From assembly GCA_049325535.1 (NCBI GenBank), contig JBMOKY010000001.1, positions 221,002-285,001 on the forward strand: a stretch of 64,000 bases of DNA, read 5' to 3'. The DNA comes from Patescibacteria group bacterium. GTDB taxonomy: Bacteria > Patescibacteriota > Patescibacteriia > UBA10025 > JAHIVO01. Positions 1 to 64,000 of this stretch are shown one piece after another. The position numbers were made by a program, and so were the translations under genes. Numbering within the stretch: position 1 is the first letter of the stretch; every line of letters starts with the position of its first letter. The notes below the pieces were generated by a model. The model had not been told where the DNA came from, searched no databases, and saw nothing but the letters and a program-made list of their open reading frames with translations.

Positions 1-2694
1 GTAGCAAATATCGCCGTCAATGCCGGCGTCACGGCACTGCCGCAGATTTCCGCGTTGGATGGTCAGGATCCGGATATCGCGCTGTATGCCGATGGCCGTC
101 CGGGTATCGTCTGGCGAGATCCAAATTATGTACTCTACCGCCAGTGGGACGGCAGCGCCTGGGTCTCGGCTAGCGGTTCCGCTGGTATCGACTTCCTCTG
201 GGTCAATGCGGCTACAACCGGGGAAACCGAACGCTTAGCTGAGCTACATGGAGCTCCGTCAGTGGCTATCGGAAACGACGATCAGCCTCATATCGTGTGG
301 AGTGACGATTTGGCCGCGTCCGATATCGGAGACGTGCGCTATCGGCACTGGGATCCGGTCGCCAATGGCGGTCAGGGTGCCTGGGTCACCGGATCGGGCG
401 CGTATGGCAGTAATGGTGGGCCGTATAATTATGATGATCAAAATTTGACCGTGGCCGCGACCGCTTCCGGATATTCGCAGAGTCCGGTACTGGGGCTGGA
501 TCGGATGAATAATCCACACGTCGCCTGGAATGAGCTCATGTATGCCGGGGCCTGCAATCCTGCAAATGGCAATGCTGACTGCGGCGGTGCGTATCCCTAT
601 TGCATGACTGTGCCCTCGACCAGCGTCATCTATCGGTGCGCCGCCTCGGATGTGTACTATACCAAGCTCGCCGCTGGTAATACGGCCTCTGGCATCGGCT
701 GGATTGAGTTTATTCCTGCTGGGGCATTATTGGGAATTCCCTACGTCCAGACGTCATTTGGTGATGTTTTTGCGGGAGATAATATTGAATTGGCACCGCC
801 GCCAGCCGGGACGAATCAATACACGGCCACCTATCTGATACAGGCCAATGGCGATATCCAGGGGATTACGGGAAACTATACCTCTTCTCAGAGCGGATTA
901 CCCACTAGTTCTCTGGATGAACCCGGGTTAAATCCGCTGCTGCCCGGTTCTGAGCAACCATTCGGGCCAAACGTATTGTCGCGTCTGGACATAGATTCCC
1001 TGATTACCGCTGATCCAGTGACCAGTAAGGATCGCTTCGGCTATATCGTCAATACATATGCGGGCGGAGACTTGAGTGACGGCAGTCTGCTGGGCACGGC
1101 GCCGGTTCTGAACAATCAGGTCTATCACGTGACAGGTGATGCGACTATTGATCATCCCATGGTCATTACCAAGGGTGATATAGGAACTGATACATCGGGT
1201 AATGGGGTCATCATTATCGACGGGGATTTGGAGATCAATGCGCCAGTAACCTATGATTCGACCGTGCTTGGTGACATCACCGAGATGCCCTCGCTGGCAG
1301 TGATCGTGCGCGGGAATATTTACATCAATTCGTTGGTAGGCGAATTTGCCGGCGTGGTGGTAGCCATCGATCCCGATCTGGATGACGGTTATGAAGAGGG
1401 TATTATCAGTACCGGACGGAAAGTGCCGCTGCTGTATGGAGTCGCCGCGGCTACTGATGACACCACCGTCAGCAGTACGTATGTCAATGGAGTCAATAGC
1501 CAGCAGCTGCAATTCGGCGTGGACGCCGGCGGTGTCACCCATCGTGCATTCCTGCGCTGGCCGATTGCCATACCGGCCGGATCGGAAATCAGGCGCGCCT
1601 ACCTCCGATTGAGTTCGGATCTGGTGGGAAGCGGCAATGATTTTGAGGGCAGGATCTATCTCATCGATCAGGACACCGTCGGGGCGTTCACCGGCGCCGG
1701 ACAACCGATATATGATCTGCCGGTTTCAAACAGCATTACTTTTGATACTACCGACTGGAATGGCGTGGCCGTGCATGAATCGCCGGATGTTACGTCGCTG
1801 GTGCAGCGTTTCGTGGATAGTGATGCCTATACTCCGGGGACCTATCTCGGATTTGCTATTCATGAAGGACAGGCGCAGACGGGCGAATTCAAGCAGTTCT
1901 ATGCCCAGGACCATCTGTCCGGGTCAGCTGTAGAACTGGTGATCGAATACGCGCCACAACGAACCGTCTACGGGGTACTGGCGCAGGAAGATGATGTTTC
2001 CGCCTGGGGGACAAATGTGGGGGATTGGAGTGCTGCCCCGGCATGCATGAGCGCCGGATGGTATTCAAATAACCCCAATCGGGTATTTATGCGGTTCAGC
2101 CCTGAACCAGCCGGCGCGGGTTGGACTGAAATTCCGGAAAATGCCCAAATTCTGAGAGCGCGTATGCGGGTGACTGGCGCGGCATGCAGCGCCGGCGCGG
2201 CATTCCAGCTGCGTCAGGGATTGCTTAACGAAGTCGATATGCCCGCTATCGCGGCCAATCCGTATGAGTATGTTTTGAGCCAGGATGTATCGGAAATAGC
2301 CGATGATTTACCGGCCACCACCTGGGCCAATGGTACCGTGTACCAGCTGGCTGATACTCGGACACTGATTCAGGCTTGGGTGGATATGACCGGCTACGCA
2401 CCGGGAAATCATCTCGGTATCCGACTACGCCGAGGGGGCAATGAAACATTTGCCGGTGTCAATGAATTTCGTTCATTGCAGCCGCTGCTGACGAAGTATG
2501 ACATTGATTACCGAGTGCCGCTGCGCGTGTCAGGATTGTTCATTGCCCGCGGGTACCATTTTGACCGGAAGTATACGAAGAATCTTGAAGGTGCGGAGCA
2601 GATTGTGTATGATGGGAGGGTAGTGGCAAATACGCCCCCGGGACTTGCCGACTTCACAAAAGCATTACCAATTTATCAACGCGTAGTTCCCTAA
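1..2694 (+). CDS. Large secreted/surface repeat protein, 5' end outside window
   Basis: Frame 1 is open from base 1 to the stop at 2692-2694, so the listed M at 55 is internal. It has recurring P-x-IVW / HIVW / HVAW strand-like motifs and two similar ~45-aa C-terminal modules (FLRWPIAIPAGSEIRRAYLRL / FMRFSPEPAGAGWTEIPENAQILRARMRV). No catalytic motif was recognised. Confidence 0.6.
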   Translation, partial: VANIAVNAGVTALPQISALDGQDPDIALYADGRPGIVWRDPNYVLYRQWDGSAWVSASGSAGIDFLWVNAATTGETERLAELHGAPSVAIGNDDQPHIVWSDDLAASDIGDVRYRHWDPVANGGQGAWVTGSGAYGSNGGPYNYDDQNLTVAATASGYSQSPVLGLDRMNNPHVAWNELMYAGACNPANGNADCGGAYPYCMTVPSTSVIYRCAASDVYYTKLAAGNTASGIGWIEFIPAGALLGIPYVQTSFGDVFAGDNIELAPPPAGTNQYTATYLIQANGDIQGITGNYTSSQSGLPTSSLDEPGLNPLLPGSEQPFGPNVLSRLDIDSLITADPVTSKDRFGYIVNTYAGGDLSDGSLLGTAPVLNNQVYHVTGDATIDHPMVITKGDIGTDTSGNGVIIIDGDLEINAPVTYDSTVLGDITEMPSLAVIVRGNIYINSLVGEFAGVVVAIDPDLDDGYEEGIISTGRKVPLLYGVAAATDDTTVSSTYVNGVNSQQLQFGVDAGGVTHRAFLRWPIAIPAGSEIRRAYLRLSSDLVGSGNDFEGRIYLIDQDTVGAFTGAGQPIYDLPVSNSITFDTTDWNGVAVHESPDVTSLVQRFVDSDAYTPGTYLGFAIHEGQAQTGEFKQFYAQDHLSGSAVELVIEYAPQRTVYGVLAQEDDVSAWGTNVGDWSAAPACMSAGWYSNNPNRVFMRFSPEPAGAGWTEIPENAQILRARMRVTGAACSAGAAFQLRQGLLNEVDMPAIAANPYEYVLSQDVSEIADDLPATTWANGTVYQLADTRTLIQAWVDMTGYAPGNHLGIRLRRGGNETFAGVNEFRSLQPLLTKYDIDYRVPLRVSGLFIARGYHFDRKYTKNLEGAEQIVYDGRVVANTPPGLADFTKALPIYQRVVP

Positions 2695-2700
2695 ACACGT

Positions 2701-3843
2701 ATGGCAAAAAAACAAAGCTATCTCGGAGTCGATCTCGGTGGTTCGAGCATCAAGATTGTCGAACTGAAAACAGAAAATAACCGGCCGCAGCTGGTGACGT
2801 ACGGTTTTATTGATGAGACCTATAATATCGTCAAAGACGATACCAAAGAAGCTCGCGCGGAGATCGCCGCGCATTTGAAGGAGCTTCTGAAACGCTCAAA
2901 GGTTTCTACGGAAAATGCCGTTGCGGCGCTGCCGAGTTTTAGCGTATTTAGTTCGATCATCAGCCTGCCGGCGATGAATAAAAAAGATCTCATTTCCGCG
3001 GTGCGGTGGGAAGCGAAAAAATTCGTCCCCATCCCCTTGGAGGAGATGATTTTGGATTGGGAAGTGCTGGGTGGCTTGCCCGAGGAGAAGAATAAAAAGA
3101 AGGATGGAACATTTGCTCATACTATGAAAAAAGTTGATCCGGAAAAGAAATTGGAAGTTGAAGTAGAGCAGAAAAAAAATACTGACGACTCGCAGAAAAA
3201 CAACTTACGCGTGCTGTTGACCGCTGCCCCAAAGAACATGGTCAATAATTATGTGGCTTTATTTAAGGAGGTCGGTTTGCGGCTGGTTGGACTGGAAACT
3301 GAGTCGTTTGCCATTGAGCGTGCGCTGGTTGGCAATGACCGCAATCCCATCATGGTGATCGACATCGGCGGAGCGGCTACCAGCATCATCATTTATGCTG
3401 AAGGCGTGCCGATATTGAATCGGAGCATTGATTTGGGCGGAAAGAGTATCACTCAGTCCATGATGGACGCCATGCAGATGACCTACGAGCAGGCGGAACA
3501 ATTCAAACGTGACCTGAGTGTGACGGTCGGTTCGGAATCGATGAACAATCTGCCGAAGCAGGTGAAGTATGTGATAAATTCCATCATGAATGAGATCCGG
3601 TATATTCTGAATATATATCGGAATCAGTATAAACAGCCGATTTCAAAAATTGTATTAACCGGCGGGTCGGCATTTCTTGGCAATTTGACGCAGTATATAC
3701 AGGAGAATTTTAATATCAAATCATTCGTAGGTGACCCCTGGGCGCGAGTCGTACATCCGGTCGAGATCGATTCACTGCTGAAAGAGCTAGGGCCCCGTAT
3801 GTCAGTGGCTATCGGGCTGGCAATGCGCGAGTTGACGTCCTGA
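2701..3843 (+). CDS. pilM: Type IV pilus assembly protein PilM (actin-like ATPase)
   Basis: N-terminus YLGVDLGGSSIKIVELK is the canonical PilM/FtsA-like start. Length is 380 aa. It sits directly 5' of pilN/pilO. Confidence 0.85.
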   Translation: MAKKQSYLGVDLGGSSIKIVELKTENNRPQLVTYGFIDETYNIVKDDTKEARAEIAAHLKELLKRSKVSTENAVAALPSFSVFSSIISLPAMNKKDLISAVRWEAKKFVPIPLEEMILDWEVLGGLPEEKNKKKDGTFAHTMKKVDPEKKLEVEVEQKKNTDDSQKNNLRVLLTAAPKNMVNNYVALFKEVGLRLVGLETESFAIERALVGNDRNPIMVIDIGGAATSIIIYAEGVPILNRSIDLGGKSITQSMMDAMQMTYEQAEQFKRDLSVTVGSESMNNLPKQVKYVINSIMNEIRYILNIYRNQYKQPISKIVLTGGSAFLGNLTQYIQENFNIKSFVGDPWARVVHPVEIDSLLKELGPRMSVAIGLAMRELTS

Positions 3844-3875
3844 TGCAAAAATTGTCTAGTAAGTGGGACCATGAT

Positions 3876-3907
3876 GCCGCTCTGAGGCCGGAGCGGCTTT
3901 TTGTTTT
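3876..3907 (+). terminator. Rho-independent terminator after pilM
   Basis: Stem gccgctc ... gagcggc followed by tttttgtttt. Confidence 0.55.
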
Positions 3908-3934
3908 AAACCTGCCAAGAAAAGGTGCAAATCC

Positions 3935-3963
3935 TTGACTTTCGTATTTAAATGTGCTAAAAT
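3935..3963 (+). promoter_or_regulatory. Sigma70-like promoter for pilN
   Basis: TTGACT at 3935-3940, 17-nt spacer, TAAAAT at 3958-3963, inside an AT-rich intergenic island. Confidence 0.4.
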
Positions 3964-4127
3964 AAAGACATAATAAGCAAATACTAGAGAAAAAAGACTC
4001 TATATATTGCTTATGCATGAAGCGCCCAAGTCCCACAGGACATGGGGCCATCGTTTTTTATCGCCACACTACCGTGGTTTTACTCATCACGCGTAGTAAA
4101 AAAACAAAAATAAAACACGTTTGACGT

Positions 4128-5876
4128 ATGGCGATTAATCTCCTCCCCAGCGAGGAAAAAGCAAAAGCAAAAATAGAAAAATCAGCACCCGAGCAAACCA
4201 TTGCCATGACCGGACCGACTGCGGCTGAAAAAAATAAACCCACGGTCAAGCGGGCAGGTGTTTTGACGTTTTTCAAAGGAGCGTTCAGCAAGCCGAAACA
4301 GAAGCCTGAGGAGGAAGCGGGAGTGCCGATCCCCGAGCGGAAGGTGCGTTTTGAAGAGCATGTGGTGTATCAACCTACGCCGGTTGAGCCGAAGAAGATT
4401 GTCACCTTTCAGCCAAAACCGAAAGAAGAAAAAAAATCAAAGTCCGCGTCGCCGTTGCCGGCGGATAGGGGAGGTTTTTTTGCGCGTTTCATCAGGGTGA
4501 AGCCTGCACCAGAAAAGCCGGCTGCTCCGACCGGGGTCGTGGGTGCGGAAGCATTTCCGCGGTTCGCGCATGTACGCACCGAACATCTGTCGGAGACTTC
4601 AGGTACCGCCAAAAAGCGGAATGGAAATGTCATCAAAGTTACCACCGCGGCGCCGGAAGCGCGATCAACTAATACGCGTCATGATCGACCGTCGCTGTTC
4701 AAACGGATCGCTGCCTGGTTACGTTCATTATTTGGAACGAAATCACGAGAACAGAAACTGCCGCTGCGCGATCAATCTGAAGTGGCTCCCGTGCCCGCAT
4801 CGGTGCCGCAGCAGTCAGTCAGATATAAAACAGTTTCTATGCCCGCACCGCAAGTACGCGTGGCGCCCGTGCCAGTAGTGCCAATCAGCAAACCGCCTCT
4901 GGCTGCGCCGCACGCTGAAACTGCGCGTCCGATAGTACCCCCGATACCTAAACCGTCGGCACCGGTCGTTCCGCCTCCGCTCCCGCCCCAGCCACCGAAA
5001 CCAGTGCCACCGATACCCATTCTGCCTCCAGAAAAAAAACACCAGCATGAAAAAAAACAAACGGTGCAGTTTACCTCAGCACCAGAGCTGAAAGATGGCC
5101 CAGCCCCAGTTGCGCCGACAGTGCAGTCGCGGGGCTTTATGAGCAGGTTGCTTGCGGGTCTGCGGGGACTTTTTCGCACCCGTGCCAAGGCAGCACTGAC
5201 AGGCGCTGCATCAGGTGGAGGTATCGGCCAAAAAACCGATGTACCAATCACGCCAGCGGGGATGAACTGGGATGTCAATCTAGTTCCGGAAGAAGCACTA
5301 GAGCAAGAAATTTCCGTGTCGCGGCTGCTGCTATTGGCTACGTTCGTCACCATCGCCATCGGGGTGGTGTTTGGCGGCTGGCTGTGGGCAAACTGGTATT
5401 TCAATTCCATCACGACCAATATCAACGAGATCAATAATCAAATCGCTATTTCCGATATTCAAATCCGATCCTATGATACGATGCAGGACGAGGTGAAGGA
5501 TTTACAGGCGAAAATTACGAACGTCAAAACGCTGCTCAATAAGCATATTTATTGGTCGCGGTTGTTTTCAAAACTGGAGCAGTACACGACTCCTGACGTG
5601 TATTTCACGTCACTGACCGCCGACGTCAATGGCTCGATCAATCTGTCTGCCGTCGGGCGAAATTATAATGCCGCCATAAAGCAATTGATGGTGTACAATC
5701 AAGCGGATGATTTTGTCTCCTCGGTGACTATATCGGGCATCACCTTCCGTACCTCGAGCGCGTCAGGCGCCGCTGCTAGTCAGCCGGCGACTTCGGTAGT
5801 TGCCGATCCGCCGGTCACCTTTACCGTGGATTTGAAGGTGCTCCCCGACATTTTTTACTTTACTCAAACCCCATGA
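4128..5876 (+). CDS. pilN: PilN-like pilus assembly protein with ~390-aa K/P/A-rich insertion
   Basis: Starts MAINLLPSEEK, the conserved PilN INLLP PilM-binding peptide. A long lysine/proline-rich low-complexity segment follows, then a single TM helix (LLLLATFVTIAIGVVFGGWLW) and a PilN-type periplasmic domain. Confidence 0.75.
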   Translation: MAINLLPSEEKAKAKIEKSAPEQTIAMTGPTAAEKNKPTVKRAGVLTFFKGAFSKPKQKPEEEAGVPIPERKVRFEEHVVYQPTPVEPKKIVTFQPKPKEEKKSKSASPLPADRGGFFARFIRVKPAPEKPAAPTGVVGAEAFPRFAHVRTEHLSETSGTAKKRNGNVIKVTTAAPEARSTNTRHDRPSLFKRIAAWLRSLFGTKSREQKLPLRDQSEVAPVPASVPQQSVRYKTVSMPAPQVRVAPVPVVPISKPPLAAPHAETARPIVPPIPKPSAPVVPPPLPPQPPKPVPPIPILPPEKKHQHEKKQTVQFTSAPELKDGPAPVAPTVQSRGFMSRLLAGLRGLFRTRAKAALTGAASGGGIGQKTDVPITPAGMNWDVNLVPEEALEQEISVSRLLLLATFVTIAIGVVFGGWLWANWYFNSITTNINEINNQIAISDIQIRSYDTMQDEVKDLQAKITNVKTLLNKHIYWSRLFSKLEQYTTPDVYFTSLTADVNGSINLSAVGRNYNAAIKQLMVYNQADDFVSSVTISGITFRTSSASGAAASQPATSVVADPPVTFTVDLKVLPDIFYFTQTP

Positions 5877-6445
5877 ATCCCAAAGCATTAAAACGTCGCA
5901 TCGCATTTATTTTCAGCCAGTATTTTGTGTTGGTGGTGATTGGGTTTGTGGTGGTGATTCTCGGTTTGGGATATCTCATTTTTATCCAGGGTATCGTCAG
6001 CGATATCCAGGAAGTCGGGATGGTAGACCTTACGTCGCAGCTCCAGACGCTAGACCAGCGGCGGGTCACATTGGAACGGCTTGAGGACCTGCAATTGCAG
6101 TACCAGCAGATCACGCATGACCAGGTACGTCAGGCGGAGTCCGTATTGCCCACGGCTGCGGAAATCCCACAGATCATGATTGAACTCAAGGACTTCGTGC
6201 TGCAAAATCAGCTGGATCTCCGCGCCCTCGATAGCGGCCCATTGCAGGAGCCGGTTGCCGCTCCGAGCGCCACGGTCAAAACGCTGAATATCTCCCTGAC
6301 CATCGATGGTATCGTCAGCTATGCCAAGCTGAAGGATTTCCTGGATAATGTCAGCCAGCGGCTTCCATTACTGGAATTAAACGCAATCAGTTATTCGCCC
6401 AGCAACACAAGTTATACGCTTAATTGCACCCTGTACTATCAATAG
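5873..6445 (+). CDS. pilO: PilO-like pilus assembly protein
   Basis: ATGA start/stop overlap with pilN. N-terminal TM helix, then a coiled-coil-like segment (QLQTLDQRRVTLERLEDLQLQYQQ) and a small C-terminal domain. Position is after pilM-pilN. Confidence 0.6.
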   Translation: MNPKALKRRIAFIFSQYFVLVVIGFVVVILGLGYLIFIQGIVSDIQEVGMVDLTSQLQTLDQRRVTLERLEDLQLQYQQITHDQVRQAESVLPTAAEIPQIMIELKDFVLQNQLDLRALDSGPLQEPVAAPSATVKTLNISLTIDGIVSYAKLKDFLDNVSQRLPLLELNAISYSPSNTSYTLNCTLYYQ

Positions 6446-6451
6446 CATCGT

Positions 6452-7375
6452 ATGTTAATACAACGTCGCGGACTAAATAAACGAACAACGTATCTGCTGA
6501 TCACCGCACTCGTGGTGATGCTGGGTGGTGGCTATTTCGTGTACTCGCAATTTTACGCGTCAAGTGAAGGGGTCACGACGCTCGGCACGACCGGCGGCAG
6601 CGCTTTGGTCCCGTCGCAGGTGGCCTCGCTCGATGATTCAATATTTGATGATCCGCAGCTTTTTACCCTGGAGCGTGATCAATTCGCCGGCTATACGGAG
6701 CAAACATCGGGCGCAGCAATTGATCCGAAATTGCCTCTGGCACCGGTTAACGTTTCCATCCAAAATCCCGGTATCGGCGCCACACTGGTCATTCATTGGC
6801 AGACACCCGCATACGCCAATTACACCGAGGCAAGAATCTATCGATCCGAGGTCCAAAACACGCTGGGAACCCGTATCGCCACGCTGGATGTCGATCAGGC
6901 CAACCGCATCATGTCGTATGAGGACACGTCAGTGGAAAATAATCGTCGGTACTACTATCTGATCCGCCTCGCTACTTCAGCCGGTATCGAATCGACCAAC
7001 GCAGTGCAGTCGGCCGCTATTGCCACTGATGATTTGCCGCCCGCGGCACCGCACAATGTATCAGTCGTCTCCGTCGGTGATGATTTGGAAGTACGCTGGC
7101 ATCTGGAAAATGCTGATGATGTCGCCGCTGTCCGAATTTACCGTTCGTTGGTTCCCGGAGAGATCGGCGAGCTGCTGGTGGAGGGGGCGCCGCAATCTGG
7201 ATCTGATGAAACTGATCCGGAGTATACGTATCGTGACGGATCGATAGACGTCAATACGACGTATTATTATACGGTGACTGCCCAGGACGCGAGTGGCAAT
7301 GAATCATCGCGGGATATACTCAGCGTGCCCTACAATGTCAATCCGTTTGCACCGGTAGATTTTACTACTTCGTAA
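6452..7375 (+). CDS. Membrane-anchored protein with two Fn3-like domains (occupies PilP/PilQ position)
   Basis: N-terminal TM anchor. Two beta-sandwich signatures (YYYLIRLATSAG; YYYTVTAQDASGNES), typical of fibronectin type III. Confidence 0.55.
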   Translation: MLIQRRGLNKRTTYLLITALVVMLGGGYFVYSQFYASSEGVTTLGTTGGSALVPSQVASLDDSIFDDPQLFTLERDQFAGYTEQTSGAAIDPKLPLAPVNVSIQNPGIGATLVIHWQTPAYANYTEARIYRSEVQNTLGTRIATLDVDQANRIMSYEDTSVENNRRYYYLIRLATSAGIESTNAVQSAAIATDDLPPAAPHNVSVVSVGDDLEVRWHLENADDVAAVRIYRSLVPGEIGELLVEGAPQSGSDETDPEYTYRDGSIDVNTTYYYTVTAQDASGNESSRDILSVPYNVNPFAPVDFTTS

Positions 7376-7381
7376 TCAATC

Positions 7382-9145
7382 ATGGCTGATCAATTTTCCC
7401 AATCCTACCAAGGTCAATCTCTGTTTGAAACGCTGGCTCAGCAGCGGTCTATTCCTGCTGAAAAAATCACGGCGATTCGTCAGCAATTTCCTGAGGACGA
7501 AGAGGCCATCCGGGAGCTGATACAGAAAGGGTTTGTCTCTGAAGAAGAGGTGGCAAAAGTGCGGGCGCAGATGCTGGGCGTGTCGTATATTGATCTATTC
7601 GGTAAATCAATTTCTCAGTCGATTCTCAATCTGATCCCTCGGGAGCTTTCAGAAAATTACCATGTCGTTACTTTTAATAAAACAGGCAATACCATCGACA
7701 TCGCCATGGTTAATCCCGGTGATTTCAAAGCCATCGAGGCGGTGGAATTTATCGCCCGGGAAAATGGGTTCAAGCTAAATTATCATCTGATATCAGAGAG
7801 CGGATTTCGTCAGGCATTTAAGCAATTTGCCACGCTGGGGGCGGAAGTCGAGGAAGCATTGGCGAGCACTGAGAAACAGGACAGTGAGGACGACGCGCTG
7901 GAAGAGGCGCTGTCCAAAGAAAAGGGGATGGAGGAAGTCGTCAAGAGCGCCCCGGTGTCTAAAATGGTCAATGTCATTCTCAAACACGCCGTGGAAGGCA
8001 ATGCGTCTGATATCCACATCGAGCCGGTGGAAAATGAGACCCGGGTGCGCTACCGGGTGGATGGTGTGCTGCACACGTCACTGGTCCTGCCGCGCTACGT
8101 GCACAATTCCATCGTGGCCCGTATCAAAGTCATGTGCAATCTCAAGCTGGATGAGACACGTGTGCCGCAGGACGGGCGTTTCCGTACCGAGTGGGGCGGC
8201 CGGATTATCGATTACCGCGTATCGACACTGCCGCTCTTTGCCAATGAAAAAGTCGTGATGCGTATTTTGGACCGATCATCGGTGGTTCTCGATTTGGAAA
8301 AATTAGGATTTGAAGGGCGGCAACTGGACCTGATGAAAAAAGCCACTGAAAAATCAGTCGGCATGATCCTGCTCACTGGCCCGACCGGTTCCGGTAAGTC
8401 GACGACGCTCTCGGCATTGCTGACTATTCTCAATGAAGAATCGGTTAATATCGTAACATTGGAAGATCCGGTTGAGTATTATATCGAAGGCGTCAATCAG
8501 TCGCAGATCAATCCTGACGTCGGTCTGACATTTGCCGCTGGACTGCGGTCTATCCTCCGCCAGGATCCGGATGTGATCATGGTCGGTGAAATTCGTGACA
8601 ATGAAACTGCGGAATTGGCCGTACACGCATCTCTGACCGGCCATCTGGTACTATCGACGCTCCATACCAATGACTCATTCGGCGCCATTCCCCGCATGAT
8701 TGACATGAAGATTGAGCCGTTCCTGATCACCGCGTCGCTGTCCACCATCGTGGCCCAGCGTTTGGTGCGCCGCGTCTGTCAGTATTGCCAAAAGGAAGTG
8801 CAGCTGCCTGACGAGCTGAAGCGGGACGTGGAAAAACAAATCGCCGGTATCCCACCGGAGGTGTTCAAACGCCGTTTGGGAACAGAAAAACCCGAATTGA
8901 AATTTTACGAGGGGACTGGATGCGCGCGTTGTGAAAACACCGGGTATAAAGGGCGTATTCTCATCACGGAGATATTGGAGATTGACGAGGAGATGAAAAA
9001 CGTCATCGTCACCAATCCCAGCATTGACTCAATCCGGGAGACGGCACAGCGACAGAACATGCTGACGATGGCGCAGGATGGCATCCTCAAGGCGATGGAA
9101 CGAAAGACGTCATTTCGTGAAATTTTAAGTGCGACTCGAACATAA
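7382..9145 (+). CDS. pilB: Type IV pilus assembly ATPase PilB (GspE family)
   Basis: Walker A LLTGPTGSGKSTTL. Asp/His boxes. C-terminal tetracysteine CQYC...CARCENTGYKGR. N-terminal T2SSE_N-like domain. Confidence 0.9.
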   Translation: MADQFSQSYQGQSLFETLAQQRSIPAEKITAIRQQFPEDEEAIRELIQKGFVSEEEVAKVRAQMLGVSYIDLFGKSISQSILNLIPRELSENYHVVTFNKTGNTIDIAMVNPGDFKAIEAVEFIARENGFKLNYHLISESGFRQAFKQFATLGAEVEEALASTEKQDSEDDALEEALSKEKGMEEVVKSAPVSKMVNVILKHAVEGNASDIHIEPVENETRVRYRVDGVLHTSLVLPRYVHNSIVARIKVMCNLKLDETRVPQDGRFRTEWGGRIIDYRVSTLPLFANEKVVMRILDRSSVVLDLEKLGFEGRQLDLMKKATEKSVGMILLTGPTGSGKSTTLSALLTILNEESVNIVTLEDPVEYYIEGVNQSQINPDVGLTFAAGLRSILRQDPDVIMVGEIRDNETAELAVHASLTGHLVLSTLHTNDSFGAIPRMIDMKIEPFLITASLSTIVAQRLVRRVCQYCQKEVQLPDELKRDVEKQIAGIPPEVFKRRLGTEKPELKFYEGTGCARCENTGYKGRILITEILEIDEEMKNVIVTNPSIDSIRETAQRQNMLTMAQDGILKAMERKTSFREILSATRT

Positions 9146-9159
9146 TTATCACTAAACCT

Positions 9160-9543
9160 ATGACACCCGCAAGCCCAATCAAAATTCTTTTGGTGGAGGA
9201 CGATACATTTTTAGCCGGCATGTATGTGACCAAGCTCAATCTGGATGGGTTTCAGGTTGAATTGGCGGCCGACGGCGAGCAGGGGCTGGAGCGGGCCCAG
9301 GCGACGAAGCCGGATATTGTATTACTCGATGTCATATTGCCCAGAATGAGCGGCTTTGATGTGCTAAAAAATATTAAATCCGACGCCACGCTCAAAGACG
9401 TCCCCGTGGTGATGCTGACCAATCTGGGTCAGCCGGAGGACGTGCAGAAAGGGTTGGCTCTTGGTGCGGTTGATTACCTGGTCAAGGCGCATTTTATGCC
9501 GTCTGAAGTAGTGGACAAAGTTAAGGAAATATTAAAAAAATAG
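9160..9543 (+). CDS. Single-domain CheY-like response regulator
   Basis: KILLVEDD...DIVLLDVILP...K receiver signature. 127 aa, no output domain. Confidence 0.85.
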   Translation: MTPASPIKILLVEDDTFLAGMYVTKLNLDGFQVELAADGEQGLERAQATKPDIVLLDVILPRMSGFDVLKNIKSDATLKDVPVVMLTNLGQPEDVQKGLALGAVDYLVKAHFMPSEVVDKVKEILKK

Positions 9544-9564
9544 CCTGACTCAGCAGAGAATCTC

Positions 9565-10770
9565 ATGAGCGAATTTTCCTACAAAGCGCGCAATGAACAG
9601 GGCCAGACCATAGACGGTGTGGTCGTGGCGCCGTCGGAAAATATTGCCTATGGCATGCTGCGCGACAAAAAACTCTTTATCATCGCGCTCAAGGAACAGC
9701 GGGTGCGGAAATTATTTGGTGGACTGTCGCTCAGTAGCGGTGTCAAGGCAAAAGATATCGTCGTTTTTGCCCGGCAGCTGTCGGTGATGATTACCTCGAA
9801 CGTGCCGATTGTCCGCGCGCTCAAGGTGCTGGTCGCACAAACCAATAATGTCAAACTTAAATCAGTACTGTCGGATGTAGCCGATGAGGTCGACGGTGGC
9901 GCCAAACTGTCGCAGGCGCTGGCTAAGTATCCGCGAATTTTCAGCAATTTCTTCGTGCAGATGGTCCGTTCCGCTGAAACGACCGGGCGCTTGGACGAAA
10001 TTCTAGAGTATCTGGCTGACCAGCAGGAAAAAGATTATGATCTGAAGGCCAAGGCCCGCGGCTCCATGATTTATCCCGCGTTTATCGTCACCGCCCTCGC
10101 GGTAGTCGGTGCTATGATGATGATGTTTGTGTTGCCCCAGATCACCGCAGTATTTGAGGGGGCGGATGTGGTGCTGCCGCTGACGACCCGGATATTCATC
10201 GGCATCAGCGATTTTTTGCGGGGATTCTGGTGGCTGGTGCTACTCATCCTTATTGGCGCGGCATTTGCATTCCGCGCCATCAATAAGACGAACCGGGGAC
10301 GCCATCAGATTGACCTCCTGAAAATCCGCACACCCATGATCGGTCCGCTTTTCAATCGGCTGTATCTGACCCGGTTTTCTCGGTCGCTATCTACGCTGCT
10401 GGCCTCAGGCGTGCCATTGACCCGCTCACTGGATATCGTGGCTGATGTGGTGGGAAATACGCTGTATCATGACCTGACCCGGGAGACTATCAAACGAGTC
10501 GAGGGTGGCGCGTCCATTACTACGGTATTTGTCACCAGCAAAGACGTGCCGATTATGCTGTCACAGATGATGAGCGTAGGTGAGCAGTCCGGGCAGCTGG
10601 ACAAGATTTTGGAAAAAATCGCCCAGTTTTACCAGCGCGAGCTGGAAAATTCACTGGCCAATCTGACTACGGCTATTGAGCCGATCATCATGATTGTGAT
10701 CGGAGTGGCCGTGGGATTCCTCGTTTCCGCAATTATCCTTCCTCTGTATAATCTGTCCAGCGCGATTTAG
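9565..10770 (+). CDS. pilC: Type IV pilus platform protein PilC (GspF family)
   Basis: Two GspF repeats and three TM helices. About 400 aa. Adjacent to pilB. Confidence 0.85.
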   Translation: MSEFSYKARNEQGQTIDGVVVAPSENIAYGMLRDKKLFIIALKEQRVRKLFGGLSLSSGVKAKDIVVFARQLSVMITSNVPIVRALKVLVAQTNNVKLKSVLSDVADEVDGGAKLSQALAKYPRIFSNFFVQMVRSAETTGRLDEILEYLADQQEKDYDLKAKARGSMIYPAFIVTALAVVGAMMMMFVLPQITAVFEGADVVLPLTTRIFIGISDFLRGFWWLVLLILIGAAFAFRAINKTNRGRHQIDLLKIRTPMIGPLFNRLYLTRFSRSLSTLLASGVPLTRSLDIVADVVGNTLYHDLTRETIKRVEGGASITTVFVTSKDVPIMLSQMMSVGEQSGQLDKILEKIAQFYQRELENSLANLTTAIEPIIMIVIGVAVGFLVSAIILPLYNLSSAI

Positions 10771-10802
10771 ACCGTTTTTACAGGCTTGTTTTTGTATATT
10801 GA

Positions 10803-10831
10803 TTGACATTTGCATGAAAATGTGATATTAT
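10803..10831 (+). promoter_or_regulatory. Strong sigma70-like promoter of major pilin gene
   Basis: TTGACA at 10803-10808, 17-nt spacer, TATTAT at 10826-10831 with upstream TG (extended -10). A second TATAAT lies at 10841-10846. Confidence 0.55.
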
Positions 10832-11018
10832 ACACTTGTGTATAATGGCAGCATAGTTCATTTTTGATTCACGTTAACTATCCCGGCAAAGCAATACATG
10901 TAGGTTCCGCCCAGTGTTCCTGTGAAGGCACGGGTCAGGCGGATCCGTGATCTGTGGATTTACACAGGGCGCGGCTGAAAGCTACATGTCTTTGCCACTA
11001 AGGAAAGGGGGTGAAGAC

Positions 11019-11480
11019 ATGAAACGAAAAGGTTTTACACTCATTGAGCTATTGGTCGTCATCGCGATTATCGGTATTTTGGCAACCATCGGTTTGGTTG
11101 CATTGAATGGTGCACGGGAAAAGGCTCGCGATGCCACTCGCAAATCAGATATTTCCCAGATCAAGACTGCCCTGGTCCTCTACTCAGATGACTACGGTAG
11201 CGCGTTCCCTGGAGGCGACTTCGCCGGTCTGGACGCTGCTTTGGTGACCGCATATCTCTCGAAATTACCGCATGATCCGCAGTCAGCCACCAATGGTGGT
11301 ACGCACGCGGACTATGCCTATGAATCATGCACAGTCAGCCAGCGCTCGACATTCTTACTGTATGCGCAGCTGGAATCCCCAAACAGCACTGATAACTTCT
11401 TCTACTTCTACGTAGCCGGTAACGGCGACTCAGGAGATAAGGTTTCTGGTGCCACCATGGGAGCATGTGCTGATCACTAA
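11019..11480 (+). CDS. pilA: Type IV major pilin (prepilin with class III signal)
   Basis: MKRKGFTLIELLVVIAIIGILA is a textbook prepilin leader, G|FTLIE cleavage/methylation site and hydrophobic helix. Two C-terminal Cys. Extended SD GAAAGGGGGTGA lies 6 nt upstream. Confidence 0.85.
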   Translation: MKRKGFTLIELLVVIAIIGILATIGLVALNGAREKARDATRKSDISQIKTALVLYSDDYGSAFPGGDFAGLDAALVTAYLSKLPHDPQSATNGGTHADYAYESCTVSQRSTFLLYAQLESPNSTDNFFYFYVAGNGDSGDKVSGATMGACADH

Positions 11481-11510
11481 TTTCGTGATTTGCAATCTCG
11501 TATACCAAAA

Positions 11511-11541
11511 GCGGTTTGCCATCCTGGCGAGCCGCTTTTTG
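11511..11541 (+). terminator. Rho-independent terminator after major pilin
   Basis: gcggtttgcc atcct ggcgagccgc stem (with G-U pairs) followed by ttttt. Confidence 0.55.
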
Positions 11542-11573
11542 GGTTTGGGGGTATCTGATATACTGATTCATAT

Positions 11574-12557
11574 ATGAACGACGCTCCCGATACCGCAGTT
11601 ATTATTTTGAATTGGAACGGCAGATGCCATCTGCAGGATTGTCTCAGTACCGTCCTGGCGCAGCGCACCCATCGGCAGCGAGTCATGGTGGTGGACAATG
11701 GCTCGACCGATGATTCGGTGGTTTTACTGCGCCAGATGTTTCCCACGGTGCAGATTATCCAAACGGGGAAGAATCTTGGTTTTGCCGAGGGGAATAACGT
11801 TGGCATCCGCCAGGCGCTCCAGGATCCACAGATCCGGTATATAGCGGTACTCAATAACGACACGGCAGTGGATGGACGGTGGCTCGAGTCGCTGATTGCG
11901 GTGGCGGAAGCCGACAAGCATATTGGGGCGGTAGGCAGCCGGATGATGCGGTTTTACGAGCGGGACGTGTTTGATTCCGCGGGAGATTTTGTATTAGCCG
12001 GTACGCTCAAAGTAGTTACTCGCGGTGCCGGGGAAAGAGACCGAGGGCAGTACCGTGCGGTCGAAGAGTGCTTTAGCGCGCGCGGTGGTGCCGCTCTTTA
12101 CCGTCGGGAGATGCTGGAGGACGTTCGGCTCGGCCACGATTATTTCGATTCGCACTATTTCGCCTATGCCGAAGATAGCGATCTATCGATTCGGGCACGG
12201 CTGCGGAGCTGGAAAATAATGTATGCCCCGGATGCCGTCGTGTATCATAAAGTATCGGCCACGACGAAAACACTATCCTCGGATTTTATGCGATACCATA
12301 CCGGCCGCAACCGGGTATTGACTACGATGAAAAATCTGCCATTTCGACTCTGGGTGACGGCATTACGCGGTACGGCGCATGGACCCTCAGATGAGTCGGC
12401 GACTGTGGGCTATTGGCGGTATGTCCGTATAGTTGGCGCAGTGATATGGGCGCTCCCTCGGCTGGTGCGCCTGCGCCGTCTGATCCAGCGCCGACGTACG
12501 ATTTCGATCCATGATATACTGCAGTGGCAAAAATATTTTTCTATTCCCCACCCATGA
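11574..12557 (+). CDS. Family 2 glycosyltransferase
   Basis: VIILNWNGRCHLQDCL...VVDNGSTDDS and a DxD-containing GT-A fold N-terminus. Confidence 0.85.
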   Translation: MNDAPDTAVIILNWNGRCHLQDCLSTVLAQRTHRQRVMVVDNGSTDDSVVLLRQMFPTVQIIQTGKNLGFAEGNNVGIRQALQDPQIRYIAVLNNDTAVDGRWLESLIAVAEADKHIGAVGSRMMRFYERDVFDSAGDFVLAGTLKVVTRGAGERDRGQYRAVEECFSARGGAALYRREMLEDVRLGHDYFDSHYFAYAEDSDLSIRARLRSWKIMYAPDAVVYHKVSATTKTLSSDFMRYHTGRNRVLTTMKNLPFRLWVTALRGTAHGPSDESATVGYWRYVRIVGAVIWALPRLVRLRRLIQRRRTISIHDILQWQKYFSIPHP

Positions 12558-14497
12558 ATTCACGTACGAAAATAATTTCTGGATTATTTATACTGGCACT
12601 GCTGGTTGTTTCCTTTTTTTCCGGTGAATGGAGCAAATGGTTGCAGGCAATCGTGCTGGTGTTTGCTTTTCTTTTAGCATTTCTCACTATCCGTACCTGG
12701 ACGCCGTCATCAGATTCATGGAGCCTGAGAAAAATCATATTCAGTCCGCACGCGTATCTCGTGCTATGGCTCGGGCTGGCAAGCGCCTCAATCGGCTGGT
12801 CGGTTGATTGGTACGATTCGCTGACTGCCACGTCACTGCTGATGGCCTATGCACTGGTGTGGTGGGCGGCATATCGGTTTTTCCGCACAGCCGATACCGT
12901 GCGCGCGCTGGCCTATGGTGTCGCCGGTACGGGGGTGGTAGCGTCGGTAGCCGGATTCATTCTCTATATCAATCAGACAGCGGATCGGCTATCAGGTTTC
13001 CTCTTCAATGCCAATGCTATTTCGAGCCTGCTGATACTGACCGCTCCGGTCGCTTGTGTCATGGCGGCACAGCAGACCCGAAAAAAATATCGCTGGCTTG
13101 TGGGCGTTGCCAGTGTTATCATCATCGCGGCGCTGGCGCTGACCTATTCGTTTACCGCTTGGGTGAGCGTCATGCCGTCCGCGCTCATCGGCCTGTACTA
13201 TTTCCGGCGATCAATATTCACCCGCCGACGGGTGATGGTGGCAGCAGGAATCGTGCTGATTGGCATTATCGGTATGATCGGATTCCGGTATGCTCAGTCA
13301 CGGGATGTACAGTCGGCGATACGGGTGTACCAGGCTATATCATCGAGTGAACTCAACCGTAGTTTTTCCCAGCGGATTAATTTTAATCTCTCAGCCGCTG
13401 ATATATTCCGTGATCATCCGTTGGTCGGTACCGGTATCAACACATTCCAGAGTGTCTATTCACAGTACGCGCGTACTATTCTCGAGCAGCCGCGCTACGC
13501 ACACAATTATTATATCCAGACCGCCGCCGAGCTTGGGATCATCGGCATGGTGGCACTGCTGGGATTTTTACTGATGGCTGGTCGGCAGGTGCTGCACGTT
13601 GTGCGTGCTACTCCGGATCCGCGGCATCGGCATATTCTGGTAGGACTGTCGCTCGGCGTATTAGCATCCGCGGTGCATGCTGTGTTTGATTTTGGTTGGC
13701 AGTTTCCTGCGGTGTTCCTCATGTTTTGGGTGATAGCCGGCGCGCTGGCCGGACAGTATGCCGGGCATGGACGCGGCCAGTCGGAGCAAGGAGCCGAGCC
13801 TTTACCCCGTCGCGCCATGCTCATCAATGCGCTGTATCTGGTGTTTGGGTTAGCGGTACTCCTTCGCGGGTTATCGGTTTTTATGGGTGTGAATGCATTT
13901 GATACAGCCGCCATTCACGTCACCCGTGATGAAATACCCGAGGCAGCTGCAGCATATGAACAGGGTTTGCGCTACGATCCTGATCCGACTATGCTGGCGC
14001 AGTATTCGGGATTGGTCATCCAGCACCGTACTGAGCTGGAAGCGGTGCAGTTTGACGGCTTACTACCTCGCGTGGAGGCCATGGTGCGTCGCTCGCCGGA
14101 TGATTACCTGGCACGGTGGACATACGGGCGGGTATTATATTCGCTGAAGCGGTATGACGAGGCCATTACCGAGTATACTCAGGCCATCGCATTGAATCCG
14201 AAATTCCGTCCTGACCTTTACTATGATTTAGCCTATACGTATTTTATTACGGATCAGCCAGCGCTCGCTAAGCAGACTATCGCCCATATACTCGTAGAAT
14301 ACGGACCGACCACGCTGACGCGCAATCCAAATCTGCCTGATCAGCTCGCGTCTTTGCATTATCTGCTGGGGGAACTGTACCGGACGGAGGGAAACGCTGA
14401 AGCGGCGCGAGAACGCTATGAAATGGCCTTGGAACTCAACCGCTGGTACACGCCAGCCTATGCCGGCCTGGATGCGTTGTATCAGGAGGGGAGTTAG
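12554..14497 (+). CDS. Wzy_C (O-antigen ligase / O-oligosaccharyltransferase-like) membrane protein with C-terminal TPR repeats
   Basis: ATGA overlap with the upstream GT2 stop. About 10 TM helices with a large loop typical of WaaL/PglL/TfpO. C-terminal ~200 aa contain TPR-like repeats (YDEAITEYTQAIALNP...). Confidence 0.7.
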   Translation: MNSRTKIISGLFILALLVVSFFSGEWSKWLQAIVLVFAFLLAFLTIRTWTPSSDSWSLRKIIFSPHAYLVLWLGLASASIGWSVDWYDSLTATSLLMAYALVWWAAYRFFRTADTVRALAYGVAGTGVVASVAGFILYINQTADRLSGFLFNANAISSLLILTAPVACVMAAQQTRKKYRWLVGVASVIIIAALALTYSFTAWVSVMPSALIGLYYFRRSIFTRRRVMVAAGIVLIGIIGMIGFRYAQSRDVQSAIRVYQAISSSELNRSFSQRINFNLSAADIFRDHPLVGTGINTFQSVYSQYARTILEQPRYAHNYYIQTAAELGIIGMVALLGFLLMAGRQVLHVVRATPDPRHRHILVGLSLGVLASAVHAVFDFGWQFPAVFLMFWVIAGALAGQYAGHGRGQSEQGAEPLPRRAMLINALYLVFGLAVLLRGLSVFMGVNAFDTAAIHVTRDEIPEAAAAYEQGLRYDPDPTMLAQYSGLVIQHRTELEAVQFDGLLPRVEAMVRRSPDDYLARWTYGRVLYSLKRYDEAITEYTQAIALNPKFRPDLYYDLAYTYFITDQPALAKQTIAHILVEYGPTTLTRNPNLPDQLASLHYLLGELYRTEGNAEAARERYEMALELNRWYTPAYAGLDALYQEGS

Positions 14498-14546
14498 GTT
14501 ATACTGTCTATATAATCATTGGTGTGGCGAGGGTGCATGCGGCCGT

Positions 14547-15035
14547 ATGAGTAAAGGGTATACATTAATCGAACTGCTGGTAGTGCTGGCCATCATCGGG
14601 ATATTAGCCGCCATCGGCATCACTACTCTCAATGGTACTCGTGGTCAGGCGCGGGATGCAACTCGGTTTTCAGATTTTGAAGCACTGCGCGGAGCGCTGG
14701 AATTGTACGCGGATACGTACGGCAGCTATCCCCGACCCGTGACGGCCGGTGGCGCCGGACCGGACCTGAGTACCGCCGGACTCAATGGGACGATTTTTTC
14801 CCAGACGGATAATCCTCTGTCACCGGCGTATATGAGCCGGTCTGTCCGCGATCCGATCAATGACGCGACCAAGGGACTGTACTATTATTATGACACGAAT
14901 GATTCGCCTACGGTGAACCACCGGAATTACGTCATCTGTTTCCACAAGGAAAGCCGGGATCAGCAGCGGTTCTACTATTATTCGACCGCGGTCCAAGGTT
15001 ACGGACCGGTATGCCCGACATTACCCGCAACTTAA
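14547..15035 (+). CDS. Type IV pilin (second prepilin)
   Basis: MSKGYTLIELLVVLAIIGILAAIG, a G|YTLIE prepilin site. The track ORF begins upstream at 14418, but the pilin start is at 14547. Confidence 0.8.
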   Translation: MSKGYTLIELLVVLAIIGILAAIGITTLNGTRGQARDATRFSDFEALRGALELYADTYGSYPRPVTAGGAGPDLSTAGLNGTIFSQTDNPLSPAYMSRSVRDPINDATKGLYYYYDTNDSPTVNHRNYVICFHKESRDQQRFYYYSTAVQGYGPVCPTLPAT

Positions 15036-15046
15036 ATGCAATCCGT

Positions 15047-15469
15047 ATGTATCATACCAATCAGCGCGGCATCAGCATATTGGCCGTGCTTATCATCATC
15101 ATAACTGCCTGCCTGGTCATCGGCGGCGGATTTCTGCTTATCAATCAGGAAAAAGCTCGGACGCGCGATGCCAAGCGCATGTCTGATATGACGCGGGTAC
15201 AGGCGGCTTTTGAGCTGATGTTCAATCAGACGGCCAGTTATGCCATGGCGGCCACCGACGGATGCAGCCAGACCGGCATGCCGGTGAGCAGCTGTGCCCT
15301 GGGCACATTTCTCCCCTCAATCGGACAATTCAAAGATCCCGGCAAATACGCCTATACCGTGACCGTGGTGCCTACGGAATCAACCTATCAGGTGACCTTT
15401 ACCCTAGAAAAAGACTACGGTACGCTCAAGGCGGGCAAACACACTCTGTCACCCGACGGTATCAAGTAA
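15047..15469 (+). CDS. Pilin-like protein with degenerate prepilin signal
   Basis: MYHTNQRGISILAVLIIIITA. Hydrophobic N-terminal helix after Gly, but position +5 is Ala rather than Glu. Confidence 0.55.
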   Translation: MYHTNQRGISILAVLIIIITACLVIGGGFLLINQEKARTRDAKRMSDMTRVQAAFELMFNQTASYAMAATDGCSQTGMPVSSCALGTFLPSIGQFKDPGKYAYTVTVVPTESTYQVTFTLEKDYGTLKAGKHTLSPDGIK

Positions 15470-15549
15470 ATAAATTTCTCACCGCACCGATGCCATGAAG
15501 GTCAGCTTTCATGGAGCGAGGGTTTTTCCTACCCAGAGAGGCTGTTTTT

Positions 15550-15558
15550 TGGTATAAT
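15550..15558 (+). promoter_or_regulatory. Extended -10 element (TGgTATAAT) immediately 5' of pilD internal ATGs
   Basis: tggtataat at 15550-15558. ATGs at 15562 and 15568 lie 4 and 10 nt downstream, suggesting a leaderless or short-leader pilD. Confidence 0.3.
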
Positions 15559-15561
15559 AAT

Positions 15562-16317
15562 ATGACTATGGATGGTTTTTTGGTGTTTATTTTAGGGTTG
15601 GTGGTGGGCAGTTTTATGAATGCCGTTATTTACCGTCTCCACAAAGGCGTCAGTTTCGTGCGGGGGCGATCATATTGCCCGCATTGCAAACATGAGCTTC
15701 ATTTTTTTGATTTAATCCCGATATTTAGTTTTATCATGCTGCGGGGTCGGTGCCGCTACTGTGCCAAGCGGATTTCCTGGCAGTATCCGCTGGTGGAACT
15801 AGCCACCGGCATAATTTTTTTCTCGCTCTGGTGGCAATTCGGTTTGTCCTGGGATTTGGGTGTATACGCAATATATTCGGTATTTCTATTGATTATATTT
15901 GTTTTCGATTTGCGGTACTATCTCATTCTCGACGTGGTAAGCGTCCCGGCTATGGTGATCGCGGCACTGGCATCCTATTTCATACTTGATCTCGATATAC
16001 TAAGCATGGCAATCGGCGCACTCATTGGTGGTGGTTTTTTTTATCTTCAGTATCTGGTTTCACGAGGGAAATGGATCGGCGGCGGCGATATCAGATTGGG
16101 TGTGGTGATGGGGCTGATGCTGGGTTTTCCCAATATACTTGTGGCGCTCTTCGTCGCCTATTGCGTCGGGTCGCTGGTGGGAATCGGACTTATCCTGGCT
16201 CATACCAAGCAGTGGAAAAGTCAGGTGCCATTTGGCACCTTTCTCAGCGCGGCAACTATCATTACGTTTTTTTTCGGCACTGCGGCGGTTAATTTTTATC
16301 GGGGATTCGTGTTATGA
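15562..16317 (+). CDS. pilD: Prepilin peptidase PilD (A24 family); start uncertain (15511/15562/15568)
   Basis: LVVGSFMNAVIYRL. Tetracysteine CPHCKH...CRYC. GGGD in KWIGGGDIRLG. Confidence 0.8.
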   Translation: MTMDGFLVFILGLVVGSFMNAVIYRLHKGVSFVRGRSYCPHCKHELHFFDLIPIFSFIMLRGRCRYCAKRISWQYPLVELATGIIFFSLWWQFGLSWDLGVYAIYSVFLLIIFVFDLRYYLILDVVSVPAMVIAALASYFILDLDILSMAIGALIGGGFFYLQYLVSRGKWIGGGDIRLGVVMGLMLGFPNILVALFVAYCVGSLVGIGLILAHTKQWKSQVPFGTFLSAATIITFFFGTAAVNFYRGFVL

Positions 16318-16976
16318 GTCGAAAGGGACATCAAGGATTTACGCTGGTTGAATTACTGATAGTCATGTTTATTATCGGCGTATTGACCGTCGCCATCATC
16401 ATCAATTTCAATCGTGGGGACAAAACACAGGACCTGCGTTCAGTCAGCACCCAACTAGTTCAACAGCTGCGCTTTGCGCAGGCCTATGCCACTGGTGGCA
16501 ATAGCATCAATTTTTGTCGGCAGGGGTCGTCCGATAATGAATATGAATCGTGCGCGGATGACGTGTTTTGCGGGGGAGGGGCCGGGGACTGTACCAATGG
16601 CGTCCCCCCGGGTGGGTATGGCATCCACTTTTCGGCGGTATCAAGTTATATGCTTTTTGCCGATACCAATACGCTTCAGCATTCCTATTCTACGGAAGAA
16701 CCAATCATCAGGCGAGAGGATACACAGCAGACCAACGTAGGGGTGACCGCGTATCGCGTCGGCGCGGATACGTATGTGCCGCAGACAAATCCGCTGGATG
16801 TCGTTTTTACCCCGCCCACCGGCGTCATCTCATTTCATATTGATGGTGCGCCTGTCACAGAAACTGAGGTTGCACTGCTGGTGAAGCACGGTGAATTGGA
16901 TTCCGTATGCAAAAAAATTACCATTAATCGCGTTTCAAATCATATCAGTGAAACGCAAAGCAATTGTACGCTGTGA
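16314..16976 (+). CDS. Pseudopilin / minor pilin (GspH/FimT-like)
   Basis: MSRKGHQGFTLVELLIVMFIIGVL, a G|FTLVE site. ATGA overlap with pilD. Confidence 0.75.
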   Translation: MSRKGHQGFTLVELLIVMFIIGVLTVAIIINFNRGDKTQDLRSVSTQLVQQLRFAQAYATGGNSINFCRQGSSDNEYESCADDVFCGGGAGDCTNGVPPGGYGIHFSAVSSYMLFADTNTLQHSYSTEEPIIRREDTQQTNVGVTAYRVGADTYVPQTNPLDVVFTPPTGVISFHIDGAPVTETEVALLVKHGELDSVCKKITINRVSNHISETQSNCTL

Positions 16977-17665
16977 AACGCAACTGCCACAATCAATCGG
17001 GTCAAACGCTTCTGGAGGTATTGTTTGCCATGGTTATCCTGCTGACCGCGCTGACTGCGACTATCGTACTGATCGTCAATAGTATCAACGCCAGCAAAGA
17101 AAGCCGCAATAAACTGATCGCGACGAGTCTCGCGCGGGAAGCGGTAGAGATCGCCAGGAATATGCGAGACAGCAACTGGGTGACGACGGCGCAGCGTACC
17201 TGCGATGCCGGGCCATATGCGGGGTTTGCGTGTGATGGCAATACGTTTTGTGGACTGGGTAATACCTGCGCGGCGGGTACCTGGGACGCGGGGTTAGTCG
17301 GAGCAAATCCGGCAGTTCCCGTCATCACCGGGAGCGATCCGTTTACGTTTGATTTTACTGCCACTGATTTTTCCGATGCGATCGCACGGGTACGGCTGCA
17401 GAATCATTTTTACCGGCAGGGCAGCGGGGTGACGGGAGCCCCCACTGAATTCTATCGTCTGGTGTTTATTAATCCGATTTGCCATGATGCCGCGGGCACT
17501 GAGTTTATCGTCGATCGTGCATCGAATGATGTCTGCGGAGCCGGCAGCGCCACCGGGTACGATGATACTGTCGGATATCGCGTCATCAGCGAAGTGCGCT
17601 GGGGTTCCACCTCCGGTCGTCGGGTGACCATTGAGGACCGTATTTATAATTGGCCGACGCTGTAG
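16964..17665 (+). CDS. Minor pilin (PilV/GspI-like)
   Basis: ...NQSGQTLLEVLFAMVILLTALTA, G|QTLLE with Glu at +5. Alternative GTG start at 16973. Confidence 0.7.
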   Translation: MYAVKRNCHNQSGQTLLEVLFAMVILLTALTATIVLIVNSINASKESRNKLIATSLAREAVEIARNMRDSNWVTTAQRTCDAGPYAGFACDGNTFCGLGNTCAAGTWDAGLVGANPAVPVITGSDPFTFDFTATDFSDAIARVRLQNHFYRQGSGVTGAPTEFYRLVFINPICHDAAGTEFIVDRASNDVCGAGSATGYDDTVGYRVISEVRWGSTSGRRVTIEDRIYNWPTL

Positions 17666-17666
17666 C

Positions 17667-18386
17667 ATGTTTCACCATAAACACAATCAACGCGGTTTTA
17701 CGCTCATCGAGATGATCGTGGCATTGGCGATTTTCAGTCTGACCATCCTTCTGGCGACCAATGTCTATCTGCTGGTGAGCAATACCCAGCGGCGCGCCTT
17801 GGCTGCACAGAAAATTCTCGATGATGTGCGGGCGCTGTTTGAGACGATGACGCAGGAGGTCCGCCTCGGTACTATCAATTATGCATATTATGACCAGCAG
17901 AATATTGATTTACATCCTGCCGCTGGAACTGGGATTCCAATCCTGGCAGTCATCAGCCAGACGGGTAGCCAGGATTTTTTCCGGCTCCAGTCAGAACGGG
18001 TACAGTTCTGTGAGGAAATAACAGTTGGCGATTGTGACGCCGGGGGGACGGGCTGGCTGGACGTGACACCCGAGGGCGTGCGTGTAGAAGATCTACGGTT
18101 TGTCATCACACCGAGCGCAGATCCGTTTACCGCCATCGAACCGGTTGACTGCGCGTTGGGAGGCGATGCGGACTGCACCGCCGCCGGCCTCGTGTCCTAC
18201 CGCTGCGCCGCGGATAATGCCTGTCGTTACTTTAGCAACGGATATAATATCCAGCCGCAGGTACTGATCATGATAAAATCGACTTCTGTCGCACCGCGTC
18301 TGATTGAACAGGCGTCGGTGGATATGCAGACCATCATCAGTTCGCGCATTATTACCAGTGCCATTCAGAACAGTTACCATGATTAA
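17667..18386 (+). CDS. Minor pilin (PilW/GspJ-like)
   Basis: MFHHKHNQRGFTLIEMIVALAIFSL, a G|FTLIE site. Confidence 0.75.
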   Translation: MFHHKHNQRGFTLIEMIVALAIFSLTILLATNVYLLVSNTQRRALAAQKILDDVRALFETMTQEVRLGTINYAYYDQQNIDLHPAAGTGIPILAVISQTGSQDFFRLQSERVQFCEEITVGDCDAGGTGWLDVTPEGVRVEDLRFVITPSADPFTAIEPVDCALGGDADCTAAGLVSYRCAADNACRYFSNGYNIQPQVLIMIKSTSVAPRLIEQASVDMQTIISSRIITSAIQNSYHD

Positions 18387-19785
18387 TCCACCGTACAACC
18401 AACAGAAGGGAATCGTGCTGGTCTATGTCTTGCTCATCATTTTTATCATTACCGCGATCTCTATCACCATATCGGTGGTGATCATCAATGAACTGAAATT
18501 GACCAGCACCGCAGCTGATGCGACGCAAGCCTATTATGCCGCCGAGTCCGGTATCGAGCGCGGCCTGTTTACCATCAAACGCATGCGTGCCGATGGGACG
18601 CAAACGCTGCAGGATGCGGTAGCGGCTATTCAAGCGCTGCAGGATTCCCTGACCAATGGTACGACCTATGACGATGCCGACACGAGCGAACAAACCGCGG
18701 TAATCGAAAATCAGGCAATCGCCGAGAATCATTTTGTCCAGGCGGATTATTATGATTTTGAGGATCCGCTCGACCTGGATGCCACACCAAATCAGATCGC
18801 CCAATCACTCGTCATCACCAATACCGGCACAGATCCTGATTCCTGGGCCGAGGTTTCCTGGATTGCCTGGGGTCAGGACGGTACGCTCGGGGAATCGGTG
18901 GCCGCCCGGAAGCTGATCGGTCCGACGGATCTGGCCAATGGCTGGACGATTTCCGATTTGGACGTGTTTGATGAGATCGACCCGAGAGGATACCGCATCC
19001 GCATCAAAGCGCTCTTCGGGGATATCTCCCGCATTTCCGTCATTCCGTATGACAGCCTCGGTGATCGGGTGGAGTTGCCATCGCTGATTGAGGTAAAGTC
19101 AGTAGGCCAACGTTCATCATATAAACAAGCGCTGACGGCAACCGTTCCATGGAAGATTCCGTTGTTTGGGCTGTATGATTATGTACTGTTTAGCGAAGGG
19201 GATTTACTCAAAACTATTATCCTGAGCAATCCGACCTATAGTTCTGGTCCGATCCATGTGGAGGAAGCACTGGCGGAGGGTGCCTCATGTAATTCCTGTG
19301 GCATCTGCCAAACCACTGCCGGATGGCTGGCCCTGTCGTGTCTGTCTCCTGCCGGTGACCGGGCGCAGTGCGGCACGCTGAGTTCAGCAGATGGCTGCTC
19401 TATCAGTCCGATTGCCCCGGCGGAAATCTGGGGGTACCGTCTGCCCATACCATTGAGCGTCCCTGAGGGAGACGAATATTATGTGTCGCTGCGCATGTTC
19501 TATCAGGGTATCTCCAGCGGTCGGGATATCGCCGTGGAAATAAGCGGCCAGTCGTCGGTCATCGACGATCAGGCAGGGGGTCAAAATGGTGCGTGGAAGA
19601 CGTGCACTATTCCCGAATCGTTTCCGGTGGGATCTAGTACGCTTCCGGTGAGCGATCCGTCCCGGGTCATTCAGATCAGCGACCATCCGTATGGCGCCGC
19701 TGCCGGCGGGTGGATTGCAGGTGACAGCGTGTTTGTCGATTGGTATCAACTAAGTACGTTCAAACTATTCCAAGACTGCCAATAA
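18379..19785 (+). CDS. PilX-like / large minor pilin
   Basis: ATGATTAA overlap with the previous gene. MINPPYNQQKGIVLVYVLLIIFIITAI N-terminal hydrophobic segment, as in PilX_N. Large Cys-containing C-terminal domain. Confidence 0.6.
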   Translation: MINPPYNQQKGIVLVYVLLIIFIITAISITISVVIINELKLTSTAADATQAYYAAESGIERGLFTIKRMRADGTQTLQDAVAAIQALQDSLTNGTTYDDADTSEQTAVIENQAIAENHFVQADYYDFEDPLDLDATPNQIAQSLVITNTGTDPDSWAEVSWIAWGQDGTLGESVAARKLIGPTDLANGWTISDLDVFDEIDPRGYRIRIKALFGDISRISVIPYDSLGDRVELPSLIEVKSVGQRSSYKQALTATVPWKIPLFGLYDYVLFSEGDLLKTIILSNPTYSSGPIHVEEALAEGASCNSCGICQTTAGWLALSCLSPAGDRAQCGTLSSADGCSISPIAPAEIWGYRLPIPLSVPEGDEYYVSLRMFYQGISSGRDIAVEISGQSSVIDDQAGGQNGAWKTCTIPESFPVGSSTLPVSDPSRVIQISDHPYGAAAGGWIAGDSVFVDWYQLSTFKLFQDCQ

Positions 19786-19788
19786 TCT

Positions 19789-21816
19789 ATGGACGCAGTA
19801 CGCGCACATGCGCGCATCAATCAGCTGAAACAGGAAATCAACCACCATCGCTATCAGTATCATGTGCTGGATCGGCAGGAGATTTCCGATGCGGCGCTCG
19901 ATTCCCTGAAACATGAATTACAGGAATTGGAAACGAAATTCCCCCAGTTTGTCACGCCCGATTCACCGACCCAGCGTGTCGGTGGCGAGCCGTCAGCTGA
20001 ATTTGCCAAGGTGGATCATGCGCGACCGATGCTGTCGCTCAACGATGTTTTTTCCCTGGATGAAGTGCGCGAGTGGGAAACTCGGATACGTAAATTAGTG
20101 CCTGCCGGGACGCAACTGGATTATTTTGCTGAACTAAAAATGGACGGGCTGGCTATTTCGCTCCTGTATCGAGAGGGTCGATTGGTACGCGCTGCGACCA
20201 GGGGCAACGGGCGAATCGGAGAAGATGTGACACAGAACGTAAAAACCATCGAAGCCATACCGTTGACGTTGGTGATCAATGCCGCGCCGGCGACGGTCCG
20301 TTCCCGCCTGCGCCAGGAAGTAGAAGTGCGCGGCGAGGTGTACATGGCCAAGGATACATTTGACCGGATCAATGCCGCTCAGGACCGTGCAGGCCAACCG
20401 CGCTATGCTAATCCTCGAAACATCGCGGCTGGTTCGGTGCGGCAGCTGGATTCCCGGGTGACCGCCTCGCGCCAATTACGTTTCATGGCATATGATCTGC
20501 CGACCGACTTGGGGCTGGCTACCCACCATGAGGTGCATGCCGTACTCAGTGCCATCGGATTTCGTGCAGGAGATCACAATCGGCGCTGCGCCAGCATCGA
20601 TGAAGTTGAACGATATCATGCTGAGATCGGCAGACTTCGGAAAAAATTTAATTATTGGTCTGACGGGATTGTGGTGACCGTGGATCACCTTGCCACGTTC
20701 ACGGCATTGGGTATAGTCGGCAAAGCCCCCCGCGGTGCCATCGCCTATAAATATCCGGCGGAGCAGGCCACAACCGTCGTTGAAGATATTCAGGTACAAG
20801 TAGGCCGAACGGGCGTACTCACCCCGGTGGCCCATTTACGGCCAGTGGCGGTAGCGGGTACCACGGTGTCGCGCGCCACCCTGCATAATGTCGATGAAAT
20901 CAAGCGGCTTGACGTGCGTATCGGAGATACGGTGGTGGTACAGAAGGCGGGAGATATCATCCCTGATATCGTCCAGGTACTGAGCACTATGCGTACCGGC
21001 ACTGAGCGGGAATTCCGTATGCCAAAACGGTGCCCCGTTTGTGATTCACCGGTGCAGCAGCAGGACGGCGAGGTAGCGTATTATTGTTCTAATCCACGCT
21101 GCTACGCACTGCAGCATGAACAACTGCGGCACTTCGTATCGAAAGCGGCGTTTGACATCGATGGCTTGGGGCCAAAGATTCTGGAACAGCTGGTGGCAGC
21201 TGATTTGGTAAAGTCACCCGCTGACTTATTTGACCTTACCAAAGAAGACGTAGCACCACTGGAGCGATTTGCGGATAAGTCGGCGGAAAATTTGATCCAG
21301 GCAATTAAAGCGGCCAGTAAAAATATCTCGTTACATCGTTACATTTATGCATTAGGAATTCGACATGTCGGTGAGGAGACGGCGCGTGTATTGGCGGACG
21401 AATATAAGTCACTGGGAGAATTAATGAATGCGTCGGAGGCACAGCTGCAAAAACTTCCCGATGTAGGTAATGTAGTCGCAAAAAGTGTTTTTGAGTATTT
21501 CAGGGACCCAATAAATAAGGAGCTGATGAAAAAACTTGAAAAACGAGTTACATGGGTTCATCGCTCTGGGCCAAAAATAATGACCGGCGCTCTTGCTGGT
21601 AAGCGGGTAGTTGTGACGGGCACATTCGATTTTGCTGGAAGAGAGGAGATTAAGGAAAAATTACGTGCGGCTGGGGCCAAGGTCTTGTCCAGTGTATCCA
21701 GTAAAACGGATTATGTTTTTGCGGGTGATGATCCGGGGAGTGAAAAAATCACTAAAGCGAAAGAATTAGGAATCCCCCTTCGTCGAGCAGCAGATCTTTG
21801 GTTATTGATTAGGTAA
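19789..21816 (+). CDS. ligA: NAD-dependent DNA ligase LigA
   Basis: KMDGLAIS adenylation motif. OB, Zn-finger CPVCDS...C, HhH and C-terminal BRCT. Confidence 0.9.
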   Translation: MDAVRAHARINQLKQEINHHRYQYHVLDRQEISDAALDSLKHELQELETKFPQFVTPDSPTQRVGGEPSAEFAKVDHARPMLSLNDVFSLDEVREWETRIRKLVPAGTQLDYFAELKMDGLAISLLYREGRLVRAATRGNGRIGEDVTQNVKTIEAIPLTLVINAAPATVRSRLRQEVEVRGEVYMAKDTFDRINAAQDRAGQPRYANPRNIAAGSVRQLDSRVTASRQLRFMAYDLPTDLGLATHHEVHAVLSAIGFRAGDHNRRCASIDEVERYHAEIGRLRKKFNYWSDGIVVTVDHLATFTALGIVGKAPRGAIAYKYPAEQATTVVEDIQVQVGRTGVLTPVAHLRPVAVAGTTVSRATLHNVDEIKRLDVRIGDTVVVQKAGDIIPDIVQVLSTMRTGTEREFRMPKRCPVCDSPVQQQDGEVAYYCSNPRCYALQHEQLRHFVSKAAFDIDGLGPKILEQLVAADLVKSPADLFDLTKEDVAPLERFADKSAENLIQAIKAASKNISLHRYIYALGIRHVGEETARVLADEYKSLGELMNASEAQLQKLPDVGNVVAKSVFEYFRDPINKELMKKLEKRVTWVHRSGPKIMTGALAGKRVVVTGTFDFAGREEIKEKLRAAGAKVLSSVSSKTDYVFAGDDPGSEKITKAKELGIPLRRAADLWLLIR

Positions 21817-21855
21817 TTGTTTGTTCTGATTTCAGATGATATACTTAGGAACCAT

Positions 21856-22143
21856 ATGCAGCTGACCAAAGATGACATCGATAAATTAGCCGCTCTGGCA
21901 AAGATACGACTCACCGAGGATGAGGAGCGGGTTTTTGGCGAGCAACTTTCATCAATTTTGGACTACGCGCAGCAGGTAGACGACGTGGATACGAGCGGCG
22001 TGGAATTTTCATCAGCTATCGACTATCCGACTGGCCCGCTCCGGACTGATGAGCCGACATCGCCGGCTGGTCAATCAGCCAGTACCAGTCAATTCCCCGA
22101 GTCGACTGGTAATTTGAATAAAGTAAAAACAATTCTTGAGTAA
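21856..22143 (+). CDS. gatC: Glu/Asp-tRNA amidotransferase subunit C
   Basis: MQLTKDDIDKLAALAKIRLTEDEERVFGEQLSSILDYAQQV matches GatC. The track ORF begins earlier at 21817. Confidence 0.8.
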   Translation: MQLTKDDIDKLAALAKIRLTEDEERVFGEQLSSILDYAQQVDDVDTSGVEFSSAIDYPTGPLRTDEPTSPAGQSASTSQFPESTGNLNKVKTILE

Positions 22144-22144
22144 T

Positions 22145-23605
22145 ATGGCCGACCGACCGACTACTATCGTTGCGGCTCATCAGGCGCTCCGGAATAAATC
22201 ATTGTCCGCGCGTGAACTGACGCAGTCCTACCTCGATACCATCGCCCGGCGCGATGGTTCAATCGGCGCATATATTGACGTGTATCGGGAGTCGGCTCTG
22301 GCTGAGGCGGATATAGCTGATCAGCGTTTTGCCGACGGTTCAGCGACTGTACTCACCGGCATCCCGCTGGCACTCAAGGATCTGATCATAGTCGCCGGCC
22401 GCCGCTGTACCGCCGGGTCGAAGATGCTCGAGCACTATTCGGCCACGTACGATGCCACCATCGTGAGCAAGCTCAAAGCGGCCGGAGCGGTACTTCTCGG
22501 TAAGACGAGCTTGGATGAATTTGCCATGGGTTCATCGAATGAAAATACAGAATTTTCCCGAACCCGTAATCCCTGGGACACTACGCGCGTCCCGGGCGGT
22601 TCTTCCGGTGGTTCCGCGGCGGCAGTGGCAGCTGATGAGTGTCTAGCGGCGCTGGGGACGGACACGGGTGGTTCAGTTCGGCAGCCGGCATCATTTTGTG
22701 GTGTGGTTGGACTCAAACCCACCTATGGCCGCATGTCTCGCCATGGGGTCATTGCTATGACATCTTCGCTCGATCAGATCGGCCCACTGACAAAAACCGT
22801 TGCAGATGCTGCGCTGCTATTCAATGCACTTGCCGGTTACGATCCACTGGATGCCACTACCGGCCGTGATGCCGCTCCGGTGTCAATGGATGCATTAGAA
22901 CAGAGCGTCAAAGGGATGGCCATCGGCATACCGAAGGAATTTTTTATCGAGGGCATGGATCCGGAAGTGGAGCGGGGAATTGCCGCAGCGTGCGATACGT
23001 TGAAAGAGCTAGGTGCTACACTGGTCGAGGTCAGCCTGCCGCTCACCAAATATGCCCTGGCCGTCTATCAGCTGACCGTCACTTCCGAAGTGTCCTCAAA
23101 TCTGGCTCGATATGACGGGATGCGCTATGGCCTGTCGGTGCGGGAACCGGGCGCGCGGCTGGATGACGTGTACCGGCAGTCACGGGCGCAGGGATTTGGC
23201 AGCGAAGTAAAGCGTCGGGTCATCCTCGGCACCTTTGCCCTGTCCGCTGGCTACCAGCGGCGACTGTATGTCCAGGCGCAAAAAGTGCGCAGCATGATCA
23301 GTCGTGAATTCAGGGAGGTATTTGCAAAAGTAGACGCGCTGGTTTCTCCGACATCGCCGTCTGTCGCTTTCAAACAGGGAGAGAAACAGTCTGATCCGTT
23401 ACTCATGTATTTATCGGATATTTACACGGTTCCGGCGAATATCGGAGGGATTTGTGCTATTTCCGTGCCCGGGGGTTTTGCTCACGGCTTGCCCATTGGA
23501 TTGCAATTCATGGCGCGGCAGTTTGACGAAGCGACTCTTTTTCGACTTGCCCATCAGTATGAACAGGCGACCACGTGGCACGCACAGTGGCCGAAGCTTG
23601 ATTGA
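22145..23605 (+). CDS. gatA: Glu/Asp-tRNA amidotransferase subunit A (amidase)
   Basis: Amidase signature GGSSGGSAAAVAA and Ser-cisSer-Lys region. Confidence 0.9.
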   Translation: MADRPTTIVAAHQALRNKSLSARELTQSYLDTIARRDGSIGAYIDVYRESALAEADIADQRFADGSATVLTGIPLALKDLIIVAGRRCTAGSKMLEHYSATYDATIVSKLKAAGAVLLGKTSLDEFAMGSSNENTEFSRTRNPWDTTRVPGGSSGGSAAAVAADECLAALGTDTGGSVRQPASFCGVVGLKPTYGRMSRHGVIAMTSSLDQIGPLTKTVADAALLFNALAGYDPLDATTGRDAAPVSMDALEQSVKGMAIGIPKEFFIEGMDPEVERGIAAACDTLKELGATLVEVSLPLTKYALAVYQLTVTSEVSSNLARYDGMRYGLSVREPGARLDDVYRQSRAQGFGSEVKRRVILGTFALSAGYQRRLYVQAQKVRSMISREFREVFAKVDALVSPTSPSVAFKQGEKQSDPLLMYLSDIYTVPANIGGICAISVPGGFAHGLPIGLQFMARQFDEATLFRLAHQYEQATTWHAQWPKLD

Positions 23606-23658
23606 CAGTTTGGCGGAATATTGTATACTGATGGCACAAACTATTTTTTGTTACTCAT

Positions 23659-24057
23659 ATGGCAGCCGACACAACCACTAAAAAAATCATGCTGGTAGAA
23701 GATGATAAGATGCTGGCTGATATGTATGTCACCAAGTTTGAAAAGGAAGGCATGCCTATTTTGCGGGCGCATGATGGCGCGGAGGGTTTGGAAATGATTA
23801 AACGGGAAAAGCCGGATTTGGTGCTGCTCGACATCATCATGCCAAAACTGGATGGGTTTGCGGTTTTGAAAGAGATTAAAAAAAATCCCGAACTGAAAAA
23901 AACCCACGTACTACTCCTGACCAATCTCGGCCAGTCCGAAGATGTGACCAAGGGTCATGAGCTGGGGGCAGATGATTATTTTATAAAAGCCAACCATACT
24001 CCCGCGGAAATCGTAGAAAAGGTGAAGTATATGTTGGCGCAGATGGCTAAACAGTAA
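23659..24057 (+). CDS. Single-domain CheY-like response regulator, paralog of 9160-9543
   Basis: KIMLVEDDKMLADMYVTKF...DLVLLDIIMPKLDGF. By eye about half the residues are identical to the first regulator. Confidence 0.85.
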   Translation: MAADTTTKKIMLVEDDKMLADMYVTKFEKEGMPILRAHDGAEGLEMIKREKPDLVLLDIIMPKLDGFAVLKEIKKNPELKKTHVLLLTNLGQSEDVTKGHELGADDYFIKANHTPAEIVEKVKYMLAQMAKQ

Positions 24058-24068
24058 CATATATTTCT

Positions 24069-24665
24069 ATGGCAACCGATCCTCGCACAGAACGCACGGT
24101 CGTTTTATTGAAACCTGATACCATAAAACGCGGTTTGGTGGGTGAGATTATCACCCGTTTTGAAAAGGCAGGTTTTAAGATAGCCGCTCTGAAGATGGTG
24201 TGGGTCGATGCGGCTTTGGTAGCAAAACATTATCCTGACGAAAAGGAATATTTGACTAAGGTCGGGGAGAAGACGCTAAAAACATATGCGGAATACGGCC
24301 GTGACCCGCGGGAGGAAATTGGCACCAAAGACGCTTATGAAATCGGGAAAATGGTGCGTCAGTGGAATATGGAATTTTTGAGTTCCGGGCCGGTGGTTGC
24401 CTTGTTGCTGCAGGGACTGCATGCGGTGGATGCGGTACGTATGATGGTGGGGCACACGTTGCCGCGTTTTGCGGAACCCGGCACGATCCGGGGTGACTTT
24501 TCGCTTGATTCTCCGATTTTAGCGAATCAGCAGAAGCGAACGATCAAGAACATGATTCACGCCTCGGGTACTGTCGAAGAAGCCAGTTTTGAGACACAGT
24601 TGTGGTTCAGGGAAAATGAAATTCACGAGTACAAACGGGCCGATGAGGATATTATGTTTGAATAA
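24069..24665 (+). CDS. ndk: Nucleoside diphosphate kinase (extended form)
   Basis: TVVLLKPDTIKRGLVGEIITRFEKAGF and active-site His in NMIHASG. At 198 aa it is longer than canonical Ndk. Confidence 0.8.
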   Translation: MATDPRTERTVVLLKPDTIKRGLVGEIITRFEKAGFKIAALKMVWVDAALVAKHYPDEKEYLTKVGEKTLKTYAEYGRDPREEIGTKDAYEIGKMVRQWNMEFLSSGPVVALLLQGLHAVDAVRMMVGHTLPRFAEPGTIRGDFSLDSPILANQQKRTIKNMIHASGTVEEASFETQLWFRENEIHEYKRADEDIMFE

Positions 24666-24804
24666 CACAGGAAAATCCATTTTTATAAAAAGCAATCCCT
24701 GATGCCTTCCGTAAAGATAGTTACATCCTTCATCTAAAATGAATTTGGGATGCTGCATGTATTGACAGCGATGGGAGCTGTGCTAGGATATGGATAATCA
24801 CTAT

Positions 24805-24915
24805 ATGGCAATAGCAAAAATGGCCCAATTGAACGAAAAACGTTACACCATCACTGGTGCGGGTCTTGTTATCGTCATTATTATTCTCATGAGCGGCTTG
24901 TTGGCTAGCCTGTAG
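24805..24915 (+). CDS. 36-aa single-TM peptide (MAIAKMAQLNEKRYTITGAGLVIVIIILMSGLLASL)
   Basis: Not in the ORF track (<60 aa). Possible -35 TTGACA upstream at 24763. A perfect terminator follows. Confidence 0.35.
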   Translation: MAIAKMAQLNEKRYTITGAGLVIVIIILMSGLLASL

Positions 24916-24943
24916 TTTCGGTACATACTACCCCAAACGACAG

Positions 24944-24970
24944 TCGAGCCGACGAGCGGCTCGATTTTTG
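24944..24970 (+). terminator. Rho-independent terminator
   Basis: tcgagccg acga cggctcga, a perfect 8-bp stem, then ttttt. Confidence 0.6.
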
Positions 24971-25028
24971 ATATCGCTGGAAACAAAATAAAAAAACACA
25001 TAGATTTTTTACACTACGGAGGTTGTAT

Positions 25029-25229
25029 ATGGAGAAAACGGTTGCTTTTGAGACTGCCCGCCGGATGCTGGGCAAGACATGTCGTTCGTGCGTGAGACGG
25101 GGCAGCGCCCACCCGGGCACTATCCAGGTCCGGGTGGCTGATCTGGACGGGGAAATGGGCATTACCGAAGAGATCTTCTGTACCCGCTCAAATCCGTGCG
25201 GTTATCGGCGTCATGTGCGCCGTTTCTAG
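25029..25229 (+). CDS. 66-aa four-cysteine small protein (possible zinc ribbon)
   Basis: GGAGG sits 6 nt before ATG 25029. CRSC...C...C pattern. A perfect 10-bp-stem terminator lies downstream. Confidence 0.5.
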   Translation: MEKTVAFETARRMLGKTCRSCVRRGSAHPGTIQVRVADLDGEMGITEEIFCTRSNPCGYRRHVRRF

Positions 25230-25262
25230 TCATAGGGCTTCATCATCGATGGACGTCCTACA

Positions 25263-25295
25263 CTCCCGCTACTGCTCGTAGCGGGAGTTTTTATT
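25263..25295 (+). terminator. Rho-independent terminator
   Basis: ctcccgctac tgctc gtagcgggag then tttttatt. The -35 TTGACA of the next promoter overlaps its T tract. Confidence 0.65.
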
Positions 25296-25414
25296 GACAG
25301 TCATTCTTAATATGCTACACTGCTGATAATCTTTGTTTATGTCCATAGCCGGGATTGATTGATCGGCCAGGAAATAACAGCACCTTCTCACTTTTAGCCA
25401 TGGAGGCATCCCCC

Positions 25415-25678
25415 ATGTCCACGTCGTGCCAGAATTTTTTTATCCCGAGTACCGTAATTGAGAAAATCACATTTCACGAGCTCTGTTGTGCCATTACGAG
25501 CAATTGCGGTACGCAAACGCTCTACGTTCGGCGAGATGAGATTAATAACGGCCGCGTCTCCTTTGTCGCGGCAGAGGATATGGAGAAAGTACAGCGGGCA
25601 ATTCATAGCCCAAATGTCCGACTCGTTCTTTTCCCTGATACGAAGCAGCGTTTCGATCGCTGGTTTGCTCAGTTTTAG
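25415..25678 (+). CDS. 87-aa hypothetical protein (MSTSCQNFF...)
   Basis: GGAGG sits 8 nt upstream of ATG 25415. A + strand terminator lies downstream. An equally long antisense ORF (25394-25681, minus) cannot be excluded. Confidence 0.35.
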   Translation: MSTSCQNFFIPSTVIEKITFHELCCAITSNCGTQTLYVRRDEINNGRVSFVAAEDMEKVQRAIHSPNVRLVLFPDTKQRFDRWFAQF

Positions 25679-25703
25679 CACTCAGATCGCCACTGTTTAC
25701 CGC

Positions 25704-25738
25704 CCGGGCGTTTACCAACTAACGCCCGGTCTTTTTAT
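25704..25738 (+). terminator. Rho-independent terminator
   Basis: ccgggcgtt taccaact aacgcccgg followed by tcttttta. Confidence 0.55.
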
Positions 25739-25861
25739 TTGCCAAAATGATATGAGTGAGTATAATGTGGATACCGTCGGTACGCGTTGACACTCCTCAC
25801 TATTTACTTCACTCGCGTGCGGGAATTCCGGTGCTTCATATTTGTACATCATAAGGTTTGT

Positions 25862-25935
25862 CGGGGATTGGCGCAGTTGGCTAGCGCGCATGCATGGGGT
25901 GCATGAGGCCGCCGGTTCAAGTCCGGCATCCCCGA
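25862..25935 (+). tRNA. tRNA-Pro (anticodon GGG), CCA not encoded
   Basis: Hand-folded cloverleaf. Acceptor CGGGGAT/ATCCCCG, D-arm GCGC-AGTTGGCTA-GCGC, anticodon stem CATGC/GCATG with loop AUGGGGU (G37), T-arm GCCGG-TTCAAGT-CCGGC. Confidence 0.7.
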
Positions 25936-26193
25936 TAAACTTTAGGATGATGTGTACCGGTCTGGTACCCAGATGGAGCGAGTGGCACGGTAAGATGCTA
26001 ACTTTGAGTTTCGTATCTCCGATTCCAGGATGATCAGATCGGTCCATGTCGCCCGGCACATCGTTTTTTAGCCTGGTACCTCGTACATATTCCGGCCGGT
26101 GCTGTATGGTCGTTTTTGTCTCCCCTGAAAGCCGTGATGTATGGTATAGTATAGACCAATCGCCGTTCCAATACCTTAAAATAACAATTATTC

Positions 26194-27192
26194 ATGGGTT
26201 CCATTCTTCCTTTTTTTGCCTTAGTCATATTATTATTTCTGTCCGCCTATACTGCCGCGTCAGAGGCGGCACTTCTGGCCGTGGGGCGAGTCAAAGTACG
26301 ATCATTCGTAAATGAAAAACGATGGGGAGCGATTGCCTTGCAGCGCCTGAAAGCCCGACCGAGAAGGATGATCATCACCACCCTGCTGGGTAATAATGTC
26401 GCTAATACCGGCGCGGCTGCGCTGGCTACCGTCCTAGCGAGCAACTATTTCGGTTCAGTCGGGATTGGGGTCGCCACCGGCGTATTGACGGTTCTGATTT
26501 TAATTTTCGGTGATATCATACCGAAATCCTTTGCCGCTCGGCACGCTGGGTATTTTGCGCTTCGATTGGCACCATCGGTGTATTGGATGGGGTATATCTT
26601 ATTCCCGTTTATCCGTTTTTTTGAATGGGTGACCAGTTTTGTCGACCGCCTGGTACTTGAGTCGCAGCACGACCGGATGACCGTCGCGGATATCCAATCC
26701 ATGGTACAGTTTGGCGTGGAAGAAAAGGTCGTACATCCGCATGAACAATTTATCATCAATCGTGCATTGACGTTTACCGATGGCACGGTCCGCGATGTCA
26801 TGATTCCCCTGGAAAAGGCATTTGTGCTGCCCAGTGATACAGAGTTGGAGGCCGGCTTCCGACAGATTATTGCCACGGGGTATTCGCGAGTCCCGATTTA
26901 TACCGGCGATCGACATCATATCGTCGGATTGGTACTGGTCAAGGATGTCGCACGAGAAATGGCTGAAGACTGGCCGCATGAGCGCTTAATCGAAATCGCC
27001 CGACCCCCGATCATGGTACTGGAGCATATGCAGATTGATTATCTGTTCCGGATTTTTCAGAAACAGCATATGCACATGGCTATTGTCTACAATCGCGAGC
27101 AGCGCGCCGTGGGTATCGTGACGCTCGAGGATTTGATCGAGGAGCTAGTCGGGGAAATCAATGACGAAAGCGATGAACAAACGTCTCATTAG
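26194..27192 (+). CDS. CNNM/CorC/HlyC-family membrane protein (DUF21 + CBS pair)
   Basis: Four N-terminal TM helices followed by tandem CBS-like domains. The C-terminal CorC_HlyC domain appears absent or short. Confidence 0.75.
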   Translation: MGSILPFFALVILLFLSAYTAASEAALLAVGRVKVRSFVNEKRWGAIALQRLKARPRRMIITTLLGNNVANTGAAALATVLASNYFGSVGIGVATGVLTVLILIFGDIIPKSFAARHAGYFALRLAPSVYWMGYILFPFIRFFEWVTSFVDRLVLESQHDRMTVADIQSMVQFGVEEKVVHPHEQFIINRALTFTDGTVRDVMIPLEKAFVLPSDTELEAGFRQIIATGYSRVPIYTGDRHHIVGLVLVKDVAREMAEDWPHERLIEIARPPIMVLEHMQIDYLFRIFQKQHMHMAIVYNREQRAVGIVTLEDLIEELVGEINDESDEQTSH

Positions 27193-27195
27193 CCA

Positions 27196-28017
27196 TTGCC
27201 ACGTATGGACTTTATTCCCTTAAGTGCATTATTCCTTGGGGCTGGTGCGCTGGCCATCGGCTACTACCGATGGGTACCGTCGGCAGAGGCATTACGCAGC
27301 CGTTTACCGAATCGCGCTACTCCGAGTAGTATCGTGCTGACCCTGGTCATGGGTGGGGCGGCATGGTATATCCTCTCTACTTTTTCTGGTTTTTCTGCGG
27401 TGAGCCGGATGCTGATGCTCATTTTCGCGCTGTTGTTTTTTGAATCGCTATTTTTGATTGGTTTGCGCTGGGTGCGCGTTAATTTTATCGCCCTGATACT
27501 GGCGCTTGCCGTGACTGCCGTGCTGTTCTGGGCGCAACTACAATATCCCACGTTCTTCGGGATTAACACGATTATTATCATGGCTACTATGGGCGCAGCG
27601 ACCCTACTGATCCGGCTCGGGTATCTCCGTACACCGATTTTATTCATCGTGGCCAGCCTGTGGACCGTCTATGATATCATGCTGGTTGAATTTGTATTGC
27701 CCGCGGTGACCCGGCCATCGACCAATCCCGTGCCGTCATTCCTGTATCCCGCCGTCACCGTCGGCCAGCTGAGTTTAGGGAGCGGTGATTTTATGTTTTT
27801 GACGTTGTTTGCCTTGATTGTTATGCGTGATTTTGGCGCACTGGCGGCAAGCATTTTAGTTGCCGCAGAAGTGGTCGGACTATTGATGACTGGACTGCTT
27901 TTGCCAGAGCAAGGATTTCTTGTGCCATTCCTGGTGGTTATGACGCCTATTTTCTTTCTGGTATACTTATTAGTGTATCTTGTCCGCCGCACATCATCGG
28001 AAACGAAGTCTGTATGA
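27196..28017 (+). CDS. Polytopic membrane protein with YD + GxGD motifs (presenilin/SPP/prepilin-peptidase-like intramembrane aspartyl protease candidate)
   Basis: About nine hydrophobic helices. WTVYDIML in helix 6, LSLGSGDFMF in helix 7, LVPFL (PAL-like) in the last helix. Confidence 0.5.
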   Translation: MPRMDFIPLSALFLGAGALAIGYYRWVPSAEALRSRLPNRATPSSIVLTLVMGGAAWYILSTFSGFSAVSRMLMLIFALLFFESLFLIGLRWVRVNFIALILALAVTAVLFWAQLQYPTFFGINTIIIMATMGAATLLIRLGYLRTPILFIVASLWTVYDIMLVEFVLPAVTRPSTNPVPSFLYPAVTVGQLSLGSGDFMFLTLFALIVMRDFGALAASILVAAEVVGLLMTGLLLPEQGFLVPFLVVMTPIFFLVYLLVYLVRRTSSETKSV

Positions 28018-29567
28018 ACCACATCAAGATTTCTTTTGCCACTCCGCCAATGCTTCGGCTGTATGGGTATTCGCCAGATTCGCCTGAAGCGATTTTTGAT
28101 CAGGTACAATCCGGGTGTCAACCTTCATCGTTGCGGGGGGATTTTATCGTGGTCGCCGAGGGTACCGACGCCCAATCAGGTAAGCCATTGACGGTTTTTA
28201 TCACTTCCGTCATCAGTGCCGTTCCGTATTACTATGTCATGACGGATACGACCTGCGTGCACGGTCCGATGATCATCGATTGCGTACGCAGAGCCGGTTT
28301 GACCTGGCAGTGGAACTGGTCGGCCATCGGGCAGATAGCGCTGTTTGATCATGTACTCGGTGACGCCTCGCTGCACCCCCAGGTACAGCGGGTGCCCGCC
28401 GCTAGTATTGTGATCATTCGAGGGACGCAGCGAGAATTCATGACGGAGCCGTTTTGGCAGAATCTGTACCATCAATCAGGGGGGCATACCAGTATCAGTG
28501 ACGCAGCGGATATGCTTGTGGCTCTGCTCGGCGAATTGCCCAGCTACAAGCCGCTGTCGCTCTCCTTGAGCGCGGGCTATGACAGCCGCGTACTCCTGGC
28601 GGGGCTGGCGTATCTCAAACGTACGGCGCAGACGGCCTGTATGGGTGCGCCTGACGCCACTGATCCGCGCATTGCCGAGCGGCTCGCGCGGGTGATCGGA
28701 TATGGGTATCATCGGGTAGCATTGAGCACAGATCAGTATGTATCCGAAGCAGAACGAATCCTGGCGATGACGAGCGGTGAAAAAGTCTTTTGCCACTGGC
28801 ATACAGGCATATATGCTCATACGGTCGGATTTGATCCACAGGGGGTGCATTTGGCAGGGTCAAATGGAGAATTCGCCCGTAGCTATTTTTTTGATAAAGG
28901 ATTTGTGGCACGCATGATGGATGTGTTGCCGATTGGGCATGGCGATTGGTGGCTGGCACGTGGTCACGCAGCTCCGCGGACAGTCGGCGAAGTAGTACGG
29001 CATATTGATCCGCAGTCGCCGTTTGCACAGGCGCTTGATATTCGCGCGCAACTCGCTTCAGTATATCCGCCGTATCTGAACTTTGGTGATGGTATGGATG
29101 TATTTTATGCTATGCAGCGGGTACGTAATTTTATTGGGTTGGGTATGGCACTGTATCGGGCTGATTTCCCGACGATGTCTCCCTTTCTGGATGTTCGCTT
29201 CATACAGGTGATGGCTCGGCTTCGCCGCCAAGATAAATTAGCCAATGCCATGCATCGGGGGATTATCGAAAAACTGCAACCTACCCTACTGACATTTCCG
29301 ACTGATGAAACGGACGTTCCTATGGGAGCGCGGCCATCAGGGATGTATTTCCGTCGACCGCGGCCAATCAAAGGGTATTCTCGGTCCACTGAAGCACAGC
29401 GATTGCCACAGGTGCGCCAGTGGGCACACCGGGGCTTTCGTTTGCTTGGTGGCAGCGAAAGTTCTGCTGAGGTCAGTGCCGTGGTAGAGCGCTGGAATCT
29501 CGGTATCACCGTCGGCGCATTTTCCGAATTGCTGCAGCGATCCGGCGTGAATGACGTCGCTGATTAA
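28014..29567 (+). CDS. Asparagine-synthetase-family (AsnB C-domain) ATP-dependent amidotransferase/ligase lacking N-terminal glutaminase nucleophile
   Basis: PP-loop-like LSLSAGYDSRVLLAG (SGGxDS variant). No Cys at position 2. ATGA overlap with the upstream membrane protein. Confidence 0.65.
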   Translation: MNHIKISFATPPMLRLYGYSPDSPEAIFDQVQSGCQPSSLRGDFIVVAEGTDAQSGKPLTVFITSVISAVPYYYVMTDTTCVHGPMIIDCVRRAGLTWQWNWSAIGQIALFDHVLGDASLHPQVQRVPAASIVIIRGTQREFMTEPFWQNLYHQSGGHTSISDAADMLVALLGELPSYKPLSLSLSAGYDSRVLLAGLAYLKRTAQTACMGAPDATDPRIAERLARVIGYGYHRVALSTDQYVSEAERILAMTSGEKVFCHWHTGIYAHTVGFDPQGVHLAGSNGEFARSYFFDKGFVARMMDVLPIGHGDWWLARGHAAPRTVGEVVRHIDPQSPFAQALDIRAQLASVYPPYLNFGDGMDVFYAMQRVRNFIGLGMALYRADFPTMSPFLDVRFIQVMARLRRQDKLANAMHRGIIEKLQPTLLTFPTDETDVPMGARPSGMYFRRPRPIKGYSRSTEAQRLPQVRQWAHRGFRLLGGSESSAEVSAVVERWNLGITVGAFSELLQRSGVNDVAD

Positions 29568-29571
29568 AATC

Positions 29572-30111
29572 ATGTGTATGAAATCAGCAATTAGACATTT
29601 CCGTTATTCATTTACTCTACGCCCTTTTCGCCTGTCGGACGCGCATGATTTGGTCCGTCATATCAATGATCCGGTTATTGCGCGGAACACCGCTCATATT
29701 CCGTATCCATACCGCCAGCGTGATGCTCTGCAATTCTTACGGCGTCAAATCATCCACCGTAGGAATAAGCCTGCAACTGATGTCACGTTCGCCATTATCA
29801 TCGATGGATCGGTGGTTGGTGGATTGGGGTTGCATCATATTGAACAGCGGCACCAGGCTGAGCTGGGGTATTGGCTATCCCGCCAATACCGCGGCCGAGG
29901 CATCATGACCCGGGCGGTCAGGGAAGCACTGCGCTATGGTTTCGTCCGACTGCACCTCCGTAGAATATATGCCTACACATACACGTATAATCCGGCATCA
30001 GCCCGCGTACTGGAAAAAAACGGGTTTGTCCGGGAGGGAGTGCTCCGTAAGCATGCCAAAAAGAACGGCCGTTTGATTGATGATATTCTGTATGCGAAGG
30101 TACGGGTATAG
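29572..30111 (+). CDS. GNAT N-acetyltransferase (RimJ/RimL-like)
   Basis: FTLRPFRLSDAHDL...GLHHIEQRHQAELGYWLSRQYRGRGIMTRAVREALRYGF. Starts 5 nt after the AsnB-like stop. Confidence 0.8.
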   Translation: MCMKSAIRHFRYSFTLRPFRLSDAHDLVRHINDPVIARNTAHIPYPYRQRDALQFLRRQIIHRRNKPATDVTFAIIIDGSVVGGLGLHHIEQRHQAELGYWLSRQYRGRGIMTRAVREALRYGFVRLHLRRIYAYTYTYNPASARVLEKNGFVREGVLRKHAKKNGRLIDDILYAKVRV

Positions 30112-30160
30112 TTGCCGACTTGTCGGATCCTTGGTATATTGGGAAATATTGTAATTAGTA

Positions 30161-30967
30161 ATGAATATCAATGGTATGTCAGCGGAGCAACAACTAACAA
30201 AAAAACAACGGCGAGACCTTCGTCGACAGGAAAAACTCCAAAGCCGCGAACAGTTTGAACGGCAGAAATCAGTCCGCAGAGTCGTGATGTGGGTCGTTAT
30301 CGTGCTCGTTTTGGGGGGGATTGTGTATGCATTGACACAATTAGGTAGCAGCACAAATACCGATCAATTGTTAACCGACCGGATAACTCCTCAAGATCAT
30401 GCGTTAGGCGGCGCCGACGCCCCAGCCCAACTGATCGAATATAGCGATTTTCAGTGTCCGGCTTGCGCGGGATATGAAGATGTACTCAGTCAGATACGGG
30501 AGGAGTTTGGTGATCAATTGTTGTTTGCGTATCGACATTTTCCCTTGCGTTCCATTCATCCAAATGCCCAAATCTCCGCCGAAGCGGCTGAAGCGGCCGC
30601 ATTACAGGGCAAATTTTGGGACATGCACGCTCAGTTGTTTCAAACCCAACAGGAGTGGTCTGGCGTCAGCGATCCGACGGATATGTTTGTCGGATATGCT
30701 AACGACATTGGGCTCGATGTCGATCAATTCCGGACGGCGCTCGGTACTGATCAGGTCAGCGATCCGGTGAATGCTGATTATCAGAGTGGAGTCGCGGCCG
30801 GTGTGAATGCCACGCCGACTTTTTATCTGAACGGGGTGAAGCTGGACAATCCGCGGAGCGCTGATGAATTCCGCACCGAGATTCAGAAAGTGCTTGATGC
30901 TGCGGAAAATACGACAGACACCAATGCCGCTACGAACGGCAGTTCTGACACCGCAACCAATCAGTGA
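30161..30967 (+). CDS. Membrane-anchored DsbA-family thiol:disulfide oxidoreductase
   Basis: N-terminal TM anchor. Thioredoxin fold with a CPAC active site (FQCPACAGYEDVL). Confidence 0.75.
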   Translation: MNINGMSAEQQLTKKQRRDLRRQEKLQSREQFERQKSVRRVVMWVVIVLVLGGIVYALTQLGSSTNTDQLLTDRITPQDHALGGADAPAQLIEYSDFQCPACAGYEDVLSQIREEFGDQLLFAYRHFPLRSIHPNAQISAEAAEAAALQGKFWDMHAQLFQTQQEWSGVSDPTDMFVGYANDIGLDVDQFRTALGTDQVSDPVNADYQSGVAAGVNATPTFYLNGVKLDNPRSADEFRTEIQKVLDAAENTTDTNAATNGSSDTATNQ

Positions 30968-32019
30968 TGCCAGAATCGAGAAAACATTTCCGTTGGTTAC
31001 CGTGGGTGATACTGAGTACAGCGCTGGCGGGGTTTGTTGATGCGAGCTATCTGACGGTGGAGCATTATCGCGGAGTCGGGGTTGGGTGCTCGATCATCCA
31101 CGGCTGTGATACCGTACTGACCAGCCAGTATGCCGAAGTATTTGGTATCCCCACCGCGCTGCTGGGCGCTTTTTTTTATTTATCGATCACAGTTTTGAGT
31201 ATCATTTATTTGGACGGAAGAAATGGGATAGTATTGCGCGTATTGGCATGGTTGACCGTACCGGGGATGGCCGTGACGGCGGTGCTCGTATATTTACAGG
31301 GCGTCGTGATCGGAGCGTGGTGCCAGTACTGTTTGGTATCGGCGGTGACCTCGACACTGTTGTTTGTCATGGGAATGTATATTCTCAAAAATTCATCATC
31401 GATCGCCCAGAGCCGACGTCGGCTGGTTATGGCCACCGGAAATGCCGGCAAGGTCAGGGAAATGCGCCACATTTTTTCGGATATGGGCATCGATATCCTC
31501 AGTGCACGCGAGGCGGGGGTGGATAGCGAGGCAGTTGAAGACGGGACGACGCTGAAGCAAAACGCCCTGAAAAAGGCCCGGCACGTGGCCCGGCAGGTCA
31601 CCGATTGGGTGGTCGCGGATGATACCGGGCTGTTTGTCGATGCGCTCCAGGGTGCGCCGGGAGTGTATAGCGCCCGCCACGCCGGTGTAGGTGCCTCAGA
31701 TGATGCGATTCGCGATAAAGTGTTACGCGATATGGCGAATATAGCCTCCAAAGATCGCACTGCTCGTTTTATCAGCGCAGTCGCTGCCGTCGGTCCGGCG
31801 GGCCAGGAATCTGTTTTTATCGGAACACTTCGCGGGCGAATCAATACGACACCGGCCGGCGAAGCGCGTCCGCATTTGCCCTATGATCAGATTTTCATTC
31901 CTGAGGGATCAACCAAGACGTTGGCCGAAATGTCCGATGATGAAAAAAATTCCATCAGTCATCGGCGAATCGCATTTGATCAGTTGCGCGCGTTTCTCAA
32001 AAAAGAATTTACTGATTGA
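30967..32019 (+). CDS. VKOR (vitamin K epoxide reductase-like) domain fused in-frame to Ham1/RdgB non-canonical NTP pyrophosphatase domain
   Basis: N-terminal 4-TM region with loop Cys pair CSIIHGC and TM CQYC. Residues from about 155 read LVMATGNAGKVREMRHIF...FIPEGSTKTLAEMSDDEKNSISHR (Ham1). No stop between the domains. gTGATG overlap with the DsbA stop. Confidence 0.7.
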   Translation: MPESRKHFRWLPWVILSTALAGFVDASYLTVEHYRGVGVGCSIIHGCDTVLTSQYAEVFGIPTALLGAFFYLSITVLSIIYLDGRNGIVLRVLAWLTVPGMAVTAVLVYLQGVVIGAWCQYCLVSAVTSTLLFVMGMYILKNSSSIAQSRRRLVMATGNAGKVREMRHIFSDMGIDILSAREAGVDSEAVEDGTTLKQNALKKARHVARQVTDWVVADDTGLFVDALQGAPGVYSARHAGVGASDDAIRDKVLRDMANIASKDRTARFISAVAAVGPAGQESVFIGTLRGRINTTPAGEARPHLPYDQIFIPEGSTKTLAEMSDDEKNSISHRRIAFDQLRAFLKKEFTD

Positions 32020-32158
32020 AGGAATATTTTAAAAAGATACTTGAGTATTGTATTATTTTTTAAAATATGCTATACTCATGGTGTGGAAAAATGATTAATG
32101 TTGTTTATTTCAAAAGCTTTTTACTCTTTTACAAAAAATTTTTAACCATTGTGACGTG

Positions 32159-32179
32159 TTATTGCGGAAATAGCAATAA
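32159..32179 (+). promoter_or_regulatory. Perfect 7-bp inverted repeat TTATTGC-n7-GCAATAA upstream of polylysine protein gene
   Basis: Seen directly in the sequence, in an AT-rich island next to -10-like TATAGT/TATACT hexamers. Confidence 0.35.
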
Positions 32180-32236
32180 AATATAGTGTGCTATTACGCA
32201 TAAGCACTCAATGTACGAAAGGGGGTGAATATCACA

Positions 32237-32338
32237 ATGGCAAAACGCAAGAAAGTTGCGAAGAAAAAGACCACGAAGAAACGCAAAGCGGCTAAAAAAA
32301 CCACGAAACGCAAAGCAACCAAGAAACGAAAACGATAG
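32237..32338 (+). CDS. 33-aa polylysine/arginine protein (MAKRKKVAKKKTTKKRKAAKKTTKRKATKKRKR)
   Basis: Extended SD GAAAGGGGGTGAA sits 8 nt upstream. A terminator follows immediately. Composition resembles the tiny basic ribosomal protein bS22 or a nucleic-acid-binding peptide. Confidence 0.55.
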   Translation: MAKRKKVAKKKTTKKRKAAKKTTKRKATKKRKR

Positions 32339-32362
32339 TCGCGTCAGTTTCTTAACTTAAAG

Positions 32363-32386
32363 GCGACCTCATAGATGGTCGCTTTT
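32363..32386 (+). terminator. Rho-independent terminator
   Basis: gcgacc tcataga ggtcgc followed by ttttaag. Confidence 0.55.
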
Positions 32387-32444
32387 AAGTATTCATTGTG
32401 CCCTTACCATTTTTGAAAATATCGGCTAGAATAGTGGTGGAGGT

Positions 32445-32768
32445 ATGTTGAGAATTTTCGCTAACCTTAGAAAACTAAAACACCCAGAATATTGGGTTAT
32501 TGCTAGTGTCGTTCTGATTTTACCGCCGACATATTTTTGGTTTCTCGGGATGCTCCATACCGTCGGCATACCCATCACCATATCTACGCAATTATTGGAG
32601 CGCATGTCCATACCGCTGGCAAGTACTTTGGTGTATGTATGTCCGTTTGGCGCGCTGCTCGCGGGATACATCGCATGGCGCATGATGCGCAATGGATTTA
32701 CTATGCTGATCGTATTATTGAGTTCGCTGTTTGTTATTTTAAGTGTCGTGTCAGTGGCCTTGGGCTAA
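32445..32768 (+). CDS. Small membrane protein (3 predicted TM helices)
   Basis: Hydrophobic segments VIASVVLILPPTYFWFLGML, LVYVCPFGALLAGYIAW and MLIVLLSSLFVILSVVSVAL. Confidence 0.45.
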   Translation: MLRIFANLRKLKHPEYWVIASVVLILPPTYFWFLGMLHTVGIPITISTQLLERMSIPLASTLVYVCPFGALLAGYIAWRMMRNGFTMLIVLLSSLFVILSVVSVALG

Positions 32769-32928
32769 ATACACTTCCGACGCACGTATGATAGATGTCG
32801 GGAAAATGTACGATGCATCGACTCTGATGTCTACTATCCGGCCCAGTCTCGGATCGTGTATGCCCCGGCGGATTATGGTTCGTCGCTATTTTTTATTAAC
32901 ATGATTCTCGTCCGATTTGATACTATAT

Positions 32929-33153
32929 ATGAGTGATTTGCATATTCGACAAGGTCGTTATCGCCATTACAAAGGTAATGAATACAACGTGCACGGTATA
33001 GCGCTGCACAGTGAAACCCAGGAGCCGCTGGTATTTTATACATCACTCCATGATCCTGAAACGAGCTGGGTGCGCCCGTATCACATGTTTGTGGAGTGGG
33101 TGGTCTGTCAGAATTCACTTGTCCCACGATTTATGTACATTGGCCCACTATGA
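32929..33153 (+). CDS. DUF1653-like small protein
   Basis: GRYRHYKGNEYNVHGIALHSETQEPLVFYTSLH...WVRP matches the YRHYKG signature of DUF1653. Confidence 0.55.
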   Translation: MSDLHIRQGRYRHYKGNEYNVHGIALHSETQEPLVFYTSLHDPETSWVRPYHMFVEWVVCQNSLVPRFMYIGPL

Positions 33154-33647
33154 AGCAACTCCTCGTCTTCATGGGCAAACCCGGCGCGGGCAAGACGACA
33201 CTGATCCACGAATTATTTCCCGGACAGATGATTTTTGACGTTGCCGATTTTATCGCCGCGTACCGGACCGGCACAACATGGCCAGAACATAAAACCCTCC
33301 AGGGGTATGAGGACATGTATATGGCGCTTGAGCATATGCAGGATGTCGTCATCCTTGAGCTGGGCACGAATCACGCTGAGTACAATATCAATCAGCTCAG
33401 GCAAATCAGACAGCATGCTGATGTGCGAGTATTTGTCTGCACTGCTTCTGTTGACACACTCCGCCAGCGAGTACTGCGGCGGCCTGGATTTAGGGATATG
33501 GAGTCCATCGAACGCCGTTTCGCCTGGGATTTTCCGAATTCTCACTTACCATTATTTACCCAGGCGGGGATCGAGCCGTATTTTCTCGATATGGAACAAC
33601 CGATGACGGATAATGTGATCTTAGTCCGCCAAGCACTCCGATCATGA
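33150..33647 (+). CDS. P-loop NTPase / small kinase-like protein
   Basis: Walker A FMGKPGAGKTTLIHEL. ATGA overlaps with both neighbours. Confidence 0.7.
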   Translation: MKQLLVFMGKPGAGKTTLIHELFPGQMIFDVADFIAAYRTGTTWPEHKTLQGYEDMYMALEHMQDVVILELGTNHAEYNINQLRQIRQHADVRVFVCTASVDTLRQRVLRRPGFRDMESIERRFAWDFPNSHLPLFTQAGIEPYFLDMEQPMTDNVILVRQALRS

Positions 33648-34453
33648 ATTCGGCAGATTTTCGAAAAACAGTATACGCCCATTATCGCCGGCACCGGCGT
33701 GATTTGCCGTGGCGCCACACGACGAATCCGTATCACATCATGGTGTCGGAAATCATGCTCCAGCAGACGCAGGTGGATCGGGTCATCAAAAAATACAAAT
33801 CATTTATAAAAAAATTTCCCACCATACGTTCTCTGTCGCGGGCGCCATTATCCAGTGTATTGAAGGAGTGGCAAGGACTGGGGTACAACCGTCGCGCCAA
33901 ATATGTACATATGGCAGCGCGGCATATTTCCACGCAGGGCACGGGAAGATTTCCTCACACGACAGATGGATTGGTGTCGCTCCCCGGTATCGGAGTCCAT
34001 ACGGCCGGTGCTATTTGTGCCTATGCGTTTAATCAGCCGGTCACCTACATCGAAACCAATATCCGCACGGTGTTTATCCATCATTTTTTTCCCAGACGGA
34101 CGCAGGTGAGTGATGCGGAATTGTTGCCGGTGGTTCTCCGGACCCTGGATCACCGTAATCCCCGGCGGTGGTATTCGGCACTGATGGACTATGGTACCTG
34201 GCTGAAGAAAGAACATGGCAATGCTGCCCGCCGGAGCCGGCACTATACCAGACACTCGCCATTTCAGGGATCGCACCGACAGGTGCGGGGTGGCATTATT
34301 CGCCAGCTGACGACAGGTCGTGCCATGACCGCCGCTCAATTGCGACGAACGCTGGGGGTTCCTCTGTCGCGTATCAGTCGGGCACTTGAGGAATTACAGG
34401 CTGAGGGTTTGGTGACGAAGCGAGATGGAACAATTTATCTCAGTCGATACTAA
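33644..34453 (+). CDS. HhH-GPD DNA glycosylase, MutY-like, lacking FeS loop, with C-terminal winged-helix domain
   Basis: DLPWRHTTNPYHIMVSEIMLQQTQVDRVIKKYKSFIKKFPT and HhH LPGIGVHTAGAI are MutY-like. No Cys-x6-C-x2-C-x5-C motif. The C-terminus LRRTLGVPLSRISRALEELQAEGLV is wHTH-like. Confidence 0.7.
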   Translation: MNSADFRKTVYAHYRRHRRDLPWRHTTNPYHIMVSEIMLQQTQVDRVIKKYKSFIKKFPTIRSLSRAPLSSVLKEWQGLGYNRRAKYVHMAARHISTQGTGRFPHTTDGLVSLPGIGVHTAGAICAYAFNQPVTYIETNIRTVFIHHFFPRRTQVSDAELLPVVLRTLDHRNPRRWYSALMDYGTWLKKEHGNAARRSRHYTRHSPFQGSHRQVRGGIIRQLTTGRAMTAAQLRRTLGVPLSRISRALEELQAEGLVTKRDGTIYLSRY

Positions 34454-34570
34454 TATGAAATTTTTGTTGCCACATGTTTTGTGCCCCAGCTCTTATTCTT
34501 TTTACTTTCGTCAGAGAGCAGTAGCGCTGGATTGCAAAAACATTCCAGTAGCCTATAATAGAGGCTGCAT

Positions 34571-35263
34571 ATGCACGCATCGAAACTACCACAACATATA
34601 GGATTCGTCATGGATGGCAATCGCCGATGGGCAGCCGCACATGGCAAAAGCGCGACAGATGGCCACAAACAAGGCTATGAAGCTTTTCGACAGATTAGCG
34701 AACTGGTGCTGGATAAGGGAATTATGGTGGCGACGTTTTGGGCTTTTTCCACGGAAAACTGGAAACGGCCGAGACAAGAGATATTTGCTCTGATGAAGCT
34801 CCTCAAACACGCGCTCCGCACGGAGCTGAAGCGATTTATGGAGCGCGGTATCCGGTTTAATGCTTTGGGACGGATTGCCGCATTCCCGTTTGATGTCCGG
34901 CGGGAGATAAAACGTGCCATTGAAGAAACAAAAACAAATACCAAGGGCGTATTGAATATCGGATTGAATTATGGCGGACGGGAAGAGATCGTCGATGCTA
35001 TCAAAGGGATCGTGAAAAATGGTTTTTCACCAAATAAAATAACCGCTCAATTGGTCAATCGTTTTTTATACGCGCCCGATCTGCCCGAACCGGATCTCAT
35101 CATTCGCACTTCAGGTGAGCAGCGTTCATCTGGGTTTATGCTCTGGCAATCACCGTATGCGGAGTGGGTGTACTCACCAAAACTATGGCCAGAATATTCC
35201 GAGACTGACCTCGATGCAGCGCTCGACGAATATGCCCGGCGAAAAAGAAATTTTGGGGCATAG
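34571..35263 (+). CDS. uppS: Undecaprenyl diphosphate synthase (cis-prenyltransferase)
   Basis: HIGFVMDGNRRWA and FSTENWKRP motifs. Confidence 0.9.
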   Translation: MHASKLPQHIGFVMDGNRRWAAAHGKSATDGHKQGYEAFRQISELVLDKGIMVATFWAFSTENWKRPRQEIFALMKLLKHALRTELKRFMERGIRFNALGRIAAFPFDVRREIKRAIEETKTNTKGVLNIGLNYGGREEIVDAIKGIVKNGFSPNKITAQLVNRFLYAPDLPEPDLIIRTSGEQRSSGFMLWQSPYAEWVYSPKLWPEYSETDLDAALDEYARRKRNFGA

Positions 35264-35270
35264 GCTGCCT

Positions 35271-36323
35271 ATGCGTGCTGACCAACAGGTGCGCTCGATC
35301 ATCCGGCAGATTAACCGCCGGCTGCAGTTTGTGTTTGCGCGCTATGCCCGGTCAGCGGGCAGACAGCATCAGATTGCCCGACGGCTGAGCTCGGCGGTTG
35401 GCGAGTTTACCCTACGCCGGGGTGCCAAGCGTACACGGGGATTGCTCACCGTCATCGGGTATCTGGCAAATCCACGAAACCGCGTTGATAAAAATATCAT
35501 CACCATCGCTGCGGCCTATGAGGTACTACAGGCGTATTTGCTGATTCATGATGATATCATCGATGATGACGATGTCCGACGGGGCAGACCGACACTACAC
35601 CGGTTGTTTGAACGTGCCGTGCCCGCGGGAGTCAGCCGGACGGTCCGGGAAAAAATCGGACGCGACATAGCTATCATCGCCGGGGACGTGGCTGCCGATA
35701 TGGTACAGCGTATCATTTTAGAGACGTCATTTCCCGATTCCCAGAAGCTGCGTGCGTTAGCGCTGATTGATCAGACGCTGCATACGACGTATGCCGGCCA
35801 AGTGCTGGATATTCTGTCATTGCCCCAGCATCCGCCGCGCCTGAACGATCAGATTCTTCGCTATCAATTAAAAACTGCCCGCTATTCCATCGCATCACCG
35901 TTCATGCTCGGCGCTGAACTGGGCTTAGCATCATTCCAGCGAAATGCCTTTAATCGGTTTGCCGAAGCTGCCGGTGTCGGATTTCAGTTGGCCGATGATA
36001 TTGCCAATGTATTTGGAGTCCAGCTGGCACGGCGTTCATCCGATATCCGCAGTGGCAAGGTGACACTCTTGATGACGCTGGCACTTCAGTCGAACCAGCA
36101 TCGGCCGGCGCTTCTGCGCTTGCTAGCACGTCCGGCTCGTACGGCAGATGACGTGCGTCATCTCGTGGTGCTGCTGGAGGACAGCGGCGGTTTGGCACGG
36201 GCGAGAGCAATGGTCAGTCGGGAATATGAGCGTGCTGAACGGCTGATTTCCCGACTCGATTTATCCGAGAAAAGCGAAACATTGCTCCGCTGGCTGGTGG
36301 CACGGTTTAAGCAAGCAAACTAA
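35271..36323 (+). CDS. trans-Polyprenyl diphosphate synthase (FPP/GGPP synthase family)
   Basis: FARM LIHDDIIDDDDVRRG and SARM GFQLADDIANVFG. The track ORF begins earlier at 35115 inside uppS. Confidence 0.85.
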   Translation: MRADQQVRSIIRQINRRLQFVFARYARSAGRQHQIARRLSSAVGEFTLRRGAKRTRGLLTVIGYLANPRNRVDKNIITIAAAYEVLQAYLLIHDDIIDDDDVRRGRPTLHRLFERAVPAGVSRTVREKIGRDIAIIAGDVAADMVQRIILETSFPDSQKLRALALIDQTLHTTYAGQVLDILSLPQHPPRLNDQILRYQLKTARYSIASPFMLGAELGLASFQRNAFNRFAEAAGVGFQLADDIANVFGVQLARRSSDIRSGKVTLLMTLALQSNQHRPALLRLLARPARTADDVRHLVVLLEDSGGLARARAMVSREYERAERLISRLDLSEKSETLLRWLVARFKQAN

Positions 36324-36370
36324 AAAAACCTCCGGGGGTGAAGGGGTGATATCCGCGTATGCGGTGATGG

Positions 36371-36565
36371 TTATTTTGTTTTTTTGACGATTTTTCCCTG
36401 CTTGGTGAGGGTACGCAAAGTCCGTGCCGAAACACGGATTGTCTTTCCGTTGATGGTTACCTTTTGCAGGTTCAGCTGTTGTCGCCGTTTGGTGGCGATA
36501 TTTGAGTGGCTGCGGCTGTTTCCAGTCAGGGCTCCGCGTCCGGTGATGTGATCTTTTCTTGACAT
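36371..36565 (-). CDS. rpmB: Ribosomal protein bL28
   Basis: [36 protein letters not shown] matches the L28 signature. The track ORF is extended upstream. Confidence 0.85.
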
Positions 36566-36584
36566 AGAATTTGCACGTTTGAAG

Positions 36585-36611
36585 TGAAGAGTGAAATTGA
36601 GTATAATTAGC
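36585..36611 (+). promoter_or_regulatory. Sigma70-like promoter for M50 protease gene (divergent from rpmB)
   Basis: TTGAAG, then 17 nt, then TATAAT. Confidence 0.4.
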
Positions 36612-36643
36612 CTACCTAATTTTAAGCCTTTCGTCAAGCCATC

Positions 36644-37267
36644 ATGCTGTTTTCCCTTCTGTCCGAGCCTATGTTGCTTATGGTCTGGGTCGCGGGAATC
36701 GTCTATGCTATCACGATTCACGAATTTTCCCATGCCCTGGCCGGGTATTGGCTCGGGGATATGACCGCGCGTGATCAGAAGCGTCTAACCCTCAATCCCC
36801 TGTCACATATTGATCCATTTGGCTTTATCGTTTTATTGTTGGCTGGTTTTGGTTGGGGGAGACCCGTGCCGTTTAATCCCTATAATCTCCGCTATACCCG
36901 GTGGGGTCCGGTACTCGTGGCAATCGCCGGTCCGATTTCTAACATAGTCAGTTTCCTCATTTTTGGGTTCACCTTGAAATTTTTACTCCAGGCTGGGGTA
37001 ATCGATGAGCAGAATTTATTGACAACCTTTTTTATCGTCCTGCTGAATATCAATCTGGTGTTGGCTGTGTTTAATTTGTTCCCCGTCCCGCCTCTGGACG
37101 GATCAAAACTCATCCGGGCGTTGGCCCCGCCGCGATTTGAGCATGCGGTTTTGACACTTGAGCGATATGGCCCCTGGGTGCTGATCGCCTTTGTCATATT
37201 TGGCGGGAACCTTTTTTCGGGCTTGTTTAGCACGTTATTCAGCTGGTCATTGCGGATTTTTGGGTAA
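36644..37267 (+). CDS. M50-family site-2 protease-like zinc metalloprotease
   Basis: HEFSHAL (HExxH) in a TM helix. Multi-TM, 207 aa. Confidence 0.75.
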
Positions 37268-37356
37268 TCCGGTAGTATTTGACAGTGAGCGGGGTGGGTG
37301 GTATGATGCCCCTGCCTCGGTATCGAACTAGATACTTTTTTAGTACTCCCATTTTC

Positions 37357-37785
37357 ATGCCAAGCATCACCCAATTGGCCCGAAAGGGCAGAAAAATAAC
37401 GAAAAAGAAGTCAAAAACTCCAGCGTTGGAGCCTGTTTTAAATACTCTGAAGCGCCGCAAAAGCAATCTTCCGAAAAGCTCGCCATTCAAACGGGGCGTG
37501 TGTGTCAAAGTGACCACCGTTACCCCGAAAAAACCAAATTCGGCGCTGCGTAAAATTGCGCGTGTCCGTCTTTCGAATGGTATGGAAGTCACTGCATATA
37601 TTCCCGGTGAAGGGCATAATCTGCAGGAGCATTCTATCGTTTTGATTCGGGGCGGCAGGGTAAAGGATTTACCGGGCGTACGGTACCATATCGTACGTGG
37701 TGTGTATGATACGCAGGGCGTGGCAGACCGCCGGCAGGGACGCAGTCTCTATGGTGCTAAGCAGCCTAAAGCAGCTAAGGAGTAG
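37357..37785 (+). CDS. rpsL: Ribosomal protein uS12
   Basis: [10 protein letters not shown]...[21 protein letters not shown]. Confidence 0.9.
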
Positions 37786-37791
37786 CGGTCT

Positions 37792-38259
37792 ATGCGTGGA
37801 AAAGCAGCGCCAAAACGCAAACCAATTGCAGATACTCGATATGAAGATATCGTGATCGGTAAATTTATAAATTTATTGATGCACGAAGGGAAGAAGCTGA
37901 TAGCGGAGCATATCCTATACAGCGCTTTTGCGATTATTGAGGAAAAGACCAAAAAAGACCCTAAACTAATTTTTGATACCGCTCTGAAAAATGTTTCGCC
38001 GGTACTCGAAGTCAAATCTCGCCGGGTGGGTGGGGCCAATTATCAGGTGCCCATCGAGGTGAAAGGTGATCGTAAGATCGCGCTGGCCATGCGCTGGATT
38101 ATAGATGCTACTCGCGCCAAGCGTGGAAAGCCGATGCATGAGAAATTGGCTCAGGAGCTGATGGATGCCGCGGACAAACAGGGCGAAGCCATGAAAAAAC
38201 GAGAGGATGTGCACCGGATGGCCGAGGCCAACCGGGCATTCGCCCATTTTGCCCGATAA
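37792..38259 (+). CDS. rpsG: Ribosomal protein uS7
   Basis: S7 family signature. 155 aa. Confidence 0.9.
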   Translation: MRGKAAPKRKPIADTRYEDIVIGKFINLLMHEGKKLIAEHILYSAFAIIEEKTKKDPKLIFDTALKNVSPVLEVKSRRVGGANYQVPIEVKGDRKIALAMRWIIDATRAKRGKPMHEKLAQELMDAADKQGEAMKKREDVHRMAEANRAFAHFAR

Positions 38260-38288
38260 TATATTGATTATTAAGTGTTTACGACCGA

Positions 38289-40382
38289 ATGCCGCGTGAA
38301 TATTCTTTAGAAAAAACTAGAAATATTGGCATCATTGCACACATTGATGCCGGAAAAACCACCGTCACCGAGCGGGTTCTTTATTATACTGGGAAAAAAC
38401 ATAAAATTGGCGAGGTTCATGAAGGTGCCGCGGAGATGGACTGGATGGAACAGGAGCGCGAACGGGGCATCACCATCACGTCTGCCGCCACCACGTGTTT
38501 CTGGAAAGAGCACCGCATCAATATCATCGATACCCCGGGTCACATCGATTTTACCGTCGAAGTGCAGCGGTCATTACGCGTGCTCGATGGCGGTTTTATC
38601 GTATTTGATGGTGTTGCCGGTGTCGAGCCACAGTCAGAAACGGTTTTTCATCAAGCGGAAAAATTTGGAGTACCGCTGATGGGTTTTGTGAATAAGATGG
38701 ATCGTACCGGAGCTGATTTCTATGCTGACGTAGCCGCTATCAAAGAGCGCCTGACCCCAAATGCCATATCGATTCAATTGCCGATTGGCGCCGAGGCAAA
38801 TTTTAAGGGGATCATTGATCTGATAGAACAGAAAGCTCGGGTGTATTCGGAGTCCGATGAGATGGGCAAAGAATGGGAAGACGTGGAAATACCTGAGGAT
38901 ATGAAGGAAAAAGTAAAGGAACACCGCCACGCGTTGATAGAAAAAATTGCTGAACAGGATGATGCATTACTCGAAAAATATTTAGCTGGTACTGAGCCGA
39001 CGGTTGCGGAGCTGAAAAAAGTGCTGCGGACCGCGACCATCAACAAAAAAATAATGCCGATTTTAGTCGGCTCCGCCCTGAAGAATAAAGGGGTTCAATT
39101 TTTACTTGATGCCGTTATCGATTATCTTCCGTCCCCCTTGGACGTCCCTCCGGTGACCGGAACCAACGAAAATGGTGAACCGGAAACGAGAAAAACCGAA
39201 GACGCCGAGCCATTAGCCGCGCTGGCTTTTAAAGTGGCTACGGATCCGTATGTTGGTACTTTGGCTTTTTTTCGGGTGTATTCCGGCACATTGCAGGCCG
39301 GTTCCTATGTGCTCAATATGACCACCGGGAACAAAGAGCGCGTGGGCCGTTTGGTACGGATGCACGCGAACCATCGAGAAGAAATCCAGGAAGTGTTTGC
39401 TGGCGATATTGCCGCAGCCGTTGGCCTGAAAAAGACTACGACAGGCGATACGCTGTGCGATCCCGAACATCCGGTTGTACTGGAATCAATCGAATTTCCC
39501 GATCCGGTTATTTCCGTGGCTATCGAGCCAAAAACGAAGCAGGATCAGGAAAAAATGGGCATGGCATTACAGAAATTGGCTGAGGAAGATCCTACATTTC
39601 GCGTGCATTCTGACGAAGAAACGAATCAAACCATCATCGAGGGTATGGGCGAATTACATCTGGACATCATCGTGGATCGGATGAAGCGGGAGTTTAAAGT
39701 CGAAGCAAACGTTGGTCGTCCGCAGGTAGCCTATAAAGAGACAATTGCGAAAGCGGCCGAAGCAGAAGGAAAATATATTCGTCAGTCAGGCGGTCGAGGC
39801 CAATATGGCCATTGTGTCATTCGTGTCGAGCCGAAGGAACGGGGCGAAGGATTTGAGTTTGAAAATGAAGTAAAAGGAGGCAATATCCCCGCGGAGTATA
39901 TACCGCCCATCGAGAAGGGCATCAAAGAGGCGCTGGATCGGGGCGTGCTGGCCCACTATCCGATGATCGACCTGAAGGCTACATTGCTTGATGGGAGCTA
40001 TCATGAGGTCGATTCGTCCGAAGCTGCTTTCAAAATCGCCGGTTCCATGGCTCTCCAGGCCGCCGCGCGCAAGGCCGGATTACAGCTTCTGGAGCCAATT
40101 ATGAAAGTAGAGGTAGTGACGCCAGAGCAGTTTATGGGTGATGTGATTGGCGATCTCAATTCGAAGCGGGCAACTATTCAGGAAATGCGTGATCGTGGTA
40201 CCATGAAAGTGATTGACGCAGAGGTGCCGCTGGCCGAAATGTTTGGGTATGCCACCCAACTTCGCTCCATGTCGCAGGGGCGCGCCTCATATTCCATGGA
40301 ATTTGCAAATTATCAGGTAGTGCCGAATAATATCGTCCAGACGATTGTTGGTGATGGGGAAAAGGCGCCAGCCAAAAAATAA
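38289..40382 (+). CDS. fusA: Elongation factor G
   Basis: [10 protein letters not shown]1 motif, DTPGH. 697 aa. Confidence 0.95.
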
Positions 40383-40397
40383 CCATACCGCTTCATT

Positions 40398-40934
40398 ATG
40401 GCGGAGGTACGATCAAAGAAAATGCAAGTTTGGAGCAGCGTAGTGCTGCTCGTCGTGGTCGGATTCTTGCTGGGCGTGTATTTTCTCTGGATGGCACAGC
40501 GTGATGATCCTGAACCCGCCATCCTGACCAGCCCAAATGCGACTCAGTCGGAGATGGACGTGATATATAAGACCTTTGCCAATGAAGAATATGGATTTCG
40601 GGTGCAGTATCCCCAGGATTGGTTAGTTGAGGAGTCTACCTCAGGAACCGGGTCGGGAAGCATCTATTCAGTTCAACTGCGAGGTGATTCCTACGGGATT
40701 ACCATCAGTGTCATGCCTGAGACGCTGGAATCGATCGTGCGCAATTCGATTTCCATACAGCAGGAAACCCAGATTGATGTGCACGGCCGTACCGGAACGC
40801 GACTGACCGGGACTGACGCACATGACGGATCGCCGTACTCGGTGGTGCTGATTCGGCGGGATGAAACCCTCTTTGCCATAAGCGGTGGTGGACAGATGTT
40901 CGATGAGGTTGTAAACTATTTTGAACTTATCTAG
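40398..40934 (+). CDS. Membrane-anchored/secreted hypothetical protein inserted between fusA and tuf
   Basis: N-terminal TM/signal anchor VWSSVVLLVVVGFLLGVYFLWMA, then a soluble domain of unknown function. Confidence 0.5.
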   Translation: MAEVRSKKMQVWSSVVLLVVVGFLLGVYFLWMAQRDDPEPAILTSPNATQSEMDVIYKTFANEEYGFRVQYPQDWLVEESTSGTGSGSIYSVQLRGDSYGITISVMPETLESIVRNSISIQQETQIDVHGRTGTRLTGTDAHDGSPYSVVLIRRDETLFAISGGGQMFDEVVNYFELI

Positions 40935-41077
40935 CTATCCACACCACTTGGGGATAAGACGGACGTTTGCTCATCATCATATTTATTCCCAGAATTATTT
41001 TTTCGCTAACTTTAGCGAAAATAAAACCCTGCTCCTTACATTTCGGGGAAATATGATGATGATTAAGCGCCTGAATC

Positions 41078-41106
41078 TTGATTCGACTTGACAAGGCTGC
41101 TATAAT
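41078..41106 (+). promoter_or_regulatory. Sigma70-like promoter upstream of tuf
   Basis: TTGATT at 41078-41083, 17-nt spacer, TATAAT at 41101-41106. Confidence 0.45.
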
Positions 41107-41168
41107 CGATAATGCTATTTACTCACATAGTTTAATTATTTAGTTCAAAATTTAAGGAAACGATTTGT

Positions 41169-42353
41169 ATGGCAGAAAAATTTGACCGCTCTAAACCACA
41201 CGTTAACGTTGGCACCATTGGTCATGTCGATCACGGTAAAACCACGTTGACCGCGGCAATACTGAAAACCCTCGCAGATAAGGGTATGATTGCCCAGGCA
41301 AAATCAGTGGATCAGATCGACAATGCTCCGGAAGAAAAAGAGCGTGGAATCACCATCGCTACTGCACACGTCGAATATCAAACTGACAAACGGCACTATG
41401 CCCACATTGACTGTCCGGGTCATGCCGATTATGTAAAAAACATGATTACCGGCGCTGCTCAGATGGACGGTGCCATTCTCGTCGTATCTGCTGCAGACGG
41501 CCCCATGCCCCAGACGCGCGAGCATATTTTGCTGGCTCGTCAGGTCGGTGTGCCGTATATTGTCGTATTCCTGAACAAGGTAGATATGGTAGATGATCAG
41601 GAGCTGATTGACCTCGTTGAAGTTGAAGTACGCGATTTATTGAAGAAATACGAGTTCCCTGGTGATGAAGTCCCGGTGATCAAAGGTTCAGCCCTCAAGG
41701 CGCTCGAAGGTGATGCAAAAGCGCAGGAAGCAATCATGGAATTGATGAAAGCGCTTGATGAAAAAGTTCCTGAACCCGTTCGTGACGTGGAAAAACCATT
41801 TCTGATGCCTATTGAAGACATTTTCTCGATTGAGGGTCGCGGCACAGTCGTCACTGGCCGTGTAGAACGCGGTATGGCTAAGGTAAATGAAGAAGTCGAG
41901 ATTGTCGGTATGCGCGAAACCAGCAAAACGGTTATTACGGGTATCGAAATGTTTAACAAAGAACTAGATGAAGCGCGGGCAGGTGATAATGCTGGTATTT
42001 TACTGCGTGGGACGAAAAAGGAAGATGTCGAACGCGGACAGGTGCTGTCAAAGCCGGGTACGGTAACACCCCATACTGAATTTGAATGTGAAGTCATCAT
42101 TTTGACCAAGGAGGAAGGTGGTCGTCACACCCCGTTTTTCAAAGGCTACAAACCGCAATTCTATATTCGAACCACGGATGTGACGGGTGAGGTGATTTTG
42201 CCGGAAGGTACCGAAATGGTCATGCCAGGCGACACTATCAAATTATCAGTGAAACTTATTGTGCCGGTCGCACTCGAAGAACAGCAGCGCTTTGCCATCC
42301 GTGAAGGTGGCCATACTGTCGGCGCAGGTGTCGTGACCAAGATAAGCAAGTAA
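41169..42353 (+). CDS. tuf: Elongation factor Tu
   Basis: [22 protein letters not shown]. 394 aa. Confidence 0.95.
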
Positions 42354-42429
42354 ATCATGAGGAAATTCCAGCTCAGTCTGGAATTTTCTTGCAATCTAGC
42401 GCTCATTTGCTGATCGTTCAACAATACAC

Positions 42430-42774
42430 ATGACAACAGACCAACAAGTAACTCCAAAAGAAAACGAAGAAATCCAGCGTGTTCGTATTCGTATCCGCGC
42501 TTATGATCACAAAATCATCGATCAGTCGACGAGGACGATTCTGGACACGGCACAACGCTCAGGCGCGATGACCAAGGGTCCCATCCCCCTACCGACGGAA
42601 AAGAAAAAATACACGGTCAACAAATCGACATTTGTCCATAAAGATTCACGGGAACAGTATGAGATGCGGATTCACAAGCGCTTGATTGACATCATCAATC
42701 CGACTCCAAAAACTATTGACGCCATGATGAACCTGAATCTGCCTGCGGGCGTCGATGTCGAGATCAAAATGTAA
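42430..42774 (+). CDS. rpsJ: Ribosomal protein uS10
   Basis: [15 protein letters not shown]...GPIPLPT. Confidence 0.9.
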
Positions 42775-42919
42775 TGCGGGTTTGATCCGCAAAAAATAAA
42801 AGCAGTGAATAGGTTCTAAGGATGATAATACCTGCTCATCGGATGTGCTAATCCTTAGATAACGATTTGCTAGTAGTGAAGCCGGTTAAGCCGTCTACAA
42901 CTCTGGCAAAAGGAGAAAA

Positions 42920-43702
42920 GTGACTAACCGGTTTTTAGTTACGTCAGCCACATACATGAAATTTATTCTCGCAAAAAAAATTGAAATGACCCAGCGCTTT
43001 GCCGAAGACGGAGCAGTTACTCCAGTGACGGTCGTCGAGGCTGGCCCGTGCGTGGTGACCCAGGTGCGTTCTGCTGAGCAGGATGGGTATACTGCCATCC
43101 AAGTAGGATTTGGTGAACGAAAGCATCTGGCGAAACCCCAGCGTGGCCACGCAAAAGATTTAGGTGCTCCGCGGTTTGTGCGTGAATTCCGCGTGGCTGA
43201 TGCCGGTGCAGTCAAGCGCGGAGATCGGATTACCGTCCAGGCATTTACGGCGGGGGATATCGTGCAGGTGGTCGGGGTATCAAAAGGAAAAGGATATCAA
43301 GGTGTCGTGAGACGGCATGGATTCGGTGGTTCAAAGGCAACTCATGGCAATAAAGATCAGCTGCGGACATCGGGATCCATCGGTGCAACCGATGCCGCCC
43401 GCGTATTTAAAGGCCGGCGGATGGCCGGGCACATGGGTACTGATCGGGTCACCATAAAAAATCTTTCCATTATTGATATTGATACGGAACATAATTTACT
43501 CTATGTCAAAGGCGCAGTACCGGGTGCCCGCAATGGTCTATTACTGATTTCCGGTGATGGCGAATTGGTTATCGAAACCCCGGTGACCGAACAGAAACCG
43601 ACCAGTGAAGCATCTGTTCCGGTGGCTCCCGCAGTAGAAACCGCCGCCACTCAATCCGAGGTGCCCGCAACGCCCGAGGAGAACAAACCAACTACAAAAT
43701 AG
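42920..43702 (+). CDS. rplC: Ribosomal protein uL3 (GTG start with AAGGAG SD; alternative ATG 42956) with Pro/Thr-rich C-terminal tail
   Basis: KIEMTQRFAEDGAVTPVTVVE and GKGYQGVVRRHGFGG. Confidence 0.8.
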   Translation: MTNRFLVTSATYMKFILAKKIEMTQRFAEDGAVTPVTVVEAGPCVVTQVRSAEQDGYTAIQVGFGERKHLAKPQRGHAKDLGAPRFVREFRVADAGAVKRGDRITVQAFTAGDIVQVVGVSKGKGYQGVVRRHGFGGSKATHGNKDQLRTSGSIGATDAARVFKGRRMAGHMGTDRVTIKNLSIIDIDTEHNLLYVKGAVPGARNGLLLISGDGELVIETPVTEQKPTSEASVPVAPAVETAATQSEVPATPEENKPTTK

Positions 43703-43703
43703 T

Positions 43704-44333
43704 ATGCATACCGTCCCTGTCTACAATCAAACCGGAAGCAAAGTCGGCGATGTAACACTTGAGGATACGTTGTTTAATGTGAAGGTGAAACCGCTGGTGG
43801 TACAGCAGGCCATTCGCACCATTCAGGCAAACCGGAGACAGCCGATCGCCCATACCAAGGATCGCTCTGACGTACGCGGGGGTGGTAAGAAACCATGGCG
43901 TCAGAAGGGGACCGGCCGTGCTCGTCACGGATCCAGCCGTTCACCGCTATGGATTGGTGGCGGAGTCACATTTGGCCCGACGAAAGAGCGTAATTTCAGT
44001 CTGAAGATGAACCGGAAGGCAAAGCGAGCGGCATTATTCATGGGCTTGACTGATAAAGCCCAGGACAAGAAAATCGTGGTATTGGATACGCTTTCACTGC
44101 CATCGATAAAGACTAAAATGCTTGCTGATATGCTGAAGAAGCTGCCGGTGAAAAAAACAGTGCTATTGATTTTACCTAGTGTGGATCAGGCAGTTATCAA
44201 ATCAGCACGTAATATTCCCAGTCTGACTACTATCCAGGCGTCCAGCCTGAATATCGAAGCTATATTGAAGCATGAGTATATGCTGCTTCCGCAAGCGAGT
44301 TTAGATACCCTGAAGAAAACTTTTTTGAAATAA
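43704..44333 (+). CDS. rplD: Ribosomal protein uL4
   Basis: L4 family signature. 209 aa. Confidence 0.9.
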   Translation: MHTVPVYNQTGSKVGDVTLEDTLFNVKVKPLVVQQAIRTIQANRRQPIAHTKDRSDVRGGGKKPWRQKGTGRARHGSSRSPLWIGGGVTFGPTKERNFSLKMNRKAKRAALFMGLTDKAQDKKIVVLDTLSLPSIKTKMLADMLKKLPVKKTVLLILPSVDQAVIKSARNIPSLTTIQASSLNIEAILKHEYMLLPQASLDTLKKTFLK

Positions 44334-44334
44334 C

Positions 44335-44835
44335 ATGAGCCTGCTCGATTCATTCAAACGAAAGAAAAAGGACGTTGCCTCTGCGAAATCAGGCACGGAA
44401 AAGGCTGCTCCGGAAAAAACGGAAACAATTCGGGAAACGGTGGTCACCCCCGAGGGGAAGATGGTTGCAGTGGAAAAAAAAGTAACCGCAAAATCCGCCA
44501 AGGAAAAGGAAAAGGAAAAGAAAACCGGTAAGCCGAAAAAAGAAAATACCGCCCAGGCGTATCACGTGCTACTGCATCCGCTCGTTTCGGAGAAAGGGTC
44601 GTTTCTGGCTATGTATAATCAATACGCTTTTGCGGTCCACCCTGACACGAATAAGATCGAAATTCGTAAAGCCATCAAGGCGGTCTATGGGGTCGATCCG
44701 ACCGACGTCAATATCATGAATGTGTCAGGCAAGTGGATACGGTATGGTCGAAATGAAGGGCGCACGAAAAATTGGAAAAAGGCGATTGTTACCCTGCCCG
44801 AGGGCCAAAAGATTGATATTCAAGAAGGATTATAA
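44335..44835 (+). CDS. rplW: Ribosomal protein uL23 with ~65-aa Lys-rich N-terminal extension
   Basis: AYHVLLHPLVSEKGSFLA...IRKAIKAVYGVDPTDVNIMNV. Confidence 0.85.
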   Translation: MSLLDSFKRKKKDVASAKSGTEKAAPEKTETIRETVVTPEGKMVAVEKKVTAKSAKEKEKEKKTGKPKKENTAQAYHVLLHPLVSEKGSFLAMYNQYAFAVHPDTNKIEIRKAIKAVYGVDPTDVNIMNVSGKWIRYGRNEGRTKNWKKAIVTLPEGQKIDIQEGL

Positions 44836-44841
44836 AATTCC

Positions 44842-45675
44842 ATGGCAATCAAGCAATACAAACCAACTACCCCCGGACGACGTTTTGCATCAGTTGTCGA
44901 CTATAGCGAATTGACTGACAAACGGCCGGAACGCAGTTTGATCAAGCCGCGTAAACGATTTGGCGGCCGGAATGCGTCGGGTAAAATTACCGTGCGGCAC
45001 AAGGGTGGCGGGCACAAGCGTTTTTACCGAATGATTGACAGCTTTCGTGAGCGTTTTGATCAACCGGCGCAGGTCATTGCTGTCGAGTATGATCCGAATC
45101 GTACCGCGTGGATTGCATTGGTGCAGTACACCGATGGTGAAAAGCGGTACATCGTCGCTCCGGCAGGATTGAAAGTTGGCGATGTCGTCATTTCGTCGAT
45201 TACTGAAGCGGAAATAAAGACCGGTAATCGACTGCCCTTGCACAAAATCCCAGTCGGTGTCATGGTACACGATATTCAGATGAAACCTGGCGCACGCGGC
45301 ACGGTGGTGCGGTCAGCCGGCTCCAGCGCGTTGATCCAATCTGTCGAAGGACCTCATGCCCAAGTCAAATTGCCTTCCGGTGAAATTAAGCTTTTTAGCC
45401 GGGATTGTATGGCCACTATTGGTCAGGTATCAAATATCGACCATGGGAATGTTCGGGTCGGCAAGGCTGGCAAAAAGCGATGGAAAGGCATCAGACCGAC
45501 TGTTACCGGTAAATCAATGAATCCAGTTGATCATCCGCATGGTGGTGGTGAAGGGCATACACCTATCGGCTTGAAGCACCCGAAGACAAAATGGGGCAAA
45601 CCCGCCATTGGTGTACGCACCCGTCGGGCTCATCGCCGATCCGATCGATTTATAATTAAGCGCCGTCGCGCATAA
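44842..45675 (+). CDS. rplB: Ribosomal protein uL2
   Basis: NPVDHPHGGGEG. Confidence 0.95.
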   Translation: MAIKQYKPTTPGRRFASVVDYSELTDKRPERSLIKPRKRFGGRNASGKITVRHKGGGHKRFYRMIDSFRERFDQPAQVIAVEYDPNRTAWIALVQYTDGEKRYIVAPAGLKVGDVVISSITEAEIKTGNRLPLHKIPVGVMVHDIQMKPGARGTVVRSAGSSALIQSVEGPHAQVKLPSGEIKLFSRDCMATIGQVSNIDHGNVRVGKAGKKRWKGIRPTVTGKSMNPVDHPHGGGEGHTPIGLKHPKTKWGKPAIGVRTRRAHRRSDRFIIKRRRA

Positions 45676-45687
45676 TCGCCTGACGTT

Positions 45688-46026
45688 ATGTCACGAAGTC
45701 TCAAAAAAGGACCTTTTACTGATCCGAAGCTCCTGAAGAAAATGGAGAAGATTAAAGCCGGCGATCATACGGTGATAAAAACATGGTCGCGCTCCTCAGT
45801 CATCACTCCGGAAATGGTTGGTTTCACGTTCGGAGTACATAATGGCCGCGAACATATTGCTGTCACGGTGGTCGAGGATATGGTGGGTCATAAACTCGGT
45901 GAGTTTTCACCAACACGAAAATTTGTCACTCATGGCGGTCGGATGCAGAAAGAGCAGGAAGCTGCGGCTGCCGAGGCTCAGAAGAAACAGGTGACAAGCG
46001 CACAGGAAAAAGTAGCCGGTAAATAA
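45688..46026 (+). CDS. rpsS: Ribosomal protein uS19 (C-terminal extension)
   Basis: [12 protein letters not shown]...[13 protein letters not shown]. Confidence 0.9.
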
Positions 46027-46034
46027 TTATATCC

Positions 46035-46592
46035 ATGGAAGTTTCAGCCACATTACGATATTTACGCATGTCACCACGGAAAGTCCGTGTGGTGGCGGAT
46101 GCTATTCGGCGCATGCGCGCTGTTGATGCGGAATACCAGCTGCAGTTCATGTCCCGTGATGCGTCGGAACCGATGCTGAAATTGCTGCGTTCCGCCATCG
46201 CCAATGCGGAAAATAATAATGAATTGAAAAAAGAGAATTTATTTGTACGGAGCGTATTTGTCAATCAAGGACCGACACTGAAGCGCTTTCGCGCGCGGGC
46301 ATTTGGCCGGGCAGCGGAGATTCGCAAACGATCATCTCATATCACCATCGTGCTGGATGAACTGAAGCCGTCCAAACAACCTTCAGCACTGAAGAAATCA
46401 GCCACGGTGTCCAAATCGAAGAAGAAGTCTACCGAAGCACGACCGGTGGTCGATTATAAAGATATAAAACGTGAAGCCAAGGGTCCGGAACAGAAACGGG
46501 AGGGCGGGGAAGTCAGTGAACCACAGGCCAAACAGCATCAGACGAAAGCGGCCGGAAAAGAAACATTTAGCCGAAGATTAGGAGATAGTTAA
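46035..46592 (+). CDS. rplV: Ribosomal protein uL22 (Lys-rich C-terminal extension)
   Basis: L22 family signature. 185 aa. Confidence 0.85.
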   Translation: MEVSATLRYLRMSPRKVRVVADAIRRMRAVDAEYQLQFMSRDASEPMLKLLRSAIANAENNNELKKENLFVRSVFVNQGPTLKRFRARAFGRAAEIRKRSSHITIVLDELKPSKQPSALKKSATVSKSKKKSTEARPVVDYKDIKREAKGPEQKREGGEVSEPQAKQHQTKAAGKETFSRRLGDS

Positions 46593-46598
46593 AATAGT

Positions 46599-47258
46599 AT
46601 GGGACATAAAGTACATCCACGAGCATTTCGAATCGGAGTCCTGCATGGCTGGAAGTCTAAGTGGTTTGCCCGCAAAGACTACGCGTTACTGCTCGAACAG
46701 GACATAAAAATCCGCAAATTTCTACTGAAAAAGTTGCGGGAAGCCGGCATAGGCAATATCACCATCGAGCGTTCTGCCAGTGGTATCACGGTCAATGTGT
46801 TTACATCAAAGCCGGGAATCGTCATCGGTCGTGGGGGGACAGGGGCTGAAGAACTGAAAAAAGAGCTGCAGAAGAAATTTCTCGATAAAAAGACGAAAAT
46901 AGCGCTGAATATTCATGAAGTGACACAGCCGTTCCTCAATTCTCAATTAGTTGCTTATTCCATCATTGAGCAGCTGGAAAAACGCATTCCTTTTCGACGC
47001 GCCGCCAAACGTTCTATTGAGCAGGTGATGCAGGCTGGGGCGCGTGGCGTAAAGATTATTATTTCTGGCCGGCTCAATGGAGCGGAGATTGCACGCACAG
47101 AAAAGTTTTCTGAAGGTTCGGTCCCGTTGCACACTTTGCGCGCTGACATCGATTTCGGCCGCGGCGCAGCTCATACGACGTATGGCATGATTGGAGTCAA
47201 GGTGTGGATTTATAAAGGGGAAGTATTTGAAAAAGATACTAACGAAGAAAACGTTTAA
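46599..47258 (+). CDS. rpsC: Ribosomal protein uS3
   Basis: [14 protein letters not shown] plus a KH domain. Confidence 0.9.
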
Positions 47259-47260
47259 GT

Positions 47261-47668
47261 ATGTTGGTTCCGAAAAAAGTTAAACATCGAAAATGGCACA
47301 AAGGCCGCATGCGTGGTCGGGCAATGGCGATGAATACCATCGATTTTGGGAGCTATGGCCTCAAATCCATGGATCGCGGTTGGATCAGCTCACGACAGAT
47401 CGAGGCAGCCCGTCGCGCCATGACTCGCTACATCCAGAAGGGCGGTAAAATATGGATTCGGATCTTCCCTGATAAGCCAATAACGACGCACGGCTCTGAA
47501 GTGCCGATGGGTGGCGGCAAGGGAAGCGTCGATCATTATGTTGCTGTGGTCAAACCGGGTACGGTCATGTTTGAGATGGATGGCGTGCCGCACAATACCG
47601 CCAAGGAAGCATTTCGGTTGGCAGCTCATAAGCTCTCGGTTCGCACCCAATTTATTTCAAAAATGTAA
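47261..47668 (+). CDS. rplP: Ribosomal protein uL16
   Basis: [19 protein letters not shown]. Confidence 0.9.
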
Positions 47669-47671
47669 GCC

Positions 47672-47914
47672 ATGGAAATTGCTGAATTACGAAAAAAGAA
47701 TGAGGCAGAATTACTAAAACTGCTGGCACACCAGCGGGAAGTGTTTCGTGATACGCGGTTTAAGGTTACTGCCAAGCAGTATAAAGATGTCCGCGATCTC
47801 CGATCGGTCAAAAAAGACATCGCTCGCATTCTGACGGTATTGAAGGAAAAACGTGTACTTCGCGAATATGAGAGCCGCACCAGCCGAAAATTAACTACTC
47901 AGCAGCCTACATAA
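47672..47914 (+). CDS. rpmC: Ribosomal protein uL29
   Basis: L29 family signature. 80 aa. Confidence 0.85.
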   Translation: MEIAELRKKNEAELLKLLAHQREVFRDTRFKVTAKQYKDVRDLRSVKKDIARILTVLKEKRVLREYESRTSRKLTTQQPT

Positions 47915-47916
47915 TT

Positions 47917-48156
47917 ATGAACGTTTCGCATCGCACCCTCATCGGGATCGTCACCAGTGACGCCATGGATAAAACAGTGGTTGTTTCGGTACAGTCGGTC
48001 AAGGAACATCCCAAATACCGCAAACAGTATAAAACACATAAAAAATATAAGGCCCATGACAGCAAGAATGAGTATCATGTCGGCGATCGGGTGATGATTC
48101 AGGAAGTGCGCCCCATCAGCCGTGATAAGCGATGGCGGGTAATCAATAAGGCTTAG
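47917..48156 (+). CDS. rpsQ: Ribosomal protein uS17
   Basis: S17 family signature. 79 aa. Confidence 0.85.
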   Translation: MNVSHRTLIGIVTSDAMDKTVVVSVQSVKEHPKYRKQYKTHKKYKAHDSKNEYHVGDRVMIQEVRPISRDKRWRVINKA

Positions 48157-48165
48157 GCGAATACT

Positions 48166-48537
48166 ATGATCCAAGTTCAAACACGATTACAAGTAGCCGA
48201 CAACACCGGTGCCAAGCGCGTTCAGGTCATCAAAGTACGTGGTGGCTATAAACGGCGATATGCCCGTATCGGCGACATCGTCACTGCGGCAGTCAAAGAA
48301 GCGGTGCCGCACGGCATGGTGAAAAAAAGTGAAGTGGTGCATATGGTGATTGTCCGCCAGCGCAAGGAGATGCGCAGGCCCGATGGCTCGTATATCCGTT
48401 TTGATGACAATGCCGGCGTGATTATTGATATGAAGTCAAAAGAACCGAAAGGGACACGTATATTTGGTCCGGTGGCACGCGAGTTGCGCGCTGGTGGCTA
48501 CATGAAGATTATTTCACTTGCCCCCGAGGTACTCTAA
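48166..48537 (+). CDS. rplN: Ribosomal protein uL14
   Basis: [18 protein letters not shown]. Confidence 0.95.
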
Positions 48538-48543
48538 GCTAGA

Positions 48544-48855
48544 ATGAATCTTATTATGCACGTCAAAAAAGGCGACAACGTAAAAATATTAACCGGTAAA
48601 GATCGCGGCAAAAAAGGAAAAGTACTGCAGGTCTTTCCGCAGCTGAACAAAGTAGTGGTCGAAGGGATCAATATGACAGTAAAAAATGTCCGTCCCAAGC
48701 AGCAGGGGCAAAAGGGTCAGGTAGTCCGTTATAATGCCCCCATCCATGCATCAAATGTTCAGCGCGTGAAGGAAGCCGCTCCAGCGCCAGCAAAGAAAAC
48801 GACGCCGGCAAAAGCCGTCGCTGCGAAAAACATGCCCGCTAAAGCTAAAGCATAA
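48544..48855 (+). CDS. rplX: Ribosomal protein uL24
   Basis: KKGDNVKILTGKDRGKKGKVL, a KOW motif. Confidence 0.9.
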   Translation: MNLIMHVKKGDNVKILTGKDRGKKGKVLQVFPQLNKVVVEGINMTVKNVRPKQQGQKGQVVRYNAPIHASNVQRVKEAAPAPAKKTTPAKAVAAKNMPAKAKA

Positions 48856-48857
48856 CC

Positions 48858-49406
48858 ATGTCACGTCTCAAGAAACAATTTAATAGTACTATTGCCCCGC
48901 AGATCCAGAAACAGCTGGGATACCGTAACGTCATGCAGGTGCCGCGAGTAACTAAAATCACCATCAATAGCGGTACTGGTAGGGCACTCCAGGATGAAAA
49001 ATTTCTCGACGTGGTTGAGCGGACTTTGACGCGCATCAGTGGCCAGAAGCCGGTGCGCAACAAAGCACGACAGTCGATTTCAGCTTTCAAGATTCGCGAA
49101 GGAATGATCGTCGGTTTATCCGTCACCTTGCGCGGTACCCGGATGTATGATTTCCTTGATAAGCTCATCAATGTCGCATTGGCTCGTGTCCGTGATTTTC
49201 AGGGGATCGATCCAAAGAGCGTAGACCGGACTGGTAATCTCTCCATCGGTTTCAAAGAACATACCGTATTTCCTGAGATTCGATCCGATGAAGTCGAAAC
49301 TATCCATGGACTTGAGGTTGTCATTACTACCACTGCTCGAACCCATGAGGAAGGTGTGGTGTTACTGACGGCACTGGGTGTCCCATTTAAAAAAGACAAC
49401 GCATAA
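48858..49406 (+). CDS. rplE: Ribosomal protein uL5
   Basis: L5 family signature. 182 aa. Confidence 0.9.
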   Translation: MSRLKKQFNSTIAPQIQKQLGYRNVMQVPRVTKITINSGTGRALQDEKFLDVVERTLTRISGQKPVRNKARQSISAFKIREGMIVGLSVTLRGTRMYDFLDKLINVALARVRDFQGIDPKSVDRTGNLSIGFKEHTVFPEIRSDEVETIHGLEVVITTTARTHEEGVVLLTALGVPFKKDNA

Positions 49407-49414
49407 CCATTCGT

Positions 49415-49600
49415 ATGGCAAAAGAGTCACAAATCGCAAAATCAAGGAAGAAGCCGAAATTTTCCACCCGAAAAGTTCGCCGCTGTTGGCGCTGTGGTAG
49501 AAATCACGGGTACATGCGTGATTTTAATCTCTGTCGAATCTGCTTCCGTGAATTAGCGAACAATGCAGAGATTCCGGGCATCAAGAAGTCGAGCTGGTAA
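49415..49600 (+). CDS. rpsZ: Ribosomal protein uS14, zinc-binding type Z
   Basis: CWRCGRNHGYMRDFNLCRIC. 61 aa. Confidence 0.9.
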   Translation: MAKESQIAKSRKKPKFSTRKVRRCWRCGRNHGYMRDFNLCRICFRELANNAEIPGIKKSSW

Positions 49601-49637
49601 TATTATTTAATCGTTTTATTTCTCTTCCGCATATCGT

Positions 49638-50048
49638 ATGACCGATCCAATTGCAGACATGTTAACCCGAATACGCAATGCCATGATGGCACGGCAGCGT
49701 GAAACAGTGCTTCCGTATTCCCGCGTGAAAATGGAGATTGCCAAGATTTTGGAGCGCGAGGGGTTTGTCAGGGCCGTGGAGCGTGTCGAACCGGCAGCAG
49801 ATGCGCAGGGACGGGCTGCCTTTCCTCAGCTCCGCATCGAACTCAAGTATAAAGAAAATCAGTCGGTGCTCGGTGGTGTGAAACGAATCAGCACCCCTGG
49901 TCGCCGTGTCTACTACGGGTATCGTGAAATCCCAAAAATCCTACCCTCGCTCGGCTTACTTATCATTTCCACTTCCCAGGGCCTCAGGACGAACACAGAA
50001 GCGCGGGAACAAAAGCTCGGTGGAGAAGTAATCTGCGAGGTTTTCTAA
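49638..50048 (+). CDS. rpsH: Ribosomal protein uS8
   Basis: MTDPIADMLTRIRNA. Confidence 0.9.
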   Translation: MTDPIADMLTRIRNAMMARQRETVLPYSRVKMEIAKILEREGFVRAVERVEPAADAQGRAAFPQLRIELKYKENQSVLGGVKRISTPGRRVYYGYREIPKILPSLGLLIISTSQGLRTNTEAREQKLGGEVICEVF

Positions 50049-50054
50049 TAGCAT

Positions 50055-50606
50055 ATGCCACGTATAGGTAAAAAACCAATTACTGTCCCATCGGGTGTCG
50101 AGGTGCGTATCCAGGGGACGCAGGTATCTGTCAAAGGGCCAAAGGGAACTTTGGAACAGCGGCTTGATGAGCGTGTGCACCTGACCTTAGCCGGTGATCA
50201 ATTGACGGTTGCCGTCGATCGTCCTGAAGAAAAAACATCACGTGAACTCTGGGGCACGTCACGGGTTTTGCTAGCCAATATGGTTATTGGTGTTACTCAG
50301 GGATTCACCAAACAATTGGAGATTAATGGTGTGGGGTATCGAGCACAGGCTTCAGGGAAGAAGATTACCCTGAATCTCGGGTATTCTCACCCTATTGAGT
50401 ATACCGTTCCCCAGGAAATCGATGTAAAAGTAGAAAAAAATGTTATTACTATCGCCGGATCCAATAAACAGTTAGTGGGGCATATCGCTGCCCAGATTCG
50501 CGATTTCCGCAAACCAGAACCATACAAAGGGAAGGGAATAAAATATATTGATGAAGTAATCCGCCGTAAGGCAGGCAAGGTAGTGAAGACTGCCGGTGCA
50601 GGATAA
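50055..50606 (+). CDS. rplF: Ribosomal protein uL6
   Basis: L6 family signature. 183 aa. Confidence 0.9.
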   Translation: MPRIGKKPITVPSGVEVRIQGTQVSVKGPKGTLEQRLDERVHLTLAGDQLTVAVDRPEEKTSRELWGTSRVLLANMVIGVTQGFTKQLEINGVGYRAQASGKKITLNLGYSHPIEYTVPQEIDVKVEKNVITIAGSNKQLVGHIAAQIRDFRKPEPYKGKGIKYIDEVIRRKAGKVVKTAGAG

Positions 50607-50612
50607 TAATTT

Positions 50613-50969
50613 ATGAAAAAAACAATTGCATTAAAACGAGCCCGTCGCAGCGCTCGCATCAAGCGGATCCGCGTCCGACTGAGTGGTACAGCTGAGCGAC
50701 CACGGGCGGCGGTGCACCGAAGCTTGCGACATATTAGCGTACAGCTGATTGACGATGTGCATGGCACGACACTGGCCAGTGCCCGCGATACTGAGATATC
50801 GGGCAAAAAAACCAAGACCGAAATCGCGCGAGCTGTAGGGACATTGGTAGCTGAACGGGCACTACAGGCAAAAATTAAAACGGTGGTGTTTGATCGCCGT
50901 GGCAATGCCTATCATGGCCGGGTACAAGCGGTAGCTGATGGTATGCGCGAGAAAGGATTAATATTGTAA
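50613..50969 (+). CDS. rplR: Ribosomal protein uL18
   Basis: L18 family signature. 118 aa. Confidence 0.85.
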
Positions 50970-50973
50970 ACGT

Positions 50974-51510
50974 ATGAATACAGTTACGAGGGATCCAAAC
51001 AAGAGAAATAATCAGAATCAGCGTCGTCCGCGTTCCCGTCAGGGTGACCGGGCGGATAAGGAGTTTGATCAGAAAATGATTGAAGTGGCGCGGGTGACCC
51101 GTGTCATGGCTGGTGGTAAACGTATGAGTTTTCGAGCATGCGTTGTGATTGGTGACCACAAAGGCCGTGTCGGTATGGGACTGCGCAAAGGTGCTGACGT
51201 TTCCATCGCAGTCAATAAAGCAGTGGCTGCGGCAAAAAAACAGCTGGTTCGGGTGAAGATTATCAATGATACCATTCCTCATCGCGTCGAGCAGAAATTC
51301 GGTGGCGCCCGCGTCATGCTCAAACCGGCACCAAAAGGCACCGGGATCATTGCTGGCGGTCCCGTCCGGGCAGTATTAGAGCTGGCCGGAGTGAAAAATG
51401 TCGTTTCAAAGATGCTTGGTTCGAAGAGCAAGGCGAATAATGTCTGTGCCACATTGATTGCCCTGGAAAACCTCAAGGATATTAAGCAAATCAAAAACCT
51501 TCGCGCATAA
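50974..51510 (+). CDS. rpsE: Ribosomal protein uS5
   Basis: S5 family signature. 178 aa. uL15 follows directly, so no L30 gene is present. Confidence 0.9.
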   Translation: MNTVTRDPNKRNNQNQRRPRSRQGDRADKEFDQKMIEVARVTRVMAGGKRMSFRACVVIGDHKGRVGMGLRKGADVSIAVNKAVAAAKKQLVRVKIINDTIPHRVEQKFGGARVMLKPAPKGTGIIAGGPVRAVLELAGVKNVVSKMLGSKSKANNVCATLIALENLKDIKQIKNLRA

Positions 51511-51513
51511 CGT

Positions 51514-52005
51514 ATGACACTTTCATTATCACAATTACAGAAGCCGCAACAGCGCCGGTCACGCCGGGTGGGTCGTGGCAATGGCTCGGGTCGTGGCACC
51601 TACTCAGGTCGCGGGCTCAAGGGTCAAAAATCACGGTCCGGCGGCACCAATAAGCTGAAACGGCGCGGAGTAAAACAATTCCTCCAGCAAATTCCTAAGT
51701 CGCGCGGGTTTCAAAGTCCGTATTCCGGACACACCGGGGTAAATATCCACCAGCTAGAGAAAGTCTTTACTGACGGCAGCCAGGTGAATCCATCGCGGAT
51801 GTTCCAGCTGGGTTTGGTCAAGAGCGTGAGAATGATAAAGATCCTTGGAAGCGGTACGCTGAGCAAAAAATTAGCTGTCCGCGCGCACGCCTTTTCGGCC
51901 AGTGCCCGTGAAGCCATTACCAAGGCAGGGGGAACCGCAGAGGTTATTCATATCGTGAGGTCAGCCCCCAAAAAACACCAAGAGCGAAAACAAGAAGCCG
52001 CTTAG
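51514..52005 (+). CDS. rplO: Ribosomal protein uL15
   Basis: L15 family signature. 163 aa. Confidence 0.85.
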   Translation: MTLSLSQLQKPQQRRSRRVGRGNGSGRGTYSGRGLKGQKSRSGGTNKLKRRGVKQFLQQIPKSRGFQSPYSGHTGVNIHQLEKVFTDGSQVNPSRMFQLGLVKSVRMIKILGSGTLSKKLAVRAHAFSASAREAITKAGGTAEVIHIVRSAPKKHQERKQEAA

Positions 52006-52020
52006 TGAAATATTAATTCT

Positions 52021-53295
52021 ATGTGGGAAAAGCTGAGACAGCTCTGGAAGATTAAAGATCTGCGCAATAAGATTCTTTTTGTGCTGGGTATGTTATTTAT
52101 TTTCCGGGTAGTTGCGCACATTCCCATTCCGGGTGTCAATTTGGAAAATTTACAGAACTTTTTTCAGTCGAACCAGCTACTCGGCCTGCTGAATATTTTT
52201 TCTGGCGGTGGCATGGAAAATTTTTCTGTGGTCATGCTGGGTATCTCACCATACATTACGGCCTCAATCATATTCCAACTGCTGACCATGGTCATCCCCA
52301 AACTGGAAGAGATGCAAAAGGAAGGCGAGGCCGGCCGGGCAAAATTGAATCAGTATCAGCGCTTATTGACCGTGCCATTAGCCGCTTTGTCAGCGTATGG
52401 CATGATTACTTTTTTGAATCAATCCGGCCAGGGCATCATTGCCGATATGGGCATGTACCAGCTGATTGTCACTATTATTACTATCACAGGTGGTACCATG
52501 TTCCTGATGTGGATCGGGGAATTGATCACGGAGAAAAAGATTGGCAATGGCATCTCATTGCTCATTTTTGCCGGAATCGTCGCCCGCGCTCCTATTTCAG
52601 TACAGCAGACAATCGCGACATTTGATCCGTCTCAACTCCCGCTATACATCGCATTTTTAGTGGTTGGGGTAATTACGATCGCCGCGGTGGTCATCGTTAC
52701 TGAAGGCAAACGCAATATTCCCGTGTCATATGCCAAACGTATTCGCGGTATGCGCATGTATGGCGGGGTCAATACCCATTTGCCTTTGCGGGTAAACCAA
52801 GCCGGCGTTATCCCGATCATTTTTGCCGTGTCGATAGTCCTCTTTCCTCCGATGATTGCTCAATTTTTTGTAAATTCACCAGTTGCCTGGTTGGCGGGCG
52901 CGGCCGCGTTTATTGTGTCAGTATTTGCCAATCAATTATTCTATGGTGTGCTGTATTTTATTCTGGTTGTAGCTTTTACGTATTTTTATACCGCAGTGGT
53001 TTTTCACCCGACACAGATTGCTGAGAATCTGCAGAAGCAGGGTGGGTTTATTCCGGGGATCCGACCCGGTCACCCCACCTCGGATTTTCTGAGCTATGTC
53101 AGCAACCGGATCATCCTCGGGGGAGCCCTGTTCCTCGGTATCGTGGCTATACTGCCAAATGTAGTACAGGCTGCCACCGGAATTCAATCGCTGGTCATCG
53201 GCGGCACCGGGTTATTGATCGTAGTTTCAGTGGTGATCGAGATCGTCAAACAGGTAGAATCGCAGTTGGTGATGCGGAACTACGAGGGGTTTTAG
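52021..53295 (+). CDS. secY: Preprotein translocase SecY
   Basis: 10-TM SecY signature. 424 aa. Confidence 0.9.
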   Translation: MWEKLRQLWKIKDLRNKILFVLGMLFIFRVVAHIPIPGVNLENLQNFFQSNQLLGLLNIFSGGGMENFSVVMLGISPYITASIIFQLLTMVIPKLEEMQKEGEAGRAKLNQYQRLLTVPLAALSAYGMITFLNQSGQGIIADMGMYQLIVTIITITGGTMFLMWIGELITEKKIGNGISLLIFAGIVARAPISVQQTIATFDPSQLPLYIAFLVVGVITIAAVVIVTEGKRNIPVSYAKRIRGMRMYGGVNTHLPLRVNQAGVIPIIFAVSIVLFPPMIAQFFVNSPVAWLAGAAAFIVSVFANQLFYGVLYFILVVAFTYFYTAVVFHPTQIAENLQKQGGFIPGIRPGHPTSDFLSYVSNRIILGGALFLGIVAILPNVVQAATGIQSLVIGGTGLLIVVSVVIEIVKQVESQLVMRNYEGF

Positions 53296-53381
53296 TATCA
53301 CCGTAAGCCGTAACGAAGTGACGGGTCGCCGGGCAGTATTCAGCGCTCGTTTTTTTATGTGATATTGAGTATACTACCAAT

Positions 53382-53957
53382 ATGCGACATCAATTGTATA
53401 CTATGGTAATCCTCGGGCCCCAGGGTTCGGGCAAGGGAACACAGGCGGAAATATTAGCACGTCGTTTCCACCTCCACCATATAGATATGGGCCAGCTCTT
53501 GCGTCGGTTCGTCCGTAGTCGCCATCCACAGGCAGCGCGCGTCCGCCAGATAATGAATGAGGGTCGCGGACTTGTCCCGAGCAGCCTGGTCATTCAAATC
53601 CTTCATCAAGCGGTGCGCCGTATTCCGGCGTCACAGGGCTTACTGTTCGATGGTTTTCCGCGTAATGGCGTCCAGGCGCGGGCGCTGGACCGGCTGCTCC
53701 GACAGCAGCACCGGACCATAACCCATGTGTTCTACTTGCCGATTTCCGCAGCCACAACGGTACGTCGGCTGGCTTTGCGGCATCGGGAAGATGATACGCC
53801 GACGGCGATTCGGCGCCGGTTGGCTACTTACCGCAAGCAGACGAAACCAATAATCGCGTATTACCGTACTCGGGGTGTGCTCATTACGGTCAATGGTGAA
53901 CCGGCCATACCAATTGTTACCCGATCCATTATGAAGTACATAGCATCCCGATCATGA
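53382..53957 (+). CDS. adk: Adenylate kinase (short lid, Arg-rich)
   Basis: ILGPQGSGKGTQ P-loop and LRHREDDTPTAIRRRL. Confidence 0.8.
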   Translation: MRHQLYTMVILGPQGSGKGTQAEILARRFHLHHIDMGQLLRRFVRSRHPQAARVRQIMNEGRGLVPSSLVIQILHQAVRRIPASQGLLFDGFPRNGVQARALDRLLRQQHRTITHVFYLPISAATTVRRLALRHREDDTPTAIRRRLATYRKQTKPIIAYYRTRGVLITVNGEPAIPIVTRSIMKYIASRS

Positions 53958-54700
53958 AACTAAAGACCGAGCGGGAAATCAAAATACTACGGGAGGGTGG
54001 TAAGCGTTTGGCACATGTCATCGGAGTGGTGGCCCAAGCGGTGGCTCCGGGCGTGGCCACGGCGGAGCTTGATGCAATCGCCGAACGTGAAATTAACCGT
54101 CTTGACTGTCGTCCTGCGTTTAAAGGGTACAGCGGATATCCGGCTACCGCTTGCGTATCAGTCAATAATCAGGTGGTCCATGGCATCCCCCAGGCTGATA
54201 TTTTTTTAGAAACTGGCGACATTGTCGGCATCGATCTCGGGTTGGTATACGAAAAACTTTATACTGATATGGCATTGACCGTGCCGGTGGGCGTGGTTTC
54301 TGATCGAGCCGCACAGCTGATCGATGCTACCCGCATCGCCCTGGAGCGGGGGATCGCCGCTGCCCAGCCGGGCGGCCGGGTAGGCGATATCGGACACGCG
54401 GTAGAGTCATACGCCACCAGCCGGGGTTTTAGCGTGGTGCGACAGCTGGTTGGCCATGGGGTGGGGTATCAGGTGCATGAGCCGCCGCAGGTTCCGAATT
54501 ATGGCCGGTCTGGTACTGGCCCGGAGCTGGCACCTGGTTTGGTGATTGCCATCGAGCCGATGCTGAATTTGGGAACGGCGGATGTGGAAACGCTTGAAGA
54601 CGGATGGACAATCGTGACCACGGATGGGGAATGGTCAGCGCATTTTGAACATACCATTGCCATTACCCGCCAGGGGCCGCTCATCATTACTGCACCATAG
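53954..54700 (+). CDS. map: Methionine aminopeptidase type I
   Basis: Pita-bread fold metal ligands (D..D..H..E..E pattern). 248 aa. Confidence 0.85.
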   Translation: MKLKTEREIKILREGGKRLAHVIGVVAQAVAPGVATAELDAIAEREINRLDCRPAFKGYSGYPATACVSVNNQVVHGIPQADIFLETGDIVGIDLGLVYEKLYTDMALTVPVGVVSDRAAQLIDATRIALERGIAAAQPGGRVGDIGHAVESYATSRGFSVVRQLVGHGVGYQVHEPPQVPNYGRSGTGPELAPGLVIAIEPMLNLGTADVETLEDGWTIVTTDGEWSAHFEHTIAITRQGPLIITAP

Positions 54701-54702
54701 CT

Positions 54703-55128
54703 ATGGCGCGCATCCTCGGTATCGATTATGGATTACAGCGTGTCGGGGTAGCTATTTCAGATGAATCAAATAATTCAGCTTTTCCCCGCACGACCCTCCA
54801 GCGCACAGACGATCAGTCAATTATTGCTCGACTGCAGACCATGTGTGATACGGACGATATCGGTACGATAGTACTGGGTCTGCCGCTCGACCAGCATGGG
54901 GAGGAGGGACCGATGGCACAAACGGTACGCGCATTTGGAGTGGCGCTGAGCCAGGCGACCGGAGTACACGTCGCCTATCAGGATGAACGGCTGACCTCCC
55001 GACTATCCACTCAGTTGCTGCACGGGGCGGGCCGTTCTGCTCGTCAGCAGCGCGGCGGGCAGACCGATGCTATAGCAGCGCAGCAAATATTACAAACCTA
55101 TCTTGATCGATGCCATGAATCTGCTTAG
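54703..55128 (+). CDS. ruvX: YqgF/RuvX Holliday-junction resolvase-like nuclease
   Basis: MARILGIDYGLQRVGVAISD. Confidence 0.8.
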   Translation: MARILGIDYGLQRVGVAISDESNNSAFPRTTLQRTDDQSIIARLQTMCDTDDIGTIVLGLPLDQHGEEGPMAQTVRAFGVALSQATGVHVAYQDERLTSRLSTQLLHGAGRSARQQRGGQTDAIAAQQILQTYLDRCHESA

Positions 55129-56233
55129 CACCAGCGCGTATATCATGCCGTTTGTCATATCCGTGGCGGTTGCTGTGGGGATGACGGTTGTGGTCCGCTG
55201 GTGGGCCGTGCGGCAGGGTATTGTTGATCGACCCGAGACCGCACCAGAGCGCAAATTACAGCCCGCGCCGGTACCATTACTTGGCGGCTTGGCGATTTTC
55301 ATTACGTTGGTTATAGTAGTCGGCGGGTATGCGGTTTTTTCTGATCGGCTACTCGGCGGGTATTTGCATCCAAAATACCTTTGGGGCATGTTCCTGGCTG
55401 GGGGGCTGCTCATGTTGGGTGGGTATCTGGACGATCGATATAACCGTTCACCGGCAAAACAGATCATATGGCCGATACTGGCTACTCTGGTGGTCATCGC
55501 TTCGGGGATTGGCGTGACCTACATAACCAATCCCCTTGGTGGGGTTCTATATCTTGATGGCTGGAATATAAAAATTTTTTCGCTGGGCGGAATACCCTAT
55601 TTCATCGTCATTGCGGCAGACCTGTTTACCCTGGTTTGGTTGATGGGCATGATGTATACTACGAAATTTCTCGACGGGCTGGACGGGCTTGTTTCGGGCA
55701 TCACGACTATTGGCGCCATCGTACTTTTTTTTCTGAGTATTCATCAGGAAGTTGCCCAACCAGAGACGGCGCTGCTTGCGGTGATTTTGGCAGGTGCCTG
55801 TGTCGGATTTTTATTGTTTAATTTCCATCCGGCAAAAATGTATTTGGGTGAGGGAGGAAGTTTACTCACTGGCTTCATGCTCGGGGTACTTGCCATCATT
55901 TCTGGAGCAAAAATTGCCACCGCCGTACTGATTATGGGTATACCGATACTGGATGTCGCCTGGGTAATCGTCCGCCGTCTGTGGCGCGGTGCATCACCCT
56001 TCCGTACGGCTGACACCACGCATCTCCATTTTCGCCTGATGGATGCCGGCTTATCACATCGACAGGTAGTGCTGCTGCTGTACGTTTTGACCGCGGCTTT
56101 TGGCGGTACAGCCATATTCCTCAGCAATAGCCAGGAGAAATTTACCGCGCTACTTGTTTTATGTGGGGTGATGATTGTACTTGGCGTGCTGATCGTAGTA
56201 CAATACCGACATAAGCACCGTAACACGCCATAG
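55103..56233 (+). CDS. MraY/WecA-family polyprenyl-phosphate sugar-1-phosphate transferase
   Basis: YLDDRYN and KFLDGLDGLVSGIT motifs. About 10 TM helices. Confidence 0.8.
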   Translation: MIDAMNLLSTSAYIMPFVISVAVAVGMTVVVRWWAVRQGIVDRPETAPERKLQPAPVPLLGGLAIFITLVIVVGGYAVFSDRLLGGYLHPKYLWGMFLAGGLLMLGGYLDDRYNRSPAKQIIWPILATLVVIASGIGVTYITNPLGGVLYLDGWNIKIFSLGGIPYFIVIAADLFTLVWLMGMMYTTKFLDGLDGLVSGITTIGAIVLFFLSIHQEVAQPETALLAVILAGACVGFLLFNFHPAKMYLGEGGSLLTGFMLGVLAIISGAKIATAVLIMGIPILDVAWVIVRRLWRGASPFRTADTTHLHFRLMDAGLSHRQVVLLLYVLTAAFGGTAIFLSNSQEKFTALLVLCGVMIVLGVLIVVQYRHKHRNTP

Positions 56234-56234
56234 T

Positions 56235-56717
56235 ATGAACAAGCGAAGCATGTGGACGTTTGTGATGATTGCGGCGATTTTGGTGATGATACTCTGGGCG
56301 GTTGGCGGGTGGCGAATTACCGATTATGTCCCCTATTACTGGAAGTGGGTTGTCGGGCAGACGGCAACAGTACAGATTGGCCCGAGTGTCGTCCATGCGG
56401 AGGTGGCGGCGAGTCAGGATGCTCAAATAGCCGGTTTATCCGGGCGGTCATATCTGCCGATCGATCGAGGTATGCTTTTTACCTTTGCTACGCCCGGGTC
56501 ATACGCATTTACGATGCGGGGTATGGAGTTCCCCTTGGACATTATTTGGATTAATCAGGGGACTATCGTTCACATCGCGCACCGAGTCCCCCCGGGGCAG
56601 GAGACCATCGATCCGGGGGTGACCGCTACTGAGGTGCTCGAGGTGCGTTCTGGCACTGCCCGGGGCGCCGGCTGGAGGGTTGGCGATTCCGTGGCAATCA
56701 CTTTTGACAAAAAATAG
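56235..56717 (+). CDS. DUF192-family protein with N-terminal membrane anchor
   Basis: GMLFTFATPGSYAFTMRGMEFPLDIIWIN matches the DUF192 core. Confidence 0.6.
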   Translation: MNKRSMWTFVMIAAILVMILWAVGGWRITDYVPYYWKWVVGQTATVQIGPSVVHAEVAASQDAQIAGLSGRSYLPIDRGMLFTFATPGSYAFTMRGMEFPLDIIWINQGTIVHIAHRVPPGQETIDPGVTATEVLEVRSGTARGAGWRVGDSVAITFDKK

Positions 56718-56805
56718 GCACTTTGCTAGTATTGGTGATACCTATGGAGTCAGCATGGGTCTTGATTGATGATTGCATTACTACCATTTTATATTAATTT
56801 CGATT

Positions 56806-57126
56806 ATGAAATTTGCCATTATCCGTACCGGCGGAAAACAGTATCCGGTTCATGAGGGGCGTCAGATTACCATAGAAAAACTTCCCACCGCTGCGGGTAA
56901 AAGCGTGACATTTTCTGATGTGTTGCTGTATGCAGACGGCAAGCAAACCGTGCTCGGCACCCCGAAAGTAGCGCAAGCGTCAGTGACCGGTACGGTTGTC
57001 GTGCAGCAGCGGGCGCCGAAGGTTCGCGTTGTGAAGTATAAAAATAAAACCCGCTACCGCCGCGTTATCGGCCACCGTCAGTATCAGACGAAGGTCAAGA
57101 TTGAGAAGATATCACACAGCGCATAA
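56806..57126 (+). CDS. rplU: Ribosomal protein bL21
   Basis: MKFAIIRTGGKQYPVHEGRQI. The track ORF begins earlier at 56773. Confidence 0.85.
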   Translation: MKFAIIRTGGKQYPVHEGRQITIEKLPTAAGKSVTFSDVLLYADGKQTVLGTPKVAQASVTGTVVVQQRAPKVRVVKYKNKTRYRRVIGHRQYQTKVKIEKISHSA

Positions 57127-57134
57127 TTCTATAC

Positions 57135-57166
57135 AAAAAATCGCTTCCATCCGGAGCGATTTTTTA
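57135..57166. terminator. Bidirectional rho-independent terminator between rplU (+) and recR (-)
   Basis: aaaaaa atcgcttc catcc ggagcgat tttttt, with A-tract and T-tract flanks. Confidence 0.65.
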
Positions 57167-57184
57167 GTCGCACGAAATACCTGA

Positions 57185-57790
57185 TTACATCTTTTGTCGG
57201 CCTTTGAGCGCGTTGGAGATAGTTACTTCGTCGGCATATTCGATAGTTGCGCCCATGGGCAGGCCTTTGGCGAGGCGACTGATGGTAATCGGCAATGATC
57301 TGAGCTGGCGATGGAGGTACATGGCAGTTGATTCGCCCTCAAGGTCTGGATTGGTAGCGATGATCACTTCGCGAATCGGAGGGGTGCTGTTTTTGATGCG
57401 GTCGATCAGTGAAGCGATACGCAGTTTGTCTGGTGTCATATTATCCGCTGGATCGATTACCCCGCCCAGTACATGGTAGCGTCCACGGAAATCCCCAGAT
57501 TTATCGATAATGGTGATATCCTGCGGTTCAGCTACGATGCAGAGCAGGGTGGTATCACGCGCTGAATCATTACAAATATGGCAGGGATTCTGCACGGCGA
57601 TATTGCCGCATTGATCACACACGCGGATTTCGCTGCGGATGCGGGTGAGCTGCGTCACCAGTGTATCAATCGGCCCCGAACCATTTTTTACCAAATAAAA
57701 AACTAGGCGCTCGGCGGATTTAGGACCCAATCCCGGCAGTCGAGCGAGGCTGGCGATTGCTTGTTTGATTTGTTCGGGGTAGTCAGTCAT
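57185..57790 (-). CDS. recR: Recombination protein RecR
   Basis: C4 zinc finger CDQCGNIAVQNPCHIC and Toprim domain. Confidence 0.9.
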   Translation of the reverse strand: MTDYPEQIKQAIASLARLPGLGPKSAERLVFYLVKNGSGPIDTLVTQLTRIRSEIRVCDQCGNIAVQNPCHICNDSARDTTLLCIVAEPQDITIIDKSGDFRGRYHVLGGVIDPADNMTPDKLRIASLIDRIKNSTPPIREVIIATNPDLEGESTAMYLHRQLRSLPITISRLAKGLPMGATIEYADEVTISNALKGRQKM

Positions 57791-58087
57791 TTACATGCCC
57801 GGCATATTCAGTCCGCCCATACTTTGCATCTTGTGCGCCATGACCCGTTGCGCTTTTTTGATAGCGTCATTCGTCACCTCGCGCACCGCCTGTTCCAGGT
57901 CGGCTTTCCGGTCAGCGGTCAGGAGCTCCTCGGCGATCTCTACACTCAGCACTTCCTGGTTGCCATCCATCACCATCTGCACTGAACCATGAGCAGCATC
58001 GGCGTGGACCGTTTCTTCGCGCAGGGCGGTTTTGATCTGCTGAGCCTGGTCGCGGAGATGTTTCAGGTCTTTGATCTTATTGAACAT
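57791..58087 (-). CDS. ybaB: YbaB/EbfC nucleoid-associated protein
   Basis: 98 aa. YbaB family signature. Adjacent to recR. Confidence 0.85.
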   Translation of the reverse strand: MFNKIKDLKHLRDQAQQIKTALREETVHADAAHGSVQMVMDGNQEVLSVEIAEELLTADRKADLEQAVREVTNDAIKKAQRVMAHKMQSMGGLNMPGM

Positions 58088-58114
58088 ACGGTCAGTACGT
58101 ATTAGATGTTTTTT

Positions 58115-59482
58115 TTAAAATCCAGGGACTTCAGTGACTCGTTTTTCAAAATTACGGAAGCTAACCCGGTTTTCATCAAAATACAATTGGATCTCGCCGG
58201 TCGGACCATTCCGGTGTTTGGCGATGTGTATTTCCGCAATATTTTTTCTGGCCGGGTCGATATCTTTTTTGTAGATAGCCTCACGGTAAATAAATAGTAC
58301 CACATCGGCGTCCTGCTCGATCGAGCCTGATTCGCGCAGGTCGGCCAGTTTGGGGATGGGGGGTGTGCGGGATTCGACCGCGCGTGACAGCTGCGACAGG
58401 GCGATAACCGGGACATTTAGTTCACGGGCGATGGCTTTCAGGGAGCGGGTGATTTCGCTGATTTCCTGCACGCGGTTATCTGTCCCGCTGGTTCCCTGCA
58501 TCAGCTGGAGGTAGTCGATGATAATCAGGCCGAGATTGTGCTCTGATTGTAGTCGTCGGGCTTTGGTGCGGATTTCCATGATATTGGCCGTGGCCGAGTC
58601 GTCGATATAAATAGGAGCTTCTGAGAGGATGCCCATGGCATTGCCGATGCTGGTGAAGTCGTCATCAGAGGACAGCTTACCGCTTCGCATGCGCCAGAGA
58701 TCGACGCCAGCCTCGGCACAGAGGAAGCGATCAATCAGCTGTTCTTTTGACATTTCCAAACTAAAGATCCCGACGGGCACCTGTGATTTAACCGCTACTT
58801 GCCGCACGATATCCAGCGCCAGGGTCGTTTTACCGACCGAAGGGCGAGCGGCCAGAATGATTAAATCTGATTTTTGCAGACCGGCCAGGATGTTGTCCAG
58901 ATCCGCGTATCCCGTGGGGATGCCCCGCAGTTTTCCGGATTCACGGTGAAGTTCATCGATGCGGTCAAATGCTTCAGTCAGGATTGATTTGATGGGAACG
59001 AAATTTTGTTTGAGGTATTTTTGGGACACGCCAAAAATCGACTGTTCAGCTTTGTCGAGCAATTCCTCGATATTATCAGCCTCGTCATAGCCCAGCTCGG
59101 TGATGCGCGCGGCAACATTGAGCAGGCGACGCAACGTGGCTTTCTTCTGAACGATTTGCGCGTAGTTTACTACATGTGATGCGGTTGGTACTGCATTGGC
59201 AAGGGTGGCCAGATATGTGCGACCGCCGATCTGTTCTAATTGTTTATTGCTTTGCAGCTGGTTTGCCAGTGAGAGTACGTCAATCGGTTCCCGCTTTTCA
59301 TAGAGCTGGAGCATCGCCTCAAAGATGTCCCGATGGGCGTCTTTGTAGAAATCGTCAGCGGTAATCACGTCGGCCACCTTGATGATGGCGTCTTTATCGA
59401 TCAACAAAGCCCCGAGTACCGACTGTTCGGCTTCTAGGTTCTGGGGAGGTAGTTTATCGATTGGGGTGGTTTTTTTGGCCAT
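58115..59482 (-). CDS. dnaB: Replicative DNA helicase DnaB
   Basis: Walker A GARPSVGKTTLAL and RecA-like C-domain. 455 aa. Confidence 0.9.
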   Translation of the reverse strand: MAKKTTPIDKLPPQNLEAEQSVLGALLIDKDAIIKVADVITADDFYKDAHRDIFEAMLQLYEKREPIDVLSLANQLQSNKQLEQIGGRTYLATLANAVPTASHVVNYAQIVQKKATLRRLLNVAARITELGYDEADNIEELLDKAEQSIFGVSQKYLKQNFVPIKSILTEAFDRIDELHRESGKLRGIPTGYADLDNILAGLQKSDLIILAARPSVGKTTLALDIVRQVAVKSQVPVGIFSLEMSKEQLIDRFLCAEAGVDLWRMRSGKLSSDDDFTSIGNAMGILSEAPIYIDDSATANIMEIRTKARRLQSEHNLGLIIIDYLQLMQGTSGTDNRVQEISEITRSLKAIARELNVPVIALSQLSRAVESRTPPIPKLADLRESGSIEQDADVVLFIYREAIYKKDIDPARKNIAEIHIAKHRNGPTGEIQLYFDENRVSFRNFEKRVTEVPGF

Positions 59483-59599
59483 GGGGGTGTGCTAGATGCG
59501 GCTTTTTCGGTGATATTCAGTGTATCCTGAAATACCCGCCAAAGCAAGCCATATACTACCCACACTTTGTCCACCATTTCCCCGTATCAAATTTTCGCT

Positions 59600-59675
59600 T
59601 GGTGCGCGCAGAGGGATTCGAACCCCCGACCGTTGGCTTAAAAGGCCACTGCTCTACCAACTGAGCTATGCGCGC
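59600..59675 (-). tRNA. tRNA-Lys (anticodon UUU), CCA encoded
   Basis: Reverse complement GCGCGCATAGCTCAGTTGGTAGAGCAGTGGCCTTTTAAGCCAACGGTCGGGGGTTCGAATCCCTCTGCGCGCACCA folds as a cloverleaf with anticodon loop CUUUUAA. Confidence 0.85.
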
Positions 59676-59929
59676 GTATATGAGGAGACAACTTCAGGTT
59701 TTCTCCTCCTCGTCTCTTTCCTAAAGTACTCGACTGCCCTGCGGGTCCGCATTCCCATGTCATCACACGTCATTAGTTTGGCAGGAATATCCTCAGTAGG
59801 CAAATCACCCTCGGAGCAGAACGAATATGCCACGAATAGTAGCAAATCAGCTAGGAAAAGGCAAGCTGTTTGCAAATAATTGGGTTTTATGCTATATTCA
59901 CATCATCTTTTATTGTTAATCAAGAAAAA

Positions 59930-60709
59930 ATGGCGTTTGTACCTGTCCTTATCGTAATCGCTTTGATACTGCTGATTTCAATTCGCCAAATCAATCAGTA
60001 CCAGCGCGGAGTGAAATTTACCATGGGGCGCTATACTTCCACGGTCGAACCGGGGTGGCGTTTGGTGATCCCGATTTTTCAAATGATGCGGAAGGTGGAC
60101 ATGCGGATCATGACCGTTGACGTACCAGACCAGGACGCCATCACCAAGGACAATGTGACTATCAAGTTAAATGCGGTACTGTATTTTAAAGTACGCGACC
60201 CTCGGGCCGCGGTCATCGAGGTGGAGGATTATCAGTATGCCGTTTCGCAGTTGGCGCAGACGACTATGCGTGATGTAGTGGGGGAGATTGAACTCGACCA
60301 CTTATTGGCGCAGCGGGATGAAATATCCAAACGAATAAGAGAAATAGTGGATAAGGCGACAGACCCATGGGGCATACATGTGGTTGGCGTGGAGTTGAAG
60401 CATATTGAATTGCCCGAATCCATGCAGCGGACGATCGCCAAACAGGCGGAAGCGGAGCGTGAACGACGCGCAGTCATCATCAAAGCTGAAGGTGAAGTAT
60501 CTGCGGCAAATAATATGGCGAAAGCTGCCCGGACACTGGCTGAATCGCCTGGTGCACTGCATCTGCGCACACTCCAATCGATTAATGATTTATCATCTGA
60601 TCAATCGAATACCGTCATCTTTGCAGTACCGCTGGAGGTGTTGCGTGCGGTTGAGAGCGTGAACACGTATCTAACCCAAAAGGGATCGTCAACAAATTTA
60701 AAAAAGTAA
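59930..60709 (+). CDS. SPFH/band-7 (stomatin/prohibitin-like) membrane protein
   Basis: N-terminal TM, then an SPFH domain (VTIKLNAVLYFKVRDPRAAV...) and a coiled-coil C-terminus. The track ORF begins at 59870. Confidence 0.75.
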   Translation: MAFVPVLIVIALILLISIRQINQYQRGVKFTMGRYTSTVEPGWRLVIPIFQMMRKVDMRIMTVDVPDQDAITKDNVTIKLNAVLYFKVRDPRAAVIEVEDYQYAVSQLAQTTMRDVVGEIELDHLLAQRDEISKRIREIVDKATDPWGIHVVGVELKHIELPESMQRTIAKQAEAERERRAVIIKAEGEVSAANNMAKAARTLAESPGALHLRTLQSINDLSSDQSNTVIFAVPLEVLRAVESVNTYLTQKGSSTNLKK

Positions 60710-60765
60710 ATCAATACGCTTGACAGTTTTTTACCTGCGTGCTACGGTAATATGAATTTATAAGT

Positions 60766-60858
60766 ATGGAATCAACCGGCGGACAAATATTCATTATTAT
60801 CCTGCTTCTGATCTTCGGTGCTTTTTTCTACTTTTATACCAAGGGTAAATTACAATAA
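60766..60858 (+). CDS. 30-aa single-TM peptide (MESTGGQIFIIILLLIFGAFFYFYTKGKLQ)
   Basis: Not in the track (<60 aa). Lies immediately upstream of the VirB2-like pilin gene. Confidence 0.3.
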   Translation: MESTGGQIFIIILLLIFGAFFYFYTKGKLQ

Positions 60859-60916
60859 TTAATCATTGATTATCTATCATTCTACCTATCCGGTAGGATA
60901 TGAAAGGGGGTGACGT

Positions 60917-61267
60917 ATGAAAAAATTAACAATCATTCTTACTCTGGTTGCTGTGCTCGCTGTGCCGGCTATTGCTTCAGCACAGGTCAATATTGGCAAC
61001 TATGGCGACACGTTTGGTCTCGGAACCGCTGATCTGGAAGCAACGGTGATAAACATCGTTCAATGGGTCTTGGGATTTTTGGGCCTGATCGCCGTCATCA
61101 TGATTCTCTACGGTGGTTTCATCTGGATTACCGCGGGTGGCAATGAAGACAAAGTTGCTTCAGCTAAGAAAATTATTAGCGCCGCTGTCGTTGGCTTAAT
61201 CGTTGTCCTCCTCGCGTGGGCAATTGTGACTTTTGTGGTGAATACCGCAAGCGACGTTACTGCGTAA
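60917..61267 (+). CDS. VirB2/TrbC-like (type IV secretion-type) pilin
   Basis: Signal peptide MKKLTIILTLVAVLAVPAIASA. Two hydrophobic helices separated by a short loop (VINIVQWVLGFLGLIAVIMILYGGFIWITAGGNEDK...AVVGLIVVLLAWAIVTFVV). Extended SD GAAAGGGGGTGA upstream. Confidence 0.6.
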   Translation: MKKLTIILTLVAVLAVPAIASAQVNIGNYGDTFGLGTADLEATVINIVQWVLGFLGLIAVIMILYGGFIWITAGGNEDKVASAKKIISAAVVGLIVVLLAWAIVTFVVNTASDVTA

Positions 61268-61289
61268 TATTTTCTGAAAATACACAAAA

Positions 61290-61314
61290 ACGATCCGTTT
61301 TTCGGGTCGTTTTT
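61290..61314 (+). terminator. Rho-independent terminator
   Basis: acgatccg ttttt cgggtcgt followed by tttt. One G-U pair in the stem. Confidence 0.5.
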
Positions 61315-61343
61315 GGTATGTATGGTATACTTCATACAGTAGT

Positions 61344-64000
61344 ATGGAGCACTCATATTGCACACAACCGATAGATCGCGTCTTTACCGCCCACCGCACA
61401 TCTGCCGCTGGACTGAGCTCTGCCGAAGCGATAAAACGCGGGTCAGGGTCCCGGCCAAATCAACTGCCTGGCAAAAAACGCTTGTCCGGGTGGCGGATTT
61501 TACTTGCCCAGTTCAAGAGTATATTGATCTATATATTACTCGGCGCGGCGGTCGTCACCTTAATTCTCGATGATCGGCTGGATACCTATGTTATTCTAGC
61601 GGCGGTCGCTGTCAATGTGATTGTTGGGTTTATCCAAGAGTACCGGGCTCAGCGCTCACTTGAGCTGCTCCGTAAAGTAGTGACGCATTATACCGTTGTC
61701 CGCCGCGACGGGAAGCGGCAAACTATCGACGCCACCGAATTGGTAGTGGGGGATGTGGTATATCTGGCCGCTGGGGCAAAAGTTCCGGCCGATGTGCGGC
61801 TGTATAGCGCCACTGAATTACAGATAAATGAATCCAGTTTGACCGGGGAATCAAACCCGATTACTAAAGTGACTGATCCGCTCCCCTCGGCGGTGCTGGT
61901 CGCTGAGCAGCGCAATATGGCATTTATGGGTACGGTGGTGGTCAATGGGTCAGGTGAAGGGGTCGTGGTAGGTATTGGCACCGATACTGAGCTAGGGAAG
62001 ATTGCGACGCTCCTCGCTACCACTGAAGAAGAGTCGACCCCTCTCCAGCAGAAACTCGTCGGACTGGGAAAGCTGCTCGGCTATATCATCTTGGGTGTTG
62101 CCTTTGTGATTTTTATCATCGGGTTAGTGATGGGCTATGAGGTCCGGGCTACATTTGCCACTGCGGTGGCATTAGCCGTCGCGGCCATCCCTGAGGGATT
62201 GGCGGTAGTGGTCACCGTCACCCTGGCCATCGGCATGCAACGGATTCTCAAACATAAGGCGCTGGTGCGGAAACTAGTTGCCGCTGAAACGCTCGGTTCG
62301 ACGTCGGTCATCTGTACCGATAAGACCGGTACGCTGACCGAAGGGGAAATGCAGGTAGTCCGGGTGATCACCTATTCGCGCGAGTTTGATACGCGTACCA
62401 GTCCGGCTCTGGCATCGGCCGATGCGGCTCCGGCACAGAGTTATTTTTTGGCACTCCAAATCGGCGTACTGGCTTCGGACGCCTACATTGAAAATCCGGA
62501 GGAGGCGATAGAACATCGGACGGTAGTCGGCATGCCAACGGAAAAGGCACTCATATTAGTGGCGACGCAGGCGGGAATTGATCTCAATCATGTCCGTGCT
62601 TCACACCCCCGTCGCGCTTTGCTCCCCTTCAATTCCCGCTATAAATACATGGCCAGCCTCAATGATGATCCTGACCATGGTTTGATCCTCAATGTCAAAG
62701 GAGCCCCGGAAATATTGCTCCATCGGGCGGCCAAAGTTGATTTGGATGGTACAGTGAAATCTCTCGATAAAACCATGCGCGATCGGCTTCGCCGCCAATA
62801 CCAGCAGCTGAGCGGACAGGGTTTGCGTCTCCTCGGGCTCGGGTATAAATTCATGAAAAAAACGACCGACACTTTGACTGATGATCCGGCATTGCTGGAT
62901 GATTTAGTTTTTGTCGGCTTTGCAGTGATCAAGGATCCGCTTCGCGCGGATGCCCGCGAAACTATCCAACGGTGCATTCAGGCCGGTATCCGTCCGGTGA
63001 TGCTGACCGGCGACCATCGGTTGACCGCCCGGGCTATTGCCGAGGAAGTGGGGCTGCCGCACCAGGATGACAATATCATTGAAGGCGAGGAATTTGCCAA
63101 ACTGTCCCGGGAAGAACTTATGTCCCGCATCCATACCATTTCCGTCTATGCCCGGGTTACTCCCGAGGATAAGTTACGCATCATCGATGCATGGCAGGAG
63201 CGGGGGGAAGTGGTGGCTATGACGGGTGACGGCGTCAATGACGCCCCCGCTCTCAAATCTGCGGATATCGGCGTGGCGCTGGGATCCGGCACTGATGTTG
63301 CCAAAGAATCGGCTGACATGGTGTTGATAGAAAATAATTTCAGCACTATCGTCCGTGCAGTGGAGCAGGGGCGGATTATTTTTGATAATATCAAGAAGGC
63401 AATATTGTTTCTTTTGTCCGATAGTTTTACTCTGATGTTGCTCGTCACCCTATCACTGTTTTTCCATTGGCCGCTTCCGCTCGTCGCCGTGCAGATACTC
63501 TGGATCAATCTTGTCACTGATTCATTTCCGAGCATCGGATTGACGCTGGAAGCTGGAGAACAGGACATCATGTCGCAGAAACCCGTTTCTCGCACTATGC
63601 CGATTATTGACCGGGAGATGAAAATATTGATCGGGGTGGTCAGCGTGCTCATCGGATTACTCTTACTTGGGTTATTTGCCATGCAACGTGAGCTGACCGG
63701 TGACCTGGATCGGGCCCGCACCACCACCTTTGCCGCCGCGGCCATCGCCACCTTGCTGTACTCCTTTTCCTATCGCAGCATCCGCCATCAGATATGGCAG
63801 CAAAATCCGTTTCGCAATCGCCCGCTGGTGCTGGCGGTCTTGGTTGGGCTGCTGATCCAGCTTCCGGTGATTTATATTCCGGCATTGCAGGGCGTTTTTC
63901 AGACGGTGTCGTTGAATGCCCTTGATTGGCTACTCGCGCTACCGGTTGGTTTGGCTGCAATACTCTGCATTGAAATCATTAAAATGATATTCCGCCATCG
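61344..64000 (+). CDS. P-type cation-transporting ATPase (P2-type, Ca2+/Mg2+-like), 3' end outside window
   Basis: Absent from the track because no stop is reached. The frame from ATG 61344 reads [42 protein letters not shown]... then TGES, the DKTGTLT phosphorylation site and the [11 protein letters not shown] hinge. Confidence 0.85.

Follow-up and report, generated by a model that had tools for sequence, protein, structure and literature searches.

A variable, pilin-side gene cassette in a Patescibacteria type IV pilus locus and its probable role in pilin glycosylation

A complete type IV pilus (T4P) cluster in the MAG of an ultrasmall Patescibacteria (CPR) bacterium, lying within the 64,000 nt stretch of DNA analysed here (the window), hosts a four-gene cassette in the order pilinA, GT2 (a glycosyltransferase), Wzy_C-TPR and pilinB. 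With reasonable confidence, we regard this cassette as an allele of a variable island, within the pilus locus, that serves pilin glycosylation. The Wzy_C-TPR protein probably belongs to a new, TPR-bearing family of pilin-linked O-oligosaccharyltransferases, and it and GT2 most likely decorate pilus subunits with sugars.

The T4P cluster runs PilM, PilO-like, PilB, response regulator, PilC, cassette, pilinC, PilD, minor pilins and LigA. All four cassette genes are on the + strand, at the coordinates assigned to them in an earlier, sequence-only reading of this DNA, and coordinates and Pfam matches confirmed that the GT2 and Wzy_C-TPR genes are flanked by two prepilin genes. The ATGA coupling of the two enzyme genes was likewise read directly in the sequence, as an overlap at 12554–12557 (ATG 12554–12556, TGA 12555–12557). 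Upstream, the cassette slot is bounded by the PilB ATPase, a receiver-only response regulator and the PilC platform protein (7382..10770, + strand; Pfam), the synteny of which is conserved, and downstream by the prepilin peptidase PilD (15511..16317, + strand; Pfam A24_N_bact and Peptidase_A24).

The Wzy_C-TPR gene (12554..14497, + strand) encodes 647 aa and matches Pfam Wzy_C with 71.8 bits (cut-off 31.7) and several TPR families with E values of 1e-9 to 1e-14. Residues 1–418 (12554..13807) form a 12-TM, WaaL-like core, identified by Wzy_C Pfam, profile-versus-PDB and Foldseek searches; WaaL 7TPG was the sole PDB profile match (E 1.9e-5) and 7tpg was also the best membrane-domain match by structure (TMt 0.60). 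An extra 13th TM helix (residues 419–445, 13808..13888), part of a continuous helix spanning 419–457, takes the C-terminal domain across the membrane. This domain (residues 446–647, 13889..14497) matches Pfam TPR_2, TPR_11 and others, has OGT and CTPR among its matches, and carries the conserved motifs FDPDP, NPxFRPD and SNPNLPxQL. By positive-inside analysis of the model, in which the loop 405–418 is cytoplasmic, the TPR domain is predicted to face the outside of the cell, on the same side as the processed pilins and the catalytic loop.

The core is homologous to WaaL and PglL-type enzymes, with the catalytic His retained. H317 and R274 are invariant in the family and align with WaaL H338/R288 and PglL H349/R298 (positions from PMC3643930). 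Together with the other conserved residues R145, N152, N154, G292, G294 and D379, they all fall in predicted outside loops. At the position of WaaL R215/PglL R224, members of the family have Phe, Tyr or Leu where every other Wzy_C protein compared keeps Arg. An alignment by hhalign to a bona fide PglL_A+Wzy_C_2+Wzy_C protein gave a probability of 96.4%. Generic Wzy_C proteins are as near to Wzy_C-TPR as a PglL-type protein is, or nearer. The comparison with PglL/TfpO proposed from the sequence thus holds for a shared WaaL/PglL-type core and catalytic His, but membership in PglL/TfpO was rejected, as Pfam searches gave no PglL_A or Wzy_C_2 match. Simple membership is also opposed by the replaced Arg and by the polysaccharide loci of the nearest outgroups.

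GT2 (11574..12557, + strand; 327 aa) is a GT-A fold glycosyltransferase; it lacks a TM segment and is either soluble or peripheral. It matches Pfam Glycos_transf_2 (E 5.9e-23) and Glyco_tranf_2_3, and its AF2 model (pLDDT 93.6) finds the catalytic domains of ppGalNAc-T and GlfT2 by Foldseek. Its orthologues comprise about 50 clusters, all from Patescibacteria. GT2 is present in about two thirds of the Wzy_C-TPR orthologue loci (15 genome loci) and missing from about a third, and is an accessory partner of Wzy_C-TPR.

The Wzy_C-TPR family is sharply bounded, with about 34 clusters, all from Patescibacteria/Kerfeldbacteria. Its gene lies between pilin genes in all 15 genome loci recovered (identities 27–40%), and wherever GT2 is missing it directly adjoins a pilin gene. 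A chance juxtaposition cannot explain the cassette, whose gene order recurs in 15 separate genome loci and again in additional metagenome loci. Two outcomes had been named beforehand that would together speak against a glycosylation role, an unconserved pilin linkage and kinship with polysaccharide enzymes. The first is the decisive one, and the linkage proved to be strongly conserved in the related genomes, whereas the nearest outgroups (P0052 and P0053), which have no pilin context, do lie in polysaccharide loci with Wzx-type flippases.

A wider scan covered 80 related pilus loci, with the slot defined as the interval from the major pilin to PilD. Its contents vary: the Wzy_C-TPR orthologue, GT2-Wzy_C-TPR fusions (L023, L027), other Wzy_C-TPR families (L059, L071, L086, L095, L098), YfhO (L078, L100), PMT_2 or TMEM260-like enzymes with GT1/GT2/methyltransferase genes alongside (L076, L078), or nothing. 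The trait common to the slot enzymes is extracytoplasmic transfer from polyprenol-linked sugars, beside pilins. That unrelated classes of such transferases occupy the same pilin-side slot points to pilins as their common acceptor.

Pilin glycosyltransferases encoded beside pilin genes have precedents in tfpO, tfpM and TfpW, which supports the glycosylation reading. TfpO (PilO) and TfpM of Pseudomonas, Acinetobacter and Moraxellaceae are proteobacterial, pilin-specific O-oligosaccharyltransferases of 420–470 aa with no extra domain (PMC9829042). As in the cassette, they have a Wzy_C domain with the His that is essential in known enzymes, a type IV pilin gene lies next to theirs, on the upstream side (PMC9829042), and they are accessory, strain-variable partners of the pilin; in P. 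aeruginosa, tfpO or tfpW occupies the same position as the variable slot. Wzy_C-TPR differs in its 647 aa, its 13th TM helix, its 200-aa TPR domain and its phylum, and in this window the GT2 gene stands between it and the pilin. The residue glycosylated by TfpO and TfpM is a Ser/Thr at the C-terminus of the pilin encoded upstream, whereas pilinA ends in CADH.

PglL/PglS (Neisseria, Acinetobacter) share with Wzy_C-TPR the Wzy_C domain, 13 TM helices and a C-terminal domain on the periplasmic or extracytoplasmic side (PglS, PMC12800693; topology predicted for Wzy_C-TPR). Wzy_C-TPR retains the catalytic His of PglL and an Arg equivalent to R298, and the PglL motifs Q-x-N, G-x-G and H-x3-E-x-P align with its residues N152/N154, G292/G294 and H375/D379/P385 (PMC3643930), although H-x3-[DE] is not specific to protein OTases among the Wzy_C proteins compared. 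In contrast to PglL/PglS, Wzy_C-TPR lacks PglL_A (PF15864) and Wzy_C_2 and has TPRs as its C-terminal domain; the R224-equivalent Arg is replaced, and similarity to the PglL-type protein P0109 is only at the profile level. The Cupriavidus metallidurans WaaL (PDB 7TPG/7TPJ) aligns at the catalytic His and a periplasmic-loop Arg, but it has neither a 13th TM helix nor a C-terminal domain and acts on lipid A-core in diderm LPS biology; the pilus cluster offers no LPS context, and the R191/R215-equivalent Arg is absent from Wzy_C-TPR.

TfpW, the P. aeruginosa group IV pilin arabinosyltransferase, has nearly the same overall design. It has 646 aa and a periplasmic C-terminal TPR, and is described as a GT-C enzyme (ArnT/Emb-like) with a DDX motif and a polyprenyl-phosphate monosaccharide donor (bioRxiv 10.1101/2020.04.19.049825). 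Both are polytopic membrane enzymes of nearly identical length with a large C-terminal TPR outside, encoded beside pilA or a pilin, but the GT-C and Wzy_C/WaaL-like catalytic cores are not homologous. Wzy_C-TPR can also be likened, by description, to the monoderm S-layer O-OTases WsfB (Paenibacillus alvei) and WsaB-WsaA (Geobacillus stearothermophilus), which have a protein acceptor. In WsfB a TPR follows Wzy_C at the C-terminus, and in WsaA/WsaB the TPR is in an adjacent gene (PMC2943079); they belong to S-layer glycan (slg) clusters with a full glycan pathway and modify S-layer protein (Tyr/Thr/Ser), whereas the neighbours here are pilus genes. The TPR extension, suggested earlier to be atypical and possibly to mediate pilin recognition, is predicted to be well placed for that role but has precedents in TfpW and WsfB.

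In the proposed mechanism, a glycan would be assembled on the cytoplasmic side of the membrane with undecaprenyl (pyro)phosphate as its carrier, GT2 adding one sugar, and then flipped to the outer face. UppS and polyprenyl synthase genes are present in the window, so a lipid carrier would be available; no initiating phosphoglycosyltransferase or flippase is found in the window, and these would be encoded elsewhere in the genome. The 13-TM Wzy_C-TPR protein would act as a WaaL/PglL-like inverting transferase, using His317 to pass the glycan to Ser/Thr of a membrane-anchored pilin before assembly, with the pilin docked by the outward-facing TPR domain that TM13 joins rigidly to the core. The acceptor may lie in the pilinB tail (C-P-T-L-P-x-T) or among the disulfide-loop Ser/Thr of pilinA, which serve as a lead only; pilins from loci with and without Wzy_C-TPR showed no clear acceptor-site signature. 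The proposal that both enzymes glycosylate one or both of the flanking pilins is strengthened by the conserved linkage, the catalytic His and the slot pattern, with GT2 reduced to an accessory and the modification, its acceptor and its glycan still deduced. For CPR pilin glycosylation, the literature yielded predictions and no experimental evidence.

It is unlikely that Wzy_C-TPR is instead a general protein O-oligosaccharyltransferase, comparable to Neisseria PglL or Gram-positive WsfB, that modifies many surface proteins including an S-layer protein and is merely housed in the pilus cluster. WsfB provides a monoderm precedent for its architecture (PMC2943079), PglL glycosylates many proteins though pglL homologues are often pilin-linked (PMC3643930, PMC9829042), and the pilins show no unique acceptor signature. 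Yet the gene has kept its place inside the pilin block over deep divergence, its presence, absence and replacement in the slot resemble the pilin-specific accessory genes tfpO and tfpW, and the window near the cassette yielded no gene for an S-layer or another candidate acceptor.

We consider it quite improbable that GT2 and Wzy_C-TPR serve a polysaccharide of the cell envelope or one associated with the pilus, which they would make or attach by Wzy- or WaaL-like polymerase or ligase activity on a non-protein acceptor; the pilus machine could possibly help to export the polymer, as has been suggested for hormogonium polysaccharide in cyanobacteria. Pfam Wzy_C does take in polymerases and ligases, the outgroup loci fit this view, and so does YfhO in the slot, since YfhO enzymes are known for teichoic-acid glycosylation. 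However, the window shows neither Wzx nor Wzz, nor any initiating transferase or genes for sugar nucleotides, around the cassette, protein O-mannosyltransferase-type enzymes (PMT_2, TMEM260-like) share the slot, and the TPR is a protein-binding module present in a pilin glycosyltransferase, TfpW. The weak NCBIfam matches of GT2 (HpsE/HpsN) and one minor pilin (HpsC) would favour this view but are generic and far sub-threshold, at 46 bits against cut-offs of at least 300. It is highly implausible that Wzy_C-TPR is a non-catalytic factor for pilus assembly or stability, with the TPR acting like PilF/PilW/Tgl and the Wzy_C-like domain only as an anchor. This reading would accommodate the lost Arg, the weak NCBIfam matches to PilW and Tgl and the name given to a homologue by JGI annotators ('O-antigen ligase/Tfp pilus assembly protein PilF'), but those matches reflect generic TPR similarity far under the cut-off, the outside-loop residues H317, R274, R145, N152/N154, G292/G294 and D379 are invariant over 27–97% identity, and Wzy_C-TPR is coupled, or in some proteins fused, to GT2. 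Nor can Wzy_C-TPR belong to the core of the assembly machinery, since many sister pilus loci are entirely without its gene.

The probable major pilin, pilinA (11019..11480, + strand; 153 aa; Pfam N_methyl E 1.8e-9), begins MKRKG/FTLIELLVV, with a 5-aa leader, Gly-1, Phe+1 and Glu+5; its first 50 residues are almost invariant between loci, and it has no C-terminal Ser/Thr. PilinB (14547..15035, + strand; 162 aa; N_methyl E 1.3e-7) begins MSKG/YTLIELLVV and has a conserved C-terminal tail, C-P-T-L-P-A-T. A third, atypical pilin-like gene, pilinC (15011..15469, + strand), follows pilinB; it conserves Gly-1, lacks Glu+5, had no match in Pfam and NCBIfam searches, and, among the genes downstream of Wzy_C-TPR, is the neighbour that varies least across loci.

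An intrinsic-terminator-like hairpin and U-run lie directly 3′ of pilinA (about 11505..11546, + strand; MFE -31.7 kcal/mol, z -4.2; none of 200 shuffled sequences reached this stability), so that GT2 and Wzy_C-TPR are transcriptionally separated from pilinA. The pilinA gene is preceded by a strong sigma-70-like promoter of its own, the best in the region (TTGACA, 17 nt, TATTAT, with extended TG; 10803..10831, + strand; 11/12 matches), the hexamers of which are invariant in an alignment of eight loci. A conserved hairpin, CACGGGUC-loop-GAUCCGUG, with AUCUGUG after it, lies in the 5′ leader between promoter and gene (10929..10956, + strand). It has no Rfam match; its stem is 8 bp, and the single changes seen in it are all pair-preserving. 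The 16-mer GGATCCGTGATCTGTG has a single copy in the window, and each of 16 loci likewise has one, in every case with pilinA downstream.

The four genes of the cassette were found at the positions proposed in the sequence-only reading, all on the + strand. The first, pilinA (11019-11480, 153 aa), has the leader MKRKG followed by FTLIELLVV and matches Pfam N_methyl (E 1.8e-9). It is followed by the GT2 gene (11574-12557, 327 aa; Pfam Glycos_transf_2, E 5.9e-23, and Glyco_tranf_2_3, E 2.2e-16), by the gene for the polytopic Wzy_C-TPR protein (12554-14497, 647 aa), in which Pfam recognises Wzy_C and, towards the C-terminus, an array of TPRs (TPR_2 at E 1.7e-14, among others), and by pilinB (14547-15035, 162 aa), where MSKG precedes YTLIELLVV and N_methyl is matched at E 1.3e-7. 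The ATGA coupling of the two enzyme genes is real, the start codon of the Wzy_C-TPR gene (ATG, 12554-12556) overlapping the stop codon of GT2 (TGA, 12555-12557).

Pfam and NCBIfam annotation of the window shows that the cassette is embedded in a complete type IV pilus cluster. Genes for PilM (2701-3843), a PilO-like protein (5873-6445), PilB (7382-9145), a receiver-only response regulator with no output domain (9160-9543, 127 aa) and PilC (9565-10770) lie on one side, and on the other are the atypical, pilin-like gene pilinC (15011-15469), PilD (15511-16317), three minor pilins with a PilX/GspK-like protein (16314-19785) and, directly after the last pilus gene, the NAD-dependent DNA ligase LigA (19789-21816). 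Three ORFs of the cluster (55-2694, 879 aa; 4128-5876, 582 aa; 6452-7375, 307 aa) have no Pfam match, are all conserved in related loci, and may encode CPR-specific components for pilus assembly or alignment. The receiver-only regulator keeps its position between PilB and PilC in nearly all related loci (41-70% identity), and a second, similar receiver gene is present at 23659-24057. The adjacency of LigA to the end of the pilus cluster recurs in nearly all related loci, distant ones included, an unusually stable synteny with no obvious functional link.

A search of 5.8 billion proteins returned about 33 full-length relatives of the Wzy_C-TPR protein (30-97% identity), all with the same Wzy_C plus TPR architecture, and every named one from a Patescibacteria or Candidatus Kerfeldbacteria MAG. 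The boundary of the family is sharp, as 34 members scored 326-607 bits with a TPR-less core profile and the next matches only 141, 111 and 99 bits. For the conservation scan, one genome per species was taken, giving 16 loci (15 distinct) in which ORFs were called and compared with the window proteins. In all 15 distinct loci the Wzy_C-TPR gene is inside the pilus cluster, down to 27% identity, preceded by one or two pilinA-like genes and followed by pilinB, pilinC or both, and then by PilD. GT2 is found between pilinA and the Wzy_C-TPR gene in nine of these genome loci (L001-L007, L010 and L011) and there, as in the window, it alone separates that gene from the pilin. It is absent from L012-L016. 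There, and in metagenome loci L022, L035 and L040, nothing separates the Wzy_C-TPR gene from the adjacent pilin gene. At the level of comparative genomics, the Wzy_C-TPR protein is strongly tied to pilins, and GT2 less strictly so. Loci L008 and L009 are on a single 19.9 kb contig (JBIOWE010000017.1) that carries the same pilus segment inverted at both ends, with two LigA genes facing each other (7903-9936 and 9981-12014), which is most likely a palindromic assembly artefact.

The sequence-only reading had raised the alternative that the protein groups with enzymes of polysaccharide assembly and that its pilin linkage is not conserved. On the first part, the nearest relatives outside the family (P0052 and P0053) lack TPR and belong to classical polysaccharide loci that also encode Polysacc_synt flippases and enzymes for sugar nucleotides. 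The second part, the one that can be judged cleanly, fails, the linkage being kept in all genome loci surveyed. Another near relative, P0051, has TPR and sits among lipoprotein genes. As these outside relatives differ in context, the Wzy_C-TPR family would seem to emerge from generic Wzy_C enzymes, with the association to pilins being the clade's own. Polysaccharide loci of the Wzy or WaaL type carry Wzx, Wzz, initiating transferase and sugar-nucleotide genes, whereas none of these surrounds the cassette in the window.

Judged by its profile matches, the Wzy_C-TPR protein is a member of the Wzy_C (PF04932) superfamily and is not a PglL, TfpO or TfpM. The Wzy_C model scored 71.8 bits (cut-off 31.7) over residues 186-336, and neither PglL_A (PF15864) nor Wzy_C_2 (PF11846) was detected at E ≤ 0.01; matches to the PMT, ArnT and GT-C families of Pfam were likewise absent. 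Distant homologues are annotated as the bicarbonate transporter IctB (TIGR00947), an assignment rejected at 39 bits against a cut-off of 366.4. An AlphaFold2 model built from the family alignment (pLDDT 87.6, pTM 0.87) shows 12 helices in the membrane, then a brief disordered stretch (405-418), a 13th helix of greater length (419-457) and about nine TPR helices (461-646). The C-terminal domain after the 13 TM helices is predicted to span residues 446-647. When the full-length protein was compared with PDB sequences only the TPR was matched, and WaaL surfaced after the TPR had been trimmed off, the sole PDB sequence match of the core profile being Cupriavidus metallidurans WaaL (CmWaaL; 7TPG, E 1.9e-5). 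Structure comparison agreed with this, Foldseek matching 7tpg_B (TMt 0.60 over 426 columns) and indicating a WaaL-like polytopic fold; the TPR part matched the TPR domain of O-GlcNAc transferase and designed TPR proteins.

Positive-inside analysis places the Lys/Arg-rich loops on one side of the membrane (N-terminus, 47-64, 110-112, 174-180, 217-226, 345-358 and 405-420), and the opposite side holds every invariant residue (E25/W26, R145, N152, N154, S199/T201/W203, R274, G292, G294, E311-H317 and D379). Because the loop with the catalytic His is extracytoplasmic by homology to WaaL and is followed by four helices, the TPR domain is predicted to be outside the cell membrane as well. Across 32 sequences H317 and R274 show no variation, and they align with H313 and R265 of CmWaaL and with the AHN and S-D-R motifs of P0109, a PglL-type relative; they are the counterparts of H338/R288 of E. 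coli WaaL and H349/R298 of NmPglL, in the large outside loop. One canonical residue is missing. The Arg of the S-R-x-x-W motif (R215 of WaaL, R224 of PglL), reported to be functionally important (PMC3643930), is replaced by Phe, Tyr or Leu throughout the family (S199-F200-T201 in the window protein, 13148-13156), whereas it is kept in most other Wzy_C proteins aligned, including P0109 and all the other proteins found beside pilins, the exceptions among the outgroups being P0102 (Glu) and P0112 (Lys). Since the other outside-loop residues are strictly conserved, the protein is argued to be an active enzyme, and replacement of the Arg may reflect altered handling or binding of the donor phosphate(s).

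P0109, which carries PglL_A, Wzy_C_2 and Wzy_C, is a distant match to the core profile (E 5.8e-6) and aligns with the Wzy_C-TPR family by profile-profile comparison at 96.4% probability. In this alignment the positions described as a PglL signature (PMC3643930) correspond to N152/N154 for Q-x-N, G292/G294 for G-x-G and H375/D379/P385 for H-x3-E-x-P. These motifs were rejected as proof, because CmWaaL shares G-x-G and because H-x3-[DE] is seen in Wzy_C proteins that lack a pilin context; it is also missing from some of the proteins encoded beside pilins. In overall plan the modelled protein resembles PglL and PglS, with 13 TM helices and an outside C-terminal domain (for PglS, a proven protein O-oligosaccharyltransferase (O-OTase), 13 TM helices are described, followed by a C-terminal domain of considerable size in the periplasm; PMC12800693), except that here the domain is a TPR array. 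Like TfpO and TfpM, it is encoded downstream of a pilin gene, either directly or with GT2 between, but those enzymes are of 420-470 aa with no extra domain (PMC9829042, Table 2), compared to 647 aa with TM13 and TPR for the window protein.

The TPR extension had been considered atypical for PglL and TfpO, which is correct, but it has precedents elsewhere. TfpW, the arabinosyltransferase of group IV pilins in P. aeruginosa, is 646 aa long and has 11 predicted TM segments, a GT-C core and a C-terminal TPR in the periplasm; its gene immediately follows pilA (bioRxiv 10.1101/2020.04.19.049825). It shares with the window protein the combination of a polytopic enzyme and an outside C-terminal TPR beside a pilin gene, and differs in its core, which by description is of the GT-C (ArnT/Emb-like) type with a DDX motif rather than Wzy_C/WaaL-like. 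In Paenibacillus alvei the O-OTase that acts on the S-layer protein, WsfB, is reported to combine Wzy_C with a C-terminal TPR motif; in Geobacillus a protein of its own, WsaA, encoded alongside, provides the TPR (PMC2943079). By its description WsfB is the same combination in a monoderm, although its gene belongs to an S-layer glycosylation (slg) cluster, next to the S-layer gene and a glycan pathway, and the neighbours here are pilus genes only. In Synechococcus, a TPR-bearing Ogt is reported to modify a pilin (PMC9306852). A TPR on the side of the acceptor recurs among protein glycosyltransferases, and by analogy it supports a protein acceptor. The Wzy_C-TPR protein appears to fall outside the four described O-OTase families, WsfB and TfpW having been compared through their published descriptions. 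Its predicted fold, catalytic His and architecture are those of an O-OTase; its activity, its glycan and its acceptor are inferences.

The GT2 protein scored 82.1 bits with PF00535 (cut-off 23.3), and its orthologues form about 50 clusters (43-63% identity), all from Patescibacteria. A protein with 100% identity to it comes from a Patescibacteria MAG, in keeping with the origin of the window. Its model (pLDDT 93.6) consists of a GT-A domain followed by C-terminal helices, with no transmembrane segment. The best folds in a comparison of the model with the PDB were catalytic domains of polypeptide GalNAc-transferases (E ~1e-14, TMq 0.60-0.65), and GlfT2 was also matched (TMq 0.64, rmsd 4.0). At the level of the model, these matches are a generic GT-A likeness, and the fold does not reveal donor or acceptor. 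Direct glycosylation of pilin by GT2 in the cytoplasm is unlikely, as the globular domain of the pilin is exported. With no export signal on GT2 and the pilin globular domain outside, the favoured role is the building of a lipid-linked glycan at the cytoplasmic face; GT2 is translationally coupled to the Wzy_C-TPR protein. Neither an initiating transferase nor a flippase was found within the 64 kb window, which does carry lipid-carrier genes for UppS (34571-35263) and a polyprenyl synthase (35115-36323, 402 aa). As called, these two ORFs overlap by about 150 nt, and the true start of the polyprenyl synthetase gene is probably further downstream.

Related pilus loci were also collected regardless of whether they carry the enzyme, with the pilinC family as probe, which gave 80 metagenome loci. 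The complete PilC-to-PilD interval was available in 22, and contained pilin genes only in 14 and a large polytopic enzyme in the remaining eight. Between the major pilin gene and pilD, several kinds of enzyme occupy the same slot. Orthologues of the window protein are found there in L022, L024, L026, L029, L035 and L040. Two loci have GT2-Wzy_C-TPR fusions of 988-992 aa (L023:4473-7439 and L027:4960-7938), the C-terminal 660 residues of which align end to end with the window Wzy_C-TPR protein (23% identity, E 3e-37), while their GT2 domain differs from the window GT2 (25% identity over 100 aa). Upstream of the fusions lie genes for GT1/GT4 enzymes, a methyltransferase and additional GT2 proteins, and the fusion itself joins GT2 and Wzy_C-TPR activities in one polypeptide. 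Using the fusions to settle an N-in topology was abandoned because the number of hydrophobic segments between GT2 and Wzy_C is ambiguous (two or three). Other, very distant Wzy_C-TPR families (699-781 aa) occur in L059, L071, L086, L095 and L098, YfhO-family proteins in L078 and L100, and proteins of the PMT_2 or TMEM260-like, protein O-mannosyltransferase type in L076, L078 and L098 (coordinates of the YfhO, PMT_2 and TMEM260-like enzymes: L076:8522-10141; L078:8518-13904; L100:2337-7871; L098:15166-16408). GT1/GT4, GT2 and methyltransferase genes often lie beside the slot enzymes.

By sequence family the slot enzymes differ in ancestry, and what they would have in common is extracytoplasmic transfer from polyprenol-linked sugars and a place beside pilins. 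The pattern is that of P. aeruginosa, in which one of two accessory genes, tfpO (Wzy_C) or tfpW (GT-C with TPR), lies downstream of pilA (bioRxiv 10.1101/2020.04.19.049825; PMC9829042), and it is regarded as the strongest indirect evidence for pilins as the acceptors. The sequence-only reading, that GT2 and the Wzy_C-TPR protein glycosylate one or both flanking pilins, is supported in part by the conserved pilin linkage, the fold and the catalytic His, but the enzyme is neither a PglL nor a TfpO, and one canonical Arg is missing. On balance, we consider that the cassette probably does carry out pilin glycosylation.

A wider proposal, which we hold tentatively and with the balance somewhat against it, is that the pilus loci of Patescibacteria contain a hypervariable pilin-glycosylation island, in which at least four unrelated classes of polyprenol-sugar-dependent transferase (Wzy_C-TPR, GT2-Wzy_C-TPR fusions, YfhO and PMT_2/TMEM260-like) are exchanged in the slot. 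The Wzy_C-TPR family would then be a fifth bacterial class of O-OTase, and the first in a monoderm lineage of ultrasmall episymbionts; its outward-facing TPR would dock pilins, one canonical pyrophosphate-binding Arg would have been dispensed with, which may point to a different donor chemistry, and variable pilus glycans would be among the main surface determinants of host attachment or phage evasion. The open-access literature searched contained no account of an OTase or glycosyltransferase from the pilus loci of CPR bacteria, and a study of Saccharibacteria pili predicts glycosylation sites only, and names no enzyme (PMC11623550). Of the means that CPR/Patescibacteria have for host attachment and for life on the host, type IV pili are the best documented (PMC11623550). 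If such an island exists, it would supply concrete candidate enzymes for testing pilin glycosylation in Patescibacteria and, by analogy with pilin glycosylation in P. aeruginosa, would point to a contribution of pilus glycans to host specificity or phage escape. Two publications state that no O-OTase structure was available (PMC12800693, PMC9829042); with a defined acceptor next to it, a Wzy_C enzyme bearing a TPR would offer a compact system in which to study protein recognition by O-OTases, and could be a new enzyme for glycoconjugate engineering.

Which of the pilins is the acceptor was considered from their conservation. The constant neighbours of the Wzy_C-TPR gene are pilinA-like genes and pilinC, pilinB being missing in L013, L014, L016 and L027. 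PilinA ends in GACADH and pilinB in CPTLPAT. Most pilinB orthologues in loci with the enzyme have C-P-[TS]-[LM]-P, often followed by x-[TS], and two related pilinB genes from enzyme-less loci end in CNPI and CNAL, a small sample of non-independent cases. In TfpO and TfpM systems the acceptor is the C-terminal Ser/Thr of the pilin, after the disulfide loop (PMC9829042). The pilinB tail recalls this acceptor, and with so few, non-independent cases the likeness is only a lead. Comparison of loci with and without the enzyme gave no acceptor-site signature in pilinA or pilinC, with no clean loss or gain of Ser/Thr, and the pilins of enzyme-less loci are still Ser/Thr-rich. Of the genes around the Wzy_C-TPR gene, pilinC is the most constant, its small product being conserved at 36-64% identity in all loci. 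This pilin-like protein keeps a Gly at the presumed cleavage site but has no Glu+5, and two Cys and one S-Y are invariant in it. Neither Pfam nor NCBIfam gave a match, and it may be a tip or initiator pilin. Elsewhere in the window, a DsbA-like thioredoxin gene (30161-30967) overlaps the start of an odd VKOR-Ham1 (ITPase-like) fusion (30964-32019), an extracytoplasmic disulfide-forming pair of relevance to the conserved Cys pairs of the pilins.

PilinA bears the marks of a major pilin, as suggested by its own promoter and by a strong hairpin with a U-run after its stop codon. The promoter (10803-10831) is near-consensus (11/12 matches, extended TG), with hexamers that are invariant across related loci, and the hairpin and U-run directly 3′ of the stop codon have a dG of -31.7 kcal/mol (z -4.2). 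The 5′ leader contains an element (10929-10956) consisting of an 8 bp hairpin, CACGGGUC-loop-GAUCCGUG, followed by an invariant AUCUGUG. A 16-mer of this leader, GGATCCGTGATCTGTG, is found a single time in the 64 kb window and a single time in each of 16 loci, in every case shortly before pilinA, and is retained although the proteins of these loci are only about 55% identical. The loop of the hairpin varies from 5 to 18 nt across loci, and for this reason an RNA hairpin is favoured over a protein site of fixed spacing. Changes in the stem are single and preserve pairing (C-G to U-G, G-U to A-U), with no double compensatory changes, and an Rfam scan of 10700-15600, which takes in the leader hairpin, gave no match.

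Compared with the window, a strain variant (L101/L102; Logan SRR28264341 and SRR12487018) shows 5-6% nucleotide divergence in PilB, the response regulator and PilC. Over 11472-12825, from the tail of pilinA through the intergenic region and the whole of GT2 into the Wzy_C-TPR gene, of which the first 270 nt are included, there are no differences, and between 13928 and 15200, across the TPR domain and pilinB, there are only about five. The Wzy core between these tracts (12826-13927) shows the background level of divergence, and the mosaic suggests recent recombination tracts within the cassette.

Follow-up and report, generated by a model that had tools for sequence, protein, structure and literature searches.

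Gene content of the locus

The window analysed here is a stretch of 64,000 nucleotides from a host that appears to be a Kerfeldbacteria-related member of the Patescibacteria (CPR), with a compact genome whose coding is almost single-stranded. A same-strand run of genes, all on the forward strand, probably begins with a CNNM/CBS (CorC/GldE-like) membrane protein (positions 26194–27192; CNNM domain at 3.6e-45, plus CBS). A tRNA-Pro and terminator-like sites lie upstream of this gene, and an Rfam search of the ORF-poor upstream region found the tRNA-Pro alone. Behind the CNNM/CBS gene stand a homologue of GxGD membrane proteases (27205–28017), a 517-residue PP-loop enzyme of the AsnB superfamily that lacks a glutaminase nucleophile (28014–29567), and a RimJ/RimL-like GNAT (29572–30111). 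Two further backbone genes with Pfam matches follow on the same strand, encoding a DsbA-like thioredoxin (30161–30967) and a VKOR–Ham1/RdgB fusion (30964–32019), and a terminator-like hairpin is found downstream of the fusion, at 32355–32390.

The gene starts deserve a comment. Mechanical translation of the protease homologue from TTG 27196 yields 273 residues, but the likely start is ATG 27205, 12 nt 3′ of the CNNM stop codon, because the homologues and an identical 270-residue protein (P0001) begin at MDF. Residue numbers below keep the 273-residue numbering. The overlap of the protease stop with the ligase start (ATGA, 28014–28017) is present as originally predicted. The GNAT gene does lie close behind the ligase, at a distance of 4 nt rather than the 5 nt first given (TAA 29565–29567 to ATG 29572); ATG 29572 is its most likely start, with 29578 as the alternative.

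The original prediction combined the three central genes into one pathway, in which a secreted or membrane peptide is cleaved by the protease and then amidated or acetylated by its neighbours. The arrangement has points in its favour: the overlap and the 4-nt spacing are real, the genes belong to a single run with terminator-like sites at both ends, there are small conserved membrane ORFs in the vicinity, and the identical protease (P0001) and ligase (P0032) proteins are each recorded on four contigs, the longest of 7351 bases. As the protease and ligase genes overlap by ATGA within one run, their co-translation is possible in this organism. Against a module stands the frequency of such contacts, as exact 4-nt overlaps occur in 6 of the 62 same-strand ORF pairs of the window and overlaps of any length in 12 of 62. 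The tight protease/ligase spacing is thus not exceptional here.

A presenilin/SPP-type membrane protein

Motifs and conservation: The membrane protein was expected to have nine helices carrying YD, GSGD and PFL motifs, and this description holds once its length is corrected from 273 to the likely 270 residues. The AF2 model contains nine long helices and one short amphipathic helix. YD (Y159–D160; 27670–27675, forward strand), in the context VYDIM, falls in the sixth long helix (residues 146–167) and provides the first putative catalytic aspartate; GSGD (G195–D198; 27778–27789, same strand) lies at the start of the seventh (196–213) and provides the second. The segment before GSGD is predicted to form a β-hairpin (residues 186–195, with strands at 186–189 and 192–195), and P185, V187 and G190 are conserved in the protease family around the strand that precedes GxGD. 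PFL (P244–L246; 27925–27933, forward strand) precedes TM9 and is the candidate equivalent of PAL. D160, G195, G197, D198 and P244 do not vary among 31 family members. In a wider set of 52 sequences, reaching down to about 18% identity, D160, G195, D198 and P244 remain invariant and G197 is kept in at least 90%. Since these positions stay fixed in such divergent homologues, the motifs exceed what chance would give. Conservation of the YD and GSGD aspartates among homologues had been set beforehand as a condition of the reading, and both are invariant in the 31 as in the 52 sequences.

The motifs also align with those of characterized enzymes. In HMMER alignments YD pairs with the YD of archaeal PSH (Asp162), GSGD with GMGD of PSH and GLGD of presenilin-1, and PFL with PAL of presenilin-1, the shared proline being the invariant P244. 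The alanine of PAL is replaced by Phe or Tyr in clade 1, to which this protein belongs, and is Ala or Val in clade 2. A (Y/F)D motif in TM6 is a defining feature of the presenilin/SPP superfamily (PMC7366577).

Family assignment: Annotation libraries do not recognise the protein. Neither the Pfam models PF01080, PF04258 and PF06550 nor NCBIfam matched it at E ≤ 1, and PF06550 is matched by only 2 of the 52 distant relatives. A clade-1 profile found no match among PDB sequences, and hhalign showed no significant similarity between clade 1 and two archaeal SPP-type sequences; the profile link to solved structures was obtained with the wider 52-sequence profile. With Pfam, NCBIfam, the clade-only profile and hhalign all negative, the direct sequence link consists of a few bridging sequences plus structure. 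The predicted structure has the nine-TM presenilin fold, and fold matches, motifs and profile links together support the proposed presenilin/SPP-type (A22-like) rather than A24 assignment. The prepilin peptidase family was rejected: PF01478 and PF06750 give no match, and the fold matches A22 only, with no A24 enzyme among the top matches. The protein is also a second GxGD enzyme of the window, as had been proposed, the genuine PilD (A24) being encoded by a separate gene at 15511–16317. Predicted fold and motifs make the membrane protein a divergent bacterial representative of the known presenilin/SPP protease superfamily and a predicted protease.

A presenilin fold could also serve another function: the protein might leak ions as a channel, act as a scaffold, or be a transferase within the membrane that employs both aspartates for other chemistry. 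The family has diverged strongly and escapes the Pfam A22 models, two invariant membrane-proximal charges, E83 (TM3) and R140, have no counterpart tied to presenilin, and the pairing of the sister clade with an adenylating ligase (see below) would be unusual for a plain protease. On the other side, the only invariant positions in the 52 sequences, at about 20% identity, are those of the three protease motifs, in the right helices, and the strand before GxGD, which docks substrate in presenilin, is both predicted and conserved. We consider a non-proteolytic function rather unlikely.

An AsnB-like ligase and a GNAT

The 517-residue protein is, as proposed, an AsnB-type enzyme without an N-terminal Cys nucleophile: its ORF starts with MNHIK, has no Cys2 and cannot be extended upstream. 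GATase_6/7 models find no match in it, and a conserved Cys at position 2 is absent among 26 homologues. The PP-loop variant SAGYDS (S186–S191; 28569–28586, forward strand) aligns with SGGLDS of E. coli AsnB, and S186, G188, D190, S191 and R192 are invariant in the same 26 homologues. The Pfam Asn_synthase score of 20 bits narrowly misses the cut-off of 21, and PF00733 is present in many homologues. A family profile matches AsnB (1ct9, 4e-5), with the PP-loop and PFLD aligned, as well as β-lactam synthetase (8e-4) and CarA (0.029). Invariance of the SAGYDS loop and the match to 1ct9 place the protein as a remote AsnB-superfamily PP-loop enzyme. Its AF2 model (pLDDT 93.1) consists of a β-rich N-terminal domain and an α/β C-terminal domain.

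Several more specific identities were tried and set aside. An ordinary glutamine-dependent AsnB with a miscalled start does not fit, as the ORF is not extendable, the homologues share its length and start, and the AsnB model TIGR01536, whose cut-off is 267 bits, gives 20. The exosortase-associated amidotransferase model TIGR03108 gives 12.7 bits against 816.9, and no exosortase was found among the window ORFs scanned or the top 25 neighbour families of the ligase homologues. A lasso-peptide cyclase of the McjC type was rejected, there being no adjacent transglutaminase-like B protein or precursor peptide at this locus; genes for such partners are likewise missing from the 25 commonest neighbour families at 31 homologous ligase loci. 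Among the top 25 families listed, glycosyltransferases and methyltransferases are the neighbours seen most often at those 31 loci. Composition gives no support to a recent horizontal transfer of the ligase gene, its GC, GC3 and codon usage being host-like; its distribution would fit a gain here as well as a loss in relatives.

The third gene product was correctly described as a RimJ/RimL-like GNAT (Acetyltransf_3, 106 bits, 3.2e-30).

Synteny around the protease gene

Comparison of related loci decides against the coupled cleave-then-modify module. In 18 distinct related Patescibacteria loci, no AsnB-like gene was seen at a distance of up to about 8 kb from that of the protease, and neither the protease nor a RimJ-like GNAT stands beside the AsnB-like gene at any of about 55 loci; this genome alone has an AsnB-like gene at this position. 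In the closest relative (L009, 62% identity) the order is CNNM, protease, GNAT, DsbA and VKOR/Ham1, and the slot between protease and GNAT is empty. A second relative (L002) carries a DUF3179 gene there, and its CNNM/CBS gene is syntenic and encodes a protein 76% identical to the one in the window. The GNAT and the DsbA/VKOR genes accompany the protease only in these two closest relatives (2 of the 18 loci), where the whole backbone is syntenic. A search for conserved neighbours around the protease gene returned housekeeping genes alone. Two further points weigh against the module: the ligase family is found in glycan clusters, and the lasso/RiPP partner genes are absent. Synteny largely refutes the reading, to which we give hardly any probability at all. 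The three-gene maturation module is not real; the ligase and the GNAT are mere neighbours of the protease, and a functional link between ligase and protease may exist that is specific to this lineage.

A sister clade in Actinomycetes: A second bacterial presenilin-fold clade (clade 2), sister to clade 1, is present in Streptomyces and other Actinomycetes. The clade-2 gene directly follows one for a PaaK-like adenylating ligase (8 of 8 loci), and the pair is kept down to 36% identity. A Streptomyces protein of clade 2 is WP_327341058.1, and the gene pair is present in Streptomyces sp. NBC_01324 and Nonomuraea gerenzanensis. As PaaK-like and AsnB-like enzymes both adenylate carboxylates, it is conceivable that bacterial presenilin-fold enzymes generally use a carboxylate-adenylating partner, and that the AsnB-like gene is a non-orthologous replacement of the PaaK-like one. 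The two ligases, however, come from unrelated superfamilies, and one is encoded before the protease gene, the other after it; in the 18 loci the clade-1 gene has no adenylating enzyme next to it, and neither the window nor any CPR locus yielded a PaaK-like gene. This reading is highly unlikely. We are equally doubtful of the broader proposal that bacterial presenilin-fold GxGD enzymes act with adenylating ligases, PaaK-like in Actinomycetes and possibly AsnB-like here. If it were true, cleavage of a membrane segment by the protease would be followed by ligation of the freshly exposed carboxyl terminus to an acceptor amine, an ATP-driven anchoring or maturation system akin to sortase or rhombosortase; the gene pair at this locus would then be analogous in function and its adjacency no accident.

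Proposed roles of the three neighbours

The probable reading, in our judgement, is that of three functionally independent neighbours: a presenilin/SPP-type protease, a glycan-linked AsnB-type ligase and a backbone GNAT. In the protease, the membrane-embedded D160 (VYDIM, TM6) and D198 (LGSGD, TM7) would activate water, and the conserved strand that leads into GSGD, together with the PFL in front of TM9, would hold an unwound substrate helix in place, as happens in presenilin/SPP. Loop charges and the positive-inside rule suggest an N-terminus outside and a C-terminus inside, which is the SPP orientation, so the predicted substrates are type II-oriented (N-in) segments. Candidates include leftover signal peptides, signal anchors and tail-anchored small proteins. 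Standing without a conserved partner amid housekeeping genes, the protease gene would fit a constitutive role in membrane clearance or processing.

The ligase, an AsnB-superfamily enzyme whose N-terminal domain is vestigial, would use ATP to adenylate a carboxylate and form an amide; its gene occupies a variable slot between protease and GNAT. Because its relatives sit in glycan-synthesis clusters, its most likely substrate is a carboxylate of a sugar or of the envelope. The GNAT, probably an N-acetyltransferase of the RimJ/RimL type, is part of the backbone conserved in the close relatives.

Implications

In the papers searched and read, presenilin/SPP-type intramembrane aspartyl proteases come from eukaryotes and archaea, and the bacterial GxGD enzymes discussed there are solely prepilin peptidases (PMC2947513, PMC9263693, PMC7366577). 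None of the papers searched mentions a bacterial presenilin homologue, an absence that is no proof of novelty. A small, co-factor-free bacterial homologue, unrecognised by annotation libraries, would place the family in all three domains of life and bear on its origin. Bacterial homologues would also offer simple systems for the study of mechanism, clade 2 occurring in cultivable Streptomyces. For annotation, a tempting but false "new maturation module" is removed, and tight gene packing in CPR genomes proves to be no evidence of functional coupling.

Comparison with known systems

The GNAT shares the Acetyltransf_3 domain with the RimJ and RimL acetyltransferases, but scores far below the cut-offs of the RimL and RimJ equivalog models (57 vs 184 and 40 vs 190, respectively). 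The ligase has in common with β-lactam synthetase (1jgt) and CarA (1q15) the PP-loop ATP-pyrophosphatase core with SxGxDS and PFLD, and, like them, a β-rich N-terminal domain without the Cys nucleophile. The similarity is remote (profile E-values of 4e-5 to 0.03), and the relatives of the ligase lie in glycosyltransferase/methyltransferase clusters rather than in β-lactam or RiPP clusters.

The nearest counterparts of the membrane protein belong to MEROPS A22. Archaeal PSH/MCMJR1 (PDB 4hyc/4hyg; PF06550, SPP) differs from the bacterial protein, which is missed by PF06550 and PF04258, has a short TM6–TM7 loop of about 27 residues and carries PFL in place of PAL; towards the archaeal SPP type, profile–profile similarity to two sequences is not significant. 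Relative to SPP/SPPL2a (PDB 9k92/9k93), identity is 14%, and the luminal PA domain, glycosylation and ER-retrieval signal are absent. Presenilin-1/2, the catalytic subunit of γ-secretase, has the opposite orientation to that predicted here; the bacterial protein lacks presenilin's long cytosolic loop and is therefore not expected to undergo autoproteolytic maturation, and no genes for nicastrin, APH-1 or PEN-2 were seen in the window. PilD/FlaK (A24) are likewise polytopic GxGD aspartyl proteases, PilD a bacterial one, from which the membrane protein differs in fold and family.

A presenilin-fold membrane protein

Three consecutive plus-strand ORFs were listed at 27196–28017 (273 aa), 28014–29567 (517 aa) and 29551–30111 (186 aa), encoding a presenilin/signal peptide peptidase (SPP)-like membrane protein (a putative protease, called the protease below; residues follow the 273-aa numbering), an AsnB-like protein and a RimJ/RimL-like GNAT. 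All sequence features claimed for them, namely the motifs, the ATGA overlap of the first two genes (28014–28017) and the adjacency of all three, are present in the DNA. The preceding CNNM gene stops with TAG at 27190–27192, and an ATG at 27205 opens MDFIP; because all homologues and an identical 270-aa database protein (P0001) begin there, the true extent of the protease gene is most likely 27205–28017. A TAA at 29565–29567 closes the AsnB-like gene; the most probable GNAT start is the ATG at 29572.

The protease has no match in Pfam or NCBIfam, and when 5.8 billion proteins were searched by word index only 31 clusters (clade 1) came up, all unannotated, the four organism-named ones being Patescibacteria or Candidatus Kerfeldbacteria. 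D160, G195, G197, D198, P244 and P251 are invariant in the alignment of this family. The AlphaFold2 model built on that alignment (pLDDT 91.5, pTM 0.87) has nine long helices, with a short hairpin (186–195) directly preceding GSGD and with PFL carried on the loop ahead of the last helix. In the PDB, each of the top 24 Foldseek matches is presenilin-1/2, SPPL2a or archaeal PSH (probability 0.99–1.00), and the best fold match in a viral library is a giant-virus signal peptide peptidase. The YD (27670–27675, +), GSGD (27778–27789, +) and PFL (27925–27933, +) motifs can be set beside the published (Y/F)D, G(L/I/F)GD and PAL (PMC7366577), also defined as PhiYDPhiPhi and PhiGPhiGD (PMC12067869); YD and GSGD agree with both definitions, and PFL keeps the Pro of PAL with Phe in place of Ala.

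Searched against 1.84 billion representatives, the family profile recovered only 66 proteins at E<=1e-3; an alignment of 52 of them (~20% identity) leaves exactly D160, G195, D198 and P244 invariant, and two of these distant relatives match the Pfam SPP model PF06550 (best 1.7e-22). The 52-sequence profile finds PSH (4.4e-12), bringing YD and GxGD into alignment, and presenilin-1 (0.009), where GxGD and PAL line up. A profile of clade 1 only had no match among PDB sequences, and hhalign of clade 1 against two archaeal sequences was not significant; the sequence link to the family is therefore indirect, and the assignment rests mostly on structure and motifs. By its predicted fold and its motifs, the protein belongs to the presenilin/SPP superfamily, which bears out the GxGD intramembrane-protease-like identity of the original prediction.

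Two further residues, E83 (27442–27444), a Glu within TM3 (LLFES), and R140, an Arg ending TM5, are invariant across all 31 clade-1 proteins, and neither could be matched to a known presenilin feature. Clade-1 genes also occur on two contigs labelled ‘uncultured Gammaproteobacteria bacterium’ (L018, CAZWTD010000017.1, 44% identity; L024, CAYGGS010000033.1, 31%): either these bins are mislabelled or clade 1 extends past Patescibacteria.

Predicted orientation and substrates

K+R residues were counted per loop over the 31 clade-1 sequences. Their means are 3.5, 2.1, 2.7, 1.8 and 2.0 in loops 1–2, 3–4, 5–6, 7–8 and the C-tail, and 0.06, 0.1, 0.3, 1.35 and 0.4 in the N-tip and loops 2–3, 4–5, 6–7 (over 28 residues) and 8–9. 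Because positive charge concentrates in the first set, the positive-inside rule predicts an N-out, C-in protease, as in SPP/SPPL and opposite to presenilin. The SPP/SPPL orientation goes with type II-oriented (N-in) substrates, among them signal peptides and tail-anchored proteins (PMC7366577), and by analogy the substrates here would be of the same type.

A 41-aa ORF at 24790–24915 (+) has a C-terminal hydrophobic helix, and hence is tail-anchored and type II-like. It lies between a promoter-like site (24762–24789) and a terminator-like hairpin (24942–24966) and is kept at the syntenic place in the closest relative (L009; 69% over 29 aa) and in a Kerfeldbacteria genome (L002; 59% over 34 aa). 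A segment of this sort could be cut by an SPP-type protease, but nothing connects it to the one here.

The AsnB-like protein and the GNAT

Against Pfam Asn_synthase the 517-aa protein reaches 20 bits (threshold 21), and it falls far below the TIGR01536 and exosortase-amidotransferase thresholds. A profile of 26 homologues reaches E. coli AsnB (4e-5), human ASNS, beta-lactam synthetase (8e-4) and CarA (0.029), aligning the PP-loop (SLSAGYDSR with LLSGGLDSS; SAGYDS at 28569–28586, +) and the PFLD motif. S186, G188, D190, S191 and R192 do not vary among these homologues. Position 2 holds no conserved Cys, and the 517-aa protein has no match to a GATase domain, so the proposed AsnB-like, glutaminase-less identity holds. 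The AF2 model (pLDDT 93.1) comprises a beta-rich N-domain (1–150) and an alpha/beta C-domain; the former is consistent with the kind of vestigial Ntn-type domain that beta-lactam synthetase and CarA carry. Neighbours of the family include GT4/GT1 glycosyltransferases (13/99), Glyco_trans_1_2 (11), SAM methyltransferases (8), FkbM methyltransferases (4) and polysaccharide flippases. From the AsnB-superfamily features and this glycosyltransferase/methyltransferase neighbourhood, our best guess is that the protein may use ATP to amidate a carboxylate of a glycan or of the envelope, drawing on ammonia or some other amine.

The GNAT matches Acetyltransf_3 clearly (3.2e-30), confirming it as RimJ/RimL-like, yet it lies below the RimL and RimJ equivalog cut-offs.

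Gene order does not support a three-gene module

Close packing of genes is the rule across the window: of 62 same-strand ORF pairs, six share a 4-nt overlap and roughly half lie <=15 nt apart. One same-strand run of six genes, from CNNM through VKOR/Ham1, lies between a tRNA-Pro with terminator-like hairpins upstream and a terminator-like hairpin at 32355–32390. Co-transcription of the six is therefore likely, and says nothing about function.

Eighteen distinct related protease-bearing loci were assembled by exact-protein look-ups and a scan of GTDB species genomes; by tblastn, the AsnB-like gene is absent from the flanks of all 18. In L009 (62% identity) the order is CNNM, protease, GNAT, DsbA, VKOR/Ham1, the GNAT ORF beginning ~20 nt past the end of the protease match, and in L002 a DUF3179 gene occupies the slot between protease and GNAT. 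The GNAT and the DsbA/VKOR pair are missing in that arrangement from the other protease loci examined. A census of 101 neighbouring proteins lists RecA (7), FtsK (6), SSB, EF-P, XseA, Translin and ribosomal proteins. Reciprocally, neither a presenilin-fold gene of any clade nor a RimJ-like GNAT occurs at any of ~55 loci carrying AsnB-like homologues. The three-gene synteny thus fails across relatives, and the “module” is no real feature: the gene identities of the original prediction stand, and the cleave-then-modify coupling that it drew from them does not.

The AsnB-like gene was also considered as a recent foreign arrival, which is rejected since its GC, GC3 and codon usage are host-like; gain in this genome is indistinguishable from loss in relatives.

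In a more distant relative (L005 3127–3915 / L015) a DsbA-like gene is found upstream of the protease gene, two genes away, an arrangement unlike that of the window, and Thioredoxin_4 proteins occur within the three nearest neighbours on either side at 3/18 protease loci. These neighbours are a weak hint of an envelope-biogenesis neighbourhood.

A second bacterial clade paired with a PaaK-like ligase

The 52-sequence profile search also retrieved ~30 further clusters (clade 2; 241–304 aa, without Pfam annotation) that keep YD, G[LV]GD and P[AV]M motifs and align with clade 1 at an hhalign probability of 95.6% (E 1.3e-8). At 8/8 clade-2 loci examined, cultured Actinomycetes among them, a PaaK-like (phenylacetate-CoA-ligase family) adenylating enzyme lies directly upstream on the same strand, at a distance ranging from a 4-nt overlap to ~100 nt; these ligases are 36–59% identical to one another. 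Four loci come from metagenomes or assemblies (L027 3518–5846; L081 3481–5861; L079 4015–5726; and the near-identical L080), and four from Streptomyces sp. NBC_01324, Streptomyces sp. NBC_01435, Nonomuraea gerenzanensis and Embleya sp. NBC_00896 (L082–L085). L082 (5538–8044) is on the NBC_01324 plasmid NZ_CP108387.1, where RefSeq labels the pair “phenylacetate--CoA ligase family protein” and “hypothetical protein” (WP_327341057.1 and WP_327341058.1). Copies at L079, L080 and L083 seem to be truncated or frameshifted. The pair looks like a conserved two-gene cassette. Neither the window nor any CPR locus examined has a PaaK-like gene; the conserved pair, a lead in its own right, keeps alive the broader idea, to which we give a low probability, that bacterial presenilin-fold enzymes in general work with adenylating ligases.

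Other genes in the window

At 30964–32019 (+) a VKOR membrane domain (residues 14–136) and a Ham1/RdgB non-canonical NTP pyrophosphatase (154–343) are joined in a single ORF, which shares 4 nt with the DsbA-like gene before it; the fusion recurs in L002 and L009. Downstream, a very hydrophobic 107-aa ORF (32445–32768, +) without a Pfam match is conserved (~49%) at the syntenic place in both.

Between NDK and tRNA-Pro, an ORF-poor 1.2 kb (24700–25860) contains several small units, every one of which has a promoter-like site, a strong terminator-like hairpin (25262–25288; 25704–25729) or both. A 107-aa ORF (25355–25678) is conserved in L009 (61%), and a Cys-rich 68-aa ORF (25023–25229) is not. 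Rfam finds nothing besides tRNA in this interval, and L002 has LiaF-like and GIY-YIG genes instead.

A small Peptidase_M50 (site-2-protease-like) gene (~207–215 aa; 36644–37267, +; L003 7123–7770; L010 9096–9773) precedes the genes for ribosomal S12/S7, assigned by synteny with L003, and for EF-G. In both L003 and L010 this M50 gene directly follows the presenilin-like gene, which puts two intramembrane proteases side by side.

A type IV pilus cluster (5873–19785, +) encodes the PilB ATPase (7382–9145), PilC (9565–10770), PilD A24 (15511–16317), N-methyl pilins (at 10947 and 16314) and PilO-like and PilX-like proteins. A GT2 glycosyltransferase (11574–12557) and a Wzy_C O-antigen-ligase-like/TPR protein (12524–14497) directly follow a pilin gene, an arrangement suggestive of pilin glycosylation.

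Comparison with known systems

The literature searched describes the presenilin/SPP family in eukaryotes and archaea and mentions no bacterial member; the phylogenomic study of Raut et al. 2021 lay outside that search. We regard the protease as a divergent, new bacterial representative of an established superfamily, though it may have been described before. The value of the findings lies in this bacterial presenilin homologue and in the Actinomycete ligase pair rather than in the proposed module. Among the superfamily features of sequence and fold, the protease lacks only recognition by curated models, and it carries PFL in place of the family's PAL. In predicted shape it is closest to SPPL2a; in lifestyle its closest counterpart is archaeal PSH, which is co-factor-free (PMC2947513).

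Follow-up and report, generated by a model that had tools for sequence, protein, structure and literature searches.

Sequence comparisons confirm that a small group of Patescibacteria (CPR) carries a real and previously undescribed gene fusion, in which a VKOR domain continues in frame into a Ham1 domain of the RdgB type. We consider it likely that a lineage-specific fusion of two abutting genes produced a bifunctional, membrane-tethered protein whose two activities are not mechanistically coupled. The architecture, its conservation, its single origin, selection on both domains and the predicted topology come from the data presented here, whereas the two enzymatic activities, synthesis as a single chain, how the fusion came about and the lack of functional coupling are inferences.

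Results

A dsbA-like gene overlaps a VKOR-Ham1 fusion gene

The window, which is the whole 64,000-nucleotide stretch of DNA analysed, contains the following features at this locus.

30112..30140, + strand: promoter-like site TTGCCG-17-TATATT with TG, just 5′ of dsbA (consensus scan)
30161..30967, + strand: dsbA-like gene, 268 aa ORF, predicted membrane-anchored thioredoxin-fold disulfide oxidase
30281..30343, + strand: DsbA N-terminal signal-anchor TM helix (aa 41–61), read from sequence
30455..30466, + strand: DsbA active site CPAC (aa 99–102), by motif location
30964..32019 (GTG) or 30967..32019 (ATG), + strand: VKOR-Ham1 fusion gene, 351/350 aa ORF
31003..31371, + strand: VKOR domain (Pfam aa 14–136; Pfam match and AF2 model)
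31087..31107, + strand: loop Cys pair C42/C48 (CSIIHGC, aa 42–48), predicted extracytoplasmic, aligned to Synechococcus C50/C56
31321..31332, + strand: CXXC redox centre (C120-Q-Y-C123), outer end of TM4, aligned with C130/C133 of Synechococcus
31387..31419, + strand: basic, non-conserved cytoplasmic linker KNSSSIAQSRR (aa 142–152), low pLDDT, variable length
31420..32016, + strand: complete RdgB/Ham1 dITP/XTP pyrophosphatase domain (aa 153–351), activity predicted (Pfam, TIGR00042, comparison with 1k7k)
31429..31431, + strand: ATG of M156, candidate internal start, in strand β1 and in an internal-codon context
31957..31965, + strand: Ham1 C-terminal SHR motif (aa 332–334), invariant in alignments

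The fusion ORF (30964/30967–32019) contains no internal stop and no frameshift. This agrees with the uninterrupted 351-codon frame of a preliminary description of this DNA, with the refinement that the ATG at 30967 (350 aa) is more likely to be the start than the alternative GTG at 30964. The ATG is favoured by the NCBI gene call and by all homologues, and the window protein read from it agrees at every residue with the deposited protein P0270 (MFZ6035741.1). The motifs quoted in that description (CSIIHGC, CQYC, ATGNAGKVREM and SHR) were all located, as was the gTGATG gene overlap: the dsbA stop codon TGA (30965–30967) shares one base with the fusion ATG (30967–30969), forming TGATG within the junction sequence CAGTGATGCC. 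Judged by E-values, the domain matches at this locus are far beyond chance.

The upstream ORF matches Pfam Thioredoxin_4 (E 5e-25, 89 bits against a cut-off of 23.2) and Pfam DSBA (E 5e-13, 49.6 bits against a cut-off of 25.6). It combines the hallmarks of DsbA-like oxidases (PF13462/PF01323), namely a Trx fold, a CPxC motif, a cis-Pro loop (ATPTF, aa 217–221) and an export/anchor segment, here a TM helix preceded, on a reading of the sequence, by a K/R-rich cytoplasmic tail. The membrane-anchored CPAC DsbA noted earlier at this position is thus borne out by the ORF, the anchor, the active-site motif and the Pfam matches. The promoter-like site just upstream is a possible operon promoter, from a consensus scan that returned 6 sites against 4.7 expected in shuffles. 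An Rfam scan of the 64-kb window returned two tRNAs only and nothing relevant to the locus.

Both domains retain their catalytic residues

The N-terminal part of the fusion matches the Pfam VKOR model (PF07884) with an E-value of 2e-25 and 90.1 bits against a cut-off of 27.5. The NCBIfam VKOR equivalog models score the fusion under their cut-offs; these are narrow PRK14889 equivalogs, whereas the threshold of the general Pfam model is exceeded threefold. An AF2 model of the fusion contains four TM helices (aa 5–36, 55–85, 88–116 and 121–150), and a Foldseek search with this model matched 4nv5, 3kp9 and 6wv* with a probability of 1.00. A profile of the domain likewise matches the Synechococcus VKOR (4nv6/3kp9, E 1.5e-10). 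S54 aligns with the conserved VKOR loop Ser, and this residue and all four VKOR Cys are invariant in alignments of the fusions and their standalone relatives. By curated threshold, four-TM bundle core, four Cys and loop Ser, the domain belongs to the VKOR family, and the four-TM VKOR first read from the sequence is upheld by Pfam, AF2, Foldseek and the full set of catalytic Cys. It is not a multidomain VKOR of the VKOR-Trx kind, since TM4 is followed by neither a fifth TM helix nor a Trx domain. The standalone VKOR relatives P0198 (154 aa) and P0229 (153 aa) end a few residues past TM4.

RdgB/ITPA enzymes are homodimers. In the C-terminal part of the fusion, Pfam Ham1p_like (PF01725) matches aa 154–343 over 185 of its 186 model positions (E 1.6e-56, 191.6 bits against a cut-off of 22.5), and the NCBIfam RdgB/HAM1 equivalog TIGR00042 scores 171.6, above its cut-off of 145.35. 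The domain is 40% identical to E. coli RdgB (1k7k) with a TM-score of 0.86, and Foldseek gives TM-scores of 0.86–0.92 to 1k7k and 4bnq (all target-normalised). Residues T158/N160/K163, E192, K203/K204, D219/D220 and S332-H333-R334 are invariant among the fusions. The equivalog score, together with a fold bearing T-x-N-x-x-K, the DD pair and SHR, places the domain in the RdgB/Ham1 family and corroborates the complete Ham1-family domain of the preliminary description.

The linker between the two domains is 11–14 residues long across the fusions, with a 3-aa indel among homologues. Structure prediction, which had been suggested as a way to see whether the domains are separated, indeed places a low-confidence stretch (aa 145–150) between VKOR and Ham1, followed by strand β1 (aa 153–156). 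Positively charged residues (K+R) number 3 at the N-terminus, 2 in loop 2 and 4 after TM4, and 0 in loops 1 and 3. From this distribution and the four helices of the AF2 model, we predict an N-in/C-in topology with the VKOR Cys outside and Ham1 in the cytoplasm. The closest standalone Ham1 proteins begin M[KRQ]L[IV]FATHN, and the ancestral Ham1 Met therefore aligns with R152, a position occupied by R/T/K/P/L/V/S among the fusions. As a separate observation, the predicted topology agrees with that of solved VKORs.

The fusion is conserved in one small clade

A search of homologues for the same fusion, proposed in the preliminary description, found it in seven diverged 90%-identity protein clusters, 56–61% identical to the window protein; the frame is open and stop-free in all of them, across at least six independent assemblies (NCBI MAGs, Logan). 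The dsbA-like gene lies immediately 5′ of the fusion in 7/7 lineages, within a shared synteny of GNAT-dsbA-fusion...DUF1653-AAA_33-HhH-GPD-UPPS. Strain-level variants of the window gene, with 1–2 substitutions and on several contigs, also retain the fusion ORF. In a neighbour-joining tree of 70 Ham1 domains, those of the seven fusions group together in a single clade, a result that speaks for one origin of the fusion.

For the closest fusion pairs, pN is 0.10–0.16 against a pS of 0.53–0.74 in both domains. The resulting dN/dS of about 0.05–0.11 for VKOR and Ham1 indicates strong purifying selection, as a rough estimate that is informative only for the three or four closest pairs, more distant pairs being saturated at synonymous sites. 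In the linker, pN is about equal to pS in most pairs, yet the linker is in frame and stop-free throughout; the closest pair (L001-L087) shows some constraint there, with a dN/dS of 0.32.

The architecture is rare, being confined to one 50%-identity cluster in a set of 1.84 billion representatives. Among 72 other VKOR loci in GTDB species genomes, none has a Ham1 gene within 4 kb, and a dsbA-like gene lies directly 5′ of VKOR in 56 of them; a further 80 JGI metagenome loci contain neither the fusion nor adjacent separate VKOR and Ham1 genes. The possibility raised earlier, that close relatives always encode the two domains as separate genes, therefore fails in these 72 + 80 loci, where no adjacent separate pair occurs. 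Contigs carrying P0198, the nearest standalone VKOR (53% identity), are too short to reach the downstream genes. In Uhrbacteria and Falkowbacteria, the genes around Ham1 show no relation to VKOR or to the synteny block of the window. Three loci whose matches seemed to span the VKOR/Ham1 junction (L114, L137 and L155) proved to be single-domain. Literature searches returned no paper combining VKOR and Ham1, and the sole paper containing both VKOR and Patescibacteria was unrelated; this agrees with the earlier statement that no such fusion is known, although the protein itself is deposited in NCBI.

Alternative readings of the locus

Rarity is all that speaks for a sequencing or assembly error having erased a stop, or introduced a frameshift, where two ordinary genes meet. 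The same open frame recurs in the independent assemblies and strain variants described above, with linkers that differ in sequence and length among lineages and are always in frame, so that the frameshift or missing stop flagged for checking is refuted for practical purposes and we give this explanation almost no credence. It is also very improbable that one module is degenerate, with VKOR serving as a mere anchor or Ham1 as a catalytically dead binding domain. The sub-threshold NCBIfam VKOR equivalog scores would fit such decay; the invariant Cys and loop Ser with a coupled dsbA always present argue against it for VKOR, the invariant catalytic motifs and the passed TIGR00042 cut-off argue against it for Ham1, and the low dN/dS argues against it in both domains. 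We regard it as unlikely, though less remote, that the locus makes two products, with soluble Ham1 arising also or only from an internal start at M156 (or from a preceding GTG in some lineages) and its attachment to VKOR by the long ORF being incidental. M156 is invariant in 7/7 fusions, whereas standalone homologues mostly have L/F/I at this position and M in 4/244, a pattern that could mean a conserved internal start instead of shared ancestry. Since initiation in this genome hardly relies on SD sequences, the lack of one does not hinder a start at M156. For the same reason it is uninformative, and the argument from "no obvious SD" made in the preliminary description carries no weight: in this window the median anti-SD duplex energy is −0.4 kcal/mol at true starts versus −3.3 kcal/mol at internal ATGs, and SD was rejected as a start discriminator, true starts being less complementary to the anti-SD than internal ATGs. 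GGAGG/GGAG-like strings do occur 5′ of M156 in L087 and L001, but in these 2/7 lineages only, where they derive from Gly/Glu linker codons. The useful start signals here are AT-richness and low structure, and M156 has neither: the 20 nt upstream are 35% AT, where true starts have a median of 65%, and the −30..+15 region has a folding energy of −12.1 kcal/mol (median at true starts, −4.6), a degree of structure matched by only 1/37 true starts. A promoter-like TTGTCA-17-AAAAAT at 31364–31392, 37 nt 5′ of M156, would suit an internal transcript; it was rejected as a promoter, being absent from 6/6 homologues, and the region shows no enrichment of sites of this kind. In the AF2 model, M156 is the last residue of strand β1, aligned with L6 of E. 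coli RdgB, and initiation there would lose 4–5 residues that are kept in 244/244 N-terminal Ham1 homologues (those with the Ham1 motif near the N-terminus; start-to-ATxN offset minimum 4, mode 5). Strand position, offsets and GC-rich structured context together disfavour the suggestion that Ham1 is a second gene beginning at M156.

A different alternative accepts the fusion protein and holds that it was kept since an ITPase at the inner membrane face is useful in itself, for example, as a conjecture, in a host-dependent CPR cell that sanitises salvaged or imported purine nucleotides. We find this doubtful, and hold the same opinion of its recurrent version, in which VKOR, DUF2127 and 2-TM-tail forms would be convergent routes to the membrane in host-dependent Patescibacteria. 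Related Ham1 domains have become anchored in the membrane in at least three other ways, each phylogenetically separate: through a C-terminal DUF2127 (P0017/P0121), an N-terminal Rce1-like domain (P0202) or a 2-TM tail at the C-terminus (P0123, at 54% identity the most similar of the representatives). The VKOR fusion has also persisted through saturating synonymous divergence. Against adaptive tethering, the Ham1 fusions found mostly pair the domain with soluble proteins unrelated to it, and the majority of close Ham1 homologues are soluble proteins that stand alone. In addition, the linker is unconstrained, and no transporter gene accompanies the fusion throughout its lineages; an MFS gene lies 3′ of it only in the L002-L004 lineage. 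Among the partners seen were DUF386, GrpB, RibD, RNase PH, LigA, SpoU, HAD, NUDIX, Rce1-like and DUF2127; P0251 (Ham1 with a TonB Plug) is probably a gene-call read-through and was excluded from the count of membrane fusions. The earlier proposal that the fusion tethers nucleotide-pool sanitation to the membrane thus stands as regards a membrane-side Ham1, on the predicted topology, and is unsupported as regards purpose: given the many unrelated partners to which Ham1 is joined elsewhere, the fusion is no less likely to be incidental.

Discussion

Conservation, purifying selection and topology favour a genuine bifunctional membrane protein, one of the two options in the preliminary description, with activities that are predicted. 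Under this preferred reading, dsbA and the fusion gene would form a translationally coupled pair through the TGATG overlap, and the fusion would be translated as a single polypeptide whose two catalytic modules act independently, one on either face of the cytoplasmic membrane. The VKOR module would substitute for DsbB, its outward-facing C42/C48 accepting electrons from reduced DsbA and passing them to C120/C123, where TM4 reaches the outer face, and on to a putative membrane acceptor. In characterised VKORs, the membrane acceptor is a quinone. TM4 would bring the chain back to the cytoplasm, where the linker leads into the complete RdgB/Ham1 domain, and the tethered Ham1 would hydrolyse dITP/XTP/ITP to the monophosphate and PPi at the inner membrane face.

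The fusion traces to a single event in the common ancestor of a small, Kerfeldbacteria-like clade of Patescibacteria, most probably the loss of the stop/start boundary between two abutting genes. The VKOR part would then end as standalone VKORs do and the Ham1 part begin one residue past the ancestral initiator Met, now a variable non-Met residue. The fusion would have been retained as Ham1 expression depends on it, and not for coupled chemistries.

The closest parallel to the gene pair is Mycobacterium tuberculosis Rv2969c/Rv2968c, where a DsbA-like oxidase lies beside a VKOR homologue that replaces DsbB (PMC3792642); there too, a membrane-anchored Thioredoxin_4/DsbA-like oxidase adjoins a VKOR. 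Actinobacterial VKORs carry no additional domain beyond a fifth TM helix (PMC4555120), whereas the fusion has four TM helices followed by a Ham1 domain predicted to be cytoplasmic; a 2015 VKOR phylogeny described only Trx-like, fifth-TM and N-terminal additions. Like the Synechococcus VKOR-thioredoxin (PDB 3KP9, 4NV2/5/6), the window protein is multidomain, with a 4-helix core and four aligned Cys. In the Synechococcus protein, however, the fused domain is the redox partner, held in the periplasm through a fifth TM helix and mechanistically coupled, while in the window the DsbA partner is separate and the fused Ham1 is, by prediction, cytoplasmic and of unrelated chemistry. E. coli RdgB and human ITPA (PDB 1K7K, 2Q16, 2CAR) share their catalytic motifs with the fused Ham1 but are free-standing soluble enzymes of about 200 aa, whereas the window Ham1 is the C-terminal half of a membrane protein. 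RNase PH-Ham1, Ham1-DUF2127 and Rce1-like-Ham1 resemble the fusion in joining Ham1 in frame to an unrelated neighbour, in some cases a membrane protein; they are phylogenetically independent of it, and none includes VKOR.

Most likely, the fusion joins two unrelated housekeeping jobs. Because the two activities use unrelated substrates on either side of the membrane, and because Ham1 readily forms fusions, the fusion alone does not imply a new mechanism; if adaptive tethering were true, VKOR-Ham1 would be the mark of an unrecognised spatial organisation of house-cleaning. There is a practical consequence for annotation: the deposited protein is named RdgB/HAM1 only, and the DsbA re-oxidant of these genomes is thereby overlooked. 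The fusion widens the catalogue of VKOR and Ham1 architectures and provides a naturally occurring reporter of where the C-terminus of a 4-TM VKOR lies. If made as predicted, it would be the first VKOR found with a cytoplasmic enzymatic domain, and at the same time a naturally membrane-tethered ITPase.

VKOR and Ham1 are encoded in one frame downstream of dsbA

The preliminary description had reported a DsbA-like gene followed by a VKOR gene that continues in frame into a complete Ham1 (RdgB, dITP/XTP pyrophosphatase) domain, and both ORFs lie exactly where it had placed them.

Features of dsbA and the fusion gene
30161–30967, + strand: dsbA-like ORF, 268 aa (Pfam Thioredoxin_4, E = 5e-25; DSBA, E = 5e-13)
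DsbA-like protein, aa 41–61: single TM anchor, with a K/R-rich N-terminus
DsbA-like protein, aa 99–102: CPAC motif
DsbA-like protein, aa 217–221: T-Pro loop
30964 (GTG) or 30967 (ATG) to 32019, + strand: fusion ORF, 351 or 350 aa, uninterrupted, two complete domains

The reported overlap is likewise present, with the dsbA stop TGA (30965–30967) running into the fusion ATG at 30967 (TGATG). Three profile matches to the uninterrupted frame exceed their cut-offs: Pfam VKOR at aa 14–136 (90.1 bits vs 27.5), Ham1p_like at aa 154–343 (185 of 186 model positions, E = 1.6e-56) and the NCBIfam RdgB/HAM1 equivalog TIGR00042 (171.6 vs 145.35). All four VKOR cysteines have aligned counterparts in Synechococcus VKOR (C50/C56/C130/C133) and, like the loop Ser, do not vary among fusions or standalone relatives. 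The Ham1 half is that of an ordinary RdgB-type enzyme, sharing 40% identity with E. coli RdgB, superposing on 1k7k and 4bnq with TM-scores of 0.86–0.92 (normalised to target) and retaining the invariant residues T158, N160, K163, E192, D219, D220 and S332-H333-R334. Codon analysis of the closest pairs gave pN of 0.10–0.16 against pS of 0.53–0.74 for both domains, and a dN/dS of ~0.05–0.11, an approximate value given the near-saturation of synonymous sites. In the linker (aa 141–152), pN and pS were roughly equal in most pairs, with some constraint in the closest pair (L001–L087, dN/dS 0.32); it carries a 3-codon indel among homologues, never a stop or frameshift.

The fusion is conserved, rare and of single origin

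Among 5.8 billion protein clusters searched, seven showed the same architecture: the window's own (P0001) and six others (P0002–P0007) with 56–61% identity to the window protein. Their sources are independent of one another: GCA_016214565.1 (named Candidatus Kerfeldbacteria, fusion on a 1.1 Mb contig), GCA_034678405.1, GCA_975963565.1 and several Logan SRA assemblies. On other contigs, strain-level variants that differ from the window's gene by 1–2 substitutions also keep the frame intact. Since the frame is open in all these independent clusters and variants, an artefactual missing stop or frameshift between the domains, raised earlier as a concern, is excluded. A dsbA-like gene lies directly 5' of the fusion in every homologous case, and on long-enough contigs the order GNAT, dsbA, fusion, DUF1653, AAA_33-like, HhH-GPD, UPP synthase, polyprenyl synthase is kept. 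The public gene calls for P0007 (L002:6001–6939, 312 aa) and P0003 (L001:6001–7020, 339 aa) begin at internal Met codons and are truncated at the N-terminus (TM1), as tblastn VKOR matches reach upstream to 5926 and 5962, respectively.

Outside this group the two domains keep apart. When 1.84 billion 50%-identity representatives were scanned exhaustively with HMMER, the window's own cluster alone matched both halves, and the remaining matches listed were Ham1 only (from ~aa 150 onward) or VKOR only. In GTDB species genomes, a dsbA-like gene directly precedes VKOR at 56 of 72 further VKOR loci, and none of the 72 has a Ham1 gene within 4 kb; JGI metagenome contigs yielded 64 loci with Ham1 alone, 16 with VKOR alone and none that combined them, and Ham1 neighbourhoods in Uhrbacteria and Falkowbacteria were without VKOR. 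The two genes were thus never neighbours outside the fusion clade. A neighbour-joining (NJ) tree built from 70 Ham1 domains groups the seven fused to VKOR in one clade among standalone Patescibacteria Ham1, which indicates that the fusion arose once; it occurs only in a small clade of Kerfeldbacteria-like Patescibacteria.

The boundary has the appearance of a junction between two complete genes. Standalone VKOR relatives (P0198, P0229; 153–154 aa) stop a few residues past TM4, and the nearest standalone Ham1 proteins start M[KRQ]L[IV]FATHN, their initiator Met aligning with R152 of the fusion, a position variable among lineages (R/T/K/P/L/V/S). Gene overlaps are common in the window, and the fusion probably formed when abutting or overlapping genes lost the stop/start boundary between them.

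Predicted topology places Ham1 in the cytoplasm

The AF2 model (mean pLDDT 77) contains four TM helices (aa 5–36, 55–85, 88–116, 121–150). A linker between the domains, for which structure prediction had been proposed as a check, appears as a low-confidence stretch (aa 145–150) ahead of Ham1 strand beta1 (aa 153–156). Basic residues number 3 at the N-terminus, 2 in loop 2 and 4 after TM4, with none in loops 1 and 3; together with the helices, this gives a predicted N-in/C-in topology with the loop Cys pair and CXXC facing outward, as in solved VKORs. The Ham1 domain is thereby predicted to be cytoplasmic, ~10 residues from the membrane. A dITP/XTP pyrophosphatase has to work in that compartment.

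Known multidomain VKORs carry a thioredoxin-like partner outside the membrane on a fifth TM helix (PMC4555120), whereas the fusion has neither, and the domain joined to its VKOR part is a Ham1 predicted to be cytoplasmic. Pairing of dsbA with VKOR is itself established as a replacement for DsbB, for example in Mycobacterium tuberculosis (Rv2969c/Rv2968c; PMC3792642).

One polypeptide, with no required coupling

The preliminary description had weighed a genuine bifunctional membrane protein against two genes, with Ham1 initiating internally at M156 (ATG 31429). A single point favours the internal start: M156 is invariant in the fusions and rare in standalone Ham1 proteins (4/244), which shared ancestry explains equally well. 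The absence of a Shine–Dalgarno sequence, previously held against this start, has no force, because median anti-SD duplex energy in the window is weaker at 37 clear gene starts (between 2701 and 56235; -0.4 kcal/mol) than at 217 internal in-frame ATGs (-3.3 kcal/mol), the genome being essentially without such sequences. True starts in the window are instead AT-rich in the preceding 20 nt (median 65% AT) and unstructured from -30 to +15 (median -4.6 kcal/mol), whereas the 20 nt before M156 are 35% AT, including the palindrome GCCGACGTCGGC, and its region folds at -12.1 kcal/mol, with only 1 of the 37 true starts as structured. Only two lineages have SD-like strings before M156, and these are linker Gly/Glu codons; a weak promoter-like match (31364–31392) is absent from 6/6 homologues. 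M156 is moreover the last residue of beta1 in the AF2 model, aligning with L6 of E. coli RdgB, and none of 244 homologues with an N-terminal ATxN motif starts fewer than four residues before it (mode 5). Initiation at M156 is therefore improbable, and the conserved frame, intact domains and predicted topology support the bifunctional membrane protein.

No finding here requires functional coupling of VKOR and Ham1, whose activities, as read from sequence, would have unrelated substrates on opposite membrane sides. Ham1 is a promiscuous fusion partner, found also with DUF386, GrpB, alpha/beta hydrolase, RibD, RNase PH, LigA, SpoU, HAD, Metallophos, NUDIX, CRS1_YhbY and CPCC. An apparent fusion to a TonB-receptor Plug (P0251, 457 aa) was set aside, since a signal-peptide-like segment lies between the parts and the fusion is probably a gene-call read-through. 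Several relatives are membrane-anchored, through a C-terminal DUF2127 (P0017, L170:1799–2902; P0121), a C-terminal 2-TM tail (P0123, the representative most similar to the fusion's Ham1 domain, 54% identity) or an N-terminal Rce1-like (CAAX-protease) domain (P0202); in the NJ tree these lie dispersed among standalone proteins and thus arose independently of the VKOR fusion. Such recurrence by independent routes could suggest that tethering Ham1 is adaptive in host-dependent, nucleotide-salvaging CPR cells, a reading we regard as unlikely.

Neighbouring features

A 517-aa ORF (28014–29567, +) has a sub-threshold Asn_synthase match (20 bits vs cut-off 21). The homologous loci lack a gene of comparable size at this position, which is occupied in L001 by DUF3179 and a 263-aa gene without annotation and in L002 by a 269-aa gene, likewise unannotated; the ORF is a lineage-specific insertion upstream of the GNAT–dsbA block. 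After the fusion gene, an AT-rich 425-nt gap without a long ORF (32020–32444) gave no Rfam match and contains a 14-bp-stem hairpin (32355–32390) and promoter-like sites at 32028–32056 and 32404–32432, the latter directly followed by a 107-aa membrane ORF (32445–32768). An HhH-GPD (EndoIII/MutY-like) glycosylase with a C-terminal winged-helix region (MarR_2/HTH_20 matches, aa 214–265) lies 1.6 kb downstream of the fusion (33644–34453, +); it is syntenic in all longer homologous loci, and a DNA-repair gene is thus kept near a nucleotide-sanitising domain. UPP synthase (Prenyltransf) and polyprenyl synthase genes follow (34571–36323, +), syntenic with the dsbA–VKOR block in relatives; no gene for quinone biosynthesis was seen among those annotated at 28–36 kb of the window.

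A new architecture from two known families

VKOR and Ham1 were not found together in the literature searched, in agreement with the earlier statement that no such fusion was known, and the VKOR family phylogeny lists only Trx-like, fifth-TM and N-terminal additions (PMC4555120). The proteins are public, each named after one domain only, among them MFZ6035741.1 (1.15 Mb contig), identical to the window's protein when read from the ATG. A single polypeptide with two uncoupled functions is, in our judgement, the probable arrangement, most likely an incidental but now obligatory gene fusion. The novelty lies in the in-frame combination: both families are known, and the domain architecture is new.
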